DNA from: an uncultured bacterium | GTDB taxonomy: Bacteria; Zhuqueibacterota; QNDG01; DTFT01 | NCBI GenBank assembly: GCA_963736115.1 | Contig: CAVTNR010000014.1 | Coordinates: 96,001 to 160,000, forward strand | DNA: 64,000 bases | Direction of reading: 5' to 3' | Part shown: one piece after another, positions 1 through 64,000 of the stretch | How the letters are laid out: each line of letters starts with the position of its first letter | Position numbering within the stretch: position 1 is the first letter of the stretch | Translations under genes and position numbers: made by a program | The notes under the pieces: generated by a model | The model's database searches: none | Seen by the model: the letters and a program-made list of their open reading frames with translations, nothing else | What the model was told of the DNA's origin: nothing

Positions 1-119
1 CCCGGATCCCGCACGCATTCCCTGTAGGAAATCCATGGATGATGCAGCCTGCCGTAAACGGACAGGCCCGCGAGCAGTAGAATCCAATATCGTGTCGATC
101 CGAATCGGAAGTTTCTCAA
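1..119 (-). CDS. 5' part of a probable membrane/exported protein running off the left edge
   Basis: TTG start (119-117) after GGAGAG; open frame LRNFRFGSTRYWILLLAGLSVYG... to the window edge; promoter at 162-190. Confidence 0.4.
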   Translation of the reverse strand, partial: MRNFRFGSTRYWILLLAGLSVYGRLHHPWISYRECVRDP

Positions 120-161
120 GCCGTCTCTCCGGCTGTGATGTTTATCGTTTTCATGCCTGAT

Positions 162-190
162 AATATAGGACGTTTACGGGGCGGAAGCAA
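162..190 (-). promoter_or_regulatory. sigma70-type promoter (leftward)
   Basis: TTGCTT-N17-TATATT on the minus strand. Confidence 0.5.
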
Positions 191-200
191 TGCTTTTCCG

Positions 201-229
201 TTGACATTGGGACGAAAAACGTTTATTTT
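201..229 (+). promoter_or_regulatory. sigma70-type promoter
   Basis: TTGACA-N17-TATTTT upstream of ATG 263. Confidence 0.65.
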
Positions 230-262
230 GAATATCCGGCCACGCATGCACAAGAGGTCACA

Positions 263-742
263 ATGAAAATCGGCATTCTTTCTGATTCCCACGACAACCT
301 TCCTGCCATTGCCAAGGCAGTGAGCATATTCAACGACATGGAGGTCACCCATGTTCTGCACGCGGGCGATCTCGTGTCGCCGTTCACGTCCATACCCCTG
401 AAGACGCTCAACATGGAATTCACGGCCGTGTTCGGCAACAACGACGGCGAAAAAGTGGGATTGTCCAACGTGTTCCGCGGCCGCATTCACCGGGCCCCGT
501 ATGCCCTTGAAATCGGGGGGAAGAAGATACTCCTGATGCACGAGCCGGACGCTCTCGAAGCCCTGGTCGCGAGCGGGCATTATGACGCCGTGATCTACGG
601 TCACACCCATGAGCCCGTCATACGGCGAGGCAAGACTCTGGTGATCAACCCGGGCGAGTCCTGCGGCTGGCTCAAGGGAGACCGCACCATTGCTGTATGG
701 GATATAACGTCGGGGGATGCAGGGATTATGCCGCTGGCTTGA
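263..742 (+). CDS. metallophosphoesterase, YfcE/MJ0936 family
   Basis: Calcineurin-like motifs SDSH, HAGD, GNND, GHTH, INPG. Confidence 0.92.
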   Translation: MKIGILSDSHDNLPAIAKAVSIFNDMEVTHVLHAGDLVSPFTSIPLKTLNMEFTAVFGNNDGEKVGLSNVFRGRIHRAPYALEIGGKKILLMHEPDALEALVASGHYDAVIYGHTHEPVIRRGKTLVINPGESCGWLKGDRTIAVWDITSGDAGIMPLA

Positions 743-750
743 GGAAAAAA

Positions 751-838
751 GTTCATAGTTGATAGTTCATGGTTCATAGAAAAAGAGAATCCGTTTATCC
801 GACCCCATTTTATTAACCATGAACCATGAACCATGAAC
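751..838. repeat. inverted heptamer tandem repeat, copy 1
   Basis: (GTTCATA-like)x4 at 751-778 and the complementary (CATGAAC-like)x4 at 811-838. Confidence 0.85.
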
Positions 839-844
839 TAAAGT

Positions 845-880
845 AAAGCCCCCGGCTCCACGCCGAGGGCTTTTTGTTTT
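845..880. terminator. probable bidirectional intrinsic terminator
   Basis: AAAGCCC-c-CGGC/GCCG-a-GGGCTTT hairpin plus T tract, between convergent genes. Confidence 0.7.
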
Positions 881-914
881 CAGGAAATCCAACCGAACGA
901 AATATCCCGTCCGT

Positions 915-3900
915 TCACCTCACCAGCATCATCCGCTGCACCTTTTTCCATCCTTCAGCTTCTATGACCGCGAAGTACAGGCCTGAGGCCTCCCCGTCGG
1001 TGCGCCAGGCGACCTCGAACACGCCGGCGGCCTGGCGGCCGTCCACGAGCGTGGCCACCACCTGGCCCCGCAGGTTCAGGACGCGAAGCCGCACGGGACC
1101 GGGCCTGGGCAGACCGTATCGGATCGTGGTCTGCGGGTTGAACGGATTGGGGTAATTGCCGTACAGGGTGTAGCGGTCCGGAGGCGCTCCGATGCGCTCG
1201 GCATCCACGCCCGTGCCCAGAATGCGGATGTACAGCGTATCCGAGGCGGTCAGGCCGCCCCGGTCGCGTACCGTGAAAAGCACCCTGAAGTTTTTGTCGA
1301 CATTGAAGCCCAGGAAGGTCGCGGTGCCGGTTTTCTGGTGGATGGAGATGCCCACGCGCACGGAATCCAGAAGCCGCGAGGTCCAGAACAGGGACGTATC
1401 CGGATCGTCCGGATCCGTGATGTAATCGTTGAGAACCAATTGCCATTGCAGTGTCTCGGACAACCCGAACGAGGGATCCGGGAACGGCATGACGAACCTC
1501 GGCGGATCATTCACTGGACGGATCAGGACCGTGACCAAGAGGGTGTCGGAGAGACTGCCGTCGTTCACGATCACTGAAAAGGTCGCGGTCGGCGGGACGT
1601 TCACGGGAACGCCCGAAAGCATGGGTCCGGATGCGGTCAGCCAGGCAGGGACATCCGTGAAGCGTATCGAATAGTGAGGGCCGTCCACGTCGAATGCGGT
1701 CGCGGTGTATGAAAAAACCTGGTTCTCGAAGGCCTCGGCCGTGTCCGGGGACGTGACGCGGGGCGGATCATTGACCGGTTGGACCCGGATGAAAACACGC
1801 ATTGAATCGGACGCGTTCCGGCTGTCCGTCACAGCCAGTACGAAGCAGGTATCCACCGCGTTTTCGGGGATCATGCCCGTTGCCGTGCTGTCCGAGGCCC
1901 TGAGCCAGGAGGGAAGGCGGTGGAAAGTGAAACGGAACGTGTCCGCTTCCGGATCCGATGCGCGGGCCGTGTAGATGAAACGGACATCCTCGACAGCCGT
2001 GACAGTGTCCGGGCACGCGAACACCGGCGGGTCATTGACCGGCGTGACCGTCACGGTGACGATGCGTTCGGATGCCAGGCTGCCGTCTGACGCGACGATT
2101 TTGAAGGTGAACGTGACCGGTCCGTTCTCTGGCGGTGTTCCGGAAACAACGGCTCCGGCATGGTTCAGCCAGGCAGGATGGTCGACGAAATCCCAGACAA
2201 TGGATGTGCCTTCGGGATCCGTTCCTGCAGCTGTGTAGGAAAAGATCTGATGCTCCACGGCCGCGGCCGTGGCCGGAGAGGTGATCACCGGGGCATCATT
2301 GACCAGCGTGACCGTCACGGTGACCGTGCGTTCGGCTGACAGTGCGCCGTCCGATGCGACGATTTTAAATGTGAAGGACGCAGGCACGCCTTCAGGCGGA
2401 GTCCCGGAAAGAACCGCTCCTGTATGGCTCAGCCAGGCTGGATGGTCCGTGAAATCCCAGGCAATGGCCGTTCCTTCGGGGTCCGTTCCTGCCGCGGTGT
2501 ATGAGAAGGCCTGATGCTCGGTTGCCGCGGCCGTGGCGGCCGAGGTGACGACCGGCGGATCATTGACAGCCGTGACGGTTACGGTGACGACACGTTCAGC
2601 CGCGAGTGCGCCGTCCGATGCGACGATCTTGAAGGTGAACGTGACAGGCCCGTTTTCAGGCGGGGTTCCGGAAATGACGGCTCCGGCGTGGCTCAGCCAG
2701 GCGGGATGGTCGACAAAATCCCAGACAATGGCTGTGCCTTCGGGATCCGTCGCGGCCGCGGTGTAGGAGAAGGCCTGATGCTCGGTCGCAGCGGCCGTGG
2801 CGGGCGAAGTGATGACCGGAGCATCATTGACCCGGGTGACGTTTACCGTGACCGTGCGTTCGGATGCCAGTGCGCCGTCCGACGCGACGATTTTAAAGGT
2901 GAACGACGCGGGGACACCTTCAGGCGGTGTCCCGGAAATGATCGCGCCTGTGTGGCTCAGCCACGCGGGATGGTCCACGAAATCCCAGACAATGGCCGTG
3001 CCTTCGGGATCCGTCGCGGCCGCGGTGTAGGAGAAGGCCTGATGCTCGGTTGCCGCGGCCGTGGCCGGGGACGAGATGACCGGTGGATCATTGACCCGGG
3101 TGACGTTTACAGTGACCGTTCGTTCGGCTGCCAGTGCGCCGTCCGAGGCGACGATTTTGAATGTGAAGGATGCGGGGACGCCTTCAGGCGGTGTTCCCGA
3201 AATGACGGCTCCGGTGTGGCTCAGCCAGGCGGGATGGTCCACGAAATCCCAGACAATGGCCGTGCCCTCGGGATCCGTTGCGGCCGCGGTGTAGGAGAAG
3301 GCCTGATGCTCGGTTGCCGCGGCCGTGGCCGGGGAAGAGATGACCGGCGGATCATTGACCGGCGTGACGTTCACGGTGACGACTTTGGAACTGGTCACGA
3401 ATCCGTCCGTGACATTGATCCGGAATGTGTGACCGCCGCCGGCGCCCTCTCCCGGCGTGCCGCTGATCACCGCTCCAGTGAAAGACATCCAGGCCGGATA
3501 GTCCTGGAACGAGAACGTGAGCGCGTCGCCGTCCTCATCCACGGCTGTGGCCGTGTATGTGAATGTCTGGTGCTCGATCGCGGCCGCGGTGGCGCCCGAC
3601 GTGATCACGGGCGCCTCATTGACCTGGTTCACGAGAACCGACACCTGTTTGGTGTCCGTCAGTGTTCCGTCGCTCGCGATCAGTGTGAATGTGCCGTTGG
3701 GCGTGCCATTGGCGGGTGTGCCCGAAACCTGATTGGGGCCCGAAACGGCGAGCCAGGCGGGCAGGTTGCGGAATTCAAATGTGACCGGGTCGTTTTCCGG
3801 ATCGGATGCGGTCGCCGTATAGGTGAAAAGGACTTTTTCCGTGGCGATCGCGCCGAGCGGCGATGTGATGACAGGCGCGTCGTTGACCTGCTGGACTGTC

Positions 3901-6900
3901 ACAGTCACGTTCCGCGTGGATGTGAAAATGCCGTCGGAGACGCTGATGGTGAAGGACCCGCTGTGGTCCTGCTCGCCCGGCGTGCCGGAAACGGTCGCGC
4001 CCGCGGACGTGAGCCATGGAGAAGCGTTCAGGATCTGGAAGGTGAGGACATCCCCGTCCGCGTCGGTCGCGGTCGCCGTATAGGAGAAGGGCGCGTCCTC
4101 GGTCGCCGAGGCCGTTGCCGGGGACGTGATCTGCGGGGCGCTGATCTGAACCGTGAAGGTCCATTCAGCGGAAGTGCGGACGTTTCCCGCGACATCGTAG
4201 GCCAGGACCTTCCAATTATGCGTCCCGTTCGCCAGCGCGTCCGTCAGCGTGAGCGTCGTGTCGGTGAGCCCGAGGAATCCGACCTTGAGGACGCCGTCGA
4301 GGTAGAATTCGAATTTCCAGAATTGGGACCGGCTGTCCGAAGTGGAATGCCAGCGGTAGGACGGCTTGTTGGTGTGTACGGTGCTCCCGGCCGCGGGCGC
4401 GATCAGGGTGAAAGGGGCCGGCGGCGTGGCGTCGCTGTTGAACCCCCACTGGGCCGAGTTCTCCCCGTTTCCCGCCCGGTCCAGAGCCCGGACGAACCAT
4501 GTGTGACTGCCGTCCGCGAGCGGAGCCGTCAGCGTGGCGGTGGTTCCCGTGATGCCCGAGACCTGAACCGACCCGTCTACATAGAGCTGATAGGACTGGA
4601 TGCCGGAGCGGGCATCCGTGGCCGCGTTCCAGGTGAAGGTCGGCAGGGCCTGATTCACCCAGTTCCCGTTGGCCGGCGAGACCGGCACGGGCGCGGTGGG
4701 CTTGGTCGCATCCACGCCGATGATACGGGCCGCAGTCGAGGTTCTGACGTTGCCCGCATTATCGAAGGCGCGGACGCTCCAGGTATACGACCCCTCCGCC
4801 AGGGCCTGGGCGTCCGTGAGCGTCACCGATGTCGAAGACGGCGGAATATTGTCCACCCGTACGGCGCCGTTCACGATCAGCTGATGCTTGGCAAGCCCGC
4901 TGCCCGCGTCGGACGAAGCGGCCCAGGTTAAAACCGGCGTGGTATCCGCGGTCCACGCTTCGTTCGCGGGTGACACGAGCGTGAAGGCCGCGGGCTTCAC
5001 CGAATCGGCCTTGACCGTCCAGGTCTGGGTGGATTTCCGGACATTCCCCGCGTTGTCCACGGCATTGACGTACCAGGTGTGGGTTCCCATGGTCAGGGCG
5101 ACGGAAGACGTGGATGTCGTACCGGACGGGATGTTGTCCAGTTTGAGCAAATTGTCCACGAACAGCTGGTATTTGCCGAGGCCGGCAATGCCCACGTCGG
5201 TCGTGGCCTGCCATTGAAAGACCGGATTGGCCGTCACGACCCACTGATTGTCCGCCGGGGCCGTCAGACTGAACGCATTCGGCGCGCTCTGGTCGTCCGA
5301 CGTGTTGATGCGCCAGGTCTGGCTTGCTGTCCGGACATTCCCGGCCACGTCCACGGCCTTGATGGTCCAGGTATGGAGTCCGTTCGACAGCTTCTGGCCC
5401 TCCGTGAGCGTGCTGGAGGTGGTCGTCAGGTTGTCCAACAGCAGATTCGAGTCCACCCACAGCTCATAATGGAATCCGCCGGAGAGGTTGTCCGAGGTGG
5501 CCTGCCATGTGAAGGTCGGCGTCGGGTCGTCCGACGCGTTGTCCGCGGGAGAGACCAGGTTGAACGCGGCGGGCGGCGTTGAGTCGATGATGAACAGCGG
5601 CGAGAGGAATTCGTCCGCGACCAGCCCCTTGTCGTTGACCGCCTGGATCTTCAGGCGGACATTCTCGCTGTTCACGGTGGAGGGTGTCCAGGACAGGCTG
5701 ACGGCCGACTTGGATACGTTCGTGTTCACGGTCACGGGATAGTTGTCCCCGGGCGTGACCGAAGCCTTCACCGCCAGGTGATGGAACAGGCCGGACGTGA
5801 ACCGGTTGGTCCATGTGATCGTGTGGGCCTGGTCGCCCCGCCACCGTTCGCCCGCGGCTGGAGCGGTGAAGGCGATCACGTCGTTGACCAGCAGTCCATA
5901 AACATCCGCTTTTCCGGCGGTCCGGCCGTCCTGCCACACCGTGATCATTCCGCCGGAACCGTCGGACACGGCGGTCTGGTTCTGCTGGCTGCCGGTCCGG
6001 GTGACGATCGGGAGGCCCCGGTCGCCCCACTGGCGGGCGCCGTTTCCGTTGATCCGCTGGGCGAAGAGTTCGATGTCGGATCCGGTTTCATTGTCGTTCC
6101 AGACGACGATCGCGCCCTGGGATCCGTCGGGCACGGCCTCGGGCGAGTATTGGAGCCCGGCGGACGCGTTGACTACCACGCCGTCCGCGGTCCACTGGAC
6201 GGCGCCGGCCGCGCTTACGCGCTGGGCGTAAATATCGTATCCCGTCCGGTTGTCGCACCACGTCACGACCGCGCCGCCCAGACCGTCCCCCGTGATCCGG
6301 CTGGTATACTGCGCGTTCACGGCCGCGCACACGGCGACGCCGTTTCCGGTCCAGCCCAGGCCTCCGGATACGTCCACGGCCTGCGTATAGATATCCGAAG
6401 ATGCGCCCCTGGAATCATCCCAGCAGACGACCCATCGTGTGCCGGACAACGCGATGCGGGGCGTCATCTGGTTTCCGGCCGCGTCGCAGAGGACTTTTCC
6501 GTTGGAAACGAAAACAGCGGAACCGGAGGCATTGATGCGTTGAACGTAGATGTCGTAATTTGTCAGGGACTGCCGGTTGTCCTGCCAGACAATCATCACT
6601 CCGCCCGCGTTGTCCAATGTGACGCTGTGCGAGGACTGGGAGTTGACGGCCGTGCACACGGCCACGTCATTGGCGTCCCATTGTTTGACGCCGGACGCGT
6701 TCATGCGCTGGGCGTAGAGGTCAGGCGATGAACCGTTGCGTTTGTCCTGCCAGACGACGATCACGCCGCCGGCCCCGTCCGATTCGGCCCTGGGCTGGGA
6801 CTGCTCGCCGGTCTTGTTGCAGAGGGATATCCCATCCGTTCCCCACAGTTTCGCGCCGGAGGAATCGAGACGCTGGATGAACAGATCGCCTGAGAGCGTG

Positions 6901-7265
6901 TCCTCCCAAGCCGCATAAACGCCCCCGGATCCGTCCGCCGCGAGCGTGGCGTAACGCTGGTTTCCGGCCGCGCTGATCACGGCGACACCCGTGCCCCAGC
7001 GGAGCGCGCCGGAGGCGTCCAGCCAGTTTATATAGATATCCTTATCCACGGCGGGCCGCACTTCCCAGGCAAAAAATACGCCTCCATGACCGTCCGGAAC
7101 CGCCGCGACATGCGCTGTGGAAACGCCGGTTGAACCGAGAAATTGACCGTCTTCTGTCCATTGAGTTTGCGCCTGCAGAATACGGGGTGTTGACCAGGAG
7201 AGGATGAAGAGGACGAACAGTGTCCGATTGATCCCTCTGGATTGAAATTTTGTCACGGCTGTCAT
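915..7265 (-). CDS. large secreted repeat protein: beta-propeller-like N-terminus, FN3/Ig-like domains, cadherin-like/putative Ig repeats, T9SS-type C-terminal sorting domain
   Basis: Signal peptide; repeated WxDxR...DIYAQR blades; 'PTFTW' ~95-aa modules; VNDPP/VNDAP repeats; C-terminal NYPNPFNP...ASGLYF...RMMLVR. Confidence 0.88.
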   Translation of the reverse strand: MTAVTKFQSRGINRTLFVLFILSWSTPRILQAQTQWTEDGQFLGSTGVSTAHVAAVPDGHGGVFFAWEVRPAVDKDIYINWLDASGALRWGTGVAVISAAGNQRYATLAADGSGGVYAAWEDTLSGDLFIQRLDSSGAKLWGTDGISLCNKTGEQSQPRAESDGAGGVIVVWQDKRNGSSPDLYAQRMNASGVKQWDANDVAVCTAVNSQSSHSVTLDNAGGVMIVWQDNRQSLTNYDIYVQRINASGSAVFVSNGKVLCDAAGNQMTPRIALSGTRWVVCWDDSRGASSDIYTQAVDVSGGLGWTGNGVAVCAAVNAQYTSRITGDGLGGAVVTWCDNRTGYDIYAQRVSAAGAVQWTADGVVVNASAGLQYSPEAVPDGSQGAIVVWNDNETGSDIELFAQRINGNGARQWGDRGLPIVTRTGSQQNQTAVSDGSGGMITVWQDGRTAGKADVYGLLVNDVIAFTAPAAGERWRGDQAHTITWTNRFTSGLFHHLAVKASVTPGDNYPVTVNTNVSKSAVSLSWTPSTVNSENVRLKIQAVNDKGLVADEFLSPLFIIDSTPPAAFNLVSPADNASDDPTPTFTWQATSDNLSGGFHYELWVDSNLLLDNLTTTSSTLTEGQKLSNGLHTWTIKAVDVAGNVRTASQTWRINTSDDQSAPNAFSLTAPADNQWVVTANPVFQWQATTDVGIAGLGKYQLFVDNLLKLDNIPSGTTSTSSVALTMGTHTWYVNAVDNAGNVRKSTQTWTVKADSVKPAAFTLVSPANEAWTADTTPVLTWAASSDAGSGLAKHQLIVNGAVRVDNIPPSSTSVTLTDAQALAEGSYTWSVRAFDNAGNVRTSTAARIIGVDATKPTAPVPVSPANGNWVNQALPTFTWNAATDARSGIQSYQLYVDGSVQVSGITGTTATLTAPLADGSHTWFVRALDRAGNGENSAQWGFNSDATPPAPFTLIAPAAGSTVHTNKPSYRWHSTSDSRSQFWKFEFYLDGVLKVGFLGLTDTTLTLTDALANGTHNWKVLAYDVAGNVRTSAEWTFTVQISAPQITSPATASATEDAPFSYTATATDADGDVLTFQILNASPWLTSAGATVSGTPGEQDHSGSFTISVSDGIFTSTRNVTVTVQQVNDAPVITSPLGAIATEKVLFTYTATASDPENDPVTFEFRNLPAWLAVSGPNQVSGTPANGTPNGTFTLIASDGTLTDTKQVSVLVNQVNEAPVITSGATAAAIEHQTFTYTATAVDEDGDALTFSFQDYPAWMSFTGAVISGTPGEGAGGGHTFRINVTDGFVTSSKVVTVNVTPVNDPPVISSPATAAATEHQAFSYTAAATDPEGTAIVWDFVDHPAWLSHTGAVISGTPPEGVPASFTFKIVASDGALAAERTVTVNVTRVNDPPVISSPATAAATEHQAFSYTAAATDPEGTAIVWDFVDHPAWLSHTGAIISGTPPEGVPASFTFKIVASDGALASERTVTVNVTRVNDAPVITSPATAAATEHQAFSYTAAATDPEGTAIVWDFVDHPAWLSHAGAVISGTPPENGPVTFTFKIVASDGALAAERVVTVTVTAVNDPPVVTSAATAAATEHQAFSYTAAGTDPEGTAIAWDFTDHPAWLSHTGAVLSGTPPEGVPASFTFKIVASDGALSAERTVTVTVTLVNDAPVITSPATAAAVEHQIFSYTAAGTDPEGTSIVWDFVDHPAWLNHAGAVVSGTPPENGPVTFTFKIVASDGSLASERIVTVTVTPVNDPPVFACPDTVTAVEDVRFIYTARASDPEADTFRFTFHRLPSWLRASDSTATGMIPENAVDTCFVLAVTDSRNASDSMRVFIRVQPVNDPPRVTSPDTAEAFENQVFSYTATAFDVDGPHYSIRFTDVPAWLTASGPMLSGVPVNVPPTATFSVIVNDGSLSDTLLVTVLIRPVNDPPRFVMPFPDPSFGLSETLQWQLVLNDYITDPDDPDTSLFWTSRLLDSVRVGISIHQKTGTATFLGFNVDKNFRVLFTVRDRGGLTASDTLYIRILGTGVDAERIGAPPDRYTLYGNYPNPFNPQTTIRYGLPRPGPVRLRVLNLRGQVVATLVDGRQAAGVFEVAWRTDGEASGLYFAVIEAEGWKKVQRMMLVR
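2041..3360 (-). repeat. five intragenic 264-bp (88-aa) tandem repeats
   Basis: TCATTGAC (VND codons) recurs at 2032, 2296, 2560, 2824, 3088 and 3352; units are highly similar at DNA level. Confidence 0.9.
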
Positions 7266-7324
7266 GGGCGTGAATCCCCTAATTGCATATTTTTCAATAA
7301 AGAGATTAATCCATATGATTTATA

Positions 7325-7340
7325 TGCAAATTGCATACCA
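7325..7340 (-). promoter_or_regulatory. sigma54 (-24/-12) promoter for the large secreted protein
   Basis: TGGTATGCAATTTGCA, exact GG-N10-GC spacing, ~60 nt upstream of ATG 7265 in AT-rich DNA. Confidence 0.6.
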
Positions 7341-7406
7341 TATCCGTAACTCAATACGAATTAATGGATTGATACGCCTGAGTCCGGCTGGACAGGGATA
7401 ATTTGG

Positions 7407-7435
7407 TTGACTAAGTGCCTAAAATTGTTTATTTT
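7407..7435 (+). promoter_or_regulatory. sigma70-type promoter of the porX operon
   Basis: TTGACT-N17-TATTTT. Confidence 0.6.
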
Positions 7436-7467
7436 TTCCTTTCATTCTTTTCTGAAAGATTAAAAAA

Positions 7468-9042
7468 ATCAAAAACACGCAAAAAATCCGCGGTAAGATT
7501 CTCTGGGCCGACGATGAAATCGACATGCTGAAGCCCCATATTCTCTTTCTGGAAGAGAGGGGGTATGATGTCACGCCCGTCACCAATGCCGAGGATGCCC
7601 TGAGCCTCACCCGGCAGGAGCGGTTCGACATCATCCTGCTCGATGAAATGATGCCCGGCATGGACGGACTGCAGGCGCTCCGTCTGCTCAAGGAAAATGC
7701 GCCCTCCATCCCCGTGGTCATGATCACGAAGAGCGAGGAGGAGAACCTGATGAATGAGGCGATCGGCGGTCAGATTGAGGAATACCTGACCAAGCCGGTC
7801 AATCCCAGTCAGGTTTTCTCCTCTTGCATGAGGATTCTGGAGAAACAGAAGATATCCGGGGAGAAACTGACCCGGGATTACACGGCCGAATTCAGCGAAA
7901 TCGCCTCCCTTATGGACGGCCCGATTCCGGCCGAAGGCTGGATGAACATCCACCTGAAGCTGTGCGAACGTGAACTCGATCTGGACGAGCATCCCGACCT
8001 GGGGCTCCGCCAGACCCTGCAGGACCAGAGGCGTGAATGCAACGCCGCCTTCAGCCGTTTTGTAGAGGAGCAATATGCGTCCTGGGTGCGTTCGCAGCCG
8101 GACAACCGGCCGGTCCTTTCCTCGGACGTGATCCGCAAATCCGTCCTTCCTCTCCTTTCCGGAGATCGTCCAGTTCTCTTCGTGGTTGTGGACAACCTGC
8201 GGCTTGATCAGTGGCTGGCCATCGAACCCCTGATGTATCCTTTCTTCTCCATCCGCCGGGAACTGTACTTCTCGATACTGCCGACGGCGACGCCCTATTC
8301 GAGAAACAGCCTGTTCGCGGGCTGTTTTCCGGCCGAGATCGAAACCCGGTTTCCCGATTTCTGGCGGGACGGCGAGGACGATGAATCGAGCCGGAATCGG
8401 CACGAGCACCAGCTGCTTGATGCCCAGCTCGCCCGGCTGGGCGTCAAGCTTCGGCAGGAACTCCGCTACACCAAAATCATGGATTCCGAGGAAGCCTGGA
8501 ACACCGCGAAACACGCCCAGTCGCTTTTTAGCTCGCCCCTGACCGCGCTTGTGTTCAATTTTGTGGACCTGCTCGCGCACAAGCGGAGCGGCTCCGACAT
8601 CCTCAGGGAAATCGTTCCCGACGAATCGGCGTATCGCTCCCTGACGCGTACATGGTTCGAGCATTCGGCGCTCTTCCAGATTCTCCGGGCCGCGTCGGAA
8701 TCCGGGGTCCGTGTCGTCCTGACGTCGGACCATGGCTCGCTCAGGACCATGCGCGGCGCCACGGTTTATGCCGACAAGGAGACATCCACCAACGTGCGGT
8801 ACAAAATCGGGCGCGCCATCAAATGCGATCCGAAACAGGCCATTTCCCTGAAGGATCCCGGGAAATTCGGCCTTCCGGCCCGGGGCATCAGCGCCAATTA
8901 CCTGCTCGCCCGGGAGGACTACTACTTCGTTTATCCGACCAATTACCACAAGTACCTGTCGCTGTACCGCGACAGCTTCCAGCACGGAGGCGTGTCCCTC
9001 GAGGAAATGGTGCTTCCGCTGGTGACTCTGACGGAACGGTGA
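7468..9042 (+). CDS. porX: PorX-type response regulator (receiver + PglZ/alkaline-phosphatase-like domain); start uncertain and non-canonical
   Basis: KILWADDEIDMLKPHILFLE receiver start, LLDEMMPG, SILPTATPYSRN, TSDHG, FQHGGVSLEEM; followed by tsaE as in Bacteroidota. No ATG/GTG/TTG between the in-frame TGA at 7453 and the conserved motif. Confidence 0.88.
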   Translation: MKNTQKIRGKILWADDEIDMLKPHILFLEERGYDVTPVTNAEDALSLTRQERFDIILLDEMMPGMDGLQALRLLKENAPSIPVVMITKSEEENLMNEAIGGQIEEYLTKPVNPSQVFSSCMRILEKQKISGEKLTRDYTAEFSEIASLMDGPIPAEGWMNIHLKLCERELDLDEHPDLGLRQTLQDQRRECNAAFSRFVEEQYASWVRSQPDNRPVLSSDVIRKSVLPLLSGDRPVLFVVVDNLRLDQWLAIEPLMYPFFSIRRELYFSILPTATPYSRNSLFAGCFPAEIETRFPDFWRDGEDDESSRNRHEHQLLDAQLARLGVKLRQELRYTKIMDSEEAWNTAKHAQSLFSSPLTALVFNFVDLLAHKRSGSDILREIVPDESAYRSLTRTWFEHSALFQILRAASESGVRVVLTSDHGSLRTMRGATVYADKETSTNVRYKIGRAIKCDPKQAISLKDPGKFGLPARGISANYLLAREDYYFVYPTNYHKYLSLYRDSFQHGGVSLEEMVLPLVTLTER

Positions 9043-9046
9043 ACGG

Positions 9047-9508
9047 ATGGCCGGTCCGGAGCTGATTGGGTCGGAGAGCCGCGAGGATACGCTGAAAGCC
9101 GGGGAGGCGTTTTCGAAGCGGCTGGTTCCCGGCGATGTGGTCGCGCTGAACGGTGAGCTGGGCAGCGGAAAAACGGTGTTCATCCAGGGGGTGTGCGCCG
9201 GCCTGGGGGTTCGGGAAACCGTCACCAGTCCGACCTTCACCCTCCTTCAGGAATACACGGGTCGGCTCAGGGTTTTTCATTTCGATTTCTACCGGCTGGA
9301 ATCGGTTGAGGCTGTCGCGGCGCTCGATTTGACGGCCGCGTTCGAGGGCGGAGGGGTCTGTCTCATCGAGTGGGCCGAACGGGGCCGGCCGCTGCTTCCT
9401 TCGGACCGTTTCGAAGTGGAACTCGACCCCGTTTTCGAGAGCGGCCAGCCGTGCCCGGACAAGCGCCGTATCCGCATCCTTGCCCCTGCCGGCCGGGAGG
9501 CTGTCTGA
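9047..9508 (+). CDS. tsaE: tRNA t6A biosynthesis ATPase TsaE
   Basis: GELGSGKT, VTSPTFTL, HFDFYRL, IEWAE. Confidence 0.95.
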   Translation: MAGPELIGSESREDTLKAGEAFSKRLVPGDVVALNGELGSGKTVFIQGVCAGLGVRETVTSPTFTLLQEYTGRLRVFHFDFYRLESVEAVAALDLTAAFEGGGVCLIEWAERGRPLLPSDRFEVELDPVFESGQPCPDKRRIRILAPAGREAV

Positions 9509-10179
9509 CTGTCATTCTCGGCATCGAGACCGCCACGCCGGTCTGCTCGGTGGGGCTTGCCCGGAGCGAAGGACCGGCCGGTGAAATCAGCGTTGAAGCG
9601 GCGAACGCGGCCGCGGAACGCCTCCCGGACTGTGTGCGTTCGGTGCTGTCCGCGGCCGGCCTGACGCCCGCGTCCCTGGACGGGGTGGCGGTCTCCATCG
9701 GCCCCGGATCCTACACGGGTCTGCGCATCGGCCTGTCGTTCGCAAAAGGCATCTGTTTCGCGGCCGGCAAACCGATCGCCGCGGTGCCCACGATGGACGC
9801 CTGGGTTCGGATGGCGCCGGCGGTTCTGCCCACGGCCTGCGTGCTGATGCACAGCCGCAAAGGCGAGGTGTTCCGAGCCGTGTACCGGGCGGTCAGCGGC
9901 CGATGGGAGAGATTGGGCGGATTCGAAGCGGTTCCGGTCGAAGGCCTGGCCGGCGGGCTTCCCGCGGGGCCTGTGCTGTTTCTCGGCGACGGTAGCCGGA
10001 AACACCGCGAAGCCATTGAGGGAATGCTCCCGGACGCCCGGTTTCCGGAGGGCGTCGGTCCGAATCCCAGCGGCGTACAGGTCGCAGTGATCGGCGGGGA
10101 AATCCTGGCCGCCGGAGGCGCGGCGGACCCGGACACGCTTTCGCCGATGTACCTTCAGAACTTCCAGGGCATGCCGTGA
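9505..10179 (+). CDS. tsaB: tRNA t6A biosynthesis protein TsaB (probable CTG start)
   Basis: ILGIETAT, VSIGPGSYTGLRIG; CTG overlaps the tsaE stop (CTGA), with GGGAGG upstream. Confidence 0.92.
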   Translation: MTVILGIETATPVCSVGLARSEGPAGEISVEAANAAAERLPDCVRSVLSAAGLTPASLDGVAVSIGPGSYTGLRIGLSFAKGICFAAGKPIAAVPTMDAWVRMAPAVLPTACVLMHSRKGEVFRAVYRAVSGRWERLGGFEAVPVEGLAGGLPAGPVLFLGDGSRKHREAIEGMLPDARFPEGVGPNPSGVQVAVIGGEILAAGGAADPDTLSPMYLQNFQGMP

Positions 10180-10661
10180 ACGCGAGCGCCGCAACCGGGA
10201 TCATCCGCCGCATGATTCCGGATGATCTGGACCGTGTTCTGGAAATCGAGAATCTGAGTTTCAGCATGCCGTGGAGCCGGACGGGCTTCGAGGCGGAGCT
10301 CGCCAAGCCGTACGGAAGATCCCTGGTGTTCGCCGCGGACGACCGGGTGAACGGGTATCTGGTCGCGTGGCGCGTGGAGGAGGATCTGCACATCGCGAAC
10401 CTGGCCGTGCATCCGGAACATCGCAGGCAGGGTGTCGCCGAGATGCTGCTCCGGCACTGCCTGGAGGAGGACGCGGACGCGGCCTGGGCCGGCCTGGAAG
10501 TGAGGGTCTCCAACGCCGCCGCCCTGGCACTGTACCGGAAATTCGGTTTTTGTCCGACCCGTGTGCGCCGGGCGTACTATTCCGACAACCGGGAGGACGC
10601 GGTCATCATGACCAAGGACCTGACCCCCTCAATCACGAGGAATCCGAATGGCGTGGTTTAA
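10176..10661 (+). CDS. rimI: ribosomal-protein N-acetyltransferase RimI
   Basis: HIANLAV, RRQGVA, LEVRVSN, YY..EDA; GTGA overlap with tsaB. Confidence 0.92.
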   Translation: MNASAATGIIRRMIPDDLDRVLEIENLSFSMPWSRTGFEAELAKPYGRSLVFAADDRVNGYLVAWRVEEDLHIANLAVHPEHRRQGVAEMLLRHCLEEDADAAWAGLEVRVSNAAALALYRKFGFCPTRVRRAYYSDNREDAVIMTKDLTPSITRNPNGVV

Positions 10662-11487
10662 GCGCATCAAACCCGGAATCCGGGTCCAGAACAAGATGGA
10701 GATGCCGGACGGGCTCTGGGTGAAATGCGACGGCTGCGACGAGGTGATCTACAAGAAACAGCTGGCCTCGAACAGCCATGTCTGCCCGAAATGCGATTTC
10801 CATTTCAGGATCGGGGACCGCGGCTATCTCGACCTGCTGCTGGATCCCGAATCCTTCGAGGAAACCGACGCGGACATGGAGTCCACGGATTTTCTCCACT
10901 ACCGGGATACGAAGCGCTACTCGGACCGCATCCGCGAGAATCAGCGGAAGACCGGCCTTCGGGACGCCATCCGGACCGGAACGGGCCGTCTCTGCGGGAA
11001 GCCGGTGGTGATCGGCGTGATGAATTTCGATTTCATCGGCGGCAGCATGGGTTCCGTGGTGGGGGAGAAGATCGCACGGGCGACCGACCTGGCGGCGGAA
11101 CGGAAATGCCCGTTGATCCTGGTGTGCGCCTCGGGCGGCGCCCGCATGCAGGAATCCATTCTGTCCCTCATGCAGATGGCGAAAACGTCCTCGCGCATCG
11201 CCCGGTTCTCGGACCAGGGCGGGCTGTACATCCCGGTGCTGACCAACCCGACGACCGCGGGCGTCGTCGCGAGTTTCGCGATGCTCGGCGACCTCAACAT
11301 CGCGGAGCCGGGCGCCCTGATCGGTTTCGCCGGGCCGCGCGTCATCAAGCAGACCATCGGCCAGGACCTGCCTCCCGGCTTCCAGCGCTCCCAGTTCCAG
11401 CTGGATCACGGTTTCGTGGACCTGATCGTGCACCGCAAGGAGATGCGATCCACGCTTGACCGGATTCTGCGTTTCTGCGTGGCGTGA
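10648..11487 (+). CDS. accD: acetyl-CoA carboxylase carboxyltransferase beta subunit
   Basis: LWVKC..C / CPKC zinc finger, GGSMGSVVGEK, SGGARMQE, GFAGPRVI. Confidence 0.96.
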   Translation: MAWFKRIKPGIRVQNKMEMPDGLWVKCDGCDEVIYKKQLASNSHVCPKCDFHFRIGDRGYLDLLLDPESFEETDADMESTDFLHYRDTKRYSDRIRENQRKTGLRDAIRTGTGRLCGKPVVIGVMNFDFIGGSMGSVVGEKIARATDLAAERKCPLILVCASGGARMQESILSLMQMAKTSSRIARFSDQGGLYIPVLTNPTTAGVVASFAMLGDLNIAEPGALIGFAGPRVIKQTIGQDLPPGFQRSQFQLDHGFVDLIVHRKEMRSTLDRILRFCVA

Positions 11488-11645
11488 CGGACGGCTCGGG
11501 AGCGTCCGGCCGCCGGACGCCGGAACCGTCCGGCATCCTTCCGGACAGGCGGGCGGAACCAACCGTGGCAACCGGCGCAGGTTGACGCAGATGCGTCCCG
11601 ATTCCCATAAAAAAACGGGCGTCCCTCAGCCCGGATGAAAGGCAC

Positions 11646-12416
11646 ATGGCCCGAAAACCCATCATCCTCCTGACCAATGACGACGGCATCTCCGCGGCCG
11701 GCATATACGCGCTGCACCGGGAACTGAGCCGGATCGCGGATGTCTCGGTCATCGCGCCCTACACCGAGCAGTCCGCCGTGGGCCACGCCATCACCATCCA
11801 CGATCCTCTCAGAGTCTGGGAGTTCGAGAAGAACGGAAAGCTGTTCGGACACGCGGTCACCGGAACGCCCGCGGACTGCGTCAAGATCGGATACTGGGCG
11901 CTGATGCGGAAAAAGCCCGACCTCGTCGTCTCGGGCATCAATCTGGGACCCAACACCGGAATCAATACGATCTATTCGGGCACGGTTTCCGCGGCCACCG
12001 AGGGCTCTTTTCTCGGCGTGCCCTCCTTTGCCGTGTCCCTCGCCACGTACCGGGATCCGGATTTCCGGTACGCGGCGCGCTTCGCCGCCCGGCTGGCCGT
12101 CCGCCTGCACCGCGAGGGCCTGCCGCGCGGCATCTACCTCAACGTCAATGTTCCGAACCTCCCTGAAAAGGCGATCCGCGGCGTGCGGATCACGCGGCAG
12201 GGCCTCGCCCCGTGGCGCGAGGAGTTCGACCGGAGAACCGATCCCAGCGGCCGGACGTATTTCTGGCTCACCGGGCAGAAGATGAATCAGGAGAAAGAGC
12301 TGGACGTGGATGACGGGGCCGTGTCCGCCGGTTATGTGGCCGTTACCCCCGTGCATTACGATCTCACCCAGTATGGATTCATGGACCGTCTCAAGTCCTG
12401 GAAACTCGAAAAGTAG
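11646..12416 (+). CDS. surE: 5'/3'-nucleotidase SurE
   Basis: [27 protein letters not shown]. Confidence 0.96.
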
Positions 12417-12427
12417 GAGGATGCCGC

Positions 12428-13960
12428 ATCGCGCCGGAAGAGAAAATTCTGATCCTGGATTTCGGCTCCCAGTACACCCAGCTCATCGCCCGACGGGTCC
12501 GCGAACAGAAGGTGTTCTGCGAAATCGCGCCGTTCAATATCCCGGCCGGAGAAATACGCGCCCAGTCGCCGAAAGGGATAATTCTGTCCGGGGGTCCGTC
12601 CTCCGTCTATGCCCCGGCCGCGCCCATCCCGGACCGGGATCTTTTCAGCCTGGGGATACCGGTGCTCGGCATCTGTTACGGCCTCCAACTGATGGCACAC
12701 CTGCTCGGCGGGCAGGTGGACCGTGCCGCACTGCGGGAATACGGACCCGCTGATTTTTCCGTGGACGACGACGCGGACCTTTTCGCCGGGCTCTCGCCCG
12801 GATTCGGGGTCTGGATGAGCCACGGCGACCACCTGGAGTCCATGCCCGCCGGGTTCGTCCGGCTCGGGCACACCGAAAACGCGGCGCTGGCCGCCATGGC
12901 GGACCGGTCCCGGAACCTGTACGGCGTCCAGTTCCACCCCGAAGTGGCGCATACGCCCAGGGGCGACGAGGTCCTGAGGAATTTTCTCGTCGCGGTCTGC
13001 GGCTGCCGCTGCGACTGGACGGCCGAGCACTTCGTCGAGTCGGCCGTTTCCGCGATACGCGGCCGCGTCGGCCGGGACCGGGTGCTGTGCGGACTGTCCG
13101 GAGGGGTGGATTCGGCCGTCACCGCGGCGTTGATCCACAGCGCCGTGGGAGACCAGCTGACCAGCGTGTTCGTGGACAACGGAATGCTCCGGAAAGGCGA
13201 ATGGGACGAGGTCCGGCGCGCGTTCCGGCATCTCAACCTCGTATCCGTGGACGCCTCCCGTGACTTTCTCTCGGACCTGGATGGAGTCACGGATCCCGAG
13301 GAGAAGCGCAAGCGGATCGGCAAGCGCTTCATCGACGTATTCGAGGCGGAAGCCGCGAAAATCGGGGGCGTGCGTTTTCTCGGACAGGGCACGCTTTATC
13401 CGGACGTCATCGAGAGCGTTTCGACCTGGGGGCCCTCGGCCAAGATCAAGTCGCACCACAATGTCGGGGGCCTTCCGGAGCGGATGGGGCTGAAACTGGT
13501 CGAGCCGCTCCGCGAGCTTTTCAAGGACGAGGTGCGGGCTGTCGGCCGCGTGCTCGGCCTGCCTTCCGAAATTCTCGACCGGCATCCGTTTCCCGGTCCC
13601 GGGCTGGCCGTCCGCGTCCTGGGGGAGGTGACCGAACCGAGGCTTGCCATCCTGAGGGAGGCGGACGCGATCTTTATCCATGAACTCCGGCGTTCCGGCT
13701 GGTACGACCGGGTCTGGCAGGCCTTCACCGTTCTTCTGCCGGTTCAGACCGTGGGCGTGATGGGCGATGAGCGCACATACGAGCACGTGGCGGCCCTGAG
13801 GGCCGTGACCAGCATCGACGGCATGACCGCGGACTGGGCGCGGCTTCCGGATGAGCTGACCGCCCGGGTTTCGAACCGGATCATCAACGAGGTCAAGGGC
13901 ATCAACCGCGTCGTAATGGACGTCAGCTCGAAACCCCCGGCGACGATTGAATGGGAGTAA
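12428..13960 (+). CDS. guaA: GMP synthase (glutamine-hydrolysing); probable ATC start
   Basis: Conserved N-terminus [21 protein letters not shown] lies upstream of the listed GTG 12512; [26 protein letters not shown]. Confidence 0.95.
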
Positions 13961-13966
13961 AAAAAA

Positions 13967-14184
13967 GTTCATAGTTCATGGTTCATAGTTCATAGTAAAT
14001 CAGTTCATAGTTGATAGTTCATTGTTCATAGAAAAAGAGGTTTTTCCGGCTTTACCTGTTTTGGATTTCAGGCTTCAGCCTTTCGTCCACGAAATGAAAC
14101 CTTGGAGAGTGAATTCCATGGTTTCAATTTTTGCCGTCACATCTTTTTCCTTGAACTATGAACTATGAACCATGAACTATGAAC
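13967..14184. repeat. inverted heptamer tandem repeat, copy 2
   Basis: Two blocks of (GTTCATA-like)x4 at 13967-14030 and (TATGAAC-like)x5 at 14150-14184. Confidence 0.88.
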
Positions 14185-14230
14185 TGTTGGTGAAGAAAAG
14201 AATCAGTCTTCCAAGAAAGGTATATCGAAA

Positions 14231-16063
14231 ATGTGCGGAATAGTCGGCTACGTCGGTGAACGTCAGGCGCTTCCCATTCTCATCAGCGGGTTGAAACGGC
14301 TCGAGTACCGGGGGTACGATTCGGCCGGCGTCGCAATGATCCGGGACGGTTCCATCTGGTCCGACAAGAAGAAGGGCCGGATTAGCGACCTCGAACTCAG
14401 CCTCGCGAAGCAGCCGTCCGACGGGTTCCTGCCCGTCGGCATCGCGCACACGCGGTGGGCCACGCACGGCGCGCCTTCCGACGTGAACGCGCATCCCCAT
14501 TTCGACTGCAAGCGGAACATCGCCGTGGTGCACAACGGCATCATCGAGAATTACGCCGAGATCCGGCGCGGTCTCATCGAAAAAGGCCACGTATTCGTCT
14601 CCGAAACCGATTCCGAGGTGCTGGCCCATTTGATCGAGACATTCGACCGGGGCGACATGGTCGCCGCCATCCAGCAGTCGCTTCATCTCGTCCGGGGCAC
14701 GTTCGGCATACTCGTCCTGACGTCCCGTGAGCCCGACCGGCTCTACGCGGCCCGGCGGGGGAGCCCGTTGGTCATCGGTCTGGCGGACGACGAGAATCTC
14801 GTGGCTTCCGACGGTTCCGCCCTGGTCGAGCACACCAAGAAAGTGATCTACCTTTCGGATGACGAGATGGCCGCCATCGACCGCCGCGGCGTCCAGGTCC
14901 GGACCCTTCAGGACAGCCGGGTTTCGAAATCCGTCGAACAGCTGTCCTTCGGTCTCGAACAGATCCAGAAGGGCGGTTACGACCATTTCATGCTCAAGGA
15001 GATCTTCGAACAGCCCGAGACGATCGGCGACTCCATGCGCGGGCGGCTTCTTCCGGACGAAGGACGCGCCAAACTCGGCGGGCTGGAGGGCTATCTCGAG
15101 CGGATCCGGAACAGCGAGCGCATCATCATCACGGCCTGCGGCACGTCCTGGCATGCCGGTCTGATCGGCGAATATCTGATCGAGAAACTCGCCCACATTC
15201 CCGTGGAAGTCGAATACGCTTCCGAGTTCCGCTACCGCGATCCCATTCTTTCGCGGAACGACACCGTGATCGCGATCAGCCAGTCCGGCGAAACCGCGGA
15301 CACCCTCGCGGCCGTGCGGGAGGCCCGGCAGAAGGGCGCGCTCGTCCTCGGCCTCTGCAATGTGGTCGGCAGTTCGGTCGCCCGCGAGACGGCGGCGGGA
15401 GTCTACCTGCACGCCGGGCCCGAGATCGGAGTCGCCTCCACCAAAGCCTTCACATCCCAGGTCGCCGTACTCAGTCTGATCGCGCTGGCCCTCGGCCGGA
15501 TGACCTCGCTCTCGAACGACGAGGGCCGGCTCATGGTCCAGGAACTGATGTCCATCCCGGACAAGATCCGCGCCATCCTGGGACAGACGGACCGGATCCT
15601 GGCGCTGGCCCGGAAAATGACGGAAAAACGCAACGCGCTGTACCTGGGACGGGGATTCAATTACCCCGTGGCTTTGGAGGGCGCGTTGAAGATGAAGGAA
15701 ATTTCGTACATCCACGCCGAGGGGTACCCGGCCGCGGAGATGAAGCACGGGCCCATCGCCCTGATCGACGAGGACATGCCGGTTGTTTTCCTCGCGGTGA
15801 AGGACCCCGTGTATGAGAAGGTGCTGAGCAACATCCAGGAAGTGAAAGCGCGGGGCGGCTGGGTCATCGCGGTGGTCAATTCCGGCGACCGGGACGCCGC
15901 CCGGAACGCGGACGAGGTCATCGAAATCCCCGAGACGTCACAGCCTCTCTCGCCGATGCTGACCGTAATTCCCCTTCAGCTGCTGGCCTATCACACCGCC
16001 GTCCTGAAAGGCTGCGACGTGGATCAGCCGAGAAATCTCGCCAAAAGCGTCACCGTGGAATAA
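14231..16063 (+). CDS. glmS: glutamine-fructose-6-phosphate aminotransferase
   Basis: MCGIVG, HTRWATHG, SQSGETAD, PRNLAKSVTVE. Confidence 0.97.
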   Translation: MCGIVGYVGERQALPILISGLKRLEYRGYDSAGVAMIRDGSIWSDKKKGRISDLELSLAKQPSDGFLPVGIAHTRWATHGAPSDVNAHPHFDCKRNIAVVHNGIIENYAEIRRGLIEKGHVFVSETDSEVLAHLIETFDRGDMVAAIQQSLHLVRGTFGILVLTSREPDRLYAARRGSPLVIGLADDENLVASDGSALVEHTKKVIYLSDDEMAAIDRRGVQVRTLQDSRVSKSVEQLSFGLEQIQKGGYDHFMLKEIFEQPETIGDSMRGRLLPDEGRAKLGGLEGYLERIRNSERIIITACGTSWHAGLIGEYLIEKLAHIPVEVEYASEFRYRDPILSRNDTVIAISQSGETADTLAAVREARQKGALVLGLCNVVGSSVARETAAGVYLHAGPEIGVASTKAFTSQVAVLSLIALALGRMTSLSNDEGRLMVQELMSIPDKIRAILGQTDRILALARKMTEKRNALYLGRGFNYPVALEGALKMKEISYIHAEGYPAAEMKHGPIALIDEDMPVVFLAVKDPVYEKVLSNIQEVKARGGWVIAVVNSGDRDAARNADEVIEIPETSQPLSPMLTVIPLQLLAYHTAVLKGCDVDQPRNLAKSVTVE

Positions 16064-16074
16064 TGGAGGCTTTC

Positions 16075-18147
16075 ATGAATCTGTCAGCGAGCGTATTCCC
16101 CGCGGCCCGCTTCGCGGGATCAAGCTGTTTGATAGCTGCATTATTGAAGACTTGCCGCGGGGATAGCGAGCGAATAACAGATGTCTCTGCTCTACGGATA
16201 GAAGCTTCCCCGGCTTCGCCGGACCAAGCAACTAGATTCTCTCTGGTTGAAGGCCCGCCGCTTGCCTTCATCCAGAAGGCATATAATAGCTTGGTCCCGC
16301 GCAGCGGGACGGCGGGGAGCTTCAAATCCCGCAGACTTTTCGCGTCCGTCGCCGTCTTCCTGGCCGTACTCGCGGCCGGCAGCCTCACGGCGGCGACCGC
16401 CGAATCCCCGGACAGCGTGTTTTCCGCGGCGGTCTCCGCCTACAAAGCCGGACGCAACGCGCAAGCGCTTTCCGCGCTCGAGGCGCTGGACACGAAACAG
16501 CCGGGTCACAGCCTGACTACGGCTTCGCTTCTCATGCAGGCGAAGGCGCTGTCCCGCATGGGCGAGAGCCAGCGCAGCCGCGAAGCGTTTGAGGAGCTCA
16601 TCCTCGCGCATCCCCGGAGCGGTTATGTCGACGACGCGCGCTACGGGCTCGCCGATCTTCTGTACCGGCGCAACGACGCGCGCGGATCGCTGCTGCAGCT
16701 GCTGTCGCTGATCGCCGGCGGCGGGAACCGGGCGCTGGTTGAAAAGGCCGAGGCCCGCGGCCAGGAAATCATGGAATTCCATTTCACGACGGAGGAACTC
16801 CGCAGTCTGGTGCGGGACGTGCCCGATGAGAAAGGGAAGGCCTTCGTGACGCTGACGGCCGCGCGGCGGAACATCCAGGACCGCCGCTTCGAGACCGCCC
16901 GGACCGACCTCGACCATTTTCTGCGCTCGGCCCCGGACAATCCCTACGCGTCCCAGATGGAGAAACTGCTCGGACGGGCGGAATCGCTGGGCAAGGGCAC
17001 GGCCGTGATCGGCGTCATCCTTCCGCTGTCCGGGCCCCTGGGGGACCAGGGCGGCCAGGTGCTGGCGGGCATCCAGTACGCGGTCAAGATCAACAACGAG
17101 AAGATGCAGCTCAAGTTCGAACTGCTGGTCCGGGATTCGGAGGGCAGTCCGGTGCAGGCGATCCGGGCGGCCCAGGAAATCTGCCGCAACAACGACGTGG
17201 TGACGGTGATCGGCGACCTGGACAGCCATCTCTCAGAGTCCGTGGCCGCGGTGGCCCAGGAGAATGAGGTGCCCTGCATCGCGCCGCTGGCGATGTCCGA
17301 CGGGATGACCGGCATCGGTCCCTACGTCTTCCAGTTGAACGGCACGCTCGGCGACCGCGGACGCGTACTGGCGGAGTACGCCTGCTCCTCGCTGGGGCTG
17401 AAACGCTTCGCCATGCTCACGCCGGGAGACGCCTACGGCCGGGTGCTCCGGAAGGCTTTCGCGGAGGAAGTCGCCCGTTCAGGCGGGGAGATCCTCGCGG
17501 ATCGGACATACACGGAGGATATAAAGGATTTCAGCCCGATCCTGGCCTCCATCCGCGAAGCCGGTCTCAAGCGGTTCCTGCAGGACAGTGTGCGCGCGGT
17601 CCGGGGCGATGTCTCCGGCGAGATCGTGAAAGGCGCGATCGACCGGAAAGCCTCCCGGATGCTTGACAATCGGGACATTCCGGTGCGGTCCGTGGAAGGC
17701 TTTTTCATCCTGCCCAACCGCGGCAGCCTGGAATCCATTCTGGCCCAGATCCACTATCAGAATCTGGAGACCCAGCTTCTGGCCGGCTCCTCGCTGGACG
17801 ACCTGTCCGTGCTGCTCGGGCGGAAGGAGTTGCTCGACGGCATCGTTTTTTTCAGTGAATATTTCGCCGACCCCTACAGCCCGCGCGTGGCCGCCTTCCG
17901 CGCGGGATTCCGGAAGGAGTCGGGCCGGAATCCCGGCAGCATGGAAGCCATCGGATACGACGCCGCATCGGTCGTGCTTGAGGCCATGGGCGACAAAACC
18001 ATGCCCCGCTCCGAAATCCGGGATGCCCTCGCGGCCGTCCGCAATCTGGACGGCATACGCGGCAAAATTTCATTCGACGGGAATCGCGTCAATTCGGCTT
18101 TCCGCCTTCTGCAGTTCCGGGAAGGCCGCGTGGACATGGTTCGGTAG
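16075..18147 (+). CDS. TPR + periplasmic-binding-fold (LppC/LpoA-like) envelope protein with a repeat-derived N-terminal extension
   Basis: GGAGG SD 5 nt before ATG 16075; signal peptide KSRRLFASVAVFLAVLAA from 16324; TPR-like helices; IGVILPLSG...GYDAA...GKISFD fold. Confidence 0.75.
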   Translation: MNLSASVFPAARFAGSSCLIAALLKTCRGDSERITDVSALRIEASPASPDQATRFSLVEGPPLAFIQKAYNSLVPRSGTAGSFKSRRLFASVAVFLAVLAAGSLTAATAESPDSVFSAAVSAYKAGRNAQALSALEALDTKQPGHSLTTASLLMQAKALSRMGESQRSREAFEELILAHPRSGYVDDARYGLADLLYRRNDARGSLLQLLSLIAGGGNRALVEKAEARGQEIMEFHFTTEELRSLVRDVPDEKGKAFVTLTAARRNIQDRRFETARTDLDHFLRSAPDNPYASQMEKLLGRAESLGKGTAVIGVILPLSGPLGDQGGQVLAGIQYAVKINNEKMQLKFELLVRDSEGSPVQAIRAAQEICRNNDVVTVIGDLDSHLSESVAAVAQENEVPCIAPLAMSDGMTGIGPYVFQLNGTLGDRGRVLAEYACSSLGLKRFAMLTPGDAYGRVLRKAFAEEVARSGGEILADRTYTEDIKDFSPILASIREAGLKRFLQDSVRAVRGDVSGEIVKGAIDRKASRMLDNRDIPVRSVEGFFILPNRGSLESILAQIHYQNLETQLLAGSSLDDLSVLLGRKELLDGIVFFSEYFADPYSPRVAAFRAGFRKESGRNPGSMEAIGYDAASVVLEAMGDKTMPRSEIRDALAAVRNLDGIRGKISFDGNRVNSAFRLLQFREGRVDMVR
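16076..16324. mobile_element. palindromic repeat composite containing three 45-bp mini-element insertions (16106-16150, 16210-16254, 16265-16309)
   Basis: Blocks shared with 29841-30136 and 62901-63020; removing the units restores TCCCCGCGGC-TT-GCCGCGGGGA and GAAGCT(T)CCCCGCCGC-TT-GCGGCGGGGAGCTTC. Confidence 0.8.
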
Positions 18148-18151
18148 AGAC

Positions 18152-18907
18152 GTGTTTTTCGAGAAACGGCACGGCCTGTTTGTCGGCCGCTTTCCGGCAT
18201 GGGCCGGAAAGCCCGGCCTCCGGCACGCCTTCAGTACGAGGCGCGGCGGGGTCAGCCGGCCGCCTTTCGGCACGCTCAACCTGGGACTGAACACGGAGGA
18301 CGACCCGGTTTCAGTCCGGGAGAATTGGGTCCAACTCTCCCGGGCCGCGGGTCTGGACCGCGACCGCATGGCGTTCACGCGCCAGGTCCACGGCGAAGCG
18401 ATCGCGGCCGCCGAAGCGCCCGGCGTCTTTCCGGACACGGACGCTCTTGTCACGGACACCGCGGAACTGGCGCTCGCCGTTCAGGTCGCGGACTGCGTGC
18501 CGGTTTTCCTTTACGACCCGAGTCGGAAGGCCGTCGGACTCGCGCACGCGGGGTGGAAGGGATCGGCTCTCGATATCGCGGGAAAGACGGCCGCCGCCCT
18601 GGTCGAACGCTTCGGATCAAAGCCCGCGGATCTGTCCGCGTGCATCGGGCCGTCGATCGGCCCCTGCTGTTTCGAGGTCGGGCCGGAGGTGGCGGAGCGG
18701 TTTCCGTCCCGGTACCTGGAACATGGCCGGCTGGATCTCTGGGCTGTCAACCGGGATTCGCTGATCGCAGCCGGGATGGATCCGAACGCCATCCATATCA
18801 GCCGACTGTGCACCGTATGCCACAGGGACTGGTTCTTCTCCCACCGCGGAGACGGGGGGAAGACAGGGAGGATGGCGGCGGTGATCGGGCTGGAGAAGAC
18901 AGAATGA
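18152..18907 (+). CDS. pgeF: peptidoglycan editing factor PgeF/YfiH (purine nucleoside phosphorylase-like)
   Basis: STRRGG, LNLG, QVHG, ADCVP, HAGW, IGPSIGPCCFEV, FFSHR; GTG start. Confidence 0.92.
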   Translation: MFFEKRHGLFVGRFPAWAGKPGLRHAFSTRRGGVSRPPFGTLNLGLNTEDDPVSVRENWVQLSRAAGLDRDRMAFTRQVHGEAIAAAEAPGVFPDTDALVTDTAELALAVQVADCVPVFLYDPSRKAVGLAHAGWKGSALDIAGKTAAALVERFGSKPADLSACIGPSIGPCCFEVGPEVAERFPSRYLEHGRLDLWAVNRDSLIAAGMDPNAIHISRLCTVCHRDWFFSHRGDGGKTGRMAAVIGLEKTE

Positions 18908-18969
18908 GTATAAGCGCCGGCGGTCATTGTTTCTGACGATATCCGCAATATTTACTGGAATCAAACGGC

Positions 18970-18998
18970 TTGACAATAATCGGGAAATTCCGCATATT
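18970..18998 (+). promoter_or_regulatory. sigma70-type promoter
   Basis: TTGACA-N17-CATATT. Confidence 0.6.
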
Positions 18999-19107
18999 TA
19001 AGGATCAGAAGAGGTATTGGTCACGCGAGACAGCGGTTTAAACTCAACCAATATCATTTCGGTAAACCAATTATTGCAGTAAGTTCATTCAACCGGAGGA
19101 GGAAAAG

Positions 19108-19671
19108 ATGAAAAAGCGATTTGTGGTGGCTGGTATTCTGGCGGTATGCCTGGCGGCGGGGTCCTCTGTGTTCGCCAAATCCAACATCGGATTGAACGGA
19201 TGGGGCGCCAAGGTCGGTTATGTCAGTCCCGAAGACATTGACGGAACCCTTGGATTCGGCGCCGTCGTCGATCTCGGAACCTTGACTCCTACGACCACGC
19301 TCGAAGGCGAAGTGCTTTACTGGGGCAAGAGTGAAAAGGAAAGCGGCGTTGAATTCAGCTATTCTCAGATTTACATCTCCGGAATCGCCAAGTATTACTT
19401 CAACAAGGCGAAAAAAGGGGCCAAATGGCTTCCTTATGCCGGGGGCGGCGTCGGGCTGGTGCTCGGCAAGGCGAAGGTCAAGTACGAAGGCAATGATTTT
19501 TTCGACGGCGATGACAGCTCCGACTCGGAAACCGATCTGGGCATTCATCTGGTCGGCGGCATGAAATATCCCATCGACGCGAAAAAATACGCGTTTTTCG
19601 AGGCGCGTTATTCCATGGATGGCGCCGATTTCTTCGGTATTTTCGGCGGCATCGTATTCAAACTGAAGTAA
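19108..19671 (+). CDS. small outer-membrane beta-barrel protein (8-stranded type)
   Basis: Strong SD, signal peptide, PYAGGGVG, alternating hydrophobic strands, aromatic residue near the C-terminus. Confidence 0.82.
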   Translation: MKKRFVVAGILAVCLAAGSSVFAKSNIGLNGWGAKVGYVSPEDIDGTLGFGAVVDLGTLTPTTTLEGEVLYWGKSEKESGVEFSYSQIYISGIAKYYFNKAKKGAKWLPYAGGGVGLVLGKAKVKYEGNDFFDGDDSSDSETDLGIHLVGGMKYPIDAKKYAFFEARYSMDGADFFGIFGGIVFKLK

Positions 19672-19745
19672 GCCGTCCTCAAACACCGGGGAAGAAGGAC
19701 AAAGCCTGCCCGGAATTGAGACTGTTGTATCCCAATCGTTTTTCG

Positions 19746-19780
19746 AAGGCCTTGGCGGTAGTTCCGCCAAGGCCTTTTTT
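19746..19780 (+). terminator. intrinsic terminator
   Basis: 13-bp stem AAGGCCTTGGCGG/CCGCCAAGGCCTT plus T tract. Confidence 0.85.
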
Positions 19781-19951
19781 CGGACACAGGGCCGCGGCGC
19801 GTCATTACGGGATGCTGTCGCCTCCCTTGATATAACTGGTATACCCGCAGTTACTGGAACACACGAGTCCGGAATGAAGCCCGATCAGGAGTATGGTTCC
19901 GCCTCTTTGACTGCAGCGAATCGACGGATCGTCATTCCGCGGAATTACAGG

Positions 19952-19980
19952 TTGCATCTGAAAATCAAAAGACTTATATT
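19952..19980 (+). promoter_or_regulatory. sigma70-type promoter giving a near-leaderless transcript
   Basis: TTGCAT-N17-TATATT, 10 nt before ATG 19991, no SD. Confidence 0.55.
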
Positions 19981-19990
19981 GTTTTTCCAT

Positions 19991-20719
19991 ATGTTACAGA
20001 CAATTTTAAAACCGCTTCGGATCCGCCTTCCGGCTGTGTTGGGGATCCTTTTCGCCTTGCACGGACTCGCGACCGGCCAGTCCGGCTCGGTCGAGCTCAA
20101 CCATTCCCTGCGCTTCCGTTTCGGATTGAGCGATCCGTTGAGCCCGGAACCTTTCCGTGAGAACTGGAGAACCGGATTGAGCGCGGACCTCTCCTTTCAG
20201 GCATCCGTGACCCGGTATGTCGAATTTACGGCAGGCGCCGGTTACACGGTATTCAGGCTGAACAGCCGACGGTTGTCCGGTGCGTTCAACCGCACCGCGG
20301 CCGCCGCCGCCTCTTTCGCTTTCGAGAAAGGCGCGTACCGGCTGGGTCTTCTGCATGCCGGTCTGAATGTTCATTTCGGTTCTCTCTGGAAGCCGGTTTC
20401 TTATTTTCTGCGGGCCGAAGGCGTTCTTGCCCTGGCGCACCAGGATGACATGATTCTGATCCAGGAATTCGGCGGGCAGAGGGTGCGGGAGAGAATCGAC
20501 CTCGGAGCGGACGAGGCCGCGCCCGGCGCGGTAGCGGCTGTCGGCGCCAAGATACGCGTGGATAAACGGGCTTTTATCGTTCTCTCCGCGGACGGTTGCG
20601 TTCTGCGGACATCCGATCAGGCCGGCGATTCGGATCAGGCCGCCTTGCGTCTCTCCCGGGCCCAGGGCAAAGCCACGGTGTTCACCACGTTCCGCGCCGG
20701 ACTGGACATTCAGTATTGA
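19991..20719 (+). CDS. putative outer-membrane beta-barrel protein
   Basis: Signal peptide, amphipathic strands, C-terminal FRAGLDIQY. Confidence 0.6.
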   Translation: MLQTILKPLRIRLPAVLGILFALHGLATGQSGSVELNHSLRFRFGLSDPLSPEPFRENWRTGLSADLSFQASVTRYVEFTAGAGYTVFRLNSRRLSGAFNRTAAAAASFAFEKGAYRLGLLHAGLNVHFGSLWKPVSYFLRAEGVLALAHQDDMILIQEFGGQRVRERIDLGADEAAPGAVAAVGAKIRVDKRAFIVLSADGCVLRTSDQAGDSDQAALRLSRAQGKATVFTTFRAGLDIQY

Positions 20720-21759
20720 CCCGGTCGCTCCAGGACATTCAGTCGCTGATCCGGGGCGCAGACGCGGGTAAAACGCCCGCGGTCTGCTTCCTCTTCGGAG
20801 AGGAGACCTACTGGATGGACCTGGCCGTGAAGGCCTTCCGCAAGGCGCTCATCCGGCCGGAGACGGCTGATTTCAACTGTGACCTGCTTCAGGCCGATGA
20901 GACGGACGGTGAGTCGGTCGTCCGGATCGCAAGTTCGTTTCCGCTCATGTCCGACAAGCGCCTGGTTGTGGTCAAGTCGATACAGAAATTTTCGCCGAAC
21001 GACAAGAAACGTATCCTTACCTACGCCCAGGCGCCTCTGGCTTCCACATGCCTCCTGCTGACGGCCGCGGAAGCCGACCGCAGGCAGTCCTTTTACGCCG
21101 AACTGACCGCCCTGACAGCCGCGGCCGAATGCAAGCCCCTGTATGAGAATCAGGCGGTGGATTGGGTGGCGCAAGCGGTGAAACTGCGGAAACGCGGCAT
21201 CCAGCCGGAGGCGGCCGCCCTTCTGGTTCAGCAGACAGGCACGGGCCTGTGGCCGCTGACGCATGAAATTGAAAAGCTCATCACGTACGCGGGAGAAAAA
21301 ACAGAACTGGAACTGGCCGATGTCGAGGCGGTCACCGGATTCTCCCGCAGGTACAATACCTGGGATTTCGCGGACGCCGTCGGGAGAAAGGACCTGGAAA
21401 CAGCACTGGAAGTGCTGCGGAAACTGCTCCGGCAGCGTTCGACCGGCCCGGCGCTGATTATGGACCTGCATCGGAGGGTTCTGCTGCTGACCCGGGTTCT
21501 GATCCTCCTGTCGGAGCGGACGAAAAAAGAGGCCATGGCTTCCGCGCTCAGGGTCAAGCCGTTTTTTGTGGATGAGTATATTGCACAGGCGCGCCGGTTC
21601 TCCATGCCGGAATTGCGTGTCGCGGACCGGACCCTTCTGGAGGCGGATTTCCAGATCAAAACCGGACGCCTGGACGGTGAATCCGCGATGGTGCTGGCTG
21701 TGTACGACCTGATCCGGGGCCGGCAAGGCCGGCGCTACTTCACCGGGGAATCCCTCTGA
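20716..21759 (+). CDS. holA: DNA polymerase III delta subunit
   Basis: FLFGEE, FPLMSDKRLVVVK, EIEKL, ADFQIKTG; TTG start overlapping the upstream TGA. Confidence 0.9.
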   Translation: MTRSLQDIQSLIRGADAGKTPAVCFLFGEETYWMDLAVKAFRKALIRPETADFNCDLLQADETDGESVVRIASSFPLMSDKRLVVVKSIQKFSPNDKKRILTYAQAPLASTCLLLTAAEADRRQSFYAELTALTAAAECKPLYENQAVDWVAQAVKLRKRGIQPEAAALLVQQTGTGLWPLTHEIEKLITYAGEKTELELADVEAVTGFSRRYNTWDFADAVGRKDLETALEVLRKLLRQRSTGPALIMDLHRRVLLLTRVLILLSERTKKEAMASALRVKPFFVDEYIAQARRFSMPELRVADRTLLEADFQIKTGRLDGESAMVLAVYDLIRGRQGRRYFTGESL

Positions 21760-21781
21760 CCGGCTGATTGCGGGTTCTCAC

Positions 21782-21810
21782 GGAACTTTTGCCCGGAACC
21801 CATTGTTCAA
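21782..21810 (+). promoter_or_regulatory. ECF-sigma-type (autoregulatory) promoter
   Basis: GGAACTT-N16-GTTCAA directly upstream of the ECF sigma gene. Confidence 0.55.
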
Positions 21811-21826
21811 TATATTGAAAGCGCCT

Positions 21827-22414
21827 ATGCTGGACAAGAAACAGCCGCCGACGCCATCCGACGAGAACCTGATCGAGCGGTTTCAGAACGGCGATGTGTA
21901 CGCGTTCGAGCAAATCGTGCATCGATACAAGGATCCGCTGTTGAACTTTGTATACCACTTTCTGGGCGACCGGATCGACGCGGAAGACGTGGTGCAGGAG
22001 ACTTTTTTGCGTGTGTACCGCAACAAGCACATGTACCGGAGCATCGCGAAGTTCTCGACCTGGATCTACACCATCGCCGGCAATCTGGCCAAGACCGAAC
22101 TTCGGCGCCGGAAACGGCGTCGGCTTTTTTCAATTCATTCCTCCGGATTCGACGAAAAGGGCTATGACATCCCGGATCCGCTGAGGACGGCCGATTTGCA
22201 GGTGGACGGGGAAATGAAGGAGGCCGTCATCCGCAAGGAGATCGACGACCTGCCCGTTCGTTTCCGGGAAGTGGTGGTCCTGCGCGACGTGCAGGATTTC
22301 TCGTACGAAGAAATCAGCGACATGCTGAAAATACCCATCGGCACCGTGAAATCGCGGGTCAACCGCGGGCGCCTGAGGCTCCAGAAGCGCCTCGGCGACC
22401 TGATCGAGAAATAA
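21827..22414 (+). CDS. ECF RNA polymerase sigma factor (RpoE/SigW-like)
   Basis: DAEDVVQETF, FSTWIYTIA, SYEEIS...GTVKSRVNRGR. Confidence 0.93.
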   Translation: MLDKKQPPTPSDENLIERFQNGDVYAFEQIVHRYKDPLLNFVYHFLGDRIDAEDVVQETFLRVYRNKHMYRSIAKFSTWIYTIAGNLAKTELRRRKRRRLFSIHSSGFDEKGYDIPDPLRTADLQVDGEMKEAVIRKEIDDLPVRFREVVVLRDVQDFSYEEISDMLKIPIGTVKSRVNRGRLRLQKRLGDLIEK

Positions 22415-22430
22415 TTTCGGAGGACCTTGC

Positions 22431-23000
22431 ATGACCCCTTGTCATCGGGATCACAATGACATCCTGAATTTCGCCGACGGCGGCCTGGATCCCGACCGGG
22501 AGAAACAGGTGAGCCGGCATGTGGAGGAGTGCTGCGATTGCGCCAGGCTTCTCCACAAAATCCGCCTGCAGAGAAGCTGTCTGAAGAATCTCACCCCGCT
22601 CACGACCGGGGAGAATTTCAACGTGCTGCTTCACGAGCGGATACGCCGGGAGATGGCCGGAAAACAGGGTCTGTTCCACCCCGTCCTCGACCGCAGATGG
22701 ATTCCGGTTTCGGCGGTGGCGGTCGCCGTGCTCGCCGTGGGTGTCTGGATGCTGAATCGGAAATCCACAGCGACCGCGGACCTGTCTGTGCCCATAGCAC
22801 TGAAGTCGGCGCCGGCGGCTCCGGCCACGGCGCCATCCGGCCGCAGGCCGCGTGTGCAGTACGTCATTGAGGAGTATGTGCCGGCCGAAGCCGCACAGGC
22901 TTCCGCGGACTCCGCCGCAGGCGCCGTTCCGGTCGACACTTCGGAACGGATACGCAATCTCGAAGCCCTGCGGGAGCGGCTTGTTCCGGTGAGTTTTTAA
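22431..23000 (+). CDS. zinc-binding (ZAS) membrane anti-sigma factor
   Basis: HVEECCDC (HxxxCxxC) plus a single TM helix, adjacent to the sigma gene. Confidence 0.85.
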   Translation: MTPCHRDHNDILNFADGGLDPDREKQVSRHVEECCDCARLLHKIRLQRSCLKNLTPLTTGENFNVLLHERIRREMAGKQGLFHPVLDRRWIPVSAVAVAVLAVGVWMLNRKSTATADLSVPIALKSAPAAPATAPSGRRPRVQYVIEEYVPAEAAQASADSAAGAVPVDTSERIRNLEALRERLVPVSF

Positions 23001-23017
23001 GTGGTTCCGGAGGAACC

Positions 23018-23962
23018 GTGCGGCGAATGAGAATATGGATTTTCGTCATGCTGACCGCCGGACAGGCGCTGTCGCAGAAAGCGTCCTCCGGCCCGGTTGA
23101 GATCGCCTCGGCCGTGCAGAAGGCGCTCCCGTCAGTCCTGAGCGTCGAGACCGTTTCAGGTGGCGTTCAGGACGCCTGGACGCGGGTCGGATCCGGGTTT
23201 CTGTTCGGAGACCGTTACGCGGTCACGCGTAAGACGGTCATCGACGGGGCGGACAGCATCGTCATCGCGCTGACCGACGGACGCCGGGCCCCGGCCCGTC
23301 TGGTCGCATGCGATCCGGCGACAGGAACCGCGGTTCTGGAGCACGGAATGACGGGCATCACCCCGATCCCGCCCCACGAATCCCCGGAGCCTGCGGAAGG
23401 CGCCGCGCTGGCGGTCCTCGGCAATTCGATCGGCGTCTTTCCCTCCGTCACACTGGCCCGGTTCATCAGCAGTCGGCCGGACGGTCTCATGGAAATTGAT
23501 GGTATGATCCCGCCCGGAAACAGCGGCAGTCCGGTGCTGGACGAAACCGGCCGCCTGACGGCTGTCATCATCGGCTGGGTTCAAGACGGAGCGACACCCC
23601 CGGTCGTCACCGGTCTGGCGCTTCCCGCATCCAAGGTGCTCCGGTTTCTTTCCTCCCTGCGGGAGCAAAGAGAGAGAGCCGGCTGGATCGGTTTGTCGGC
23701 CGTTGATTTGACCGGGAAAGAGCATCGGACCGGCGTAAAAGTGGTTTCCCTCCTGCCCGGAGGCCCCGCGGATCTGGCGGAATTGTCCGTCGGAGACACC
23801 ATTGTCCGGTTCCAGGATGAGCCGGTGCGGAGGGCCGCCGACCTCGCGGAACGGGTGCGATGCACGGCGCCCGATTCCAGAATCACTTTCACCATCCGAA
23901 ACGGAGGCAAGGAAAGCGTACGAAAAGTGAAGGTTTCCACCATGCCCAGGCGGTCGCCGTAA
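23018..23962 (+). CDS. HtrA/S1C trypsin-like + PDZ protein with a degenerate catalytic triad
   Basis: GSGF, PGNSGSPV, GWIGL, GGPADLA; catalytic His and Asp positions substituted. Confidence 0.82.
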   Translation: MRRMRIWIFVMLTAGQALSQKASSGPVEIASAVQKALPSVLSVETVSGGVQDAWTRVGSGFLFGDRYAVTRKTVIDGADSIVIALTDGRRAPARLVACDPATGTAVLEHGMTGITPIPPHESPEPAEGAALAVLGNSIGVFPSVTLARFISSRPDGLMEIDGMIPPGNSGSPVLDETGRLTAVIIGWVQDGATPPVVTGLALPASKVLRFLSSLREQRERAGWIGLSAVDLTGKEHRTGVKVVSLLPGGPADLAELSVGDTIVRFQDEPVRRAADLAERVRCTAPDSRITFTIRNGGKESVRKVKVSTMPRRSP

Positions 23963-24018
23963 AGAAGTTCTCCTGCCGGGCTCTCAGCCCCGCAACCCCC
24001 GCTTTGCGTCATTTTTAT

Positions 24019-24046
24019 TTGACTTTAGCCGTATTTTTCGTAAATT
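24019..24046 (+). promoter_or_regulatory. sigma70-type promoter
   Basis: TTGACT-N16-TAAATT. Confidence 0.45.
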
Positions 24047-24077
24047 ACATTTTATTTCGATTATCAGCAAGTCCCGT

Positions 24078-25379
24078 ATGGACGGGCCGTTTCGGAGTCG
24101 AACCATGCCAGGGCATAACGGACGATCCGTACTTCTCATGACGCTTCTGCTGGCAGCAGCGGCCGCAGGATTTTTTATTCCGACTTCAGGCAATCCATGG
24201 GCTTTCTCCCTTCTCAAGGCCGGATTGTTCGTCTGTGTTGCGGCCATCGGGCTGTTCGCGCTCTTTAAATCCCGTTTTCCATGGGAGAGCCGTCCGGCCG
24301 AAGCGCCGGCCCGCTCCGAAGAAGCCCGTGCCGGTTCCGGTCCGTCCGAGAGCGGCTCGGGCCGGTCGTGGGAGGGATTCGGCAAAGCGTTCGGGTCCTT
24401 CTATCGCAAATACCTGAAAATGGTCCGGGTTTCCATGGCCGCGTCCTCGATCGCCCTTTTCTTCCGCAAGGACGGCATACTCAAGCTCGAATACGGCGAG
24501 GACGCGGGAGGATCCATTGAACCGCATCTGGTATCGTCCGACGCCGGTCTTCTGGCCCAGGTCATGGCGAATAAAACGCCGTATCTTCAGAACCATCTGT
24601 CGTCCGGCTTTTCCATGTCCGGAAGGCCGGGCACCGAGGTCCGCTCCTTTCTCGGCGCGCCCCTTTGCGCCAAGGACGATGTCGTTGGAGTGCTCGCGAT
24701 CGGCAGCGAGGCGCCGGACGACTTCGGAGAGGCGGACCTCGCGATGGCGGCCCAGGTTGCGGACCTGATCACCGAGGTGATGTTCGCCTACCGGCAGGGC
24801 CTGGAGGAGGAAATCGAAGGGAAGGTCTTCAAGGTTCACCTCGATTTCATACGCCGCCTCAAATCGTCCGAGGGCGAGGATGAACTGGTCACGCACTTCA
24901 CGCAATGCCTCATGCGGCTGTTCCGGTTCGACCGGTTCACCCTGAACCTCCGCGCCGATAAAAGCGAGGAGGGCGTCATCCAGTTCGTCCAGGGCCAGAT
25001 GGACGGACTCGCGCCGGGCATCCGTTTCCCGCTTGACGAGGGACTCAGCGGATGGGTCCTGAAACGGAACACGCCGCTCATCATCGCGGACATCGGCGAG
25101 GGGGATTATCTGCGGCCCCGGTATTTCAAGGGGGAGAACAACAAGCACGGCCTTCGCTCATTTATCGGCGTCCCGCTCGGGGATGCCGGAGGCGCCTGGG
25201 GCTGTTTCAGCCTCGAGAGCCGCCGGCCCGGGCAGTACGGCGAAAAGGCGAGGGACGTGCTGATTAATTTCGCGACGCAGTTCGAGCTGGCTTTCCAGCG
25301 CATGCGCTGCGGCCGCCAGATTCAGTCCATCCGGCAGACCGACAATCCGTCGGGATCCGCCCGTTTCGAATTGGAATAG
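24078..25379 (+). CDS. membrane-anchored tandem GAF-domain protein (start uncertain)
   Basis: Two TM helices; RSFLGAPL..VVGVL and GLSGWV...RSFIGVPL GAF motifs. Confidence 0.78.
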   Translation: MDGPFRSRTMPGHNGRSVLLMTLLLAAAAAGFFIPTSGNPWAFSLLKAGLFVCVAAIGLFALFKSRFPWESRPAEAPARSEEARAGSGPSESGSGRSWEGFGKAFGSFYRKYLKMVRVSMAASSIALFFRKDGILKLEYGEDAGGSIEPHLVSSDAGLLAQVMANKTPYLQNHLSSGFSMSGRPGTEVRSFLGAPLCAKDDVVGVLAIGSEAPDDFGEADLAMAAQVADLITEVMFAYRQGLEEEIEGKVFKVHLDFIRRLKSSEGEDELVTHFTQCLMRLFRFDRFTLNLRADKSEEGVIQFVQGQMDGLAPGIRFPLDEGLSGWVLKRNTPLIIADIGEGDYLRPRYFKGENNKHGLRSFIGVPLGDAGGAWGCFSLESRRPGQYGEKARDVLINFATQFELAFQRMRCGRQIQSIRQTDNPSGSARFELE

Positions 25380-25395
25380 AAAGGAGTCGTCTTTC

Positions 25396-25590
25396 ATGGC
25401 CAAGGCAAAAAGCTTCGCCGACAAGGTGGCGAAGAACGCAATGGATTTCAAGAAGCATTGCCCCAAATGCAAGGAGCCGTACGCCAATATCCAGCTGGTG
25501 AAGGCTGAAAAATCCGCTTCCGGCAGCTGGCGTTTCAACGACCGTCATGTGGCTGTCTGCAAGTGCAACGAAAAGGAAGTCGTCCAATAA
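25396..25590 (+). CDS. small basic protein, DUF4295/bL38-like, with CxxC...CxC
   Basis: AAGGAG SD; MAKAKSFADK...LVKAEKSASGSWRFNDRHV; family call is from memory of the motif. Confidence 0.6.
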   Translation: MAKAKSFADKVAKNAMDFKKHCPKCKEPYANIQLVKAEKSASGSWRFNDRHVAVCKCNEKEVVQ

Positions 25591-25616
25591 TCCGGAAAAC
25601 CCCCGAACCCGGCCGG

Positions 25617-26201
25617 ATGGTCCTGGCCACGCGGAATGCGGATAAAGTGGCGGAAATCAGGCGCATTCTGCGGCTTCCCCCCGGCGGTCTGGCCTCCCTC
25701 CTGGATTATCCGGAAATCCCGGAAATTGAAGAAACGGGTCTGACGCTCGAGGACAATGCGCTCATCAAAGCGAGGGAGTCGCACAAGCGGACGGGCCTGC
25801 CGTCCCTGGCCGACGACACGGGGCTGGAGGTGGAGGCACTGAAGGGCGCGCCGGGCGTTTTTTCCAGCCGTTTCGCCGGACCGGACGCGAGTTACGCGGA
25901 CAACCTGCTGAAGCTTCTCCGGGCAATGGAGGGGATACCCGAGGGCAGCCGTCAAGCGCGGTTCCGTTGTGTTGTGGCGCTCAAAGCGGGGGCACGCGAG
26001 GAATGGGTGGAGGGGAACCTCGAGGGCGTTATCCTGAGAGAATCGCGGGGCACGGGCGGATTCGGATACGATCCGGTCTTTTTCATCCCCCAGGCGGGCA
26101 AAACCCTCGCGGAGATGTCCATGGAGGAGAAGAACGCGGTCAGCCACAGGGGCGTCGCGTTCAGGCGCATGGCACAACTGCTCGCGGAAAGGCCGCTTTA
26201 A
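25617..26201 (+). CDS. rdgB: non-canonical purine NTP pyrophosphatase (RdgB/HAM1)
   Basis: LATRN.K, ADDTGL, GFGYDP.F, KNAVSHR. Confidence 0.95.
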   Translation: MVLATRNADKVAEIRRILRLPPGGLASLLDYPEIPEIEETGLTLEDNALIKARESHKRTGLPSLADDTGLEVEALKGAPGVFSSRFAGPDASYADNLLKLLRAMEGIPEGSRQARFRCVVALKAGAREEWVEGNLEGVILRESRGTGGFGYDPVFFIPQAGKTLAEMSMEEKNAVSHRGVAFRRMAQLLAERPL

Positions 26202-26233
26202 GGCGGAACCTTCCAGTACAGGAAAAAGGAGTT

Positions 26234-26308
26234 CGGGGCGTGGCGCAGCCCGGCTAGCGCACCTGCTTTGGGAGCAGGGAGTCGCAGGTTCGAATCCTGC
26301 CGCCCCGA
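26234..26308 (+). tRNA. trnP: tRNA-Pro(TGG), CCA not fully encoded
   Basis: Acceptor stem CGGGGCG/CGCCCCG, anticodon arm CCTGC-TTTGGGA-GCAGG, T arm GCAGGTTCGAATCCTGC. Confidence 0.96.
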
Positions 26309-26313
26309 CCGAA

Positions 26314-26367
26314 AAACCGGACTGCAGGATTCGCTTCATGCGGAGAATTGCAGTCCGGTTTGTTTTT
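26314..26367 (+). terminator. hairpin/terminator after the tRNA
   Basis: AAACCGGACTGCA/TGCAGTCCGGTTT stem plus T tract. Confidence 0.65.
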
Positions 26368-26466
26368 GGGTAGAGATTGGGGCGGAGGCGTTTGTGCGCT
26401 TTCGATACCTGCCGGCCGCATCCATCCGGCCGGAGATGCCGGAAATCACCAGAGGAGGGTGTTGCT

Positions 26467-28701
26467 ATGAAAATCGCATGGGTGGGTCGATTTCAGGTTC
26501 TTACACGGTTGTTTTTCGCCCTGCTTTTCTCCTCTGTCCCGGTCACGGATGCTTCATCCCCTGAATCCCTCGGCCCGTACGGCGGGCAGTTCGAGTGCAT
26601 CGGCGCATCCGCGTCCGACCCGGAAATCCTGTATGCGGGAACCTGGTACGGCGGCATCTGGAAATCGACGGATTCCGGAGAGCGCTGGAATTACCTGGGT
26701 TTCCGGGGAGACCGGGTGATCGAATCGATCGCCGTCGATTGCGGCGACCCGGACAGGGTCTTCTGCGGCTGGCGGGTTCCGAACAGCCGGACAAGCTCCA
26801 GCGGCGCGGCGAGAAGTCTGGATGGAGGCCTGACCTGGGAGGAGATATTCGCTCCCGTCCGCAAGGTCGCGGCATCTCCGCTTGTGAGAAACGTGGTATT
26901 CGTCGGCAATCAGAACGGTTTGTACCGTTCCACGGACGGCGGGGACGCATTCATCCGGATCGACACTTCATTCGGATACAACAATATCTTGGTGATCACG
27001 CCGGATCCGATCGATCCGGCCGTCTGTTACCTCGGCACGGATAATGCGATTTACAAGTCCGTCGATTCGGGCGACCATTGGGTCAAGCTGAGGGACGTCT
27101 TCGATTTCATGACGTATCCAGGCTATGTCAAAGACATCTCCGTGTCCGGGATCGACAACCGCATCGTTTTGACCGCGACCGGCCGGGACGGTCTCCTGGT
27201 CAGCGAGGACGGCGGCCTGACGTGGAGAAAGCGCGATTCCGGCGCGACGGGCGCTTTTTGCGATCCTGCGGACCGTGATGTCATTTATGCGGCCCATCTC
27301 AGCGGATTCGAAAAGAGCGAGGATCTCGGACGCACATTTCAACCGCTGAGTTCCGGACGATACACGTGGGCCAGCATGGTCGGAGGAAGCATTTGGGCGT
27401 ACGATGAAGAATCCGGCGGACTGCTGAGAAGCGGGGATCGGGGAGTATCATGGACGCTCGCGAACAGCGGGGCCTGCAATACCGAAGTCCTGTCGCTCCT
27501 GCATGAAGGAGAGGGCGGTCTTTTGGCCATCACACGCTCAGGATTCAGCGGTACGCTGATCCGGCTGAAAGGCGAGGCCTGGGAAATCGTCCGGGGCGTG
27601 CAGACGGGAAGCCGCCTATATTCAGGCGTAGAAAAGGATCGTCTGTATATGATCGGAGGATGGGAGGATTTCCACAAAAGCACGGATCAGGGGAACACAT
27701 GGGATGATGAATGCACCGGGCTTCCGTATTGCGTACCGGTGGATCTGGCTGTCGATGGAGACACACTGTATCTGGCCACTGTGATCGATTTCGAAGGGCT
27801 CGACGCTGGGATTTACAGGTCCACGGATGAGGGGGACACGTGGTCTTTGTCGAGCGAAGGTCTTCCGGGGTATACCCGGGAGCACCTGGGCATTTCTCGG
27901 ACAGGGCCGATCGACGTATATTCAGTCGCGATCGATCCGAGCCATCCCTGGCGCGTGTATGCCGGTTCCTACGGGCATTTTTTCAGATCGGACAATTCCG
28001 GGGGAAACTGGAAGCAGGTTTTCTCGTTCGACGGCCCTGAGCCTGGAGTGTTCGAGGCGGTCGTTCCGGATCCGGACGGGTCCGGCCGTGTCTTCGCGGT
28101 AGTCAACTTCTGGGATGACGAAAAACCGAACGCGCTTTATCGGAGCGAAAATGACGGGATTTCTTTCGAAAAAATCGACTGCCCGCTGGATCGGGTTCTC
28201 TGCCTGTATTTTGATCCGGACAACGGTTCCCTTTACGCCGGAGGGGAAAGCGGGGTTGTCCGTTCCACGGACAAGGGTTCGGAGTGGAAACGCGTCGGTG
28301 ATCCATGGGACCGGCAAGCCGTGTCCTGCCTGGCGAAAAGAGCCGGAAGCGATGAACTGTACGCCGGGACCGTCGAAAGCGGCGTGTACCGGATCCGTCT
28401 CGGCACGGGAGTCCTCGGAACCGGCAGAATGCAACCCGAGGCGTTACTTCTTTTCCAGAATCACCCGAATCCCTTCAACGCATCGACCATCATTCGTTTC
28501 AGGCTACCGCAGGCCGCGGTTGTGACACTGGACCTGTTCGACCGGACGGGAAGGAAGATCGAGACACTGATGTCCGGGTCCAGGGCGGCCGGGGAGCACA
28601 GGGCCGTCTGGCGGCCGGAGGGACTTCCGAGCGGCGTCTATCTGTGCCGGCTTCGGGCGGGCGGATACTCCGAAACCAGGAAGCTGATTCTGCAGAAGTG
28701 A
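26467..28701 (+). CDS. secreted BNR/Asp-box double beta-propeller protein with T9SS-type C-terminal domain
   Basis: Many S.DgG.tW repeats; C-terminal NHPNPFNA...LPSGVY...KLILQK. Confidence 0.85.
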   Translation: MKIAWVGRFQVLTRLFFALLFSSVPVTDASSPESLGPYGGQFECIGASASDPEILYAGTWYGGIWKSTDSGERWNYLGFRGDRVIESIAVDCGDPDRVFCGWRVPNSRTSSSGAARSLDGGLTWEEIFAPVRKVAASPLVRNVVFVGNQNGLYRSTDGGDAFIRIDTSFGYNNILVITPDPIDPAVCYLGTDNAIYKSVDSGDHWVKLRDVFDFMTYPGYVKDISVSGIDNRIVLTATGRDGLLVSEDGGLTWRKRDSGATGAFCDPADRDVIYAAHLSGFEKSEDLGRTFQPLSSGRYTWASMVGGSIWAYDEESGGLLRSGDRGVSWTLANSGACNTEVLSLLHEGEGGLLAITRSGFSGTLIRLKGEAWEIVRGVQTGSRLYSGVEKDRLYMIGGWEDFHKSTDQGNTWDDECTGLPYCVPVDLAVDGDTLYLATVIDFEGLDAGIYRSTDEGDTWSLSSEGLPGYTREHLGISRTGPIDVYSVAIDPSHPWRVYAGSYGHFFRSDNSGGNWKQVFSFDGPEPGVFEAVVPDPDGSGRVFAVVNFWDDEKPNALYRSENDGISFEKIDCPLDRVLCLYFDPDNGSLYAGGESGVVRSTDKGSEWKRVGDPWDRQAVSCLAKRAGSDELYAGTVESGVYRIRLGTGVLGTGRMQPEALLLFQNHPNPFNASTIIRFRLPQAAVVTLDLFDRTGRKIETLMSGSRAAGEHRAVWRPEGLPSGVYLCRLRAGGYSETRKLILQK

Positions 28702-28868
28702 ACCGGATGTTCGGCTCCCGGTCATCCACTGCGATGTTTTAAAGGGAATTCCCAGCAGACCACGACGCGGGAGTCGGGAAAAACGCAGGTCGGGTGAAGG
28801 GACCTGTCCGGTCGTGAGCGTGTTTCCAAAATACCGGCACTCCTTTGATCAAAGACAAGGAGAAGTGA

Positions 28869-29780
28869 ATGATCCGTTCAACCGGAGCACAGAGCATTCT
28901 CGCGGTTTGCATCTCCATCGCGTCGATTTCGGCCGCGCAGGAGACACCTGGAGACACAGACCGGTCCGGGGCCGGAGCGGACACCGACCGCATCCGCGTC
29001 GTCATGCGCGCGGACGACTTCGGTTTCACGAACGCAGCCAATCAGGCGTGTATCCGGGCCTTTCGGGAGGGCATCCTCACCTCGGTGGAGGTTCTGGTTC
29101 AGGCGCCCTGGTTCCTGGCGGGCGCGGAACTGCTCAGGCAGAATCCCAGTCTGGATGCCGGCGTCCATCTCAGCCTGACCTGCGAATGGGATAATTACAA
29201 ATGGCCGCCTCTGTCGCACGCTCCGGGCCTGCGCATGCCAGACGGCTTTCTGCCCGTTACCAACGAAGATTTCGACGGTCTGAACGCTCCGCTCCAATCC
29301 GTGGAGCGGGAATTCCGAAATCAGATAGAAACGGCGCTCCGCCACATCCCTCAGCTCTCGCATCTGTCCACGCACATGTCCGCGCCGACATCGACCCCGG
29401 CGCTGCGCTTTCTCCTTGTGAAGCTGTCCCTGGAATACAAACTGCCGCTTCAACCCGCGGGCGTGACACAGATGGAGGGCATGTGGGGCGAACCGGTCGA
29501 GAAAAAGGAGTCCTTTCTCGCGGACGCCCTGTCCGGCTGCGGGCTCGGCGGCATGATGTTCGTCTGCCATCTGGCGCTGGATGACGCCGAAACCCGGGCG
29601 ATACGCGGAACCGGGCATGACGCCATGACGCGGATGGCGGCGCATCGGCAGGCTGAAACGGATGCGGTTATCAGTGCGACGATCAGGAAAATCATAATTG
29701 AAAGGGACATTTTACTGGTCGGTTACACCGGTAAAACCCGTCCCGAACCGTCACGGGAAGACATGAAAACCAATCCCTGA
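28869..29780 (+). CDS. ChbG/YdjC-family carbohydrate deacetylase, exported
   Basis: RADDFG, GVHLSLTCEW, SHLSTHM; signal peptide. Confidence 0.85.
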   Translation: MIRSTGAQSILAVCISIASISAAQETPGDTDRSGAGADTDRIRVVMRADDFGFTNAANQACIRAFREGILTSVEVLVQAPWFLAGAELLRQNPSLDAGVHLSLTCEWDNYKWPPLSHAPGLRMPDGFLPVTNEDFDGLNAPLQSVEREFRNQIETALRHIPQLSHLSTHMSAPTSTPALRFLLVKLSLEYKLPLQPAGVTQMEGMWGEPVEKKESFLADALSGCGLGGMMFVCHLALDDAETRAIRGTGHDAMTRMAAHRQAETDAVISATIRKIIIERDILLVGYTGKTRPEPSREDMKTNP

Positions 29781-29840
29781 GACGGAACCAACCGGACTTT
29801 CACCGGACCGATCGGGCATGCCCGGATGGACCGCAAGTCA

Positions 29841-30136
29841 ATCGGGCGGCCAGAAGTCTGTTCATTCCGGTTCCAATCTTTTTAGTGAGTCGGAGATTGG
29901 GCTTCTGGCCGCTCCGACGGGTCTGATTCCCCGGCTTCGCCGGACCAAGCAATGAGATTTGTTCATTATTGAAGGCCCGCCGCTTGCCTTCAATATGATA
30001 AAAAAATATACTAGCTTGGTCCCGCGCAGCGGGACGGCGTCCATCATCCAAGTTACTTGTGATTCCCCGTTGCTTGTCTTCAATACTTTAGATATAGAAT
30101 AGCTTGATCCCGCGCAGCGGGCGGCGGGGTCCTTCA
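29841..30136. mobile_element. palindromic host repeat carrying three mini-element insertions (29931-29976, 29987-30034, 30077-30121)
   Basis: 296 bp = the 157-bp empty allele (58904-59060) + 46 + 48 + 45 bp. Confidence 0.85.
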
Positions 30137-30450
30137 ATCACGAATAACCGCAAGGAAGGTCCGGTTCCGGCCGGTATCTCGGTGTTCTCCACGAACCGAC
30201 GGGCGGTCAACGGAAAGACCGATCCCAATCCGCCGGAATCGGATAACCCGTGCAGACTGGAATGTTTTACTTTCATTTTGCCAAATCGTACATCCTTTTC
30301 AAACCTCCCCGATGGCTATTCTGCGAATATAGTTTATAATAATCAAAAACTTAGACATGGATTGATTCCGTTCATTCCGTTGGCATATTATTTGTAATAT
30401 GCTCAATGGGATTTCTCCGAAAAGGGATTGTGATTTTAAGGGGATTGTTG

Positions 30451-30633
30451 ATGAACGGAACTCAAATCCGGGAACTCCGCGTCACCATGGGCCTGACGCA
30501 GGAGGAGTTCGCCCACCGTCTGGGAGTCACCCTCTGCACGGTGAACCGGTGGGAGAACAACAAAGTGGCTCCCAGCCGGCTCGCCATCAGACAGCTTCAG
30601 AGCATTGTTTCTTCGAAACGGAATCAGAATTGA
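30451..30633 (+). CDS. XRE-family helix-turn-helix regulator
   Basis: IRELR..MGLTQEEFAHRLGVT..TVNRWE. Confidence 0.88.
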   Translation: MNGTQIRELRVTMGLTQEEFAHRLGVTLCTVNRWENNKVAPSRLAIRQLQSIVSSKRNQN

Positions 30634-30724
30634 AACGGCAAGGGATGCGTGTTCCGCGGAAACGCCGCGGCCGTGGGGGAGCGGGCCGGAAACGAGTTCA
30701 CCGATTGACAGGGAGTCGGATCCC

Positions 30725-31522
30725 ATGACTTGGAGTGACGCCGTCGGCGCCATGAATGCCGAGATACTCATCGTCGAGGACAGCCATACCCAGGCGCAGC
30801 ATCTCCGCCACGTTCTCGAACTCAACCGGTACAAAGTGACGATCGCCTACAACGGCGAGGAGGCCTGCCAGGCGCTTCTGAAGTTCAAGCCGACCATCAT
30901 CATCAGCGACGTGGTGATGCCCGAGATGGACGGCTACGAGCTTTGCCGGCGGATCAAGCAGAGCGAGGAAACCCGGAAGATCCCGGTGATCCTGCTCACT
31001 CAGCTTTCCAGCCCCCACGACATCATCAAAGGGCTCGAGTGCGGGGCCGATCATTTCATCACAAAGCCGTACAACAAGGAACACCTGCTTTCGCACCTGC
31101 AGTACATCTGCGTCAACCGGGAACTCCGCAAGAATTCCATGGCGGATCTCGGCATCGAGATATTTTTCGCGGGCCACAAGCATTTTCTCACTTCCGACCG
31201 GATCCAGATTCTGGACCTCCTCTTCTCGACCTATGAGGCGGTCATGCAGAAGAACCGGGAGCTCGAGCAGACGAATCAGCGGCTGCAGCATTCCCTGGAT
31301 ACCATCAAGACGCTCGGCGGTCTCATACCGATCTGCTCCCACTGCAAGAAAATCAGGAACGACAAGGGATACTGGCAGCAGCTGGAGATCTACATCAAGG
31401 AGCACACGGACGCGGAATTCACCCACGGATTGTGTCCGGAGTGCGAGAAATCGATCTATTCCAAGTATGCGACGAAGGACGACGGCCGGAAAAAGGCCCC
31501 CCGGAAACCCGCGGGACAATGA
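30725..31522 (+). CDS. response regulator with a C-terminal Cys/His (zinc-ribbon-like) domain
   Basis: ILIVEDS, ISDVVMP, KP; IPICSHCKKIR...THGLCPEC. Confidence 0.88.
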   Translation: MTWSDAVGAMNAEILIVEDSHTQAQHLRHVLELNRYKVTIAYNGEEACQALLKFKPTIIISDVVMPEMDGYELCRRIKQSEETRKIPVILLTQLSSPHDIIKGLECGADHFITKPYNKEHLLSHLQYICVNRELRKNSMADLGIEIFFAGHKHFLTSDRIQILDLLFSTYEAVMQKNRELEQTNQRLQHSLDTIKTLGGLIPICSHCKKIRNDKGYWQQLEIYIKEHTDAEFTHGLCPECEKSIYSKYATKDDGRKKAPRKPAGQ

Positions 31523-31929
31523 GGATGACATCCGACATGCCCAAGCGCATTCTTATCATCGAGAACAACGCGGTCTTCCGCAAGACGCTACGGATGCGTC
31601 TTGAGTCGAACGGGTATGAGACGGTAGACGCGGAGAGCGGATTGGAAGGCCTCAACGCGGTGCGCAAGGAGAATCCCGACCTCGTGATCACCGACATCAT
31701 GCTGCCCGGGCTCGACGGGCACAAGGTCTGCCGGATGATCAAGTTCGACCGGAAGCTGTCCCGCATTCCCGTCATTGTCCTGACATCGCGCGATCTGGAC
31801 CAGGACGCGGAGATCGCGAAACAGTGCGGCGCAGACGCGTTCGTCCTGAAGACCACACGGCCGCCGATACTGCTGGAGGTCATCCGCCGTCTGCTGGAGC
31901 GCGAGCAGACTGCGGAAACGTCCCCCTGA
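31519..31929 (+). CDS. single-domain response regulator
   Basis: ILIIEN, ITDIMLPGLDG, GADAFVLK. Confidence 0.88.
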   Translation: MRMTSDMPKRILIIENNAVFRKTLRMRLESNGYETVDAESGLEGLNAVRKENPDLVITDIMLPGLDGHKVCRMIKFDRKLSRIPVIVLTSRDLDQDAEIAKQCGADAFVLKTTRPPILLEVIRRLLEREQTAETSP

Positions 31930-31958
31930 ACCGGCGTCCACCGGACGCCGGTTCAGGG
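31924..31958. other. perfect 16-bp GC-rich hairpin inside the operon
   Basis: CCCTGAACCGGCGTCC-ACC-GGACGCCGGTTCAGGG, no T tract. Confidence 0.7.
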
Positions 31959-31998
31959 AGACACGTCACCCAACCTGGATTCAATGCTGGAGTTTTTC

Positions 31999-34335
31999 AT
32001 GTCCGAAAGCGTTCAAACCTGGATTCGGAAGCACCATGTGATCCATGCCGTGGCGCTTGCGTTGACGCTGTCTTTTTTCGCGTTGGGCCTGGCCGCCTTG
32101 ATTTTCCGGCTGGACCCGCCGGTGACCGCCCGGCTCCTGATGGCGGGATGCCTGGGGGGAGGCGCGACCGCTCTCCTGCTCGCATTTCTGCTCTGGCGGC
32201 GGGACGTCACGCCCTATGCACGGCTCTCGAAACTCGGACGGATGCTCAACGAGGAGGACCTGACCAACCTGACCTATGCGGTGACGGAACTGGCCCAGGG
32301 CAACCTGGCCGTCCGATACCAGGTCGGTTCCCAGCCTGTTCCCGAGAAGGACGGCGGAAACGAGGGTGCCCTCGCGCGGATCATGAACGGGATGGTCCAG
32401 AATCTGAAGAACATGTCCATGGAGTTCAACAGCCTCACGGATGTCCCCTGCCGCCGTCTGTGCTACGTGGGCGCAGATTCGTTCCTCGAAGGCCAGAAGT
32501 GCGGAGAGGTGATGGGGGAGCTCTTGGCGGGCAAGGGTAAAATCGCCATCACGACGGGTTCTTTTACCTCCACCGGACTCGAACTGCGCCGCAAGGGATT
32601 TCAGTGCGTCATGCGCGAGCGATACCCGGAGATCGAGATCGTCCACATTTTCGAAAACGGCGAGAAACCCGAACTGGCGTTCAAGGGAACGCTTGAAGCC
32701 ATCGCCAAATACCCGCACCTCGGCGCGGTTTACGTCACCGAAGGCGCCACCCCGTCCGCGGTGGCGCAGGCCGTCAAGGAATCCGGCAAGGCGGGACAGA
32801 TCCGGGTCGTCGGCCACGACATCACGGAGGAATCCGTCTACTACATCCAGGACGGAACCATCTCCGCGACACTGGGGCAGAATCCGTTCGCCCAGGGCCA
32901 TGATCCGGTCATCCACCTTTTCAATCATCTGGTGGCGGGCTGGCAGCCGTCGGTGCCGCGGCTGCTCACCTCCATGGAGGTGATCAACCCCTCCAACGTC
33001 AAGCAATTCTGGGAAATCGGGAAAGGGATGATCCAGTCCCAGGCGGCCATGCGCGAAATGGCCCATCCCATCCGTCAGATGCCCCGGAATCCGCTCCGTC
33101 TGGCCGTGATCGGCCGCGAGGACTCGGCCTTCTGGACCCCGGTCAAAAACGGCGTCCTGCAGGCCGCCCGGGAGCTCTCGGAATACAACACCGCGGTGGA
33201 ATGGATCATCCCCGAACGGTCCATGCGCTTCAAGGATTTCAGCGCCGCGGTCTACGGCGAAGCCATCGAATCGCTTCTGGAAAAGGGGTACAACGGGCTG
33301 GCCACCTGCGTCACGGACCGGGCCCTGGTTCCGTTCATCAACCGAGCCGTCGAAAAGGGCGTTCCTGTCATCACCTTCAACAGCGAGCCCCTGAGCCTGC
33401 GGAGCCTGGTCGCAACCATCATGGCGCAGGCCGGAAACCTGATGGGCGTCAGCGAACAGCTCGCCGCCTCCACCGTCCAGGTCAGCACCGCCACATCCCA
33501 CATCAACACCACCATGGGTGAAGTCGCGCGGGGGACCGTCCAGCAGAACGACCAGATCAAGCGGACCGAGGAGGATCTGGAATCCCTTCTGGGCAACATC
33601 GACCGGGTCAGCCACGAGGCTTCGGAAAGCGCGGTCTCCGCCGAAAGCACGGCCAAGGCCGTTCATGAGAGTACGACGGCCATGGACCGGACGATCGGCA
33701 CAATTCAGTCCATCGAACAATCGGTCGGCGAAACCGGCCGCGTCATCGGAGAGCTCAGCGGGCATTCCGAGCGCATCGACGTGGCGGTCGAGCTTATCGA
33801 CGACATCGCCTCCATGGTGAACGTGCTGGCGCTGAACGCCTCCATCGAGGCGACCCGGGCCGGAGAGGCGGGGAAGGGGTTCATGGTGGTGGCCAACGAG
33901 ATCCGCCGGCTGGCCAAACGGACGGCCGAGGCCACGCGCGAGGTCAACGAATTGATCAGCACCGTTCAGCGGGGGATTGTGAACGTGCAGAAATCCATGG
34001 AGGAGGGTCTGTCGAAAGTGCATGATTCCGCGGTCATGACCGACAAGGCCAAGGCCCTCCTGGGCGGCATCCGCGACCTGGTCGAGGCGAACCAGACCCG
34101 GATGAACAAGATCGCATCGGCCATCAGCAACATGCAGCGTCTTTCCCACCAGGTGGGGGGCGCCATGCAGAATGTGGCGTCGGTCAGCGGACGGAACGTG
34201 CAGGCTGTGGAGGATATCAACGTGGCCACCCGCCAGCTTTCGGACCAGTTCACCGACGTCGCGGGACTGGCCCAGTCGCTCGAAGTCATCTCCCAAAGCC
34301 AGCAGAAACTGCTTGCCAAATTCACGGTTTCCTGA
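31999..34335 (+). CDS. methyl-accepting chemotaxis protein with an inserted, circularly permuted sugar-binding domain
   Basis: Two TM helices, HAMP-like segment, RbsB-like halves, hairpin tip LALNASIEATRAGEAGKGFMVVANEIRRLA. Confidence 0.9.
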   Translation: MSESVQTWIRKHHVIHAVALALTLSFFALGLAALIFRLDPPVTARLLMAGCLGGGATALLLAFLLWRRDVTPYARLSKLGRMLNEEDLTNLTYAVTELAQGNLAVRYQVGSQPVPEKDGGNEGALARIMNGMVQNLKNMSMEFNSLTDVPCRRLCYVGADSFLEGQKCGEVMGELLAGKGKIAITTGSFTSTGLELRRKGFQCVMRERYPEIEIVHIFENGEKPELAFKGTLEAIAKYPHLGAVYVTEGATPSAVAQAVKESGKAGQIRVVGHDITEESVYYIQDGTISATLGQNPFAQGHDPVIHLFNHLVAGWQPSVPRLLTSMEVINPSNVKQFWEIGKGMIQSQAAMREMAHPIRQMPRNPLRLAVIGREDSAFWTPVKNGVLQAARELSEYNTAVEWIIPERSMRFKDFSAAVYGEAIESLLEKGYNGLATCVTDRALVPFINRAVEKGVPVITFNSEPLSLRSLVATIMAQAGNLMGVSEQLAASTVQVSTATSHINTTMGEVARGTVQQNDQIKRTEEDLESLLGNIDRVSHEASESAVSAESTAKAVHESTTAMDRTIGTIQSIEQSVGETGRVIGELSGHSERIDVAVELIDDIASMVNVLALNASIEATRAGEAGKGFMVVANEIRRLAKRTAEATREVNELISTVQRGIVNVQKSMEEGLSKVHDSAVMTDKAKALLGGIRDLVEANQTRMNKIASAISNMQRLSHQVGGAMQNVASVSGRNVQAVEDINVATRQLSDQFTDVAGLAQSLEVISQSQQKLLAKFTVS

Positions 34336-34954
34336 CAGGAGCCCCGTTCCGGCCGCCGTCCTGTTCGATCTGGGCGGCGTTTTCATCGATGTTCGGGTCG
34401 CGGACGGCCTGTCCGCATTCCGGCGTCTCCGGCCGGGGCTCAGCCCGGACCGGTTCCGGCGCGTCATTCTGGATGAGGGCCTTCTCGGACGCTACGAACG
34501 AGGCCGCATCGAAAGCCGGGAGTTCCATGCGGAGGCGGTGCGGCGTCTTGGTTGGCCGATTTCTTTCCCGGATTTCGTCCGGTGCTGGGGCGCCATGCTG
34601 GCCGCTCCGGACCGGAGAATGACCGGATTGCTCAGGCGCCTGGACGGACGCGCACTCCGGGTCGCCCTCTCCAACACCAACGAACTCCATATCCGGTCCA
34701 TCGAACGGAAATACCGGCTGCTCGGGCATTTCGACCGACGGGTGTACTCCTTTGCCTGCGGTTTCGCGAAGCCCGAACCGGGCATCTACCGGGCGGCCCT
34801 GGCTTCGGCGGCCGTGGAACCGGCCGCGTGCCTGTTCGTGGATGATCGGGAGGAAAACGTCCGTGCGGCGCGTCGGATGGGCATTCCGTCGGTCCGTTTC
34901 GAGGGAACCGTCGCGTTTTTGAGGTTCTGGGAGGAGCGTTTCGGACGGGTTTGA
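34313..34954 (+). CDS. HAD-family phosphatase (YihX-like); start uncertain
   Basis: VLFDLGGV, LSNTN, KP, FVDDREEN. Confidence 0.87.
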   Translation: MPNSRFPDRSPVPAAVLFDLGGVFIDVRVADGLSAFRRLRPGLSPDRFRRVILDEGLLGRYERGRIESREFHAEAVRRLGWPISFPDFVRCWGAMLAAPDRRMTGLLRRLDGRALRVALSNTNELHIRSIERKYRLLGHFDRRVYSFACGFAKPEPGIYRAALASAAVEPAACLFVDDREENVRAARRMGIPSVRFEGTVAFLRFWEERFGRV

Positions 34955-34966
34955 ATCGGGGCGGGT

Positions 34967-35929
34967 CTATTCAAGCAGAAAATGGATGGGATTCCGGGCG
35001 TCCCCGTCCTGCATGACCGAGTAATGGATGTGCGGGGCCGTGGATTTGCCGGTGTCTCCGGTGAGCCCGATCAGGTCCCAGCGTTTGACCTGCTGGCCGG
35101 ATTTCACAAAGACTTTGGACAGGTGGGCGTACAGGGTCGTATAGCCGAACCCGTGGTCGAGCATGATGTAGATGCCGTAGCCCTTGTTCGGCACGGCCCG
35201 AGTGACCGCCTCCTTCACCGTGCCGGCGCCGACCGCATACACCTCGGATCCCGGCTTGATGGATATGTCGATGCCGTTGTGCTCCTCGATCTTGCCGGTG
35301 AAGGGATCGATGCGTTTTCCGAATGAAGAGGACAGCCATCCGCCGCGCACCGGATGGATGGACGGGTAGTGGGCGATCTCCCGCTGTTTCTTCGAAATGA
35401 CGGTCTCCAACTCGGACGTATTCGCCTCCAGAGCGCGGACCTGGACGGTGATCCGGTTCAGGTCCCATTCGATGGGACGGACTTCCGAAAACTCGAACAG
35501 GCCGTCCTGCTTGAGAAACGATTCGGACCCGCCGATGCCGTAATCCACCTCGGGGAGGGACAGAAAAGCGGTGGTCCGGAGCTGGTGATTCCGCCGCTGG
35601 ACGTCCTTGACCTCGGTTTCCAGCTTGCGGACGCGGTTCTCCCAACTCTTGAACGTCTTTTCCAAAACAGCGTTTTTACGGCCCAGTTCGCGTTCTCGGA
35701 GGGTCTTGTCCGCGCGGCCGGCCAGCAGATTAACGCCGAGCACGATGAGAATCAGCGCCGCGGCGGTTCCTGCGGCAAGGGCCGCCAGTTTCCATCGGGT
35801 GAACGAGTGGGTCGAGAAGTAATCGCCGTCTTCATTCAGGACGGCGACCATGAAGTGTTTCGGGAGCACCGGGTTTCCGTACCTCAGAAAAGAATTGCTT
35901 CTTTCACGCGCTTTTTGTAAACTATTCAT
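34967..35929 (-). CDS. M23-family metallopeptidase with TM helix and coiled coil
   Basis: HNGID, YAHLS, STAPHIHY. Confidence 0.92.
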   Translation of the reverse strand: MNSLQKARERSNSFLRYGNPVLPKHFMVAVLNEDGDYFSTHSFTRWKLAALAAGTAAALILIVLGVNLLAGRADKTLRERELGRKNAVLEKTFKSWENRVRKLETEVKDVQRRNHQLRTTAFLSLPEVDYGIGGSESFLKQDGLFEFSEVRPIEWDLNRITVQVRALEANTSELETVISKKQREIAHYPSIHPVRGGWLSSSFGKRIDPFTGKIEEHNGIDISIKPGSEVYAVGAGTVKEAVTRAVPNKGYGIYIMLDHGFGYTTLYAHLSKVFVKSGQQVKRWDLIGLTGDTGKSTAPHIHYSVMQDGDARNPIHFLLE

Positions 35930-35967
35930 GCCGCCGGGCGCCGGCCGCGCCGCGGCGTTCCAGAATC

Positions 35968-35996
35968 AATATATAAAACAGCCTCGATTAAAGCAA
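35968..35996 (-). promoter_or_regulatory. sigma70-type promoter
   Basis: TTGCTT-N17-TATATT. Confidence 0.5.
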
Positions 35997-36129
35997 CGGA
36001 CAATTTGGCCGGTCCGCTGAACCGACGCCTGGATCCGGGGTTCACGGACACAGGGGACGGGCGGGGTGCCTCACGGACGCGTCCGTGAGGCACCTGAGAA
36101 ACAGGGACCGGCGTCCGAGGGGTGACCGC

Positions 36130-38814
36130 ATGACCGAAGCCAGGGCCAAAATCCTTGTGGTCGAGGACGAGCGCATCGTCGCGGAGGACATTCGGCGCAG
36201 TCTCCGAAAACTCGGATACGATGTGTGCGGCGTTGTCTCAACCGGCCAGGAAGCCGTCCGCAAGGCGCTTCAGCTCCGCCCCGATCTTGTCCTGATGGAC
36301 ATTGTGCTGCGCATGCCCATGAACGGCATCCAGGCCGCCGCGGCCATACATGAAAAGATCGACGTCCCCGTCATCTACCTCACCGCGTACGCTGATTCAG
36401 ACACCCTCGAAAAGGCAAAGCAGACCGAACCCTACGGATATCTTCTGAAGCCGTTTGAGAACCGGGAACTGCAGACCGCCATTGAAATGTCCCTCTACAA
36501 GCACCGGACGGAGAGACGGCTCCGGGAAAACGAGGCCTGGCTTTCAACCACGCTCCGCAGTCTGGCGGAAGGCGTCATCGCCACGAACGAGCGCGCGGAG
36601 ATCCTCTTCATGAATCCCGTGGCCGAACGATTGACCGGCTGGACGTTCGGGGAGGTCAACGGCAAACCTTTCTCCTCGGTGTTCCGGCTTGCCTCCTCCC
36701 GGACCGGCGACCTCCGGCCGGTCGAGAAGGTCCTCAAGTCCCGCACCGTGGTGAGCCTGCCGGAAGCGGCGCGCCTGATGCGCAAGGACGGTGAGGCCTT
36801 TGACGTCGACTTTCATGCCTCGCCCATACGGGACGAGCGGGGGAGAATTTTCGGCGCCGTGGCGGCTTTTCAGGACGTCACCCTGCGCAACCGGACGGAA
36901 GAAGCGCTGAAGAAATCCGAGCGGGAGAAGGGTCTCATCCTCAGCAGTGTCTCGGACATGGTTGTCTACCTGAACCGCGATCTCGAGATCATCTGGGCCA
37001 ATGCCGCCGCCGGCAAGGCGATGCGGAAAACGCCGGAGAAGATCATTGGATCCCGCTGTCATCAGATGTGGCACCGGAGAAACGCCCCCTGCCCGGACTG
37101 TGCCGTGCAGACGGCCTTGAATACGGGCGCGGCCTCGGACCGCATCATCGAAACCCGGAAAGGGCGCGTTTGGACGGCAAAAGCTTTTCCGGTCCGGAAC
37201 GACGCGGGCGAAATCACCGGCGCCGTCGAGGTCATCCGGGACGTCTCCGAGCAGAAGCGGGCGGAGGAACAGCTGGAAAAGGAGAGGGATTTCATCAACA
37301 CCCTGATCCAGACATCGCCGGCCTTCTACGCCGCGGTGGACGGGAAGGCCCGGACCCTGCTGGTGAATCAGACTCTGCTCGGCGCCGCCGGTTATGACGC
37401 GCAGGAGGTGATCGGGAAGGATTTTATCGACCGGTTCATCCATCCCGAGGACCGGGAATCCGCCCGCAGGGGTCTTTTGAGTCTCATCCGCCGAAAAGAA
37501 TCTTCGCTCCAGGCGTGCCGGATCAAGACGCGCGCCGGGGACGAGTTCGCCGTCGAATGGCACGGCCAGTGCGTGACGAGCCGGCGGGGGCGATTCGAAT
37601 ACGCATTCCTTCTTGGAATCGACGTCACGGAGCGGAAGCGGGCAGAGAAGGAGAAGGAACACATCGAGCATCAGCTCCTCCAGGCCCAGAAAATGGAGGC
37701 CATCGGGACGCTAACCGGCGGCGTGGCCCATGACTTCAATAATCTGCTCACCGCGATACAGGGCTGCACCGACATGGCCCTCCAGCGGGTCACTCCGTCC
37801 GACGTCATCCACCGGGATCTCCGGGAAGTCCAGGCCGCGGCTGTCCGGGCGGCGGAACTGACCCGCCAGCTCCTGCTGTTCAGCAGCAAGCATCCGACCC
37901 GTTTCGTTCCCATAGACGTCAATCAGACGGTGGGCAACCTGCTCCGGATGCTGCATCGTCTGATCGGGGAGGATATCGACGTGCGGACGCAGCTGCAGGG
38001 CAACCTGTGGACGATCCGGGCGGACAAGGGAAGTATCGAACAGGTCATCATGAACCTGACGGTGAATGCGCGCGACGCGATGGTGAAGGGAGGCCGCATC
38101 ACCATCAAGACGGAGAATGCGATTCTCCGGACGCCGAATCCGGCCGACCGGCCGGAAGCGAGGTCCGGGGATTTCGTTCTGCTGTCGGTCAACGACACGG
38201 GAACCGGCATTCCCGAGGACATCCGGTCGAGAATTTTCGAGCCGTTCTTCAGCACCAAAGGTCCCGGCGGGGGAACCGGACTGGGCCTTTCGGTCGTGTA
38301 CGGTATCGTGCGCCAGCACGAGGGCTGGATCGAAGTCCACAGCGAAATCGGCCGGGGCAGCCGCTTCGACATCTATTTCCCGGCCGTAAAGGAGCGCATC
38401 GCGGTGACGCATGACACGGCCGTCAGCCTCGAATCGCTCCGCGGCAACGGGGAGCGGATCCTCGCGGTCGAAGATTCGGACGGCATCCAGGAATTTCTGC
38501 GGGTCGCACTCCGGGAGAACGGGTACCTGGTCACGGTCGCGTCCAACGCGGAGGAGGCGCTCCGTTTGTACAGCCAGCACCGGGGGAATTTCGACCTCAT
38601 TTTCAGCGACGTGGTGCTGCCGGACCAGAGCGGCATCGATCTGGTTGAAAAACTGCGGAAAGAAAAACCCGGGCTCCGCGTTCTGCTGAGCAGCGGATAC
38701 ACGGATCATAAAAGCCAGTGGACTGTCATTCAGGAAAGAAATTATCCCTTCATCCAGAAACCGTACAGTCTTATACAGCTTCTGAGCACAATAAAGGAAA
38801 TGGTCAAGAAATAA
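36130..38814 (+). CDS. hybrid histidine kinase REC-PASx3-HisKA-HATPase-REC
   Basis: [36 protein letters not shown]-terminal receiver. Confidence 0.93.
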
Positions 38815-39051
38815 TACGAATTTGTATTTTAATTTCGTATGTTTACGATATTGTCGTTTTTCCTTCCTCGACAAAGCTCATTTTATTCCCCCGGCGCCGG
38901 CGCGGGCCACCATTTCTGATCCGATCTTTCCTGTTTTGTGATCTTTTTTGCTTTTCAGACGACCAAATGGAATTCTGGCAGGTCTGATGTAATCCTTCTG
39001 GGGTTTGAAAAGCTTTCGTTTGCTACTATTTTGTCAAATGAATTTTCTAAA

Positions 39052-39067
39052 AATACAATATTGTATT
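39052..39067. promoter_or_regulatory. 16-bp palindrome, candidate activator-binding site
   Basis: AATACAATATTGTATT, ~110 bp upstream of the sigma54 site. Confidence 0.35.
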
Positions 39068-39176
39068 ATTTTTTTCCTGTATTTACAATTAATTTAATTT
39101 CTCCCTCCCACTTTAATTATTGATTATAAATGTTTTATCTCGAATCCAAGCGATCGTTCCTATCTCGCTTGTTCAT

Positions 39177-39191
39177 CGGCATTGCATTTGC
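39177..39191 (+). promoter_or_regulatory. sigma54 promoter upstream of glutamine synthetase
   Basis: CGGCATTGCATTTGC with GG-N10-GC spacing. Confidence 0.55.
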
Positions 39192-39312
39192 CTTGTTCTT
39201 GGCAGAAAATAGCTGTGCTTTCCGTCCGGATCTGTTCCGAGATTGACCGGCTACCGGAACCGGAAGAACCATAAAATCAAAGAACCGTTCCACCAACTGC
39301 GAGGGAATCGTC

Positions 39313-41502
<2,190 letters not shown>

Positions 41503-41541
41503 GCGCGCGGTCTCCGGCCGCCTGGATTTTCCGTGAAAGGC

Positions 41542-41566
41542 GGGTCCCCCGGTTAACGGGGGACCC
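41542..41566. other. intergenic 10-bp GC hairpin
   Basis: GGGTCCCCCG-GTTAA-CGGGGGACCC, no T tract. Confidence 0.6.
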
Positions 41567-41650
41567 ACATCAACGGGAATGCGGCACTTCCGGCGATCCG
41601 CTGAGCCGGCTGTCAGCAGTCCGGCCGGAATGACTCTGTGAGGGGAATTC

Positions 41651-44600
41651 ATGCAATCATCGAACCCGTTTCAAACCGATGCCGCGGGACGCATGCGGCC
41701 TTTCGGCCTGTATGACCCGGCGAACGACCGGGACAGCTGCGGCGTGGGTTTCGTCGCGCGCGTGGACGGCACGGCGCATCATGCGATGCTCCGCGACGGC
41801 ATCCGCATTCTCGTGAATCTGGAGCACCGGGGAGCTGTTGGCGGGGATAAAAGCACCGGGGACGGGGCCGGCATCATGGCCCAGGTTCCGGACGGTTTCT
41901 TCCGAAAAGTGTGGACGGGGCTGCGGCTTCCCCCGCCCGGGGATTACGCCGTCGGCATGACGTTTCTGCCGACCGACGCGGCCCTGGCCGAGCGCTGCAT
42001 GCAGGCCTTCGAGAGGACCGTGAAAGCCGAACGATGCGAAGTGCTCGGCTGGCGCGAGGTGCCGACGGACCGTTCGACGCTCGGACCGCTGGCGCGATCC
42101 ACCGAACCCCGGGTCGGACAGTTGTTCGTCAGCCGGGGCGAAACCCCGGCCGATGCCTTTGAAGCCAGGCTGTACGTCATCCGGCGGCTGGTCGAGAAGG
42201 AAATCCTGTCCTGGAAAAACTCCGCCGCCGCCGCTTTTTATGTCGTGAGTCTGTCGAGCCGCACCCTCGTCTACAAGGGCCTGCTCAACGGGCACCAGCT
42301 TCCGGAATACTTCCCCGACCTTCTGGACGAGCGTTTCATCAGCCCGTTCTCGCTCGTGCACCAGCGGTACAGCACCAATACCCTGCCGACCTGGGCGCTG
42401 GCCCAGCCCTTCCGGTACGTGGGGCACAACGGAGAGATCAACACGCTCCGCGGCAACATCAACCGTATGCAGGGCCGCGAGGCGCTCATGCGATCCCCGG
42501 CTTTTCCCGGGGATGACATCGATAAGATCAAGCCCGTGATCATGGAAGGCGGCAGTGACTCCGCGGTCTTCGACAATGTCCTCGAACTGCTCGTGCTCGC
42601 GGGGCGTTCCCTGCCGCACGCCGTCATGATGATGATACCCGAGGCATACGGCGGCAGGACCGGCCTCACGGAAGACAAACACGCTTTCTACGAGTTCCAT
42701 TCCTCTCTCATGGAGCCCTGGGACGGACCCGCGGCGATGGCCTTCTGCGACGGCCGCTGGATCGGCGCCACGCTCGACCGGAACGGCCTGCGGCCCGCCC
42801 GGTTCACGGTGACCCGCGACGGACTGATCGCCCTGGCTTCGGAAACCGGCGTCCTGGAATTCGCGGCCGAACAGATCCACCAGCACGGCAAACTCCAGCC
42901 CGGGAAAATGCTGCTCGTGGACCTGAAGCAGAACCGGATCGTGCCGGACAACGAGATCAAGGCGGAGATTTCCCGCCGCAAGCCGTACCGCCGGTGGCTC
43001 CGCGAGAACCGGATCGAACTGCGGGGCCTGTTCATGCCCTCCCAGGCGCCCCACGTGGACCCGGAGAAGCTGACGCGGCTTCAGCACGCCTTCGGATACA
43101 CGGACGAGGACCTGCGGATCCTGATCAACCCGATGGCGTCTCGCGGCCAGGAGGCCGTGGGGTCGATGGGGAACGACGCGGGACTCCCGGTTCTCTCCTC
43201 GCGTCCCCAGCTCCTGTTCTCCTATTTCAAGCAGTTGTTCGCGCAGGTGACCAATCCGCCCATTGATCCGCTCCGCGAGGAGCGGGTCATGTCGCTCGAA
43301 AGCAACGTGGGCCGCGAACGGAATTTCCTCGATGAAAGCCCGGAGCACTGCCGGGGCCTTCGCCTGCACCACCCCATTCTCACGATCGACGACATGGTCC
43401 GGATCGCCGAGGCCCGGCATCCCGACCTCCTGAGCCGGCGCATCGACATGCGTTTCCGGGCGGACGGCGGCGGGGCGGCCCTGGCCGAGGCGATGGAACG
43501 CATCTTCGCGGAGTCAGAGGCGGCGATCGCATCCGGCGCCGCCATTCTCATCCTTTCGGACCGGGACGTGGACGCCGAATGGGCGCCCGTCCCCTGCCTG
43601 ATGGCCACGGCCGGACTGCACCATCACCTGCTGCGGAAAGGGCTCCGGACATCCACCGGCATCGTCGTGGAATCCGGGGAACCGAGGGAGATATTCCATT
43701 TCGCCCTGCTGATCGGTTACGGCGCGGACGCCGTATGCCCGACCCTGGCGTTCCAGACGGTGCGTAGCCTGAGCGAGTCCAGCCTGCTCGAACAGCCGCT
43801 GCCGCCGGAAAACGCCATGGACAACTACATCACGGCGGTCAAGAAGGGCCTGCTGAAGACCTTCAGCCGCATGGGTATTTCCACGGTGCACAGCTTTTAC
43901 GGATCGCAGATATTCGAGGCGGTCGGCATCGGTCCGGACGTCATCCGCCGGTTTTTCCCCGGCACCGCGTCCCCGATCGGAGGCGCGGGCCTGGAGGCCA
44001 TCGCGGCGGAATCCGTGCAGCGTCTCCGCAGGGCGTTTCCCGCGGACGGTCGGGTTTCAAAACTGCTCGACGCCGGAGGGCAGTACGCCGTGCGCAACGA
44101 CGGGGAGAAGCATCTGTGGACCCCCGAGGCCGTTTTCACGCTCCAGACCGCGGCGAAGCTGAATGATTACGGCCTGTACCTGAAATTCGCGGAATTGATG
44201 GACCGGCTCACGGCGGGGAACACGACGCTCCGGGGCCTGCTCCGGTTCAAACCCCGCGATCCGGTTCCCCTCGACGAAGTGGAGCCGGTCGAAGCCATAT
44301 TGCCGCGCTTCGTGTCCGCGGCCATGTCGTTCGGATCCATCAGCCGCGAGGCCCACGAGGCCGTGGCCGCGGCCATGAACCGGATCGGCGGCCGCAGCAA
44401 TTCCGGAGAGGGGGGCGAGGATCCCGGCCGGACCGTTCCCCTGCCGAACGGCGACCGGCTGTTCTCGCGGATCCGGCAAGTGGCCTCCGGCCGTTTCGGA
44501 GTCACGACCGAATACCTCGTGCATGCGGACGAGCTCCAGATCAAGATCGCGCAGGGCGCCAAGCCCGGCGAAGGGGGACAGCTCCCCGGGCACAAGGTCA

Positions 44601-46222
44601 CGGAAGAAATCGCGCGCGTCCGGCACACCACACCCGGCGTGACCCTGATTTCACCGCCCCCGCACCATGACATCTATTCCATCGAGGACCTGGCCCAGCT
44701 GATCCACGATCTGCGCACCGTGAATCCGTCCGCGCGGGTGTCCGTGAAGCTGGTGTCGGAGGTCGGCGTCGGCACCGTGGCCGCGGGCGTGGCCAAGGCG
44801 CGCGCCGATCTCGTGCTGATCTCGGGACAGGAGGGAGGCACGGGCGCTTCGCCGCTCACGGCCATCAAGCACGCCGGCCTTCCCTGGGAACTCGGCCTGG
44901 CCGAGGCTCAGCAGGCGCTCATGGCCAACCAGCTCCGCGGCCAGATTCGCGTTCAGGTCGACGGACAGCTCAAGACCGGCCGCGACCTTGCCGTGGCGGC
45001 CCTGCTGGGCGCGGAGGAATTCGGATTCGGAACCGCCCTGCTCATCACCCTCGGGTGCGTGATGGTCCGCAAGTGCCACCTGAACTCCTGCCCAACGGGC
45101 GTGGCCACGCAGGATCCCGTGCTCCGGTCCCGGTTCGGCGGCAAGGCCGATTACGTGGAGCGTTTCCTGCGTTTCACCGCGCAGAATCTGCGCGAACACA
45201 TGGCGTCACTGGGTTTCCGGACCGTGGATGAAATGGTCGGCCGCGCCGATGTTCTGGAATTCACGCCGCCGGCCGGGCACTGGAAGGCGTCGGGCCTCGA
45301 CCTTTCGCCCCTGCTTGTCACCGCGCCCGAGGGCGTCTGCCGGCGCTGCACCTCGGGGCCCGGCCCCCGGGACGAGATCGACCTCGAAGTCCGTATCCGC
45401 GAACTGGCGGAGGCCGCGATCGCGGATGGCCGGAAAACGGAAATCGATCTTCCGGTGCGGAACGTGCACCGGACCGTCGGCGCCGGCATCAGCGGGGAGA
45501 TCGTCCGGCGGCACGGCCCCGGCGGGCTTCCGGACGGCACGCTGGCCATCCGGCTGAAAGGATCCGCGGGCCAGAGCCTGGGCGCGTTTCTCGCGCCGGG
45601 CGTTGAAATACGCGTCGAGGGAGACGCGAACGACTATGTCGGAAAAGGCCTGTCGGGCGGACGCATCGTCCTGGTACCGCCCGCGGGCGCGGCATTCATG
45701 CCGCATGAAAACGTGCTGATCGGAAATGTGGCGCTGTACGGCGCGACCTCCGGGGAGCTCTTTGTCAATGGCATCGCGGGAGAGCGGTTCGCCGTCCGAA
45801 ACAGCGGCGCCGTCGCGGTGGTCGAGGGCATCGGGGATCACGGCTGTGAATACATGACCGGCGGGACCGTTGTGGTCATCGGCCAGACGGGAAACAATTT
45901 CGCCGCGGGCATGAGCGGCGGCATCGCGTACGTGTACGACCCCACGGAACGCTTCGATACGCGGTGCAATTTCGATATGGTCGACCTCGAGAGCGTTTCG
46001 GACCCGAAGGACCGGGTCCTTCTCCGCGGCCTGATCGAGAGGCATTTCGAGAGGACCGCCAGCCCGCGCGCAAAAACCCTTCTGGAAAACTGGGAAGCGC
46101 ACCTGCCCCTGTTCGTGAAGGTCGTGCCCGTCGATTACCGCCAGGTGCTCGAGCGGATGCGGCGGAAGGAGGACACGGAGCAGGAAACAGTGGCCGCGAC
46201 CGAGGAGGTGTTTCATGGGTAA
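41651..46222 (+). CDS. gltB: glutamate synthase large subunit
   Basis: DSCGVGF, HNGEINT, EPWDGPA, QGAKPGEGGQLPG, CVMVRKCHLNSCP. Confidence 0.97.
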   Translation: MQSSNPFQTDAAGRMRPFGLYDPANDRDSCGVGFVARVDGTAHHAMLRDGIRILVNLEHRGAVGGDKSTGDGAGIMAQVPDGFFRKVWTGLRLPPPGDYAVGMTFLPTDAALAERCMQAFERTVKAERCEVLGWREVPTDRSTLGPLARSTEPRVGQLFVSRGETPADAFEARLYVIRRLVEKEILSWKNSAAAAFYVVSLSSRTLVYKGLLNGHQLPEYFPDLLDERFISPFSLVHQRYSTNTLPTWALAQPFRYVGHNGEINTLRGNINRMQGREALMRSPAFPGDDIDKIKPVIMEGGSDSAVFDNVLELLVLAGRSLPHAVMMMIPEAYGGRTGLTEDKHAFYEFHSSLMEPWDGPAAMAFCDGRWIGATLDRNGLRPARFTVTRDGLIALASETGVLEFAAEQIHQHGKLQPGKMLLVDLKQNRIVPDNEIKAEISRRKPYRRWLRENRIELRGLFMPSQAPHVDPEKLTRLQHAFGYTDEDLRILINPMASRGQEAVGSMGNDAGLPVLSSRPQLLFSYFKQLFAQVTNPPIDPLREERVMSLESNVGRERNFLDESPEHCRGLRLHHPILTIDDMVRIAEARHPDLLSRRIDMRFRADGGGAALAEAMERIFAESEAAIASGAAILILSDRDVDAEWAPVPCLMATAGLHHHLLRKGLRTSTGIVVESGEPREIFHFALLIGYGADAVCPTLAFQTVRSLSESSLLEQPLPPENAMDNYITAVKKGLLKTFSRMGISTVHSFYGSQIFEAVGIGPDVIRRFFPGTASPIGGAGLEAIAAESVQRLRRAFPADGRVSKLLDAGGQYAVRNDGEKHLWTPEAVFTLQTAAKLNDYGLYLKFAELMDRLTAGNTTLRGLLRFKPRDPVPLDEVEPVEAILPRFVSAAMSFGSISREAHEAVAAAMNRIGGRSNSGEGGEDPGRTVPLPNGDRLFSRIRQVASGRFGVTTEYLVHADELQIKIAQGAKPGEGGQLPGHKVTEEIARVRHTTPGVTLISPPPHHDIYSIEDLAQLIHDLRTVNPSARVSVKLVSEVGVGTVAAGVAKARADLVLISGQEGGTGASPLTAIKHAGLPWELGLAEAQQALMANQLRGQIRVQVDGQLKTGRDLAVAALLGAEEFGFGTALLITLGCVMVRKCHLNSCPTGVATQDPVLRSRFGGKADYVERFLRFTAQNLREHMASLGFRTVDEMVGRADVLEFTPPAGHWKASGLDLSPLLVTAPEGVCRRCTSGPGPRDEIDLEVRIRELAEAAIADGRKTEIDLPVRNVHRTVGAGISGEIVRRHGPGGLPDGTLAIRLKGSAGQSLGAFLAPGVEIRVEGDANDYVGKGLSGGRIVLVPPAGAAFMPHENVLIGNVALYGATSGELFVNGIAGERFAVRNSGAVAVVEGIGDHGCEYMTGGTVVVIGQTGNNFAAGMSGGIAYVYDPTERFDTRCNFDMVDLESVSDPKDRVLLRGLIERHFERTASPRAKTLLENWEAHLPLFVKVVPVDYRQVLERMRRKEDTEQETVAATEEVFHG

Positions 46223-47654
46223 GCCGACCGGATTTCTGGAGGTGCGGCGGGAGGATCCGGCCAAGCGCAAGGCGGCAGACCGCATCCGGGATTACCGGGA
46301 ATTCGAACTGCCTCTGCCGGCCGAACGGCTCCAGAAGCAGGCGTCCCGGTGCATGGACTGCGGTGTGCCGTACTGCCACGCCTACGGGTGTCCGCTGGCC
46401 AACCGCATCCCTGATTTCAACCACATGGTGTATCTGGGCCAGTGGCAAAAGGCCCTCGACCTTCTGCACGAGACGAACAATTTTCCCGAATTCACGGGAC
46501 GGCTGTGCCCCGCGCCCTGCGAGGCCGCCTGCACATTGTCCGTGAACCAGGACCCCGTTACCATCCGCCACATCGAACAGCAGATCGTGGAATGGGGATG
46601 GCGGGAGGGCGCCATTCGCCCGGAACCGGCGTCCCGGAAGTCCGGCATGCGGGTGGCGGTGGTCGGGTCCGGGCCCGCGGGTCTGGCCGCGGCCCAGCAG
46701 CTCGGCCGCGCCGGGCACGAGGCCGTCGTGTTCGAGCGCGCGGACCGGGCCGGCGGGCTTCTCCGGTACGGTATTCCTGATTTCAAGCTCGAGAAATGGA
46801 TGATCGACCGCCGTATCGAGCAGATGCAGTTGGAGGGCGTGACTTTCGAGACGCAGGTGGACGTGGGCACGGACGTTTCCGCCCGGTACCTGCGGCGCAG
46901 TTTCAAGGCCATTCTGATCGCAGCCGGCGCCTCAGCGCCGCGGGACTTGTCCGTCCCGGGCCGGACCTTGTCCGGCATCCACTTCGCGATGGATTTCCTG
47001 ACCCGGCAGAACCGGCTGGTCGCCGGGGAATCGCAGGACGCGTTCACGCCGATCTCCGCGGCCGACAAGACCGTGGTGGTCATCGGCGGGGGCGACACCG
47101 GTTCCGATTGCGTGGGCACGGCGCGGCGCCAGGGGGCCAGGAGCATCCGGCAGATTGAAATCCTGCCAAGACCCCCGGAGTCGCGGGAACCGTTCAATCC
47201 CTGGCCGGCCTGGCCGAACATCATGCGGCATTCCAGCTCGCATGAGGAGGGATGCGAACGCGACTGGGCGGTTTCCACGGTGTCCTTTTCCGGAGCGGAC
47301 GGGAAAGTGACCGGCCTCCAGTGCAGGCGCGTGGAATGGGATGCCACGGATACGACCGGCCGCAAGGCATTCCGTGAAATTCCAGAATCGGATTTCGAGA
47401 TCAAAGCCGACCTCGTTCTGCTCGCGCTCGGATTTACCCACGTCGAGCACGGCGTTCTTCTTCAGCATCTCGGCGCCCGGCTGGACGACAGGGGCGGTCT
47501 GATCCTCGGTCCGGACGGCATGACCACCCATCCCGGGGTTTTCGCGGCCGGCGACGCGGTGCTCGGCGCAAGCCTCGTCGTGCGGGCCATCCAGAGCGGA
47601 CGCCAGGCGGCTTCGGACGTTTCCCGATTTCTGGCGGGTCTTCCCCCGCGATAA
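46215..47654 (+). CDS. gltD: glutamate synthase small subunit
   Basis: MGKPTGF, RCMDCGVPYC, GSGPAG, GGGDTGSDC. Confidence 0.97.
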   Translation: MGKPTGFLEVRREDPAKRKAADRIRDYREFELPLPAERLQKQASRCMDCGVPYCHAYGCPLANRIPDFNHMVYLGQWQKALDLLHETNNFPEFTGRLCPAPCEAACTLSVNQDPVTIRHIEQQIVEWGWREGAIRPEPASRKSGMRVAVVGSGPAGLAAAQQLGRAGHEAVVFERADRAGGLLRYGIPDFKLEKWMIDRRIEQMQLEGVTFETQVDVGTDVSARYLRRSFKAILIAAGASAPRDLSVPGRTLSGIHFAMDFLTRQNRLVAGESQDAFTPISAADKTVVVIGGGDTGSDCVGTARRQGARSIRQIEILPRPPESREPFNPWPAWPNIMRHSSSHEEGCERDWAVSTVSFSGADGKVTGLQCRRVEWDATDTTGRKAFREIPESDFEIKADLVLLALGFTHVEHGVLLQHLGARLDDRGGLILGPDGMTTHPGVFAAGDAVLGASLVVRAIQSGRQAASDVSRFLAGLPPR

Positions 47655-47687
47655 AACGACTTATTTCTCAGGACAACCCCCTCACAG

Positions 47688-47730
47688 AAACCGGTCCGCG
47701 TCTTCATCAAGCGGGCCGGTTTTTTTATTT
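47688..47730 (+). terminator. intrinsic terminator
   Basis: AAACCGGTCCGC/GCGGGCCGGTTT stem plus T tract. Confidence 0.75.
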
Positions 47731-47847
47731 TCCTTTCTGACGCGGAGTTTGTATCTTATAAGAGGCAAAGCGCATGGCGCACAGAGCAAAGAGCACAGGG
47801 TAAAACGTCTGTCGTTGTTCATCGATCATAGAGGGGAGAAAGTCCGG

Positions 47848-48822
47848 TTGAAAATCCAAACCATAGAATACCGCGGATGGAAGGATTCGGTGGAGATATT
47901 GAACGTGGATTGCAGGGTCGTTGTCGTGCCTGCCATCGGGCGCATCATGCATTACGGGTTCCGGGACGCGGAGAACATGCTGTGGGAAAATCCGGCGCTC
48001 TCCGGCATCCGTCTGCCGGATCCGGATACCGGATCCTTTCCGGGGACGATGGAGTGGATGAATTTCGGGGGGGACAAGGTCTGGCCCATGGAGCAGGGAA
48101 GATGGTCGGCCGTGAACGGGTCCGCCTGGCCGCCGGATCCGTGGTTCGACGGAGCGGCGCACACCGCCCGTCTTACTCCGGAGGGATGCGTCATCACAGG
48201 ACCGGTCAGCCGTTTCAACGGCGGACGTTCCGTGCGCGAAATCCGTCTTGCGGCCTCGGGCACTCGCCTGTCCATCCGCCAGCGCATCGAAAAAATGATG
48301 CCGGTTCCTGCAGTAGCCGGAGGACCGGTTCTATTCACGAACTGGAACGTCACCCAGGTCCGCAGGCCAGAACGCATTCTGTTCCCGGCCGTGCCCCGGG
48401 ATCCTTCCGGGCCGTGGTTTCACGATTATGTTTTCGAGGGAGCATCCGCGTCGGACCGTGCGCGAAAATGGCCGGGGCCCGGAGAGGGAACGGGCATCTT
48501 CACGCCGGACCCGGTCCGTTCATTGAAAATCGGGGCGGACACTGAAGGATGGCTGGCCGGCCTCGTCGGAGAGGACCTGATCGTTGAACGGTTCGAACGC
48601 GTTCCTGATGCCGCGTATCCGGACGGCGGGCTCACCGTGGCGGCCTATTCCTGTCCGGAATACGCGGAACTGGAAATCATGAGTCCCTTGCGTCCGCTCA
48701 CGCCCGGAGACACGCTCTTGTTTGATATCGAATGGGAACTGACCACCCTGTCCTCTGTTTCCGGAGAGGAACGGCTGGAGGAGGCGGTCGGGGTTCTCAC
48801 CGGGATGAAGCCCGGCGCGTGA
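47848..48822 (+). CDS. DUF4380-like (mutarotase-like fold) protein
   Basis: TTG start after GAGGGGAG; YRGW, PAIGRIM, NFGGDKVWP, YAELEIMSP. Confidence 0.65.
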   Translation: MKIQTIEYRGWKDSVEILNVDCRVVVVPAIGRIMHYGFRDAENMLWENPALSGIRLPDPDTGSFPGTMEWMNFGGDKVWPMEQGRWSAVNGSAWPPDPWFDGAAHTARLTPEGCVITGPVSRFNGGRSVREIRLAASGTRLSIRQRIEKMMPVPAVAGGPVLFTNWNVTQVRRPERILFPAVPRDPSGPWFHDYVFEGASASDRARKWPGPGEGTGIFTPDPVRSLKIGADTEGWLAGLVGEDLIVERFERVPDAAYPDGGLTVAAYSCPEYAELEIMSPLRPLTPGDTLLFDIEWELTTLSSVSGEERLEEAVGVLTGMKPGA

Positions 48823-48850
48823 ACGACCGTCCCGGCGATCCGGGCCCGTC

Positions 48851-49219
48851 CTACCGGAACGTCTTGCCGAAGGGAGACAGGGCGAGGCCGGTGAGCTTGA
48901 CGTGCTGTTTCGCGAAAGGCAGTCCGATCACGGTGATCGCCAGCAGCAGGGCGAAGACCAGGTGGCAGACCGCGATCCAGATTCCGCCGACGAGAATCCA
49001 GAGGATGTTCATGAGGATCGAGAGAATGGTCGGCGGTTCCCGTTTTTCAATCACCTTTTTGCCGAACGGAAAAAGCGCCAGCAGGGACAGCTTGATACAC
49101 TGCACGCCGAAGGGGATGCCGATGATCGTGAGGCAGAGGATCAGGCCGCCGATCAGGTAACCGATGAAGATCAGTATCCCGCCGAAGACCATCCAGACCA
49201 GGTTGCCGAGAACGCTCAA
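48851..49219 (-). CDS. yccF: YccF-family inner membrane protein
   Basis: Duplicated N.LW..GG / TIIGIPFG / PFGK motifs. Confidence 0.92.
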   Translation of the reverse strand: MSVLGNLVWMVFGGILIFIGYLIGGLILCLTIIGIPFGVQCIKLSLLALFPFGKKVIEKREPPTILSILMNILWILVGGIWIAVCHLVFALLLAITVIGLPFAKQHVKLTGLALSPFGKTFR

Positions 49220-49260
49220 GTCATCTCCCTGATGTTGATTCCGGTTCGTCGTTCACTCCG

Positions 49261-49345
49261 GTGCGGAGGCTCCCGCCTCCGCACTTGCGGGGTGAAATGA
49301 TAATCCGAGATTGCCACGCCCCGCGGAGTGGGGCTCGCAATGACA
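49261..49345. repeat. perfect hairpin plus a GAGATTGCCAC...CTCGCAATGACA palindromic repeat half
   Basis: GTGCGGAGGC-TCCC-GCCTCCGCAC (49261-49284); 49307-49345 resembles the widespread GTCATTGCGAG-type intergenic repeats. Confidence 0.55.
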
Positions 49346-49362
49346 GGTCCGTGTCCGCCGGC

Positions 49363-50829
49363 CTACAATTCCTTCATATAGATATTTTTGAAATACACCG
49401 GCGCGCGGGAATCGTGGTTCTGCAGGCCGATGTATCCCCGGTCCGCGACCGAACGGATTTTACCCGCGGGCATGGCTTCCCAGTCGATCACGGGAACGCC
49501 GTTGAGTTCAACCGCGATGCGTTTCCCCTGAAACGTGATTTTAATGTGATTCCACTCCCGGGGGCCATTGAAAGCCCTGACCGAAGGGGCCTTGGCGTCG
49601 TACACGGCGGCCGTGTTGTGGATGCCGGGGCTTGCGTCGTCGATCTGAATCTCGAACGATTTGTAAATGTAATCGTCGCTCGACGGCATCTCGGGCACGC
49701 GGAGGAAAATGCCGGAATTCGAGAACACCTCGGAGACCTTGTAATCCAGTTCGAGCGTGAAATCGCCGAACATCTTCTCGCTGAACCAGAGCAGGCCCAT
49801 CCCGTCCTGGGGCGTGAGCACGCCGGTTTTCGGATCAACGAGAAAATAGCCGGGCCCGTAATGGTTCCAGCCGTGCAGGTTGTACGAGCCGTTCCACCGC
49901 TTGATCAGGGGCAGATACCCCTTGAAGTATGTGATGCCGTCGATATACCGGAGTCCTTTCGAGATCGAAGGCGAAGGGTTCATCAGCTCGGCCTCGTTCT
50001 CGTGCTCGATGGACACGTAACCGTCGTAATCCTGCAGTGTCAATTCAGCCAGGATGTCCCGGATATTGGCTTTTCCGGAACCGAAGGGAACGTCTCGGGC
50101 GTCGTTTTTCCCGAACGCGTCCAGATCCTTCAGATGGCAGTGGACGATTCGGCCGCGGAGCAGGCGCAGGGCCTCCAGCGGGTTCACACCGGACCGCATC
50201 CAGTGGCCGGTGTCCGCGCCTGAACCGATCCGCTCGTCCAGGCCCTTAACCCGGTCGAGTACGGTTTCCGGCAGGCCGAATCGGCTCCAGTCCGATCCCG
50301 TGGGATGGTTGTGTATGGAAACCCGAATCCCGGTTTCCTTCACCAGCCGATCGAGCACGGACCAGCCCTCCCAGGCCGGCTCGGTGTTGATCACATCGAT
50401 GCCCATGTCACGGCAGAAATCGAACACCTCCCGCACCTCAGGTTCGGATGGGCCGAAGGACACCACGCCGTACGCCACGAGCCGCATTCCGGCTTCCTTC
50501 AGACGGTTCCGAACCCAGTCCTTCTGTTCCGTGTTCATTTTGTGGTCGAACACGGCTCCGGGCATGGAGGGCGACAGGGGCTGTCCGGGATAGGCCTCGA
50601 GATACCGTATCCCGAGGGCCATTGTTTTTTCAACGGCTTCGTCGAACGTGAATTTGTGGAACGTCCAGCACTGCATGGCGATCTTGAACTCCTTGATGCG
50701 GACGTTTTCATAACGGCCGGCGCATGAGCAGGCGCCTGTCGGCTTCGCTTTCGGTCCGGATAACAGCGCGGCCGGGAGCAGGACAGCGGCGGCGATCATT
50801 GAAACAGCGGCGCGGGAAACGGGTCTCAT
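49363..50829 (-). CDS. exported fusion: xylose-isomerase-like TIM barrel + DUF1080 (3-ketoglycoside/glucal hydratase family)
   Basis: IHNHP, DTGHW, HLKD, SIEHE; then DFTLELDYK, NSGIF, EIQI, EWNH, GYIGLQNH. Confidence 0.88.
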   Translation of the reverse strand: MRPVSRAAVSMIAAAVLLPAALLSGPKAKPTGACSCAGRYENVRIKEFKIAMQCWTFHKFTFDEAVEKTMALGIRYLEAYPGQPLSPSMPGAVFDHKMNTEQKDWVRNRLKEAGMRLVAYGVVSFGPSEPEVREVFDFCRDMGIDVINTEPAWEGWSVLDRLVKETGIRVSIHNHPTGSDWSRFGLPETVLDRVKGLDERIGSGADTGHWMRSGVNPLEALRLLRGRIVHCHLKDLDAFGKNDARDVPFGSGKANIRDILAELTLQDYDGYVSIEHENEAELMNPSPSISKGLRYIDGITYFKGYLPLIKRWNGSYNLHGWNHYGPGYFLVDPKTGVLTPQDGMGLLWFSEKMFGDFTLELDYKVSEVFSNSGIFLRVPEMPSSDDYIYKSFEIQIDDASPGIHNTAAVYDAKAPSVRAFNGPREWNHIKITFQGKRIAVELNGVPVIDWEAMPAGKIRSVADRGYIGLQNHDSRAPVYFKNIYMKEL

Positions 50830-52046
50830 GAGCGTGCTCCTTTCTTTTGAACCGGGGATCCTGAATCGTCCCGGAACAGCAGCCCGAACAGGACCAGGAC
50901 TGCGGCCGCGAAACCGGCCGGAATCCACCAGAACGACTGCCACTGGGGAAGCGCGGCGGCCCCGGTTTCCGTGATCGTGGCGTTGAATATCCAGCCCGTG
51001 ACCTGCGCGCCGATCAGCATGCCGATGCCGTAGGTGACCAGAACGATGAATCCCTGCGCCTGCCCCCGGATGTCCGCGGAAGCCTTCTTGTCCACGTAGA
51101 TCTGGCCTGTCACGAAGAAGAAGTCATAGCAGATGCCGTGCAGAAGAATGCCGCCGTAGATCATCCACACGACCGCGTCCGACGCGCCCAGGGCGAAGAG
51201 CACGTAGCGCAGCACCCAGGCCAGCATGCCCACGAACAGGGTCCACTTCACCTTCAGAAAACGGAAGAAGAAGGGCAGGAGCACGATGAAAACGGCCTCG
51301 GACATCTGGCCGAAGGACAGGCTGAAGCCGGGCTTGGCGAAACCGGCGTGGGCCACGAACATCTGTGCGTAGGAGTAATACGCGGCCAGCGGAATGCAGA
51401 TCAGAAGCGAACTCAGGATGAAGATATTGAAGGAACGGCTGCTCAGCCGGCTGATGGCGTCGATGCCCATGATCTCGCGGAACGACGTCTTTTTTCCCGC
51501 GGCCGGGGGAGGCGTGTGTGGAAGGGTGAAGCTGTAAAGGCCCATAAGCACGCCCGCGACGCCCGCCACGTGCAGTGGAATCGCGGTCTTGTCCGCGGCC
51601 AGGAGGCCGCTGACCAGCACGCCTGCGACGATCCAGCCGATGGTGCCGAAGGCCCGGATCAGGGGGAATTCCTTCTCCTGGGACCGTATGTGGTGAAAGG
51701 CGAGCGTGTTCGCCAGGCCGATGGTCGGCTGGTAGCACAGCATATGGAGCAGCAGCATGCCGATGAATGCGGCTGGCGACGACACGACGAACGGCGCGCA
51801 GAACATCGCGATGCCGCCGAGTATGTGCATGACACCCAGCACCCGTTCCGTCGGGAAGAAGCGATCCGCGATCATGCCCAGGAAAAACGGGGAGACAATG
51901 GCGCCGATCGGACCGACTGTGAAGGCCAGATACACGTATTTGGCCATCCCAAGCTCGCCCATGTAGTTGGCCACGGTGACGTACCAGGCCCCCCAGACGA
52001 AGAATTCAAGGAACATCATGATACTGAGGCGGAATTTGGTGCCCAT
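50826..52046 (-). CDS. MFS nucleoside:H+ symporter family permease (NupG/XapB-like)
   Basis: MMFLEFFVWGAW, IRAFGTIGWI, GILLHGICYDFFFVTGQIY. Confidence 0.92.
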   Translation of the reverse strand: MGTKFRLSIMMFLEFFVWGAWYVTVANYMGELGMAKYVYLAFTVGPIGAIVSPFFLGMIADRFFPTERVLGVMHILGGIAMFCAPFVVSSPAAFIGMLLLHMLCYQPTIGLANTLAFHHIRSQEKEFPLIRAFGTIGWIVAGVLVSGLLAADKTAIPLHVAGVAGVLMGLYSFTLPHTPPPAAGKKTSFREIMGIDAISRLSSRSFNIFILSSLLICIPLAAYYSYAQMFVAHAGFAKPGFSLSFGQMSEAVFIVLLPFFFRFLKVKWTLFVGMLAWVLRYVLFALGASDAVVWMIYGGILLHGICYDFFFVTGQIYVDKKASADIRGQAQGFIVLVTYGIGMLIGAQVTGWIFNATITETGAAALPQWQSFWWIPAGFAAAVLVLFGLLFRDDSGSPVQKKGARS

Positions 52047-52121
52047 GTGTCCTCCGGTCGATGGATGAGAGTGATCTCGTGAAGGTCAGCGGGAGCGTTC
52101 ACCGCTTCGGCGTGCAATGAA

Positions 52122-52150
52122 AATATTGACATTTTTCCCGGCAAATTCAA
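52122..52150 (-). promoter_or_regulatory. sigma70-type promoter (leftward)
   Basis: TTGAAT-N17-AATATT. Confidence 0.4.
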
Positions 52151-52164
52151 GCGAAAAATGCCCC

Positions 52165-52236
52165 ATAGGGGTACCCGAAGGGGTACTCGTAGGGGCGCCC
52201 GAATAGACGCCTTCCGGGCTACTCACGGGAATATCC
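52165..52236. repeat. six degenerate 12-bp tandem repeats
   Basis: ATAGGGGTACCC GAAGGGGTACTC GTAGGGGCGCCC GAATAGACGCCT TCCGGGCTACTC ACGGGAATATCC. Confidence 0.5.
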
Positions 52237-52360
52237 GCAGGGAGAGGCACCCGGACCGGTGGCCTGGGCGATCGGGAGCGGCGTGGATGTAAAATCTTGT
52301 CATCCAACGGTTTAAAACCGGATGGACAGGAGCGGCAGGCCCCGGTTGCCCTGTTTTCAC

Positions 52361-52389
52361 TTTACGCAGGCCATAAAAAACCGTATATT
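52361..52389 (+). promoter_or_regulatory. sigma70-type promoter
   Basis: TTTACG-N17-TATATT. Confidence 0.45.
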
Positions 52390-52504
52390 AACAGCATAAC
52401 ACCGGCTGCGGATCGCGGTCGGAACGGTGTTTCGGAAGGCGGTCGTCCGTATTCGCGGGGACTGGCGGGAAACGGTCCTCTCTTTTTATAATTCAGTCAG
52501 GACC

Positions 52505-54178
52505 ATGATGCGAGATATCAGCTCTGGAAAGCGCTGCGTTTTCCTCATAATATCGATACTGGCCGTTTCGGCCGCGACGGTTTCCGCCTCCAGTCGCGAT
52601 CACAGGGACTGGAGCGCCGGTCTCTCCATCTACGAGGTGAATGTCCGCGCGTACTCGGATGCAGGGACGTTCGGGGCCTTTCGAGCCGAACTGCCCCGGT
52701 TGCAGGAAATGGGCGTGGGCGTACTCTGGTTCATGCCGATACACCCCATCGGCGTTGAAAATCGTCTCGGCAGTCTGGGCAGTCCATACTCCGTTCGGGA
52801 TTACCTGGACGTCAATCCGGAATTCGGCGATCTCGACGATTTCCGCGATCTGGTCCGCGACATACACGACCGCGGCATGTTCGTGATCATCGACTGGGTC
52901 GCCAACCACACGGCCTGGGACAATGACCTGACCGTGGAGCATCCCGAATGGTATGTTCGCGATGCGCTCGGAGGTTTCATACCGCCTCCGGGAACCAATT
53001 GGACCGACGTGATCGAGCTGGACTATTCGAATCCGGACCTCCGCCGCTGGATGATCGATGCCATGAAGTTCTGGGTAACGGACATCGGCGTGGATGGATT
53101 CCGCTGCGACGCGGTGTCCATGGTCCCGAGGGATTTCTGGGAGGAAGCGATCGCCGCCTTGAAATCAACCCGTTCCGACCTCTTCCTCCTCGCCGAGGCG
53201 GACGGGCCGGAATGGCACGCGGCCGGATTCAACATGACCTACGGCTGGGGATTGTACGGTTTCGGAGCGGGCGTCCTGAAAAGGATAGCGGACGGCACAG
53301 CGGACGCGGACGACCTGAACGCGTACGCGGTGGAGGAAAGGCGGCGTTTTCCGGCTGAGGCGTACCGGATGTATTTCACGTCCAATCACGACGAGAACGC
53401 CTGGCACGGAACAACGTCCGAACTGTTCGGCCAGGCCGCGGTCGCGTTTTCCGTTTTGGCGGCCACGTTCAACGGCATGCCGCTGGTGTACGGCGGCCAG
53501 GAGGCCGGGCTGAAAGACAGGCTCCTGTTTTTCGACAAGGATGAAATCGAGTGGAGAGATCTGTCGGCGTCCAGCCTCTACGGCCCGATCCTCCGTCTGA
53601 AGCGGGAGAATCGGGCGCTGTGGAATGGCGGCTCGGGCGGATCCCTCACTCGGATCCCGACGCAGGATCCAAAACGGTTCTTCGCGTTTCTCAGGGATAA
53701 GGACGGAGACCGGGTTCTGGCTGTTCTGAATCTGTCCGATGAAGATCGGAACGTGACCCTGTCCGGGGCCTTTTTCAGCGGGATTTACAAGAACGTATTT
53801 AACGGAGAAGAAACAACGCTCGGAGATGGATCCGTCCTCAACCTGCCGGACTGGGGATACGCGGTTTTCGAGTCGCGGGCGGCCTCATCGGCCCGGCCGG
53901 ATCGGGACGCTCCGTCGCGTTTCGGGATACAGCGGATTTATCCGAATCCCTTTAACTCGGCCGCTCGGATTTCGTTCACGATCGATCGGGCCGCGGATAC
54001 GCGGCTGACGGTTTTCGATTCAGCCGGCCGCGAGGTCCAGGAGCTGAGCGCCGGACGGGCGGAGCCGGGTTTTCACGACATCGCATTCGATGCCGGCGGT
54101 CTGCCGAGCGGCCTGTATATTGCGCGTCTGACCTCGGGAAGACGCTCCGCCTCCGGCCGGATGATGCTCCTCCGGTGA
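52505..54178 (+). CDS. GH13 alpha-amylase-family enzyme with T9SS-type C-terminal domain
   Basis: DWVANH, DGFRCDA, LAEA, SNHDEN; IYPNPFNS. Confidence 0.92.
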   Translation: MMRDISSGKRCVFLIISILAVSAATVSASSRDHRDWSAGLSIYEVNVRAYSDAGTFGAFRAELPRLQEMGVGVLWFMPIHPIGVENRLGSLGSPYSVRDYLDVNPEFGDLDDFRDLVRDIHDRGMFVIIDWVANHTAWDNDLTVEHPEWYVRDALGGFIPPPGTNWTDVIELDYSNPDLRRWMIDAMKFWVTDIGVDGFRCDAVSMVPRDFWEEAIAALKSTRSDLFLLAEADGPEWHAAGFNMTYGWGLYGFGAGVLKRIADGTADADDLNAYAVEERRRFPAEAYRMYFTSNHDENAWHGTTSELFGQAAVAFSVLAATFNGMPLVYGGQEAGLKDRLLFFDKDEIEWRDLSASSLYGPILRLKRENRALWNGGSGGSLTRIPTQDPKRFFAFLRDKDGDRVLAVLNLSDEDRNVTLSGAFFSGIYKNVFNGEETTLGDGSVLNLPDWGYAVFESRAASSARPDRDAPSRFGIQRIYPNPFNSAARISFTIDRAADTRLTVFDSAGREVQELSAGRAEPGFHDIAFDAGGLPSGLYIARLTSGRRSASGRMMLLR

Positions 54179-54288
54179 CCGGACGGCCGGTCCGCGGAAA
54201 GCGGGTCCGGTCCGCGATTGCAATTCCGTTAACTGACCTTCGGCCGGTCAAATGCCGGCACGAGAAGTCCGATTTGAGGAGACCGACC

Positions 54289-56343
54289 ATGAGAAAATCT
54301 GCCCTGTTTCTGATCCTGCTTCCGTTCGCGGCCGGTCTGGCCGACGACGCGGCGGAGCGGATACGCGTGAACCAGATCGGCTATTATCCCCGCGGCCCGA
54401 AGGCCGTTGTGGTGATCGATCCGGTTTCCGCCGGCTTTTCAATCATCAGCGAAACGGACGGGAGCGCTGTTTACACCGGAACGCTCGGCCCGGCCTCGGT
54501 CTGGGCCCCTTCCCAGGAGAATGCGGCCATCGCGGATTTCTCCGATTTCGAAGGAGCCGGCGTGTTCCGGGTCCGCGTCGAAGGCATCGGCGACAGCTGG
54601 CCTTTTGATATCGGGTCTTTTGTTCACGAATCCGTTTCAGCGGCCGCCCTGAAAAGCTTCTACTTTCAGCGCGCGTCAATGCCCCTGGACGAGGCCTGGG
54701 CCGGAAAGTGGAAAAGGGCCGCGGGCCATCCGGACACATCCGTGTGGGTGCACGCCTCGGCCGCCACGGAAACGCGGCCCGAGAAAACGGTGATCCGGTC
54801 GCCGAAGGGCTGGTACGACGCTGGCGATTACAACAAGTACATCGTGAATTCCGGCATCACCATGTGGACCCTGCTCGCGGTTGTCGAGCATTTTCCTGAA
54901 TACGCGGCCGCGTTCCGGACGGACATCCCCGAATCCGGAAACGGCCTTCCCGACCTGCTCGATGAGATTCTCTGGAACCTGCGCTGGATGCTCTTCATGC
55001 AGGACCCGGACGACGGGGGCGTGTACCACAAGTGCACGAACGCGAATTTTGACGGCTTCGTCATGCCGAACCAGGCCCGATCCCAGCGTTATGTGGTGCA
55101 GAAAAGCGTCACCGCGACGCTCGATTTCGCCGCGGTTATGGCGCAGGCAGCACGGGTTTTGAGGGCATACGACCCGGCGCTTCCGGGTCTGGCCGATTCC
55201 TGCCTGTTTGCGGCTGAGGACGCCTGGATGTGGGCTGAGGCTAATCCGGCCCTGCTGTACAACCAGACCGCCATGAACACGGCCTTCAACCCGGATATCA
55301 ACACGGGCGCGTACGGGGACGGGAACGCGGCGGACGAATTCGACTGGGCCGCTGCCGAAATGTACCTCACGACCGGCGAAGCCGGTTACCTGGCCGCTGC
55401 GGATCCGTTCGGAAGCCCGGATATCCGGGTACCATCCTGGCCCAATGTATCCACGCTCGGCATTATTTCCATGCTGATGCAGGCAGACCGCATGACAAAG
55501 CCAGGCGTCGACACCGGAACATTGCAGGCCATGTTTCTGTCCTTCTGTGACGGCCTGGTCCGGAGCCAAAACCTCTCCGCCTATGGCGTGGTCATGGGCA
55601 CGGGCTCGAACGATTTCGTCTGGGGATCGAACGCTGTCGCGGCCAACCAGGCGCTCTGCCTGATGGTGGCCCACCGACTGACCGGCGAGGCGGATTATCT
55701 GGACGCCGCGCTCTCGAATCTCGATTACTGCCTGGGCCGCAACGCGACCGGGTATTCCTTTGTCACGGGCCACGGGGACAAGACCCCGATGCGCATCCAT
55801 CACCGCCAGTCCGGCTCGGACGGCATCGCGGACCCGGTGCCCGGTTTTCTCGCGGGCGGCCCGAATCCAAGCCAGCAGGACAGGAACGACGGCGCGGTTT
55901 ACACGAGCAGTCTAGCCGCCAAATCGTATTCCGACATGCAGGCCAGCTACGCATCGAACGAGAACTGCATCAACTGGAACGCGCCCCTGGTGTACATCCT
56001 GTTCGGAATCGAGGCACTGATGTCGGAAAATGGACTGCCTTCCGGCGCCAACAGCGTGGTCTCGCGGGAATCCGCGCCCCGCGGATTCCGCATCCGCGGA
56101 AATTACCCCAATCCCTTCAATGCGTCCACCCGGATCGCATATACACTCGACGCGCCCGCGGAAGTCCGGCTGACCGTGCACGACGCACTGGGCCGGGAAG
56201 TGCGGACGCTCCAATCGGGTCCGCAGACCAAGGGAAGGCATGAGGCCTCATTCCACGCTTCGGACCTTCCGAGCGGCGTCTATGTGGTCCGTCTCCAGGC
56301 GGGGACCTGTTCCACGGCAGGAAGAATGCTGCTGTTGAAGTGA
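54289..56343 (+). CDS. GH9 glucanase (N-terminal Ig domain) with T9SS-type C-terminal domain
   Basis: RVNQIGY, GWYDAGDYNKY, HHR, YASNENCINWNA; NYPNPFNA. Confidence 0.93.
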   Translation: MRKSALFLILLPFAAGLADDAAERIRVNQIGYYPRGPKAVVVIDPVSAGFSIISETDGSAVYTGTLGPASVWAPSQENAAIADFSDFEGAGVFRVRVEGIGDSWPFDIGSFVHESVSAAALKSFYFQRASMPLDEAWAGKWKRAAGHPDTSVWVHASAATETRPEKTVIRSPKGWYDAGDYNKYIVNSGITMWTLLAVVEHFPEYAAAFRTDIPESGNGLPDLLDEILWNLRWMLFMQDPDDGGVYHKCTNANFDGFVMPNQARSQRYVVQKSVTATLDFAAVMAQAARVLRAYDPALPGLADSCLFAAEDAWMWAEANPALLYNQTAMNTAFNPDINTGAYGDGNAADEFDWAAAEMYLTTGEAGYLAAADPFGSPDIRVPSWPNVSTLGIISMLMQADRMTKPGVDTGTLQAMFLSFCDGLVRSQNLSAYGVVMGTGSNDFVWGSNAVAANQALCLMVAHRLTGEADYLDAALSNLDYCLGRNATGYSFVTGHGDKTPMRIHHRQSGSDGIADPVPGFLAGGPNPSQQDRNDGAVYTSSLAAKSYSDMQASYASNENCINWNAPLVYILFGIEALMSENGLPSGANSVVSRESAPRGFRIRGNYPNPFNASTRIAYTLDAPAEVRLTVHDALGREVRTLQSGPQTKGRHEASFHASDLPSGVYVVRLQAGTCSTAGRMLLLK

Positions 56344-56444
56344 CGGTGGGTCTTGGTTGTCCGGCCGGTCCGAGCCGTCCCATCGAACAGGCGCGACCAT
56401 CCACCGAAAAGCGTTCGTACTAAAAAAAAGAGAGGTTTTCATAA

Positions 56445-56876
56445 ATGATTGATCCGCGGATGTGGAAAGTGATGCAAAAGAGACTGGGATACAATGAATC
56501 GGAACTGGAGTTATTCCGCAATAATCCGAGGAACGAACAGGTCCTGTCCAAGCTGGAACTGCTTCAGCGAACCCGTTTCGTTGTCGAGGTCGTGGAATCG
56601 CACGGCTGCAACACCCGGCACAAGAAAGGCGACACGTTCCAGATCGACGGGCACGGGAATCTGGTGACGGCAGCCGGACCCGGCAGGATATGCCTGTATG
56701 CCCTCGGCTCGCTGACGACGCTCCTGCACGCGGCGCAGGAACTCATCTATGCCGGTGTGGATCCGAACGAGATGCGATTCAAATCCGCGGGCTGCCGGGA
56801 TATCGGACTGAATTGCGGGGGATGGGGGAAGATCGTCATGAGGCTTTCCGCCGTCCGGACGGAGGCGGAGGATTAA
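56445..56876 (+). CDS. Cys-rich small protein, TIGR04076-like
   Basis: VVESHGCNTRHKKGD.F, ICLYAL, GCRDIGLNCGGWG. Confidence 0.6.
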   Translation: MIDPRMWKVMQKRLGYNESELELFRNNPRNEQVLSKLELLQRTRFVVEVVESHGCNTRHKKGDTFQIDGHGNLVTAAGPGRICLYALGSLTTLLHAAQELIYAGVDPNEMRFKSAGCRDIGLNCGGWGKIVMRLSAVRTEAED

Positions 56877-56889
56877 ACCAGGGAGGCAC

Positions 56890-58752
56890 ATCAAGACGGC
56901 GCTTTCCCGAGGGATTTCCCTTTACGCCCTGTTCCTCTTCGGAACCGCGTTCGCCGGCGACTGCCGCCTCCGGATCGGCACGAACCTCGCGGGACCCGCG
57001 GACTGGGGCTCCGAGTGGCCCTTCGTGGATATCATGAAATACTCCCGGTCCTGGATCACCTTCAATTCCGTATGGCTGGAGGAGGGCGAAAATCCTTGGG
57101 ACACCGGCGCGGTGGACCGGATTCCAGCGGATGATAACGGCTATCCACTGGAACTGCCGTTTACGGTCGCGGGAACGGAGACGACCCAGGTCGTGCGCAC
57201 GGTCTGGGCCAACACATCCAGCCTCCCGGAGGGCGTCTATACGGTCCTATACGACGGGGAAGGGACGATCGATGTGGAGTTCGACGGTTCGATCCTAAGC
57301 CGCGAACCGGGCCGCGTCCTTTTTAATTTGAGACACCGCGATGATATTCTGTCCCTGAATCTCTTCGAATCCCGCAAGGGCAATCATGTCCGCAACATCC
57401 GGGTTCTGATGCCCGGAATGGAAGCCACGCACACGGACCAGCCCTGGTGCGCGGAATGGCTGGAAAAGCTGGAGCCTTTCCGTGCCCTGCGTTTCATGGA
57501 CTGGGGCCTGACCAACAATTCCACTTTGAAACAGTGGGAAGACCGGCCGCATATCGATGACTACACCTACACCCTGCGGGGCGTGCCGTACGAGTGGATG
57601 ATCCACATCTGCAACCGGAAAAAGGCCGACTGCTGGGTCTGCATTCCGCACGAAGCGGACGATCTCTATATCCGGAGCATGGCCGAATTGTTCCGTGACG
57701 GGCTGGATCCTTCGCTGAAGATTTATGTCGAATACTCGAACGAGACATGGAACTGGATGTTCGATCAGACCCACTGGTTGTTCGAAAACGGGAACCCCGG
57801 CGTCGAATGGCCGGAGCGCATCGTCCCCTTCATCCAGAACAGCCTGGACATCTGGTCGGATGTTTTCAGCGGCCAAACCGACAGGCTGGTCCGTACGGTC
57901 GGCGTACAGGGGTCCTGGCAGGACGTCAGCAACCGAGTGGTTTTCAATATGCGGCCCGGCAGTTTCGACGCTTTCTCGCCGGCCGCCTATTTCGGATTTC
58001 CTGATTCGGCGATCGCGGCTCTCTCGAGTCTCGGTGAGGCGGCCACGGCCGTGGATGTCCTGTATTGGGCGCGGCAGTCCGTGACCGGACAGTCCTCCTC
58101 CTGGCTCCGGTCCCAGTTCGAGACGATTTCGCGGCCGACCGGCCTGCCGATGATCTATTACGAGGGCGGCCAGCATCTCACGCCGGATCCTTTCGGTTCC
58201 GATCAGCCGTACGGCCGGGCGCTGATGGACGCCCAGATCCATCCGGATATGTATGACCTGTATGCCCAATGGTTCGATACCCTGGCCTCGTTCGTGCCGG
58301 ACGGCGGCACCGGCCTGCTGATGAATTTTTCGTTCATCGGGGAAAGGGACGGAAAATACGGAAGCTGGGGTGTGCTCGAAAGCCAGTTTCACCAGAGCCC
58401 TCCGTACCGAGAGACCGCGCCCAAGTATCAGGCGATACTTGACGCGCTCTGCGATCCGGGTTCCGGTATATCCCGCACCGACCTCAGGCGGGACGGGCTG
58501 TCCCTGTCCCTGAATCCGAATCCGTTCAACGCATCCGTGCGGATCCGTTTTTATCTTCCGGATCGACAGAGGGTCACGCTGACCGCATTCGACGCACGGG
58601 GCCGCAGAATCGCTGTGCTGATGGATGAAGAACGGCCCGCGGGCGAAACCGTGAAGCATTGGGACGCTTCCTCTTTTGCATCAGGGCCGGTCCTGATCCG
58701 GCTGAAGGCCGGACCGCGTACCGAGACAAGGAAATGCCTGCTGATCAGATAA
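56890..58752 (+). CDS. secreted putative glycoside hydrolase with T9SS-type C-terminal domain; ATC start
   Basis: ATC after GGGAGG yields signal peptide (M)KTALSRGISLYALFLFGTAFA; LRFMDW, YVEYSNETWN, YEGGQH; LNPNPFNA. Confidence 0.8.
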   Translation: MKTALSRGISLYALFLFGTAFAGDCRLRIGTNLAGPADWGSEWPFVDIMKYSRSWITFNSVWLEEGENPWDTGAVDRIPADDNGYPLELPFTVAGTETTQVVRTVWANTSSLPEGVYTVLYDGEGTIDVEFDGSILSREPGRVLFNLRHRDDILSLNLFESRKGNHVRNIRVLMPGMEATHTDQPWCAEWLEKLEPFRALRFMDWGLTNNSTLKQWEDRPHIDDYTYTLRGVPYEWMIHICNRKKADCWVCIPHEADDLYIRSMAELFRDGLDPSLKIYVEYSNETWNWMFDQTHWLFENGNPGVEWPERIVPFIQNSLDIWSDVFSGQTDRLVRTVGVQGSWQDVSNRVVFNMRPGSFDAFSPAAYFGFPDSAIAALSSLGEAATAVDVLYWARQSVTGQSSSWLRSQFETISRPTGLPMIYYEGGQHLTPDPFGSDQPYGRALMDAQIHPDMYDLYAQWFDTLASFVPDGGTGLLMNFSFIGERDGKYGSWGVLESQFHQSPPYRETAPKYQAILDALCDPGSGISRTDLRRDGLSLSLNPNPFNASVRIRFYLPDRQRVTLTAFDARGRRIAVLMDEERPAGETVKHWDASSFASGPVLIRLKAGPRTETRKCLLIR

Positions 58753-58903
58753 CCGGGACGGTTCGGGCCCGGAAACTACGGGTGTCGTTCGGCGTATCAT
58801 TATATACAGGGGTTACACGGGTGACGCCTGTTTCGGGGAACAGAAGGGATTTTTTCCGTTATACAGCCGTTCATCGGCAATTTTATACCCCAAACGGTGT
58901 TTT

Positions 58904-59060
58904 ATCGGGCGGCCAGAAGCCTGGTCATTCTGGTTCCAGTTTTTCTGGATGATCGGAGATTGGGCTTCTGGCCGCTCCGACGGGTCTGGTTCACCGCCGC
59001 TTGCGGCGTCCATCATCCAAGTTTCCTGAGATACTCCGCTGCTTGCGGCGGAGTCCTTCA
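58904..59060. repeat. 157-bp palindromic host repeat, empty allele
   Basis: Colinear with 29841-30136 minus the three inserts; identical 36-mer at 58953-58988 and 29890-29925. Confidence 0.85.
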
Positions 59061-59116
59061 TTCATCGGGCGACCCGGCCGATCCGGGTGCATTTCAATCT
59101 ATCTGAAAGGTTCGGA

Positions 59117-61141
59117 ATGAAAAAGATCCTGCTTCTGGCGCTTGCATTGGTCGCGGGGAAGGCCGCGGCGAACGGCATCGTCATCAATGAAATCATGTAC
59201 CACGCGGCGAATTCGGATCTGGAATTCGTGGAACTGTACAATGCAACCGGCGCCGCCGTCAATGTGCAGGACTGGACCCTGCTCGACGACAGCGACAGCC
59301 ACACACCCTGCCGGCTGACCGGCGTCATGGAACCCGGCGGCTACCTGGTGGTCGCCAGCAGTGTCGGCCTGTTCACGCTGAACTATCCCGGCGTTTCGCC
59401 TGTCAGCGCCAACGGATTCAACACCGGCGCCGGCGCATGGGCGCTCGGAAACGCGAATGACGCGGTGCGGTTGTTTGACGCGTCCGGCATTCTGCGCGAC
59501 CGGGTCGCGTATTCGGACGGCGGCGAATGGCCCGGATCCCCGGACGGGGACGGGCCCTCATTGGAACTGCTGAATCCCGGGCTGGACAATACGCTGGCCT
59601 CGAGCTGGGATCCCAGCCTGTCGGCGGGCGGAACGCCCGGACGGATGAACAGTGTCCACACTCTGGACGCGGCGCCCATCTGCCGCGACGGCCGACGTCC
59701 GACCGAATGGCCGGACGCTTCCAGCCCGGTCCTGATTACGGTTTTCGCGTTCGACGCTGAGGGCCCGGTGACGGTGCGGCTGATGGTGGATACGGGCGCC
59801 GGATTTTCGGCTATTTCCATGAATGACAACGGCACGGACGGGGACAGGGCCGCGGGGGATTCGGTTTTCAGCGCGGTCATTCCGGTTCATCCGGCAGGCA
59901 CGCTCGTCCGCTATTACGCGATCGCGACCGATCAGGCCGGCCAGTCCAACCTCTGGCCCGGCGCCGCGCCTGTCGATTACCACGCATACACCGTCGGCCA
60001 CCAGCCGCCCAGCCTGCGCATCACGGAGCTGATGGCCGCGAATCGGGGATATGTCCGGGATCCGTTCGGAGATTCGGATGACTGGTTCGAAATTAAAAAC
60101 GAGGGCGCCGTTCCGGTGGACCTCGGCGGCATGTTCGTTTCCGCGGACCTCGGGTCTTCGCGCAAATTCCGGCTGCCGGGCCGCTCGCTCGCGGCCGGAG
60201 CGACTCTGCTCATCTGGGCGGACGACGAGACGGACCAGGGAACGCTTCACGCGGATTTCAAGCTGTCCGCGGAAGGCGAGGAAATCGGGCTTTTCGAGAC
60301 AGTGGACCACGGCAACAGCCTGATCCACGGGTGGAAGTACGGCCGCCTGGGGCCGGACCAGGCCATGGGGTTCCGGACGGCCAATGACACAGTCCCCGAG
60401 TATCTGTCGCCGCCCACGCCAGGTGCGGACAATGCATCGGCTTCGTTCTACTCCCCGGTGTGCATCAATGAATTTCAGTGCACCAGCGATTTCGGCGGAC
60501 CGGACGACTGGGTCGAGCTCTACAACCGCGGATCCGCGGCCTATGATCTGTCGGGGTGTTTCCTGTCCGACCAGCGTGGAGAGAACACCAAATGGACCTT
60601 TCCGCAGGGCGCGATGCTGGCGCCCGGGCAGTATCTCGTGGTGTACGAAGACGCGCTGGGATTCGGATTTGCCTCCGAAGGGACCGACGTGATCCAGCTC
60701 ACGGCTCCGGACAGCGCCACGGGCCTCGATTTCTATGACTTCGGACCCCAGACCGCGGATCACAGCGAGGGTCGGTTTCCGGACGGAACGCCGTCCTGGA
60801 TTTTCTTCAATCAGCCCACCAAGGGAAGCGGCAACAGACTCTCAGCCGTGGAGGATCGGGAACATGCCGCGATTCCCTCGACGATCTCGCTGAATCCGAA
60901 CCATCCGAATCCATTCAACCCGGAGACGGTTCTTTCCTTCACACTGCCGGTCCGTCAGCGGATTTCCCTGAAGATCTTCGATTCGAGGGGCCGCGAGGCC
61001 GCGAAACTGGCGGACGGCCCGTTCGATGCGGGCCGGCATGAAGTGACCTGGAGACCCGAAGGCCTGGCCAGCGGCCTCTATTTCGCGGTTCTGGAGGCGG
61101 ATGGCGTCAGACGCACCGGAAAAATGCTGCTGGTCCGCTGA
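59117..61141 (+). CDS. secreted protein with three lamin-tail domains and a T9SS-type C-terminal domain
   Basis: INEIMY..EFVELYN, ITELMA..DWFEIKN, INEF..DWVELYN; NHPNPFNP. Confidence 0.85.
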   Translation: MKKILLLALALVAGKAAANGIVINEIMYHAANSDLEFVELYNATGAAVNVQDWTLLDDSDSHTPCRLTGVMEPGGYLVVASSVGLFTLNYPGVSPVSANGFNTGAGAWALGNANDAVRLFDASGILRDRVAYSDGGEWPGSPDGDGPSLELLNPGLDNTLASSWDPSLSAGGTPGRMNSVHTLDAAPICRDGRRPTEWPDASSPVLITVFAFDAEGPVTVRLMVDTGAGFSAISMNDNGTDGDRAAGDSVFSAVIPVHPAGTLVRYYAIATDQAGQSNLWPGAAPVDYHAYTVGHQPPSLRITELMAANRGYVRDPFGDSDDWFEIKNEGAVPVDLGGMFVSADLGSSRKFRLPGRSLAAGATLLIWADDETDQGTLHADFKLSAEGEEIGLFETVDHGNSLIHGWKYGRLGPDQAMGFRTANDTVPEYLSPPTPGADNASASFYSPVCINEFQCTSDFGGPDDWVELYNRGSAAYDLSGCFLSDQRGENTKWTFPQGAMLAPGQYLVVYEDALGFGFASEGTDVIQLTAPDSATGLDFYDFGPQTADHSEGRFPDGTPSWIFFNQPTKGSGNRLSAVEDREHAAIPSTISLNPNHPNPFNPETVLSFTLPVRQRISLKIFDSRGREAAKLADGPFDAGRHEVTWRPEGLASGLYFAVLEADGVRRTGKMLLVR

Positions 61142-61186
61142 CCCGGTCCCATTTCGCGCCCAACAGGCGGAGAGGAGAGATAAAAG

Positions 61187-62812
61187 ATGAAACGATCATT
61201 CTTCCCGAACAAAGTCGAGACGAGAGGTATTCTGGCCGGGCTCCTGCTGATCGGAACCCTGTCCTGCGGCGGCCGCAAAGATAGGACTTTCGTCAATCCG
61301 GTGCTTCCGGGTTTTTTCCCGGACCCCAGCATATGCCGGGTTGGGAACGATTATTATATGGTGAACAGTTCGTTCGAATACTTTCCGGGTGTGCCGGTTT
61401 CCCACAGCCGCGATCTGGTGAACTGGCGGCTGATCGGATACTGTCTCACGCGCAGCAGCCAACTGCCGCTCGATAAGGCCCGCGCCTCTGCGGGCATATA
61501 CGCTCCGACGCTCCGCTATCATGACGGTTTGTTCTACATGGTTACGACGAATGTCAGCGGAGGCGGCAATTTTTACGTCACGGCTGAAAATCCCGCGGGC
61601 CCCTGGTCCGAGCCTGTGTGGCTGGACAAGGAAGGCATGGATCCATCACTGTTCTTCGACGACGACGGCAAGGTGTATTACACCCGTCACGTGGGCGGGG
61701 GGGACGGGTACATCGGGCAGACAACACTCGACCTGGCTTCAGGGAAATTGCAGGGCGAGCTGAAGAACATCTGGGCCGGCACGGGAGGACAGTGGGCTGA
61801 AGGGCCCCACCTCTACAAGATCAAGGGCCGGTATTACCTGATGATTTCCGAAGGCGGCACGAGCTATGACCACTGTCTCACGGTCGCGGCCAGTGATTCC
61901 CCGTGGGGGCCCTTCGAATCCGATCCGTCCAATCCCATTTTCACGCACCGCGACCTGCCGGAAGATCCCATTCAGGCGCTGGGGCACGCGGACTGGGTCG
62001 AAACTCCGGACGGATGGTGGCTGGTCTGTCTCGGAATACGACCGCAGGGCGGCCGTTTCCACCACATGGGCCGCGAGACGTTTCTCGCGCCTTTCCGCTT
62101 CGATGAAGCCGGTTGGCCGGTGGTGAACGGAAATGGGAAGCTTCAGACCGTGATGCCCGCCCCCGGATTGCGTGAACAGGTATGGCCCAAGCCGCAGACG
62201 CGGGACGATTTCATCGGTGACGGACTGGCTCTGGAATGGAATTACCTGCGGAATCCGGTCGAAGCCGATTATTCACTGACCGCGAGGCCGGGCTTCCTCC
62301 GTTTGCAGGGTTCCGCGGTCAGGCTCACGGACACGGATTCCCCGACTTTCGTCGGCCGCAGGCAGACGGATTTCAACTGCCGGGTTTCAACGCTTCTTGA
62401 TTTTGATCCGGTTCGTGAGGGTGAAGAGGCCGGGCTGACGGTCCGCCAAACCGACAAGTATCATTATGAGACCGGTGTGACGCTGAAGCGCGGAAAGCGG
62501 GTCGCCTTCTTCCGCCGCGTTCTCGACGGCCGGGTATCCGGTCCGGTCGCGTACGAGAAGCTTCCCGAAGGACCGGTCACCCTGTCCGTTGTGGCGGATT
62601 CATTGTCCTACAAATTCTCCGTGACGCCCGCGTCCGGAGATCCGATCGCCATGGGAGAGGCCCTGGCCCGCGATCTGTCCGTCGAACGGATCGGGTTCAA
62701 GGACGGCATGTGCTTCACGGGCGCGTATTTCGGGCTCTATGCCACGGGTAATGGTCGGGCCTCCTCGGCGCCCGCGGATTTTGACTGGATGGAGATCGCA
62801 GCGGCGCAATGA
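61187..62812 (+). CDS. GH43 beta-xylosidase/arabinofuranosidase, probable lipoprotein, with C-terminal beta-sandwich
   Basis: NPVLPGFFPDPS, YAPTLRYH, DPSLF, AEGPH, GHAD, GRETF; TLSC lipobox-like sequence. Confidence 0.93.
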   Translation: MKRSFFPNKVETRGILAGLLLIGTLSCGGRKDRTFVNPVLPGFFPDPSICRVGNDYYMVNSSFEYFPGVPVSHSRDLVNWRLIGYCLTRSSQLPLDKARASAGIYAPTLRYHDGLFYMVTTNVSGGGNFYVTAENPAGPWSEPVWLDKEGMDPSLFFDDDGKVYYTRHVGGGDGYIGQTTLDLASGKLQGELKNIWAGTGGQWAEGPHLYKIKGRYYLMISEGGTSYDHCLTVAASDSPWGPFESDPSNPIFTHRDLPEDPIQALGHADWVETPDGWWLVCLGIRPQGGRFHHMGRETFLAPFRFDEAGWPVVNGNGKLQTVMPAPGLREQVWPKPQTRDDFIGDGLALEWNYLRNPVEADYSLTARPGFLRLQGSAVRLTDTDSPTFVGRRQTDFNCRVSTLLDFDPVREGEEAGLTVRQTDKYHYETGVTLKRGKRVAFFRRVLDGRVSGPVAYEKLPEGPVTLSVVADSLSYKFSVTPASGDPIAMGEALARDLSVERIGFKDGMCFTGAYFGLYATGNGRASSAPADFDWMEIAAAQ

Positions 62813-62846
62813 TGTCCCTGGAACATGAAGCGTCCAGCCCTATGAT

Positions 62847-62885
62847 AAAACGCTCCGGGAGGTTTCAAACCTCCCGGAGCGTTTT
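62847..62885. terminator. perfect 19-bp-arm palindrome, probable bidirectional terminator or REP-like element
   Basis: AAAACGCTCCGGGAGGTTT-C-AAACCTCCCGGAGCGTTTT between convergent genes. Confidence 0.7.
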
Positions 62886-62900
62886 GTTTCTCGATCTGCC

Positions 62901-63020
62901 TGAATCTGTCAGCGAGCGCATTCCCCAGTCCCGCGATGCGGGATCAATCTGCGGATGATGGCTATTGAAGACTTTGCGGGACCAAGCTATCGGATTATTT
63001 CAATATTGAAGGCCCGCGGC
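62901..63020. mobile_element. repeat composite with two (probably nested) mini-element units
   Basis: TGAATCTGTCAGCGAGCG shared with 16076; unit cores at 62938-62972 and 62976-63013. Confidence 0.75.
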
Positions 63021-63091
63021 TACAGCGACCAAACCAGGCCGGTTTAAAAACGCGGAACCCGAAACCCGAAATTCGGGAATGACAAAAATAG

Positions 63092-64000
63092 TTAGAACTC
63101 GTACTCCATCCCCAGAATCGGCATCAGGGACCATTGATACACCTTGTCCGGTCTGTTCGTCACCGGGTTCCAGAAAACCGTCTGAACGTTTTTGTGATTA
63201 TAGGCGTTCCAGACGCACAGGTAGGCGATCAGGTTCGAGGCCCTGAAATGGAAACGGCGGTCCAGGCGCAGGTTCAATGAATGATAGGCCGGAAGCCTGG
63301 CCGCGTTGATCCGTTCCCCCTCCATCACTCCCCGATTCAAAGCCGTGGACGCATCCGCGTCGAAAGGCGTGTAGGGCGCTCCGCCTTCCACGATCCAGCG
63401 GCCGCTGATCTCCCAATTCCGGTCCGGTTTGAATCCGCCCTCCGCGGATAGAAGATACCGGACATCGAGCACGCGGTCTCTCCAGACACCGAGACCGTCC
63501 CGGTACCGGGTGCGGAACCAGGACGCGCCGATCAGGCCGTAGAAATTCCGGGCCATTTTCTTCTGAAGCAGTATTTCCAGCCCCTGTGAGAGGGCCTTTC
63601 CATCGCTGCGCAGAGGACCGTGTGAAGTGAAATAGGTGTAGCGATATTCCTGCTCGTCAAGAAGAAACAGTGCCGGCTGGACAGGGTCCATCGGGAAATT
63701 CCGGTAATCCTTCCGATAGACCTCTACGCTGAGCCTGGCGCTTTCGCCGAGCATCCGGCTGATGCCAAGAGCGCAATTCAGGGCCGAAGGATCGTCCAAT
63801 TTTCGATTCCGATCATTCTGGCTCATGAGCACCATCGGCAGGGTCTGACTGTACAGTCCGGTGGCCGCGGAAAGAGTGGTCCGGTCCGTGACACGCCAGG
63901 CCGCGGAAAGCCGAGGGGAAAACTCCGAACTCCCGTTGAAGGTGAAGCGGTCCCATCGTCCGCCGGCGTTCAGCGTCAGCAGGGGATGCGGCGACACTTC
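63092..64000 (-). CDS. TonB-dependent receptor, C-terminal part (truncated by the window)
   Basis: SPRLSAAW, RLPAYHSLNLRLD, NAYN, terminal EYEF. Confidence 0.88.
   Translation of the reverse strand, partial: EVSPHPLLTLNAGGRWDRFTFNGSSEFSPRLSAAWRVTDRTTLSAATGLYSQTLPMVLMSQNDRNRKLDDPSALNCALGISRMLGESARLSVEVYRKDYRNFPMDPVQPALFLLDEQEYRYTYFTSHGPLRSDGKALSQGLEILLQKKMARNFYGLIGASWFRTRYRDGLGVWRDRVLDVRYLLSAEGGFKPDRNWEISGRWIVEGGAPYTPFDADASTALNRGVMEGERINAARLPAYHSLNLRLDRRFHFRASNLIAYLCVWNAYNHKNVQTVFWNPVTNRPDKVYQWSLMPILGMEYEF

Follow-up and report, generated by a model that had tools for sequence, protein, structure and literature searches.

Probable near-cognate start codons of porX, tsaB, guaA and a secreted-protein gene in an uncultured bacterium of the Zhuqueibacterota

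Do porX and tsaB of this uncultured bacterium begin at codons other than ATG, GTG and TTG, and do such starts point to relaxed initiation throughout the lineage? The earlier note had proposed both from the sequence. It suspected altered IF3, initiator tRNA or 16S stringency, and suggested a genome-wide start-codon census and an inspection of infC and tRNA-fMet. The window is the whole analysed stretch of 64,000 nucleotides. The studied genome (G000) was compared with three genomes of the same genus (G001–G003), a genome of the sister genus (G004) and further relatives. The sequence observation of the earlier note was right at every coordinate. Near-cognate starts in these genes gained support from the ATG or GTG of congeners at the same codons and from the conserved guaA ATC; lineage-wide relaxed initiation did not. 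It is likely that these are genuine near-cognate starts, single-base derivatives of canonical codons that are read at low efficiency by an ordinary initiator tRNA. What we infer from sequence is that initiation takes place at these codons, how efficient it is and how sensitive to IF3.

The starts of porX and tsaB

The two genes flank tsaE. The features are:

7453..7455, + strand: in-frame TGA closing the porX frame upstream, also in G001–G003
7459..7461, + strand: ATT, most likely porX start; ATG in G001 and G003, ACA in G002
7468..7488, + strand: alternative porX near-cognates ATC 7468 and ATC 7486; ATC or ATT in 4/4 genus genomes
7459..9042, + strand: porX coding sequence, T9SS response regulator with receiver and PglZ domains (NCBIfam NF052313; Pfam Response_reg and PglZ)
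9047..9508, + strand: tsaE (TIGR00150, E 5e-33), with a stop TGA (9506–9508) that overlaps the tsaB start
9495..9500, + strand: GGGAGG Shine-Dalgarno (SD) motif of tsaB, 4-nt spacer to CTG; GGGAGG or GGGAGA in congeners
9505..9507, + strand: predicted CTG start of tsaB in a CTGA overlap; GTG (GTGA) in G001–G003
9505..10179, + strand: tsaB coding sequence (TIGR03725, residues 4–217 against profile 1–211/212)

PorX matched the NCBIfam equivalog NF052313 with 671 bits (cut-off 300) over profile positions 2–513 of 513. KSB1 and Calditrichota, the closest groups with a name, share 54–60% PorX identity with it. Downstream of the TGA at 7453, the codons are AAG, ATT (7459), AAA, AAA, ATC (7468), AAA, AAC, ACG (7477), CAA, AAA and ATC (7486). 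They are followed by CGC, GGT, AAG, ATT (7498), CTC, TGG, GCC, GAC, GAT and GAA. The first in-frame ATG, GTG or TTG is ATG 7525, codon 24 of the open frame, and the Pfam receiver domain begins to align at codon 15 (profile 1–106/111). This codon reading confirmed that porX has no ATG, GTG or TTG between the TGA and the receiver domain. A canonical start would therefore cost the protein beta-strand 1 and the DD pair, since the receiver N-terminus is encoded upstream of ATG 7525. An SD motif was not found for porX; its leader is A-rich and folds weakly (−8.9 kcal/mol, z −0.7). Because of the missing SD motif and the ACA of G002 in the ATT column, the true start could be ATC 7468 or ATC 7486. The latter agrees with the family-typical PorX N-terminus, in which profile position 2 corresponds to residue 13 counted from ATT 7459.

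TsaB gave a full-length match to the TIGR03725 equivalog (127 bits, cut-off 69), and the neighbours are tsaE and rimI (TIGR01575). By homology, the putative start is placed at 9505. Two in-frame GTGs lie 5′ of the CTG, at 9451 and 9370, both inside tsaE. The codon at 9451 is GTG in G000–G002 and GCT in G003; it could be an alternative start. The CTG in a CTGA overlap behind GGGAGG stood as previously described, while the statement that tsaB needs a non-canonical start is not strict, given these two GTGs. A hairpin predicted across SD motif and CTG (−28.3 kcal/mol, z −1.1) was not significant, and at none of the four starts in the window did the predicted RNA fold differ from shuffles (z −1.1 to +0.5).

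Probable near-cognate starts in other genes and their history

Further genes in the window contribute the following features:

12416..12421, + strand: GGAGGA SD motif of guaA, sharing its first G with the end of the surE stop TAG; 6-nt spacer to ATC
12428..12430, + strand: ATC start of guaA, in 4/4 genus genomes; ATA in G004
12428..13960, + strand: guaA coding sequence (NF000848, 784 bits, residues 7–510 against profile 1–512/512)
25617..25619, + strand: ATG start of an rdgB-type XTP/dITP diphosphatase gene, canonical here; CTG in G003
56881..56886, + strand: GGGAGG SD motif in the sequence, 3-nt spacer to ATC 56890
56890..56892, + strand: ATC start of the 56890 gene, which encodes a secreted protein with a T9SS-type tail; ATG AAA ACG in G001 and G003
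56890..58752, + strand: coding sequence of the 56890 gene

The guaA ATC is conserved together with its SD motif in 4/4 genus genomes and is identical in a contig of public run X1 covering 12338–12488. GTG 12512, the first canonical codon, comes only after a 10-residue N-terminal motif. The ATC aligns 2–3 codons away from the ATG of order-level relatives. Ten codons upstream of it, a column of ATG, GTG or CTG was read as synonymous wobble in a Ser codon of surE, whose frame overlaps there, rather than as a start. The 56890 protein had no Pfam or NCBIfam family match, and the first canonical codon of its gene sits behind the signal peptide. The gene could also start at ATT 56872 instead of ATC 56890; this ATT overlaps the preceding stop as ATTAA. 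Order-level relatives have ATG, GTG or TTG at porX (26/26), tsaB (26/26) and guaA (24/25 outside the genus).

Three observations recur among the four genes. A canonical start ahead of an essential N-terminal element is lacking in porX, guaA and the 56890 gene, and not strictly so in tsaB. The starts of porX, tsaB and the 56890 gene fall on the codon at which orthologues in same-genus genomes start canonically. GGAGG is located 3–7 nt upstream of the start in guaA, tsaB and the 56890 gene.

Outside the window, wecB starts with ATA here and with ATG in G001–G003. In 3/3 matching genus genomes, ispF starts at a CTG that overlaps the end of ispD as CTGA; G004 has TTG. A HAD hydrolase gene starts with CTG in 4/4 genus genomes, whereas G004 and five others have TTG. 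The infC gene starts with ATT 7 nt after GGAGG, within an infC-rpmI-rplT operon. The genus is the GC-richest in the sampled order (61–65% at these loci vs. 32–62% for others), and this fits a drift from TTG to CTG and from ATA to ATC.

Four start changes are private to G000: ATG to ATT in porX, GTG to CTG in tsaB, ATG to ATC in the 56890 gene and ATG to ATA in wecB. All four landed on ATH or CTG, and all lie inside 82 kb of one contig. Simple drift does not predict this clustering. The private codon changes of G000 were mostly synonymous (porX 41:13, tsaB 11:2, 56890 gene 50:16, wecB 15:1, guaA 31:4), with similar ratios in the other three genomes. Hence porX, tsaB and the 56890 gene are still under purifying selection.

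Initiation machinery, genome-wide counts and assembly quality

The tRNA-fMet on contig C9 has the three anticodon-stem G:C pairs (G29–31:C39–41) and the C1:U72 mismatch, both intact. The 3′ tail of the 16S rRNA, GGATCACCTCCTTTCT, is canonical, with an intact anti-SD. These are the features of tRNA-fMet and 16S rRNA that matter for initiation stringency. IF3 is full-length with IF3_N and IF3_C domains and aligns over its whole length to solved IF3s (E 6e-50). Its gene has an ATH start behind a GGAGG-type SD motif in 28/28 relatives with a match, and in 24 of these 28 no canonical codon occurs from the SD motif to the IF3_N domain. Alterations of IF3, initiator tRNA or 16S rRNA were thus not borne out: infC and tRNA-fMet turned out to be ordinary, contrary to relaxed initiation, and so did the 16S tail. 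The start-codon proofreading machinery looks ordinary. With a conventional machinery, translation of these genes is probably weak and IF3-sensitive, with low product levels that depend on IF3.

Gene finder and start-codon census were home-made, and the near-cognate count is a lower bound. Genome-wide screens supported near-cognate starts in at least 8 of 2,543 predicted genes (~0.3%). Within the window, 4/43 predicted genes with a coding start inside it begin at a near-cognate codon, in line with the 4 of about 45 counted previously. A blind four-genome comparison detected private near-cognate changes in 3/36 window genes vs. 0/89 genes elsewhere. Relative to the rest of the genome, near-cognate starts exceed chance in the window. 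The census, with its small genome-wide number and the absence of private changes from the 89 genes outside the window, speaks against relaxed initiation. Switches to near-cognates amounted to 5 lineage events in 125 sampled genes. Among canonical codons, 2/75 all-canonical columns were mixed, and another sample had 2 further switches; both kinds of switches were about equally common in the sampled genes.

GGAGG-led ATH or CTG codons were at chance level genome-wide, with 21 observed vs. ~25 expected, a rough estimate from codon frequencies. An SD-led census upstream of the first canonical start found no enrichment of ATT, ATC or CTG. ACG ranked top (12/585, p 0.012, uncorrected for 61 codons) and was judged to be noise after inspection of the 12 cases. 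A coding change-point screen yielded 170 genes with the first canonical start at least 10 codons inside the coding signal. Pfam scanning of the top 100 revealed mostly fragments from frameshifts, plus the programmed prfB shift. Near-cognate starts were supported for 6 of these 100 (infC, guaA, porX, the 56890 gene, wecB and ispF), a count that leaves out L385, L396, L399 and L453. An ATC with a 7-nt spacer, C26:25623, was dropped; the in-frame protein has a T9SS tail without a signal peptide. The four-genome candidates C22 minus 89673, C3 plus 76491 and C8 minus 146499 were resolved as canonical or internal.

The assembly contains many indel frameshifts, without an excess of substitutions in the window. 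G000-private substitutions per kb were 29–37 in the window vs. 27–47 in other regions, and the other genomes match. Frameshifted essential genes include rho, pyrG, carB and NAD kinase; the carB frameshift is specific to G000. The errors observed consisted of one-base insertions or deletions in short runs of G or C. Judged by the coordinates of their Pfam profile matches, at least 25 of the 100 ORFs scanned represent internal pieces of genes. Contigs of public runs X1–X4 do not cover 7459 or 9505, so the assembly is the sole source of these private bases. None of the public runs contained half of the sampled words, and the contigs of X2–X4 represented relatives only. Among the public runs searched, no RNA run contained the stretch.

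Interpretation and known systems

The preferred explanation comprises several steps. An ordinary initiator tRNA would read AUU, AUC and CUG starts at low efficiency. A strong SD motif would help at guaA, tsaB and the 56890 gene, translational coupling via the CTGA stop/start overlap may help tsaB after tsaE, and the A-rich, weakly structured leader may help porX. The near-cognate starts would have arisen from ATG, GTG or TTG by single-base substitution. The ATC of guaA, the CTG of ispF and of the HAD hydrolase gene and the classical ATH of infC would be old and conserved in the GC-rich genus, and the changes in porX, tsaB, the 56890 gene and wecB would be private to G000.

A weakened proofreading by IF3, tRNA or 16S rRNA in the genus would allow free drift to near-cognates, with systematic misannotation. 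Near-cognates do occur in congeners (ACA at porX in G002, CTG at rdgB in G003), three starts besides infC are conserved genus-wide, and the five near-cognate events in 125 genes rival the canonical switches. A survey counted switches to CUG or AUU for only 3 of 61,358 AUG starts in 36 annotated triplets, 2 of 5,080 GUG starts and 1 of 2,468 UUG starts (Belinky et al. 2017, Sci Rep, PMC5622118). Such a general drift is nevertheless quite unlikely: it would not spare all 89 genes outside the window, stop at the at least 8 supported cases in 2,543 genes or leave SD-led ATH and CTG codons at chance and pre-start regions without enrichment. The ATH start of infC in 28/28 relatives is sensible only if IF3 discriminates against ATH, and neither the G:C pairs of tRNA-fMet nor the anti-SD is altered. 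The limitation of the private changes to the best near-cognates indicates that selection still acts. A milder variant, unlikely as well, is a genus with raised tolerance for near-cognates, due to a subtly laxer IF3 or to selection that keeps the translation of a set of housekeeping and surface genes low and sensitive to IF3. It would concern guaA, ispF and the HAD hydrolase gene, and species-specifically porX, tsaB, wecB and rdgB. If true, switching into ATH or CTG would be tens of times commoner than in other prokaryotes, and the 82-kb clustering would be a real local process rather than chance.

The private codons ATT 7459, CTG 9505 and ATC 56890 might be sequencing or assembly errors of a metagenome-assembled genome. 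The frameshifts in essential genes, the G000-specific carB shift, the fragmentary ORFs and the dependence of 7459 and 9505 on the assembly fit this view. Yet the errors seen were indels and not substitutions, private substitutions are as frequent as in the other three genomes and no more frequent in the window than elsewhere, and further ordinary substitutions flank the tsaB and 56890 starts. By our own estimate, ~10^−5 errors per base would strike ~0.001 start codons in 43 genes. All four changes are functional near-cognates rather than random codons, and the guaA ATC recurs unchanged in three other assemblies and in the X1 contig; errors are a highly improbable source. It is also improbable, if less extremely so, that the genes with private changes are silenced or young pseudogenes, or are made from other starts, as a TsaB extended from GTG 9451 or as truncated proteins. 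PorX is required for type IX secretion as part of the PorX/PorY system, and many cargo proteins encoded by G000, with 17 matches to the C-terminal tail, would depend on this secretion. All frames are intact, with mostly synonymous private changes like those of congeners. With a start at ATG 7525 the receiver would lack its acidic pocket, with one downstream of the signal peptide the secreted 56890 protein would be stranded, and GTG 9451 is not conserved in G003. Silencing or other starts would be favoured by the GTGs upstream of tsaB, by its predicted, non-significant hairpin, which would hinder free initiation, and by the low output of such codons. In E. coli reporters described in a preprint, ATH and CTG initiate at 1–2% of AUG, ahead of the other 57 codons (10.1101/063800).

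Genuine near-cognate starts have consequences for annotation. Standard callers admit only ATG, GTG and TTG and would therefore truncate porX, guaA and the 56890 protein. Lost would be the phospho-acceptor pocket of PorX, the head of the GuaA amidotransferase domain and the 56890 signal peptide. The same callers would lengthen tsaB by 18–45 residues into tsaE. Corrected starts are needed for annotating or expressing these genes from the lineage. The conserved guaA ATC, ispF CTG and HAD hydrolase CTG are candidates for weak start codons that fix a translational set-point.

The window holds a small local cluster of a known start-codon kind; a new initiation mechanism is not indicated. The starts resemble the AUU starts of infC, with its IF3 autoregulation, and of pcnB in E. 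coli, near-cognate ATH codons behind a good SD motif that are decoded by the initiator tRNA. These two genes are given in the preprint as the only confirmed non-canonical starts in E. coli (10.1101/063800). The differences are the genes concerned, guaA, ispF, a HAD hydrolase gene, porX, tsaB, wecB and a secreted-protein gene; that no regulatory logic is known here; and that half of the starts are private to one species. The switches agree with the counts of Belinky et al. (2017, PMC5622118) in being single-nucleotide changes between close relatives, with selection favouring AUG. Four private switches in ~2,500 genes of one genome are unlike that survey, although its annotated starts are not strictly comparable; reliance on annotated starts would hide near-cognate switches. 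Four-nucleotide ATGA and GTGA overlaps have the same geometry as tsaE-tsaB and ispD-ispF, with the SD motif inside the upstream gene. Re-initiation in E. coli, as described for that system, requires the initiator tRNA and is reduced by excess IF3 (PMC2268962). Unlike in ATGA and GTGA overlaps, the start codon inside the overlap is CTG, and compensation of the weak codon by coupling is putative. As in Mollicutes with translation table 4 and in mitochondria, ATH and CTG serve as starts. There, such starts are frequent and the initiation apparatus is altered; here, they concern ~0.3% of the genes, with a conventional tRNA-fMet, anti-SD and infC ATH.

Start codons in the window and in related genomes

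Genes of the studied assembly (3.34 Mb, 31 contigs, 60% G+C, 87% complete) were predicted with a gene finder based on a simple codon-usage model, yielding 2,543 genes. The window occupies positions 96001-160000 of contig C14. Start regions were read in 30 related genomes: three congeners (G001-G003), one member of the sister genus and 26 genomes from the same order. Near-cognate starts, that is ATT, ATC or ATA (ATH) or CTG, head 4 of the 43 predicted window genes: porX (a type IX secretion response regulator), tsaB, guaA and the 56890 gene for a secreted protein. An earlier note had reported these four non-canonical starts; re-reading of the sequence confirmed the observation and all its coordinates.

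tsaB: CTG 9505, in a CTGA overlap with the tsaE stop, 4 nt 3' of GGGAGG
guaA: ATC 12428, 6 nt 3' of GGAGGA
56890 gene: ATC 56890, 3 nt 3' of GGGAGG; alternative ATT 56872

The porX frame is closed upstream by TGA 7453, and the coding change-point of the gene finder is the first codon thereafter. The codons following the stop are AAG ATT AAA AAA ATC AAA AAC ACG CAA AAA ATC CGC GGT AAG ATT CTC TGG GCC GAC GAT GAA. The first canonical codon (ATG, GTG or TTG) in this frame is ATG 7525 at codon 24, the Pfam receiver domain begins at codon 15, and a curated PorX model (671 bits) matches with its position 2 at residue 13 counted from ATT 7459. For tsaB, the CTG with its CTGA overlap and GGGAGG stood up, but the claimed need for a non-canonical start had missed in-frame GTG codons upstream at 9451 and 9370, inside tsaE. 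Coding change-points fell exactly on CTG 9505 and on ATC 12428 of guaA. In guaA, the first canonical codon is found only behind a 10-residue motif; in the 56890 gene, a signal peptide precedes it.

At the exact site of ATT 7459, G001 and G003 have ATG, while G002 has ACA and is likewise without any canonical porX start; at each of the 26 other loci, an ATG stands 5-8 codons ahead of the KILW motif. The tsaB CTG is GTG (GTGA overlap) in all three congeners, and ATG, GTG or TTG in 26 of 26 other relatives. The 56890 gene begins ATC AAG ACG, compared with ATG AAA ACG in G001 and G003. The four genus genomes all share the guaA ATC with its Shine-Dalgarno sequence (SD). In the sister genus, ATA follows immediately on a stop, and the 24 other loci have a canonical start. 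The reverse case is an rdgB-type gene (window 25617), with CTG in G003 and ATG in the other three. Since congeners have ATG or GTG at the same codons, the near-cognate starts are, to judge from these alignments, single-base derivatives of normal starts, some old and some private to one genome.

Ten codons before the guaA ATC, an in-frame column (window 12398-12400) reads ATG in G002, GTG in G003 and CTG in the studied genome and G001. In the overlapping surE frame, this column falls on the wobble position of a Ser codon, so it is probably no start. The immediate upstream neighbour of porX, on the opposite strand (915-7265, minus), encodes a protein of 2,116 residues that has long, nearly identical internal repeats and a type IX secretion tail. 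ORF 16063..18147 includes in its 5' part (16076-16325) a segment of ~60-250 nt with dozens of copies, 70-95% identical, scattered over each of the three congener genomes. This segment could be a repeat element dispersed in the genomes or a coding module that recurs.

Frequency and distribution of near-cognate starts

Further near-cognate starts were detected outside the window; loci L481-L483 and L509-L512 cover ispF and the HAD hydrolase.

ispF: CTG, contig C2, minus strand, 60050 (script coordinates), overlapping the ispD stop as CTGA
HAD hydrolase: CTG, contig C5, minus strand, 90574 (script coordinates), 3-4 nt 3' of GGAGGA
wecB-type epimerase: ATA, C14:185489

For ispF, each of the three genus genomes that gave a match has CTG in the CTGA overlap, and the sister genus has TTG. 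The HAD hydrolase starts with CTG in all four genus genomes; the sister genus has TTG, as do five others. The epimerase has ATG in G001-G003.

Genome-wide, codons that follow an SD and precede the first canonical start showed no enrichment of ATH or CTG. In a GGAGG-anchored screen, 476 genes had GGAGG close to the coding start. Of these, 370 have a canonical codon in frame at 3-11 nt downstream and 21 have only ATH or CTG, about chance level. N-terminal motifs back six of these 21 (guaA, infC, the 56890 gene, tsaB, ispF and the HAD hydrolase). A third screen sought coding signal before any canonical start, and the 100 highest-ranking ORFs were compared with Pfam. It supported six (infC, guaA, porX, the 56890 gene, the wecB-type epimerase and ispF) and left four unresolved; most others were frameshift fragments or the programmed prfB shift. 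The prfB gene (C11, minus strand, ~33520, script coordinates) has the classical +1 frameshift site of GGAGG, a 3-nt spacer and CTTTGAC. Altogether, at least 8 of 2,543 genes (~0.3%) have supported near-cognate starts, a minimum set by screens whose sensitivity is unknown.

In a blind comparison with G001-G003, 5' regions were aligned for all genes predicted within the window or within nine 20-kb regions at round coordinates, giving 125 genes with at least three genomes. Near-cognate changes private to the studied genome affected 3 of 36 window genes versus 0 of 89 outside; the chance of all three being window genes is ~0.02 (hand calculation from the counts). G002 and G003 had one such change each and G001 none, all in window genes. 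All four private changes of the studied genome (porX ATT, tsaB CTG, 56890 ATC, wecB-type ATA) lie within 82 kb (C14:103459-185491, from window 7459 to 25 kb past the window end). This clustering has no explanation beyond chance and the selection of a striking window by the earlier note. A G001 locus aligned to C8, minus strand, 146499 has an in-frame TGA 20 codons into a conserved 250-residue gene (GGA in the studied genome and G002, CGA in G003), for which a nonsense mutation, an error or recoding may account.

Initiation apparatus and sequence errors

In E. coli, an ATH start behind an SD on infC is the basis of IF3 autoregulation. The infC-rpmI-rplT operon of the studied genome has ATT as the infC start, 7 nt 3' of GGAGG. 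A match to infC was obtained in 28 relatives, and in every one the gene starts with ATH preceded by a GGAGG-type SD (by reading, ATT in 21, ATC in 6 and ATA in 1); 24 of the 28 have no canonical codon between SD and IF3_N domain. This conserved arrangement argues that IF3 still discriminates against near-cognate codons. The initiator tRNA (contig C9) has three anticodon-stem G:C pairs and a C1:U72 mismatch, the 16S rRNA 3' end reads GGATCACCTCCTTTCT, and IF3 aligned full length to solved IF3s (E 6e-50). At the level of anticodon-stem pairs, 16S 3' end, infC start and IF3 length, the suggested alteration of IF3, initiator tRNA or 16S rRNA is not visible.

Sequence errors and dead genes were considered as alternatives. 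The assembly does have defects, among them genes split by single-base frameshifts where G or C forms a short run:

C12:84482, rho
C14:30894, pyrG
C9:101054, carB
C12, minus strand, 147198, NAD kinase
C30:97508, fucose synthase

By Pfam coordinates, at least 25 of the 100 scanned ORFs were internal fragments, including infB, the gyrA C-terminus, AcrB, PFOR and H+-PPase. The carB shift is in none of the three congeners. The split essential genes are most likely indel errors of assembly. The defects seen are indels, not substitutions. Private substitutions amounted to 29-37 per kb in the window versus 20-47 in other regions, similar to the other genomes, and were not raised in the stretch with private start changes. 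Private codon changes were mostly synonymous (synonymous:nonsynonymous, porX 41:13, tsaB 11:2, 56890 gene 50:16, wecB 15:1, guaA 31:4), so the affected proteins are under selection. All private start changes fell on ATT, ATC, ATA or CTG, the four codons that in E. coli reporter assays are reported to reach 1-2% of the AUG level and to exceed the other 57 codons (10.1101/063800). A contig of run X1 is identical to the guaA start region (window 12338-12488); none of the public runs aligned to the window reaches 7459 or 9505.

Origin and extent of the near-cognate starts

Initiator tRNA would read the near-cognate codons with one mismatch, and output would be low and fall as IF3 rises. Partial compensation may come from coupling and from strong SDs: strong SDs at 3-7 nt precede guaA, tsaB, the 56890 gene, ispF, the HAD hydrolase and infC, and CTGA overlaps link tsaE-tsaB and ispD-ispF. 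The porX leader is A-rich with a weak fold. At the porX and guaA loci, the genus has the highest G+C content of the sampled order (61-65%; others 32-62%). Together with TTG in the sister genus at both conserved CTG starts (ispF, HAD hydrolase), this suggests that already weak starts drifted under GC pressure.

Lineage-wide relaxed initiation, as proposed from the four window genes, found no support, given at least 8 of 2,543 genes, no private change among the 89 genes outside the window and a conventional apparatus. Standard annotation will mis-call the starts of these genes. A survey of annotated genomes reported switches to CUG or AUU in 3 of 61,358 AUG starts (PMC5622118). Against that figure, four private switches within a single genome would be frequent, but the survey was blind to unannotated starts. 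As read from the genomes, the near-cognate starts are a local cluster of a known start-codon kind in an uncultured lineage.

Follow-up and report, generated by a model that had tools for sequence, protein, structure and literature searches.

A hairpin-bearing unit of about 45 nt is gained or lost within palindromic repeats of one bacterial order

Our data define a gene-free DNA unit of about 41 to 48 nt that is separable from its surroundings, follows a fixed junction rule with respect to the hairpins that it occupies, and is gained or lost at orthologous sites in related genomes. The unit is confined to one bacterial order. It is probably a discrete, non-coding and non-autonomous module that has been inserted repeatedly, without target duplication, into hairpin-forming DNA. 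The first-pass annotation of the 64,000-nt stretch in which the unit was noticed (here called the window) had described an extremely small, gene-less module parasitizing larger palindromic repeats and had pointed to HUH or IS110 enzymes as its movers. The parasite reading is backed by filled and empty paralogous sites, two orthologous indels, at least five hairpin contexts, and self-nesting. The enzymatic attribution, in contrast, is not supported by our data, as set out below.

All eight copies listed in that annotation were recovered in the window, with coordinates agreeing within 1 to 2 nt (Table 1). Each begins with a GC hairpin of 5 to 6 bp, usually CCCGC-TNC-GCGGG (the other form in the window is CCGGC-TTC-GCCGG), and continues through AYCAAGC and a freely varying, AT-rich core of about 14 to 20 nt to TTGAAGR, the ends on either side of the core being conserved. 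Two loci of the window are copies of one larger repeat, Host-1, with and without units. As had been proposed, subtraction of 46, 48, and 45 nt from the 296-bp copy leaves exactly the 157 nt of the shorter copy, and the trimmed sequence aligns with the latter without gaps, with 137 of 157 positions identical; a MAFFT pairwise alignment of the two loci gave one large gap instead of three and was set aside. The insertion points also stand: one unit lies just 5' of a CCGCCG-CTTG-CGGCG hairpin, and the other two separate a loop from one of its arms, with no target duplication and a boundary ambiguity of only 1 nt (a C). When the 48-nt unit is read in its own orientation, its junction falls between the 5' arm and the CAAG loop. 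Six further Host-1 copies carry the subtype of the 46-nt unit at this host position.

Table 1. Repeats and units in the window
Feature	Position	Strand	Remarks
Host-2 composite repeat, 246 bp, three units	16076..16321	+	in frame, 5' end of ORF 16063..18147
Unit	16106..16150	+	junction of 5' arm and CTTG loop of hairpin CCCCGCGG-CTTG-CCGCGGGG
Unit	16210..16253	+	5' foot of second Host-2 hairpin
Unit	16265..16308	-	between loop and 3' arm of second Host-2 hairpin
Host-1 repeat, filled, three units	29841..30136	+	long inverted-repeat stem, hairpin 1, hairpin 2
Unit, 46 nt	29931..29976	+	5' foot of hairpin 1; CCGGC-TTC-GCCGG, ACCAAGC, core, TTGAAGG
Unit, 48 nt	29987..30034	-	between CTTG loop and 3' arm of hairpin 1
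Unit, 45 nt, ATCAAGC...TTGAAGA type	30077..30121	-	between loop and 3' arm of hairpin 2
Host-1 repeat, empty, both hairpins intact	58904..59060	+	no unit
Short-form unit, 42 nt, core TGCGGATGATGGCT	62930..62971	+	nested in hairpin of next unit
Outer unit: loop, 3' arm, body	62972..63012	+	5' arm displaced by nested short unit

Deleting the first unit of the Host-2 composite restores a 9-bp hairpin. Toward the end of the window, a short-form unit is nested in the hairpin of another unit. After this outer unit comes CCCGCGGCTAC, with which a GTAG-type REP ends; identical nesting recurs at C8 100342, C12 423471, and C17 84101. A short form of about 41 nt has the core TRCAGATGCYGGCT, and partial matches to the left end of the unit proved to be degraded or short-form copies. 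The four unit loci of the window lie between genes or at the start of a gene, and no mobilizing enzyme was seen in the window as far as it was examined, in agreement with the earlier annotation. The window also encodes a T9SS sorting domain and a TonB-dependent receptor.

The unit is abundant in the genome. The first-pass annotation had suggested a scan of both strands, and in the 3.34-Mb genome the pattern GGAYCAAGC-N12-22-TTGAAGR has 102 matches, 55 forward and 47 reverse and often as inverted pairs, versus 0 for the reversed control. Within the window, CAAGC-N12-22-TTGAAGR occurs 6 times (0.14 expected; at least 6 in 0 of 100 shuffles). A nhmmer profile built from 101 copies gave 187 genome matches at E<1 and 136 at E<=1e-3, with 155 spanning essentially the whole profile. 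None of these profile matches provided a pair of unit ends bracketing an ORF.

Both the hairpin and the two ends carry the marks of conserved base pairing. Among 164 candidate units with at least 4 of 5 hairpin pairs directly before AYCAAGC, the stem is CCCGC/GCGGG in 90, CCGGC/GCCGG in 17, GCCGC/GCGGC in 6, CCAGC/GCTGG in 3, and CCCGT/ACGGG in 2; at three stem positions, therefore, both partners have changed in a compensatory manner. A T-N-C loop is found in 93 of these candidates, and in 45 the T preceding the hairpin pairs with the A following it. Furthermore, the Y of AYCAAGC covaries with the final R of TTGAAGR in 154 of 165 units of this genome: C occurs with G in 101 copies and T with A in 53, versus 6 copies with C and A and 5 with T and G. 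In an alignment (A2) of 44 distinct units from six genomes the pair is C-G in 23 and U-A in 21 and is never unpaired, and its covariation score was reached by 0 of 500 shuffles. Directly after the unit stands a C in 129 of 154 copies. The two strands do not differ in stability under DNA parameters (means of -6.66 and -6.66; 49 versus 46 of 101 copies).

Host-1, about 157 nt long and present in 40 copies in the genome, has a long inverted-repeat stem and, after it, two GC hairpins whose loops are CTTG. Occupancy was counted in the 30 copies that retain the right-hand anchor. In these, the length of the hairpin 1 interval is quantized, and all four combinations of the two sites occur. The interval is 16 to 18 nt, i.e., empty, in 22 copies; 27 nt, a hairpin-sized remnant, in 1; 62 to 64 nt in 4, each with a single unit, which lies on the 5' side in two of these copies and in the loop in the other two; 112 nt in 1, the window copy with its two units; and 152 to 155 nt in 2, with two units plus a nested short unit.

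Units reside in at least five unrelated types of hairpin: besides Host-1 and Host-2, they are found in the loops of GTAG REP-A and of REP-B, in GTCAT-tagged SRM-like hairpins, and in the unit's own hairpin. REP-A and REP-B are GTAG-tagged REP families that flank RAYT-like genes. BIME-type mosaics are clusters of palindromic units that alternate in orientation and are joined by a few fixed linkers. Inverted pairs of units around a host hairpin are common here, but units are optional, can be nested in each other, and are also found singly in other repeats; at C9 80301, three units are nested one within another. The junctions obey a simple rule. For 49 of the 155 full-length units, deletion restores a perfect hairpin of 5 to 15 bp, and, in the orientation of the unit, the junction is precisely where the 5' arm meets the loop. 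For 76 of the 155, removal restores no hairpin of at least 5 bp, in most inspected cases because a second unit adjoins and a single removal is insufficient. The other common position is just 5' of a stem, at its foot. We found no target sequence shared across the insertion sites.

Comparison of four genomes of the same genus (G000, the genome that contains the window, and G001 to G003), with about 10 to 15% divergence in flanking genes, allowed us to address presence and absence directly. Two orthologous loci show a clean difference of a single unit. At C8 ~97001, hairpin 2 of a Host-1 copy (~96775) carries a unit in G000, and the corresponding hairpin in G002 (C128) is bare, with an exact gap of 45 nt; hairpin 1 of this copy holds different units in the two genomes. 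At C2 107616 in G000, a 47-nt unit sits at the foot of a GTCATGC-CCGCG hairpin and is absent from the orthologous hairpin in G001 (C5). Each of the two differences is the gain or the precise loss of a unit. Two of the first three orthologous alignments that we tried had diverged spacers and were uninformative. In one REP-B loop, G000 has two short units nested in each other and G001 has three; their 5' arms are piled up left of the bodies, the arrangement expected if each new unit entered the most recent hairpin. In G023, which belongs to another family of the order, a different host was found in one empty and two filled copies, the unit lying directly 3' of an AT-rich hairpin; a search for an empty site of the composite in G026 found none. 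In all 13 sequencing runs listed, none of them RNA, Logan contigs cover only small shares of the sequence. In four of these runs, contigs from other metagenomes join position 29933 to position 30035 via CCGCTTG. These junctions represent the empty form of hairpin 1 in other copies or in relatives and are no proof for the orthologous site.

The host repeats, too, are insertions that vary between species, a point that the first-pass annotation did not see. At six loci examined, at least one congener has an orthologous spacer that lacks, with base precision, the Host-1 or Host-2 composite found in G000. The filled Host-1 copy of the window is wholly missing from the orthologous spacer of G002, and the empty copy is missing from those of G002 and G003. 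The Host-2 composite, which reads without a stop codon, is present in G000 and G002 and absent from G001 and G003; at position 16210 the unit subtype differs between G000 and G002, and the two neighboring units are orthologous. Unit subtypes correlate with host position, as exemplified by the AATGAGATTTGTTCATTA core at the foot of Host-1 hairpin 1. Therefore, many copies have spread with their host and not alone.

The distribution of the unit is narrow. The strict pattern has 102, 69, 54, and 44 matches in the four congeneric genomes; the sister genus has 3, G026 has 16, and the rest of the order has 0 to 3, against 0 to 1 in reversed controls. A covariance model built from 44 copies, which in this search returned up to at least 40 copies per genome, detected the unit in three families of the order (f1, f2, and f6) and in 12 of its 31 genomes. 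Outside the order, 1 of 120 sampled genomes of the phylum gave a hit, with a marginal E-value of 6e-4. The context of the unit is constant in families f2 and f6: an AT-rich hairpin comes first, then the unit, and then AAAAGAAYCGGCC and a T run.

These observations have to be weighed against other ways in which such a pattern could arise. The unit might be one module of a BIME-like intergenic mosaic that is reshuffled by homologous recombination, gene conversion, and replication slippage with no dedicated mover, the filled and empty sites then being products of conversion and not of transposition. The tie between unit subtypes and host positions is in keeping with this idea, as are the orthologous host copies with different subtypes at one position, which is what conversion gives, and the tandem arrays of identical units with periods of 46 (G003, C182) and 40 (G002, C136). 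The host repeats are also abundant and similar enough to recombine, with 40 copies of Host-1 alone, and no enzyme among the RAYT and GIY-YIG candidates that we checked is linked to the unit. However, conversion would require a filled template flanked by homologous sequence, and the unit occupies at least five unrelated hairpin contexts and, in other families, a position beside an AT-rich hairpin. Self-nesting stacks the 5' arms away from the bodies, which slippage at a tandem period does not, and the exact arm-loop junction recurs in 49 cases with different stems. We regard both the reshuffling itself and an origin of the filled and empty sites by conversion as unlikely.

Another explanation is that the unit is a selected cis element, such as a protein-binding site, a transcript-end or attenuator signal, or a small RNA module, which is kept for its function and recruited repeatedly beside hairpins, mobility being secondary. 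Its ends and hairpin, in contrast to the drifting cores, are indeed conserved across three or more families of the order, and the compensatory hairpin changes and the Y-R covariation point in the same direction, as does the fixed context in families f2 and f6. Moreover, a 7-bp helix with a bulged A can form in copies at the foot of a stem, where GR and the CCCGC of the host are able to pair with the 3' arm, A, and YC. Against a selected element, presence varies at orthologous sites, and units occur in both orientations (55 versus 47) and often as inverted pairs. A second hairpin in the core or right part is not general (mean z of -0.5, with 21% below -2, n=101), one composite lies inside a coding region, and the flanking genes are unrelated. 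The Rfam search that the first-pass annotation had suggested gave no match on any unit over the whole window at the gathering score, and a second search at E<=5, covering 15900-30400 and three loci of G026, gave none on the units either. Both the function and the repeated recruitment for its sake appear doubtful to us. The reshuffling and the functional explanations may nonetheless hold in part alongside repeated insertion of a discrete module.

A series in which the filled form is original and shorter alleles such as the empty Host-1 copy of the window are derived by deletion is highly improbable: decayed copies that retain only the unit hairpin do exist (C30 30182, C27 14089, C9 182641), but the empty state is the majority (22 of the 30 anchored Host-1 copies) and consists of perfect palindromes, deriving the shorter window copy from the longer one would take three separate deletions that are each exact to the base and lack direct repeats at their flanks, and units are also found outside Host-1. 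Because the unit occurs elsewhere and empty host copies predominate, we do not see in these loci the truncation of a fixed larger repeat.

The unit also lacks defining features of REP/REPIN sequences, IS200/IS605 derivatives, MITEs, and SRM/NTS repeats. It is probably closest in behavior to the SDR elements of cyanobacteria. These "very small mobile repeated elements," reportedly described by Elhai et al. in 2008, are said to be gene-less, to measure tens of bases, to be nested in other small repeats and in each other, to show filled and empty sites, and to have no known enzyme. The unit is similarly gene-less, tiny, and nested, with filled and empty sites. However, it belongs to another phylum, appears to be unrelated in sequence and about twice as long, and seems to differ by the fixed GC hairpin at one end and by the arm-loop rule.

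REP, REPIN, and BIME sequences, which are associated with RAYT (TnpA-REP) proteins of the HUH-Y1 type, are presented in PMC3116915, PMC3733652, and PMC3337134 as short GC-rich intergenic hairpins in hundreds of copies. PMC3116915 also describes mosaic clusters of alternating orientation, no target duplication, and a presumed single-strand mechanism. The unit shares with them the short GC-rich hairpin and the lack of target duplication, and its inverted pairs recall the mosaic clusters of alternating orientation. Unlike them, it has a long non-palindromic tail (AYCAAGC, core, TTGAAGR) and flanks no RAYT gene, and neither a GTAG nor a CGTC tag stands beside its hairpin on either strand, where variable bases are found on one side and AYCAAGC (GCTTGRT in reverse) on the other. 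The true REPs of this genome carry GTAG; the unit lies inside their loops and is not itself a REP.

IS200/IS605 elements have a hairpin near both ends, which are asymmetric and not inverted terminal repeats, and they insert 3' of a fixed tetra- or pentanucleotide without target duplication, the hairpins being recognized in single-stranded DNA. The unit resembles them in its asymmetric ends without inverted terminal repeats and in its filled and empty sites that differ by no duplication beyond the 1-nt ambiguity. The Y-R covariation could reflect a base-paired contact between a hairpin-adjacent site and the cleavage site, by analogy with IS200/IS605. In contrast to these elements, only the left hairpin of the unit is conserved, and the sequences 5' of the unit vary, being arms of different hairpins, ATTCC, GTCATGC, and so on. 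Read on the other strand, many unit sites follow CTTG, CAAG, or GAAG; the insertions at the foot of a stem do not. Nor is the unit a classical MITE, since its two ends do not form an inverted repeat and its sites show no target duplication.

A further comparison concerns Ssn, a single-domain GIY-YIG protein that, according to PMC11893778, binds a tagged hairpin in single-stranded DNA and cuts a few nucleotides 5' of it. The motif described there (SRM/NTS) consists of a 5' CGTC(AT) tag that is important for cleavage, a palindrome, C, and then YRG; the IS200/IS605 family is mentioned in the discussion. Ssn is known only as a nuclease and is not known to move DNA. In our genome, the host hairpins (ATTCCCCGCSG-CWWG-CSGCGGGGAAT) and those with a GTCAT tag resemble the published ATTCCC...GGGAAT and CGTCAT-tagged motif (PMC11893778). 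The unit's hairpin followed by A-TC-AAG is reminiscent of the 3' half of the SRM motif as it appears there, the unit having no 5' tag, and its left boundary lies where Ssn cuts relative to a hairpin, a few nucleotides 5' (PMC11893778). Other repeats of the genome, TGTCATCCCCGCG-CAA-GCGGGGATCCAG, do fit the SRM motif. Insertion sequences that target REP hairpins include ISPpu9 of the IS110 family (PMC12288879, PMC8450116), and IS1397 and ISKpn1 (PMC3116915). They share with the unit the insertion into palindromic repeats; unlike the unit, they exceed 1 kb and carry their own transposase.

Rickettsia palindromic elements, a class of small palindromic repeats, may occupy in-frame positions within genes. 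The Host-2 composite of the window is in frame in a similar manner, the sole case that we examined; units are otherwise intergenic. We discarded an integron attC reading, there being no cassette layout and no R''/R' core sites, and a CRISPR reading, there being no array layout. Our literature search, whose coverage was incomplete and which is thus not proof, found no description of the unit or of a hairpin-loop-seeking mini-element in this lineage.

Turning to possible enzymes, we find three RAYT-like Y1 genes (PF01797) in the genome, at C19 57402-57902, C2 71373-71864, and C17 75009-75635. Each has a REP family of its own on its flanks, and units are found within 2 kb of none of them. The RAYT gene on C19 has orthologues with 70 to 77% identity in G001, G002, and G003, all rich in units, and none in G004; in other unit-bearing genomes its homologues reach at most 36% identity, and the four related genomes do not constitute independent evidence. 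Across the 31 genomes of the order, the RAYT gene on C2 has an orthologue only in G001, that on C17 has none, and PF01797 is present in all 31, with or without the unit. As regards the HUH part of the original attribution (IS200/IS605, RAYT), no RAYT gene clearly tracks the unit, and the single conserved hairpin, the lack of GTAG, and the lack of a conserved target tetranucleotide give no support to HUH or IS110 enzymes. The only IS110-type gene in the genome, 8 kb outside the window, was set aside because nothing ties it to the unit.

Five small single-domain GIY-YIG genes are present in the genome, on C7, C8, C9, C15, and C26, their membership of the Ssn clade (cd10448) being putative, and hairpins fitting the published NTS/SRM motif flank two of them. 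In G000, units lie 22, 39, and 473 bp from three of the five. This association was not reproduced in the relatives, where only 1 of 14 such genes in G001 to G003 and G026 has a unit within 1.5 kb. Orthologue patterns of two GIY-YIG types across the 31 genomes do not track the unit; when these two types and the three RAYTs were considered together by distribution, none fitted cleanly. In genomes with few copies, 32 ORFs beside units were scanned and included no enzyme gene, the neighbors being unrelated housekeeping genes. As the genome is 87% complete, the gene could be missing from the assembly.

Considering these data, we propose a model for the spread of the unit. The asymmetric ends, the lack of target duplication, the exact arm-loop junction, and the self-nesting argue for a single-strand, structure-guided reaction, and the covariation of the end bases suggests that both ends meet beside the hairpin. 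In this model, the unit would move as single-stranded DNA, recognized through its own hairpin and its paired ends by a hairpin-specific enzyme acting in trans. Insertion would in most cases fall right at the boundary of 5' arm and loop and in the remaining cases at a stem foot, and could take place in the hairpin of an earlier unit as well. A unit within a host repeat would also be carried along whenever the host repeat spreads.

As to the mover, our first guess, a tentative one, is a RAYT-type HUH/Y1 protein. A rather doubtful second guess is an Ssn-type GIY-YIG single-strand nuclease whose cut would be followed by repair copying. A bolder version, which we regard as improbable, is an undescribed structure-guided single-strand reaction in which a small hairpin-binding enzyme, possibly an Ssn-type GIY-YIG or a RAYT protein, would recognize the unit's hairpin and base-paired ends and join the unit at the arm-loop boundary of any exposed GC hairpin. 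If this version is true, the unit would be among the smallest self-contained transposition substrates in bacteria, and it would be the first evidence for movement of DNA by such a nuclease family.

Small hairpin repeats abound between genes, their multiplication is poorly understood, and few have a proven enzyme. The unit is an unusually clean case, combining a substrate of about 45 nt, an exact junction, recursive self-nesting, covarying ends, and filled and empty orthologous sites. With such a substrate and a handful of candidate enzymes in a 3.3-Mb genome, the mechanism is directly testable using oligonucleotides and purified proteins. More generally, mosaics that look like REPs or BIMEs can arise by the layered insertion of even smaller parasites, and such layering matters for the annotation of intergenic regions, for breaks in the assembly of metagenome bins, and for apparent "structured RNA" candidates.

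In ORF 16063..18147, a TPR/periplasmic-binding lipoprotein gene lying immediately downstream of glmS, a stop-free, in-frame composite of Host-2, one of the larger palindromic repeats that carry the ~45-nt units, separates the start codons (MEAFM) from the signal peptide. This composite is present in G000, the genome holding the window, and in its congener G002, with the reading frame open in both, and is absent from the congeners G001 and G003. Within the last of the composite's units, an in-frame TTG might provide the lipoprotein ORF with a new start codon.

Features in the window (positions without contig label), G000 and its congeners (genome:contig:positions)
Feature	Location	Remarks
ORF start region with Host-2 composite	16063-16330	composite of 246 bp = 82 codons
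Region with GIY-YIG gene, 84 aa	G000:C15:1600-2750	flanked by tRNA genes
Region with GIY-YIG gene, 96 aa	G000:C8:40800-41800	tandem repeat arrays either side
Paralogue of 96-aa gene	G000:C26:17703-17987	near-canonical SRM-like hairpin upstream
RAYT-like Y1 genes (n=3)	G000:C2:71373-71864; C19:57402-57902; C17:75009-75635	
IS110-family transposase gene, single	G000:C14:88161-88577	~8 kb upstream of window start
Head-to-tail array, 3 identical units	G003:C182:34071-34234	period 46
Head-to-tail array, 2 short units	G002:C136:30013-30126	period 40

Small GIY-YIG, RAYT-like and IS110 genes of G000 are listed in the table (SRM, the hairpin motif of Ssn GIY-YIG nucleases). Near the 84-aa GIY-YIG gene, spare tRNA copies hold in their T-loop a ~36-nt two-hairpin insert (GGTTCG|...|AATCC) that differs from the unit, and the arrays bracketing the 96-aa gene are built of a ~29-nt GTCAT-tagged hairpin (GTCATCCCCTCAGTTTTCAGGCGGGAT). 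Each of the three RAYT-like genes has its own family of short palindromic repeats (REPs) on both sides; two of these families are GTAG-tagged, and the remaining one is AGCCGCGYTGGGGCGCGGCACTCCC.

In two other families of the order, f2 and f6, the unit is embedded in a fixed composite that runs from an AT-rich hairpin through the unit and AAAAGAAYCGGCC to a T run, the segment 3' of the unit being a repeat of the AT hairpin's loop and 3' arm; in genome G026 the composite is followed by a GC-rich palindrome. Away from the units, weak, below-threshold Rfam matches to FsrA and mir-2788 (E 0.3-1.2) at window 19617-19777, a palindromic spot without relation to the units, are probably due to chance.

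Besides the head-to-tail arrays, the G001:C13 locus, orthologous to G000:C9:30553, shows seven stacked 5' arms (CCCGT-like pentamers) followed by only three unit bodies; the surplus arms could be left over or could reflect pentamer slippage. At G000:C19:~30400-30700, a copy of the ~157-nt Host-1 repeat is interrupted by an empty Host-2 repeat at the foot of the hairpin, just 5' of the stem, a position also used by units. Since Host-2 is here inserted at a unit-type position of Host-1, the host repeats may share the targeting of the units that they carry.
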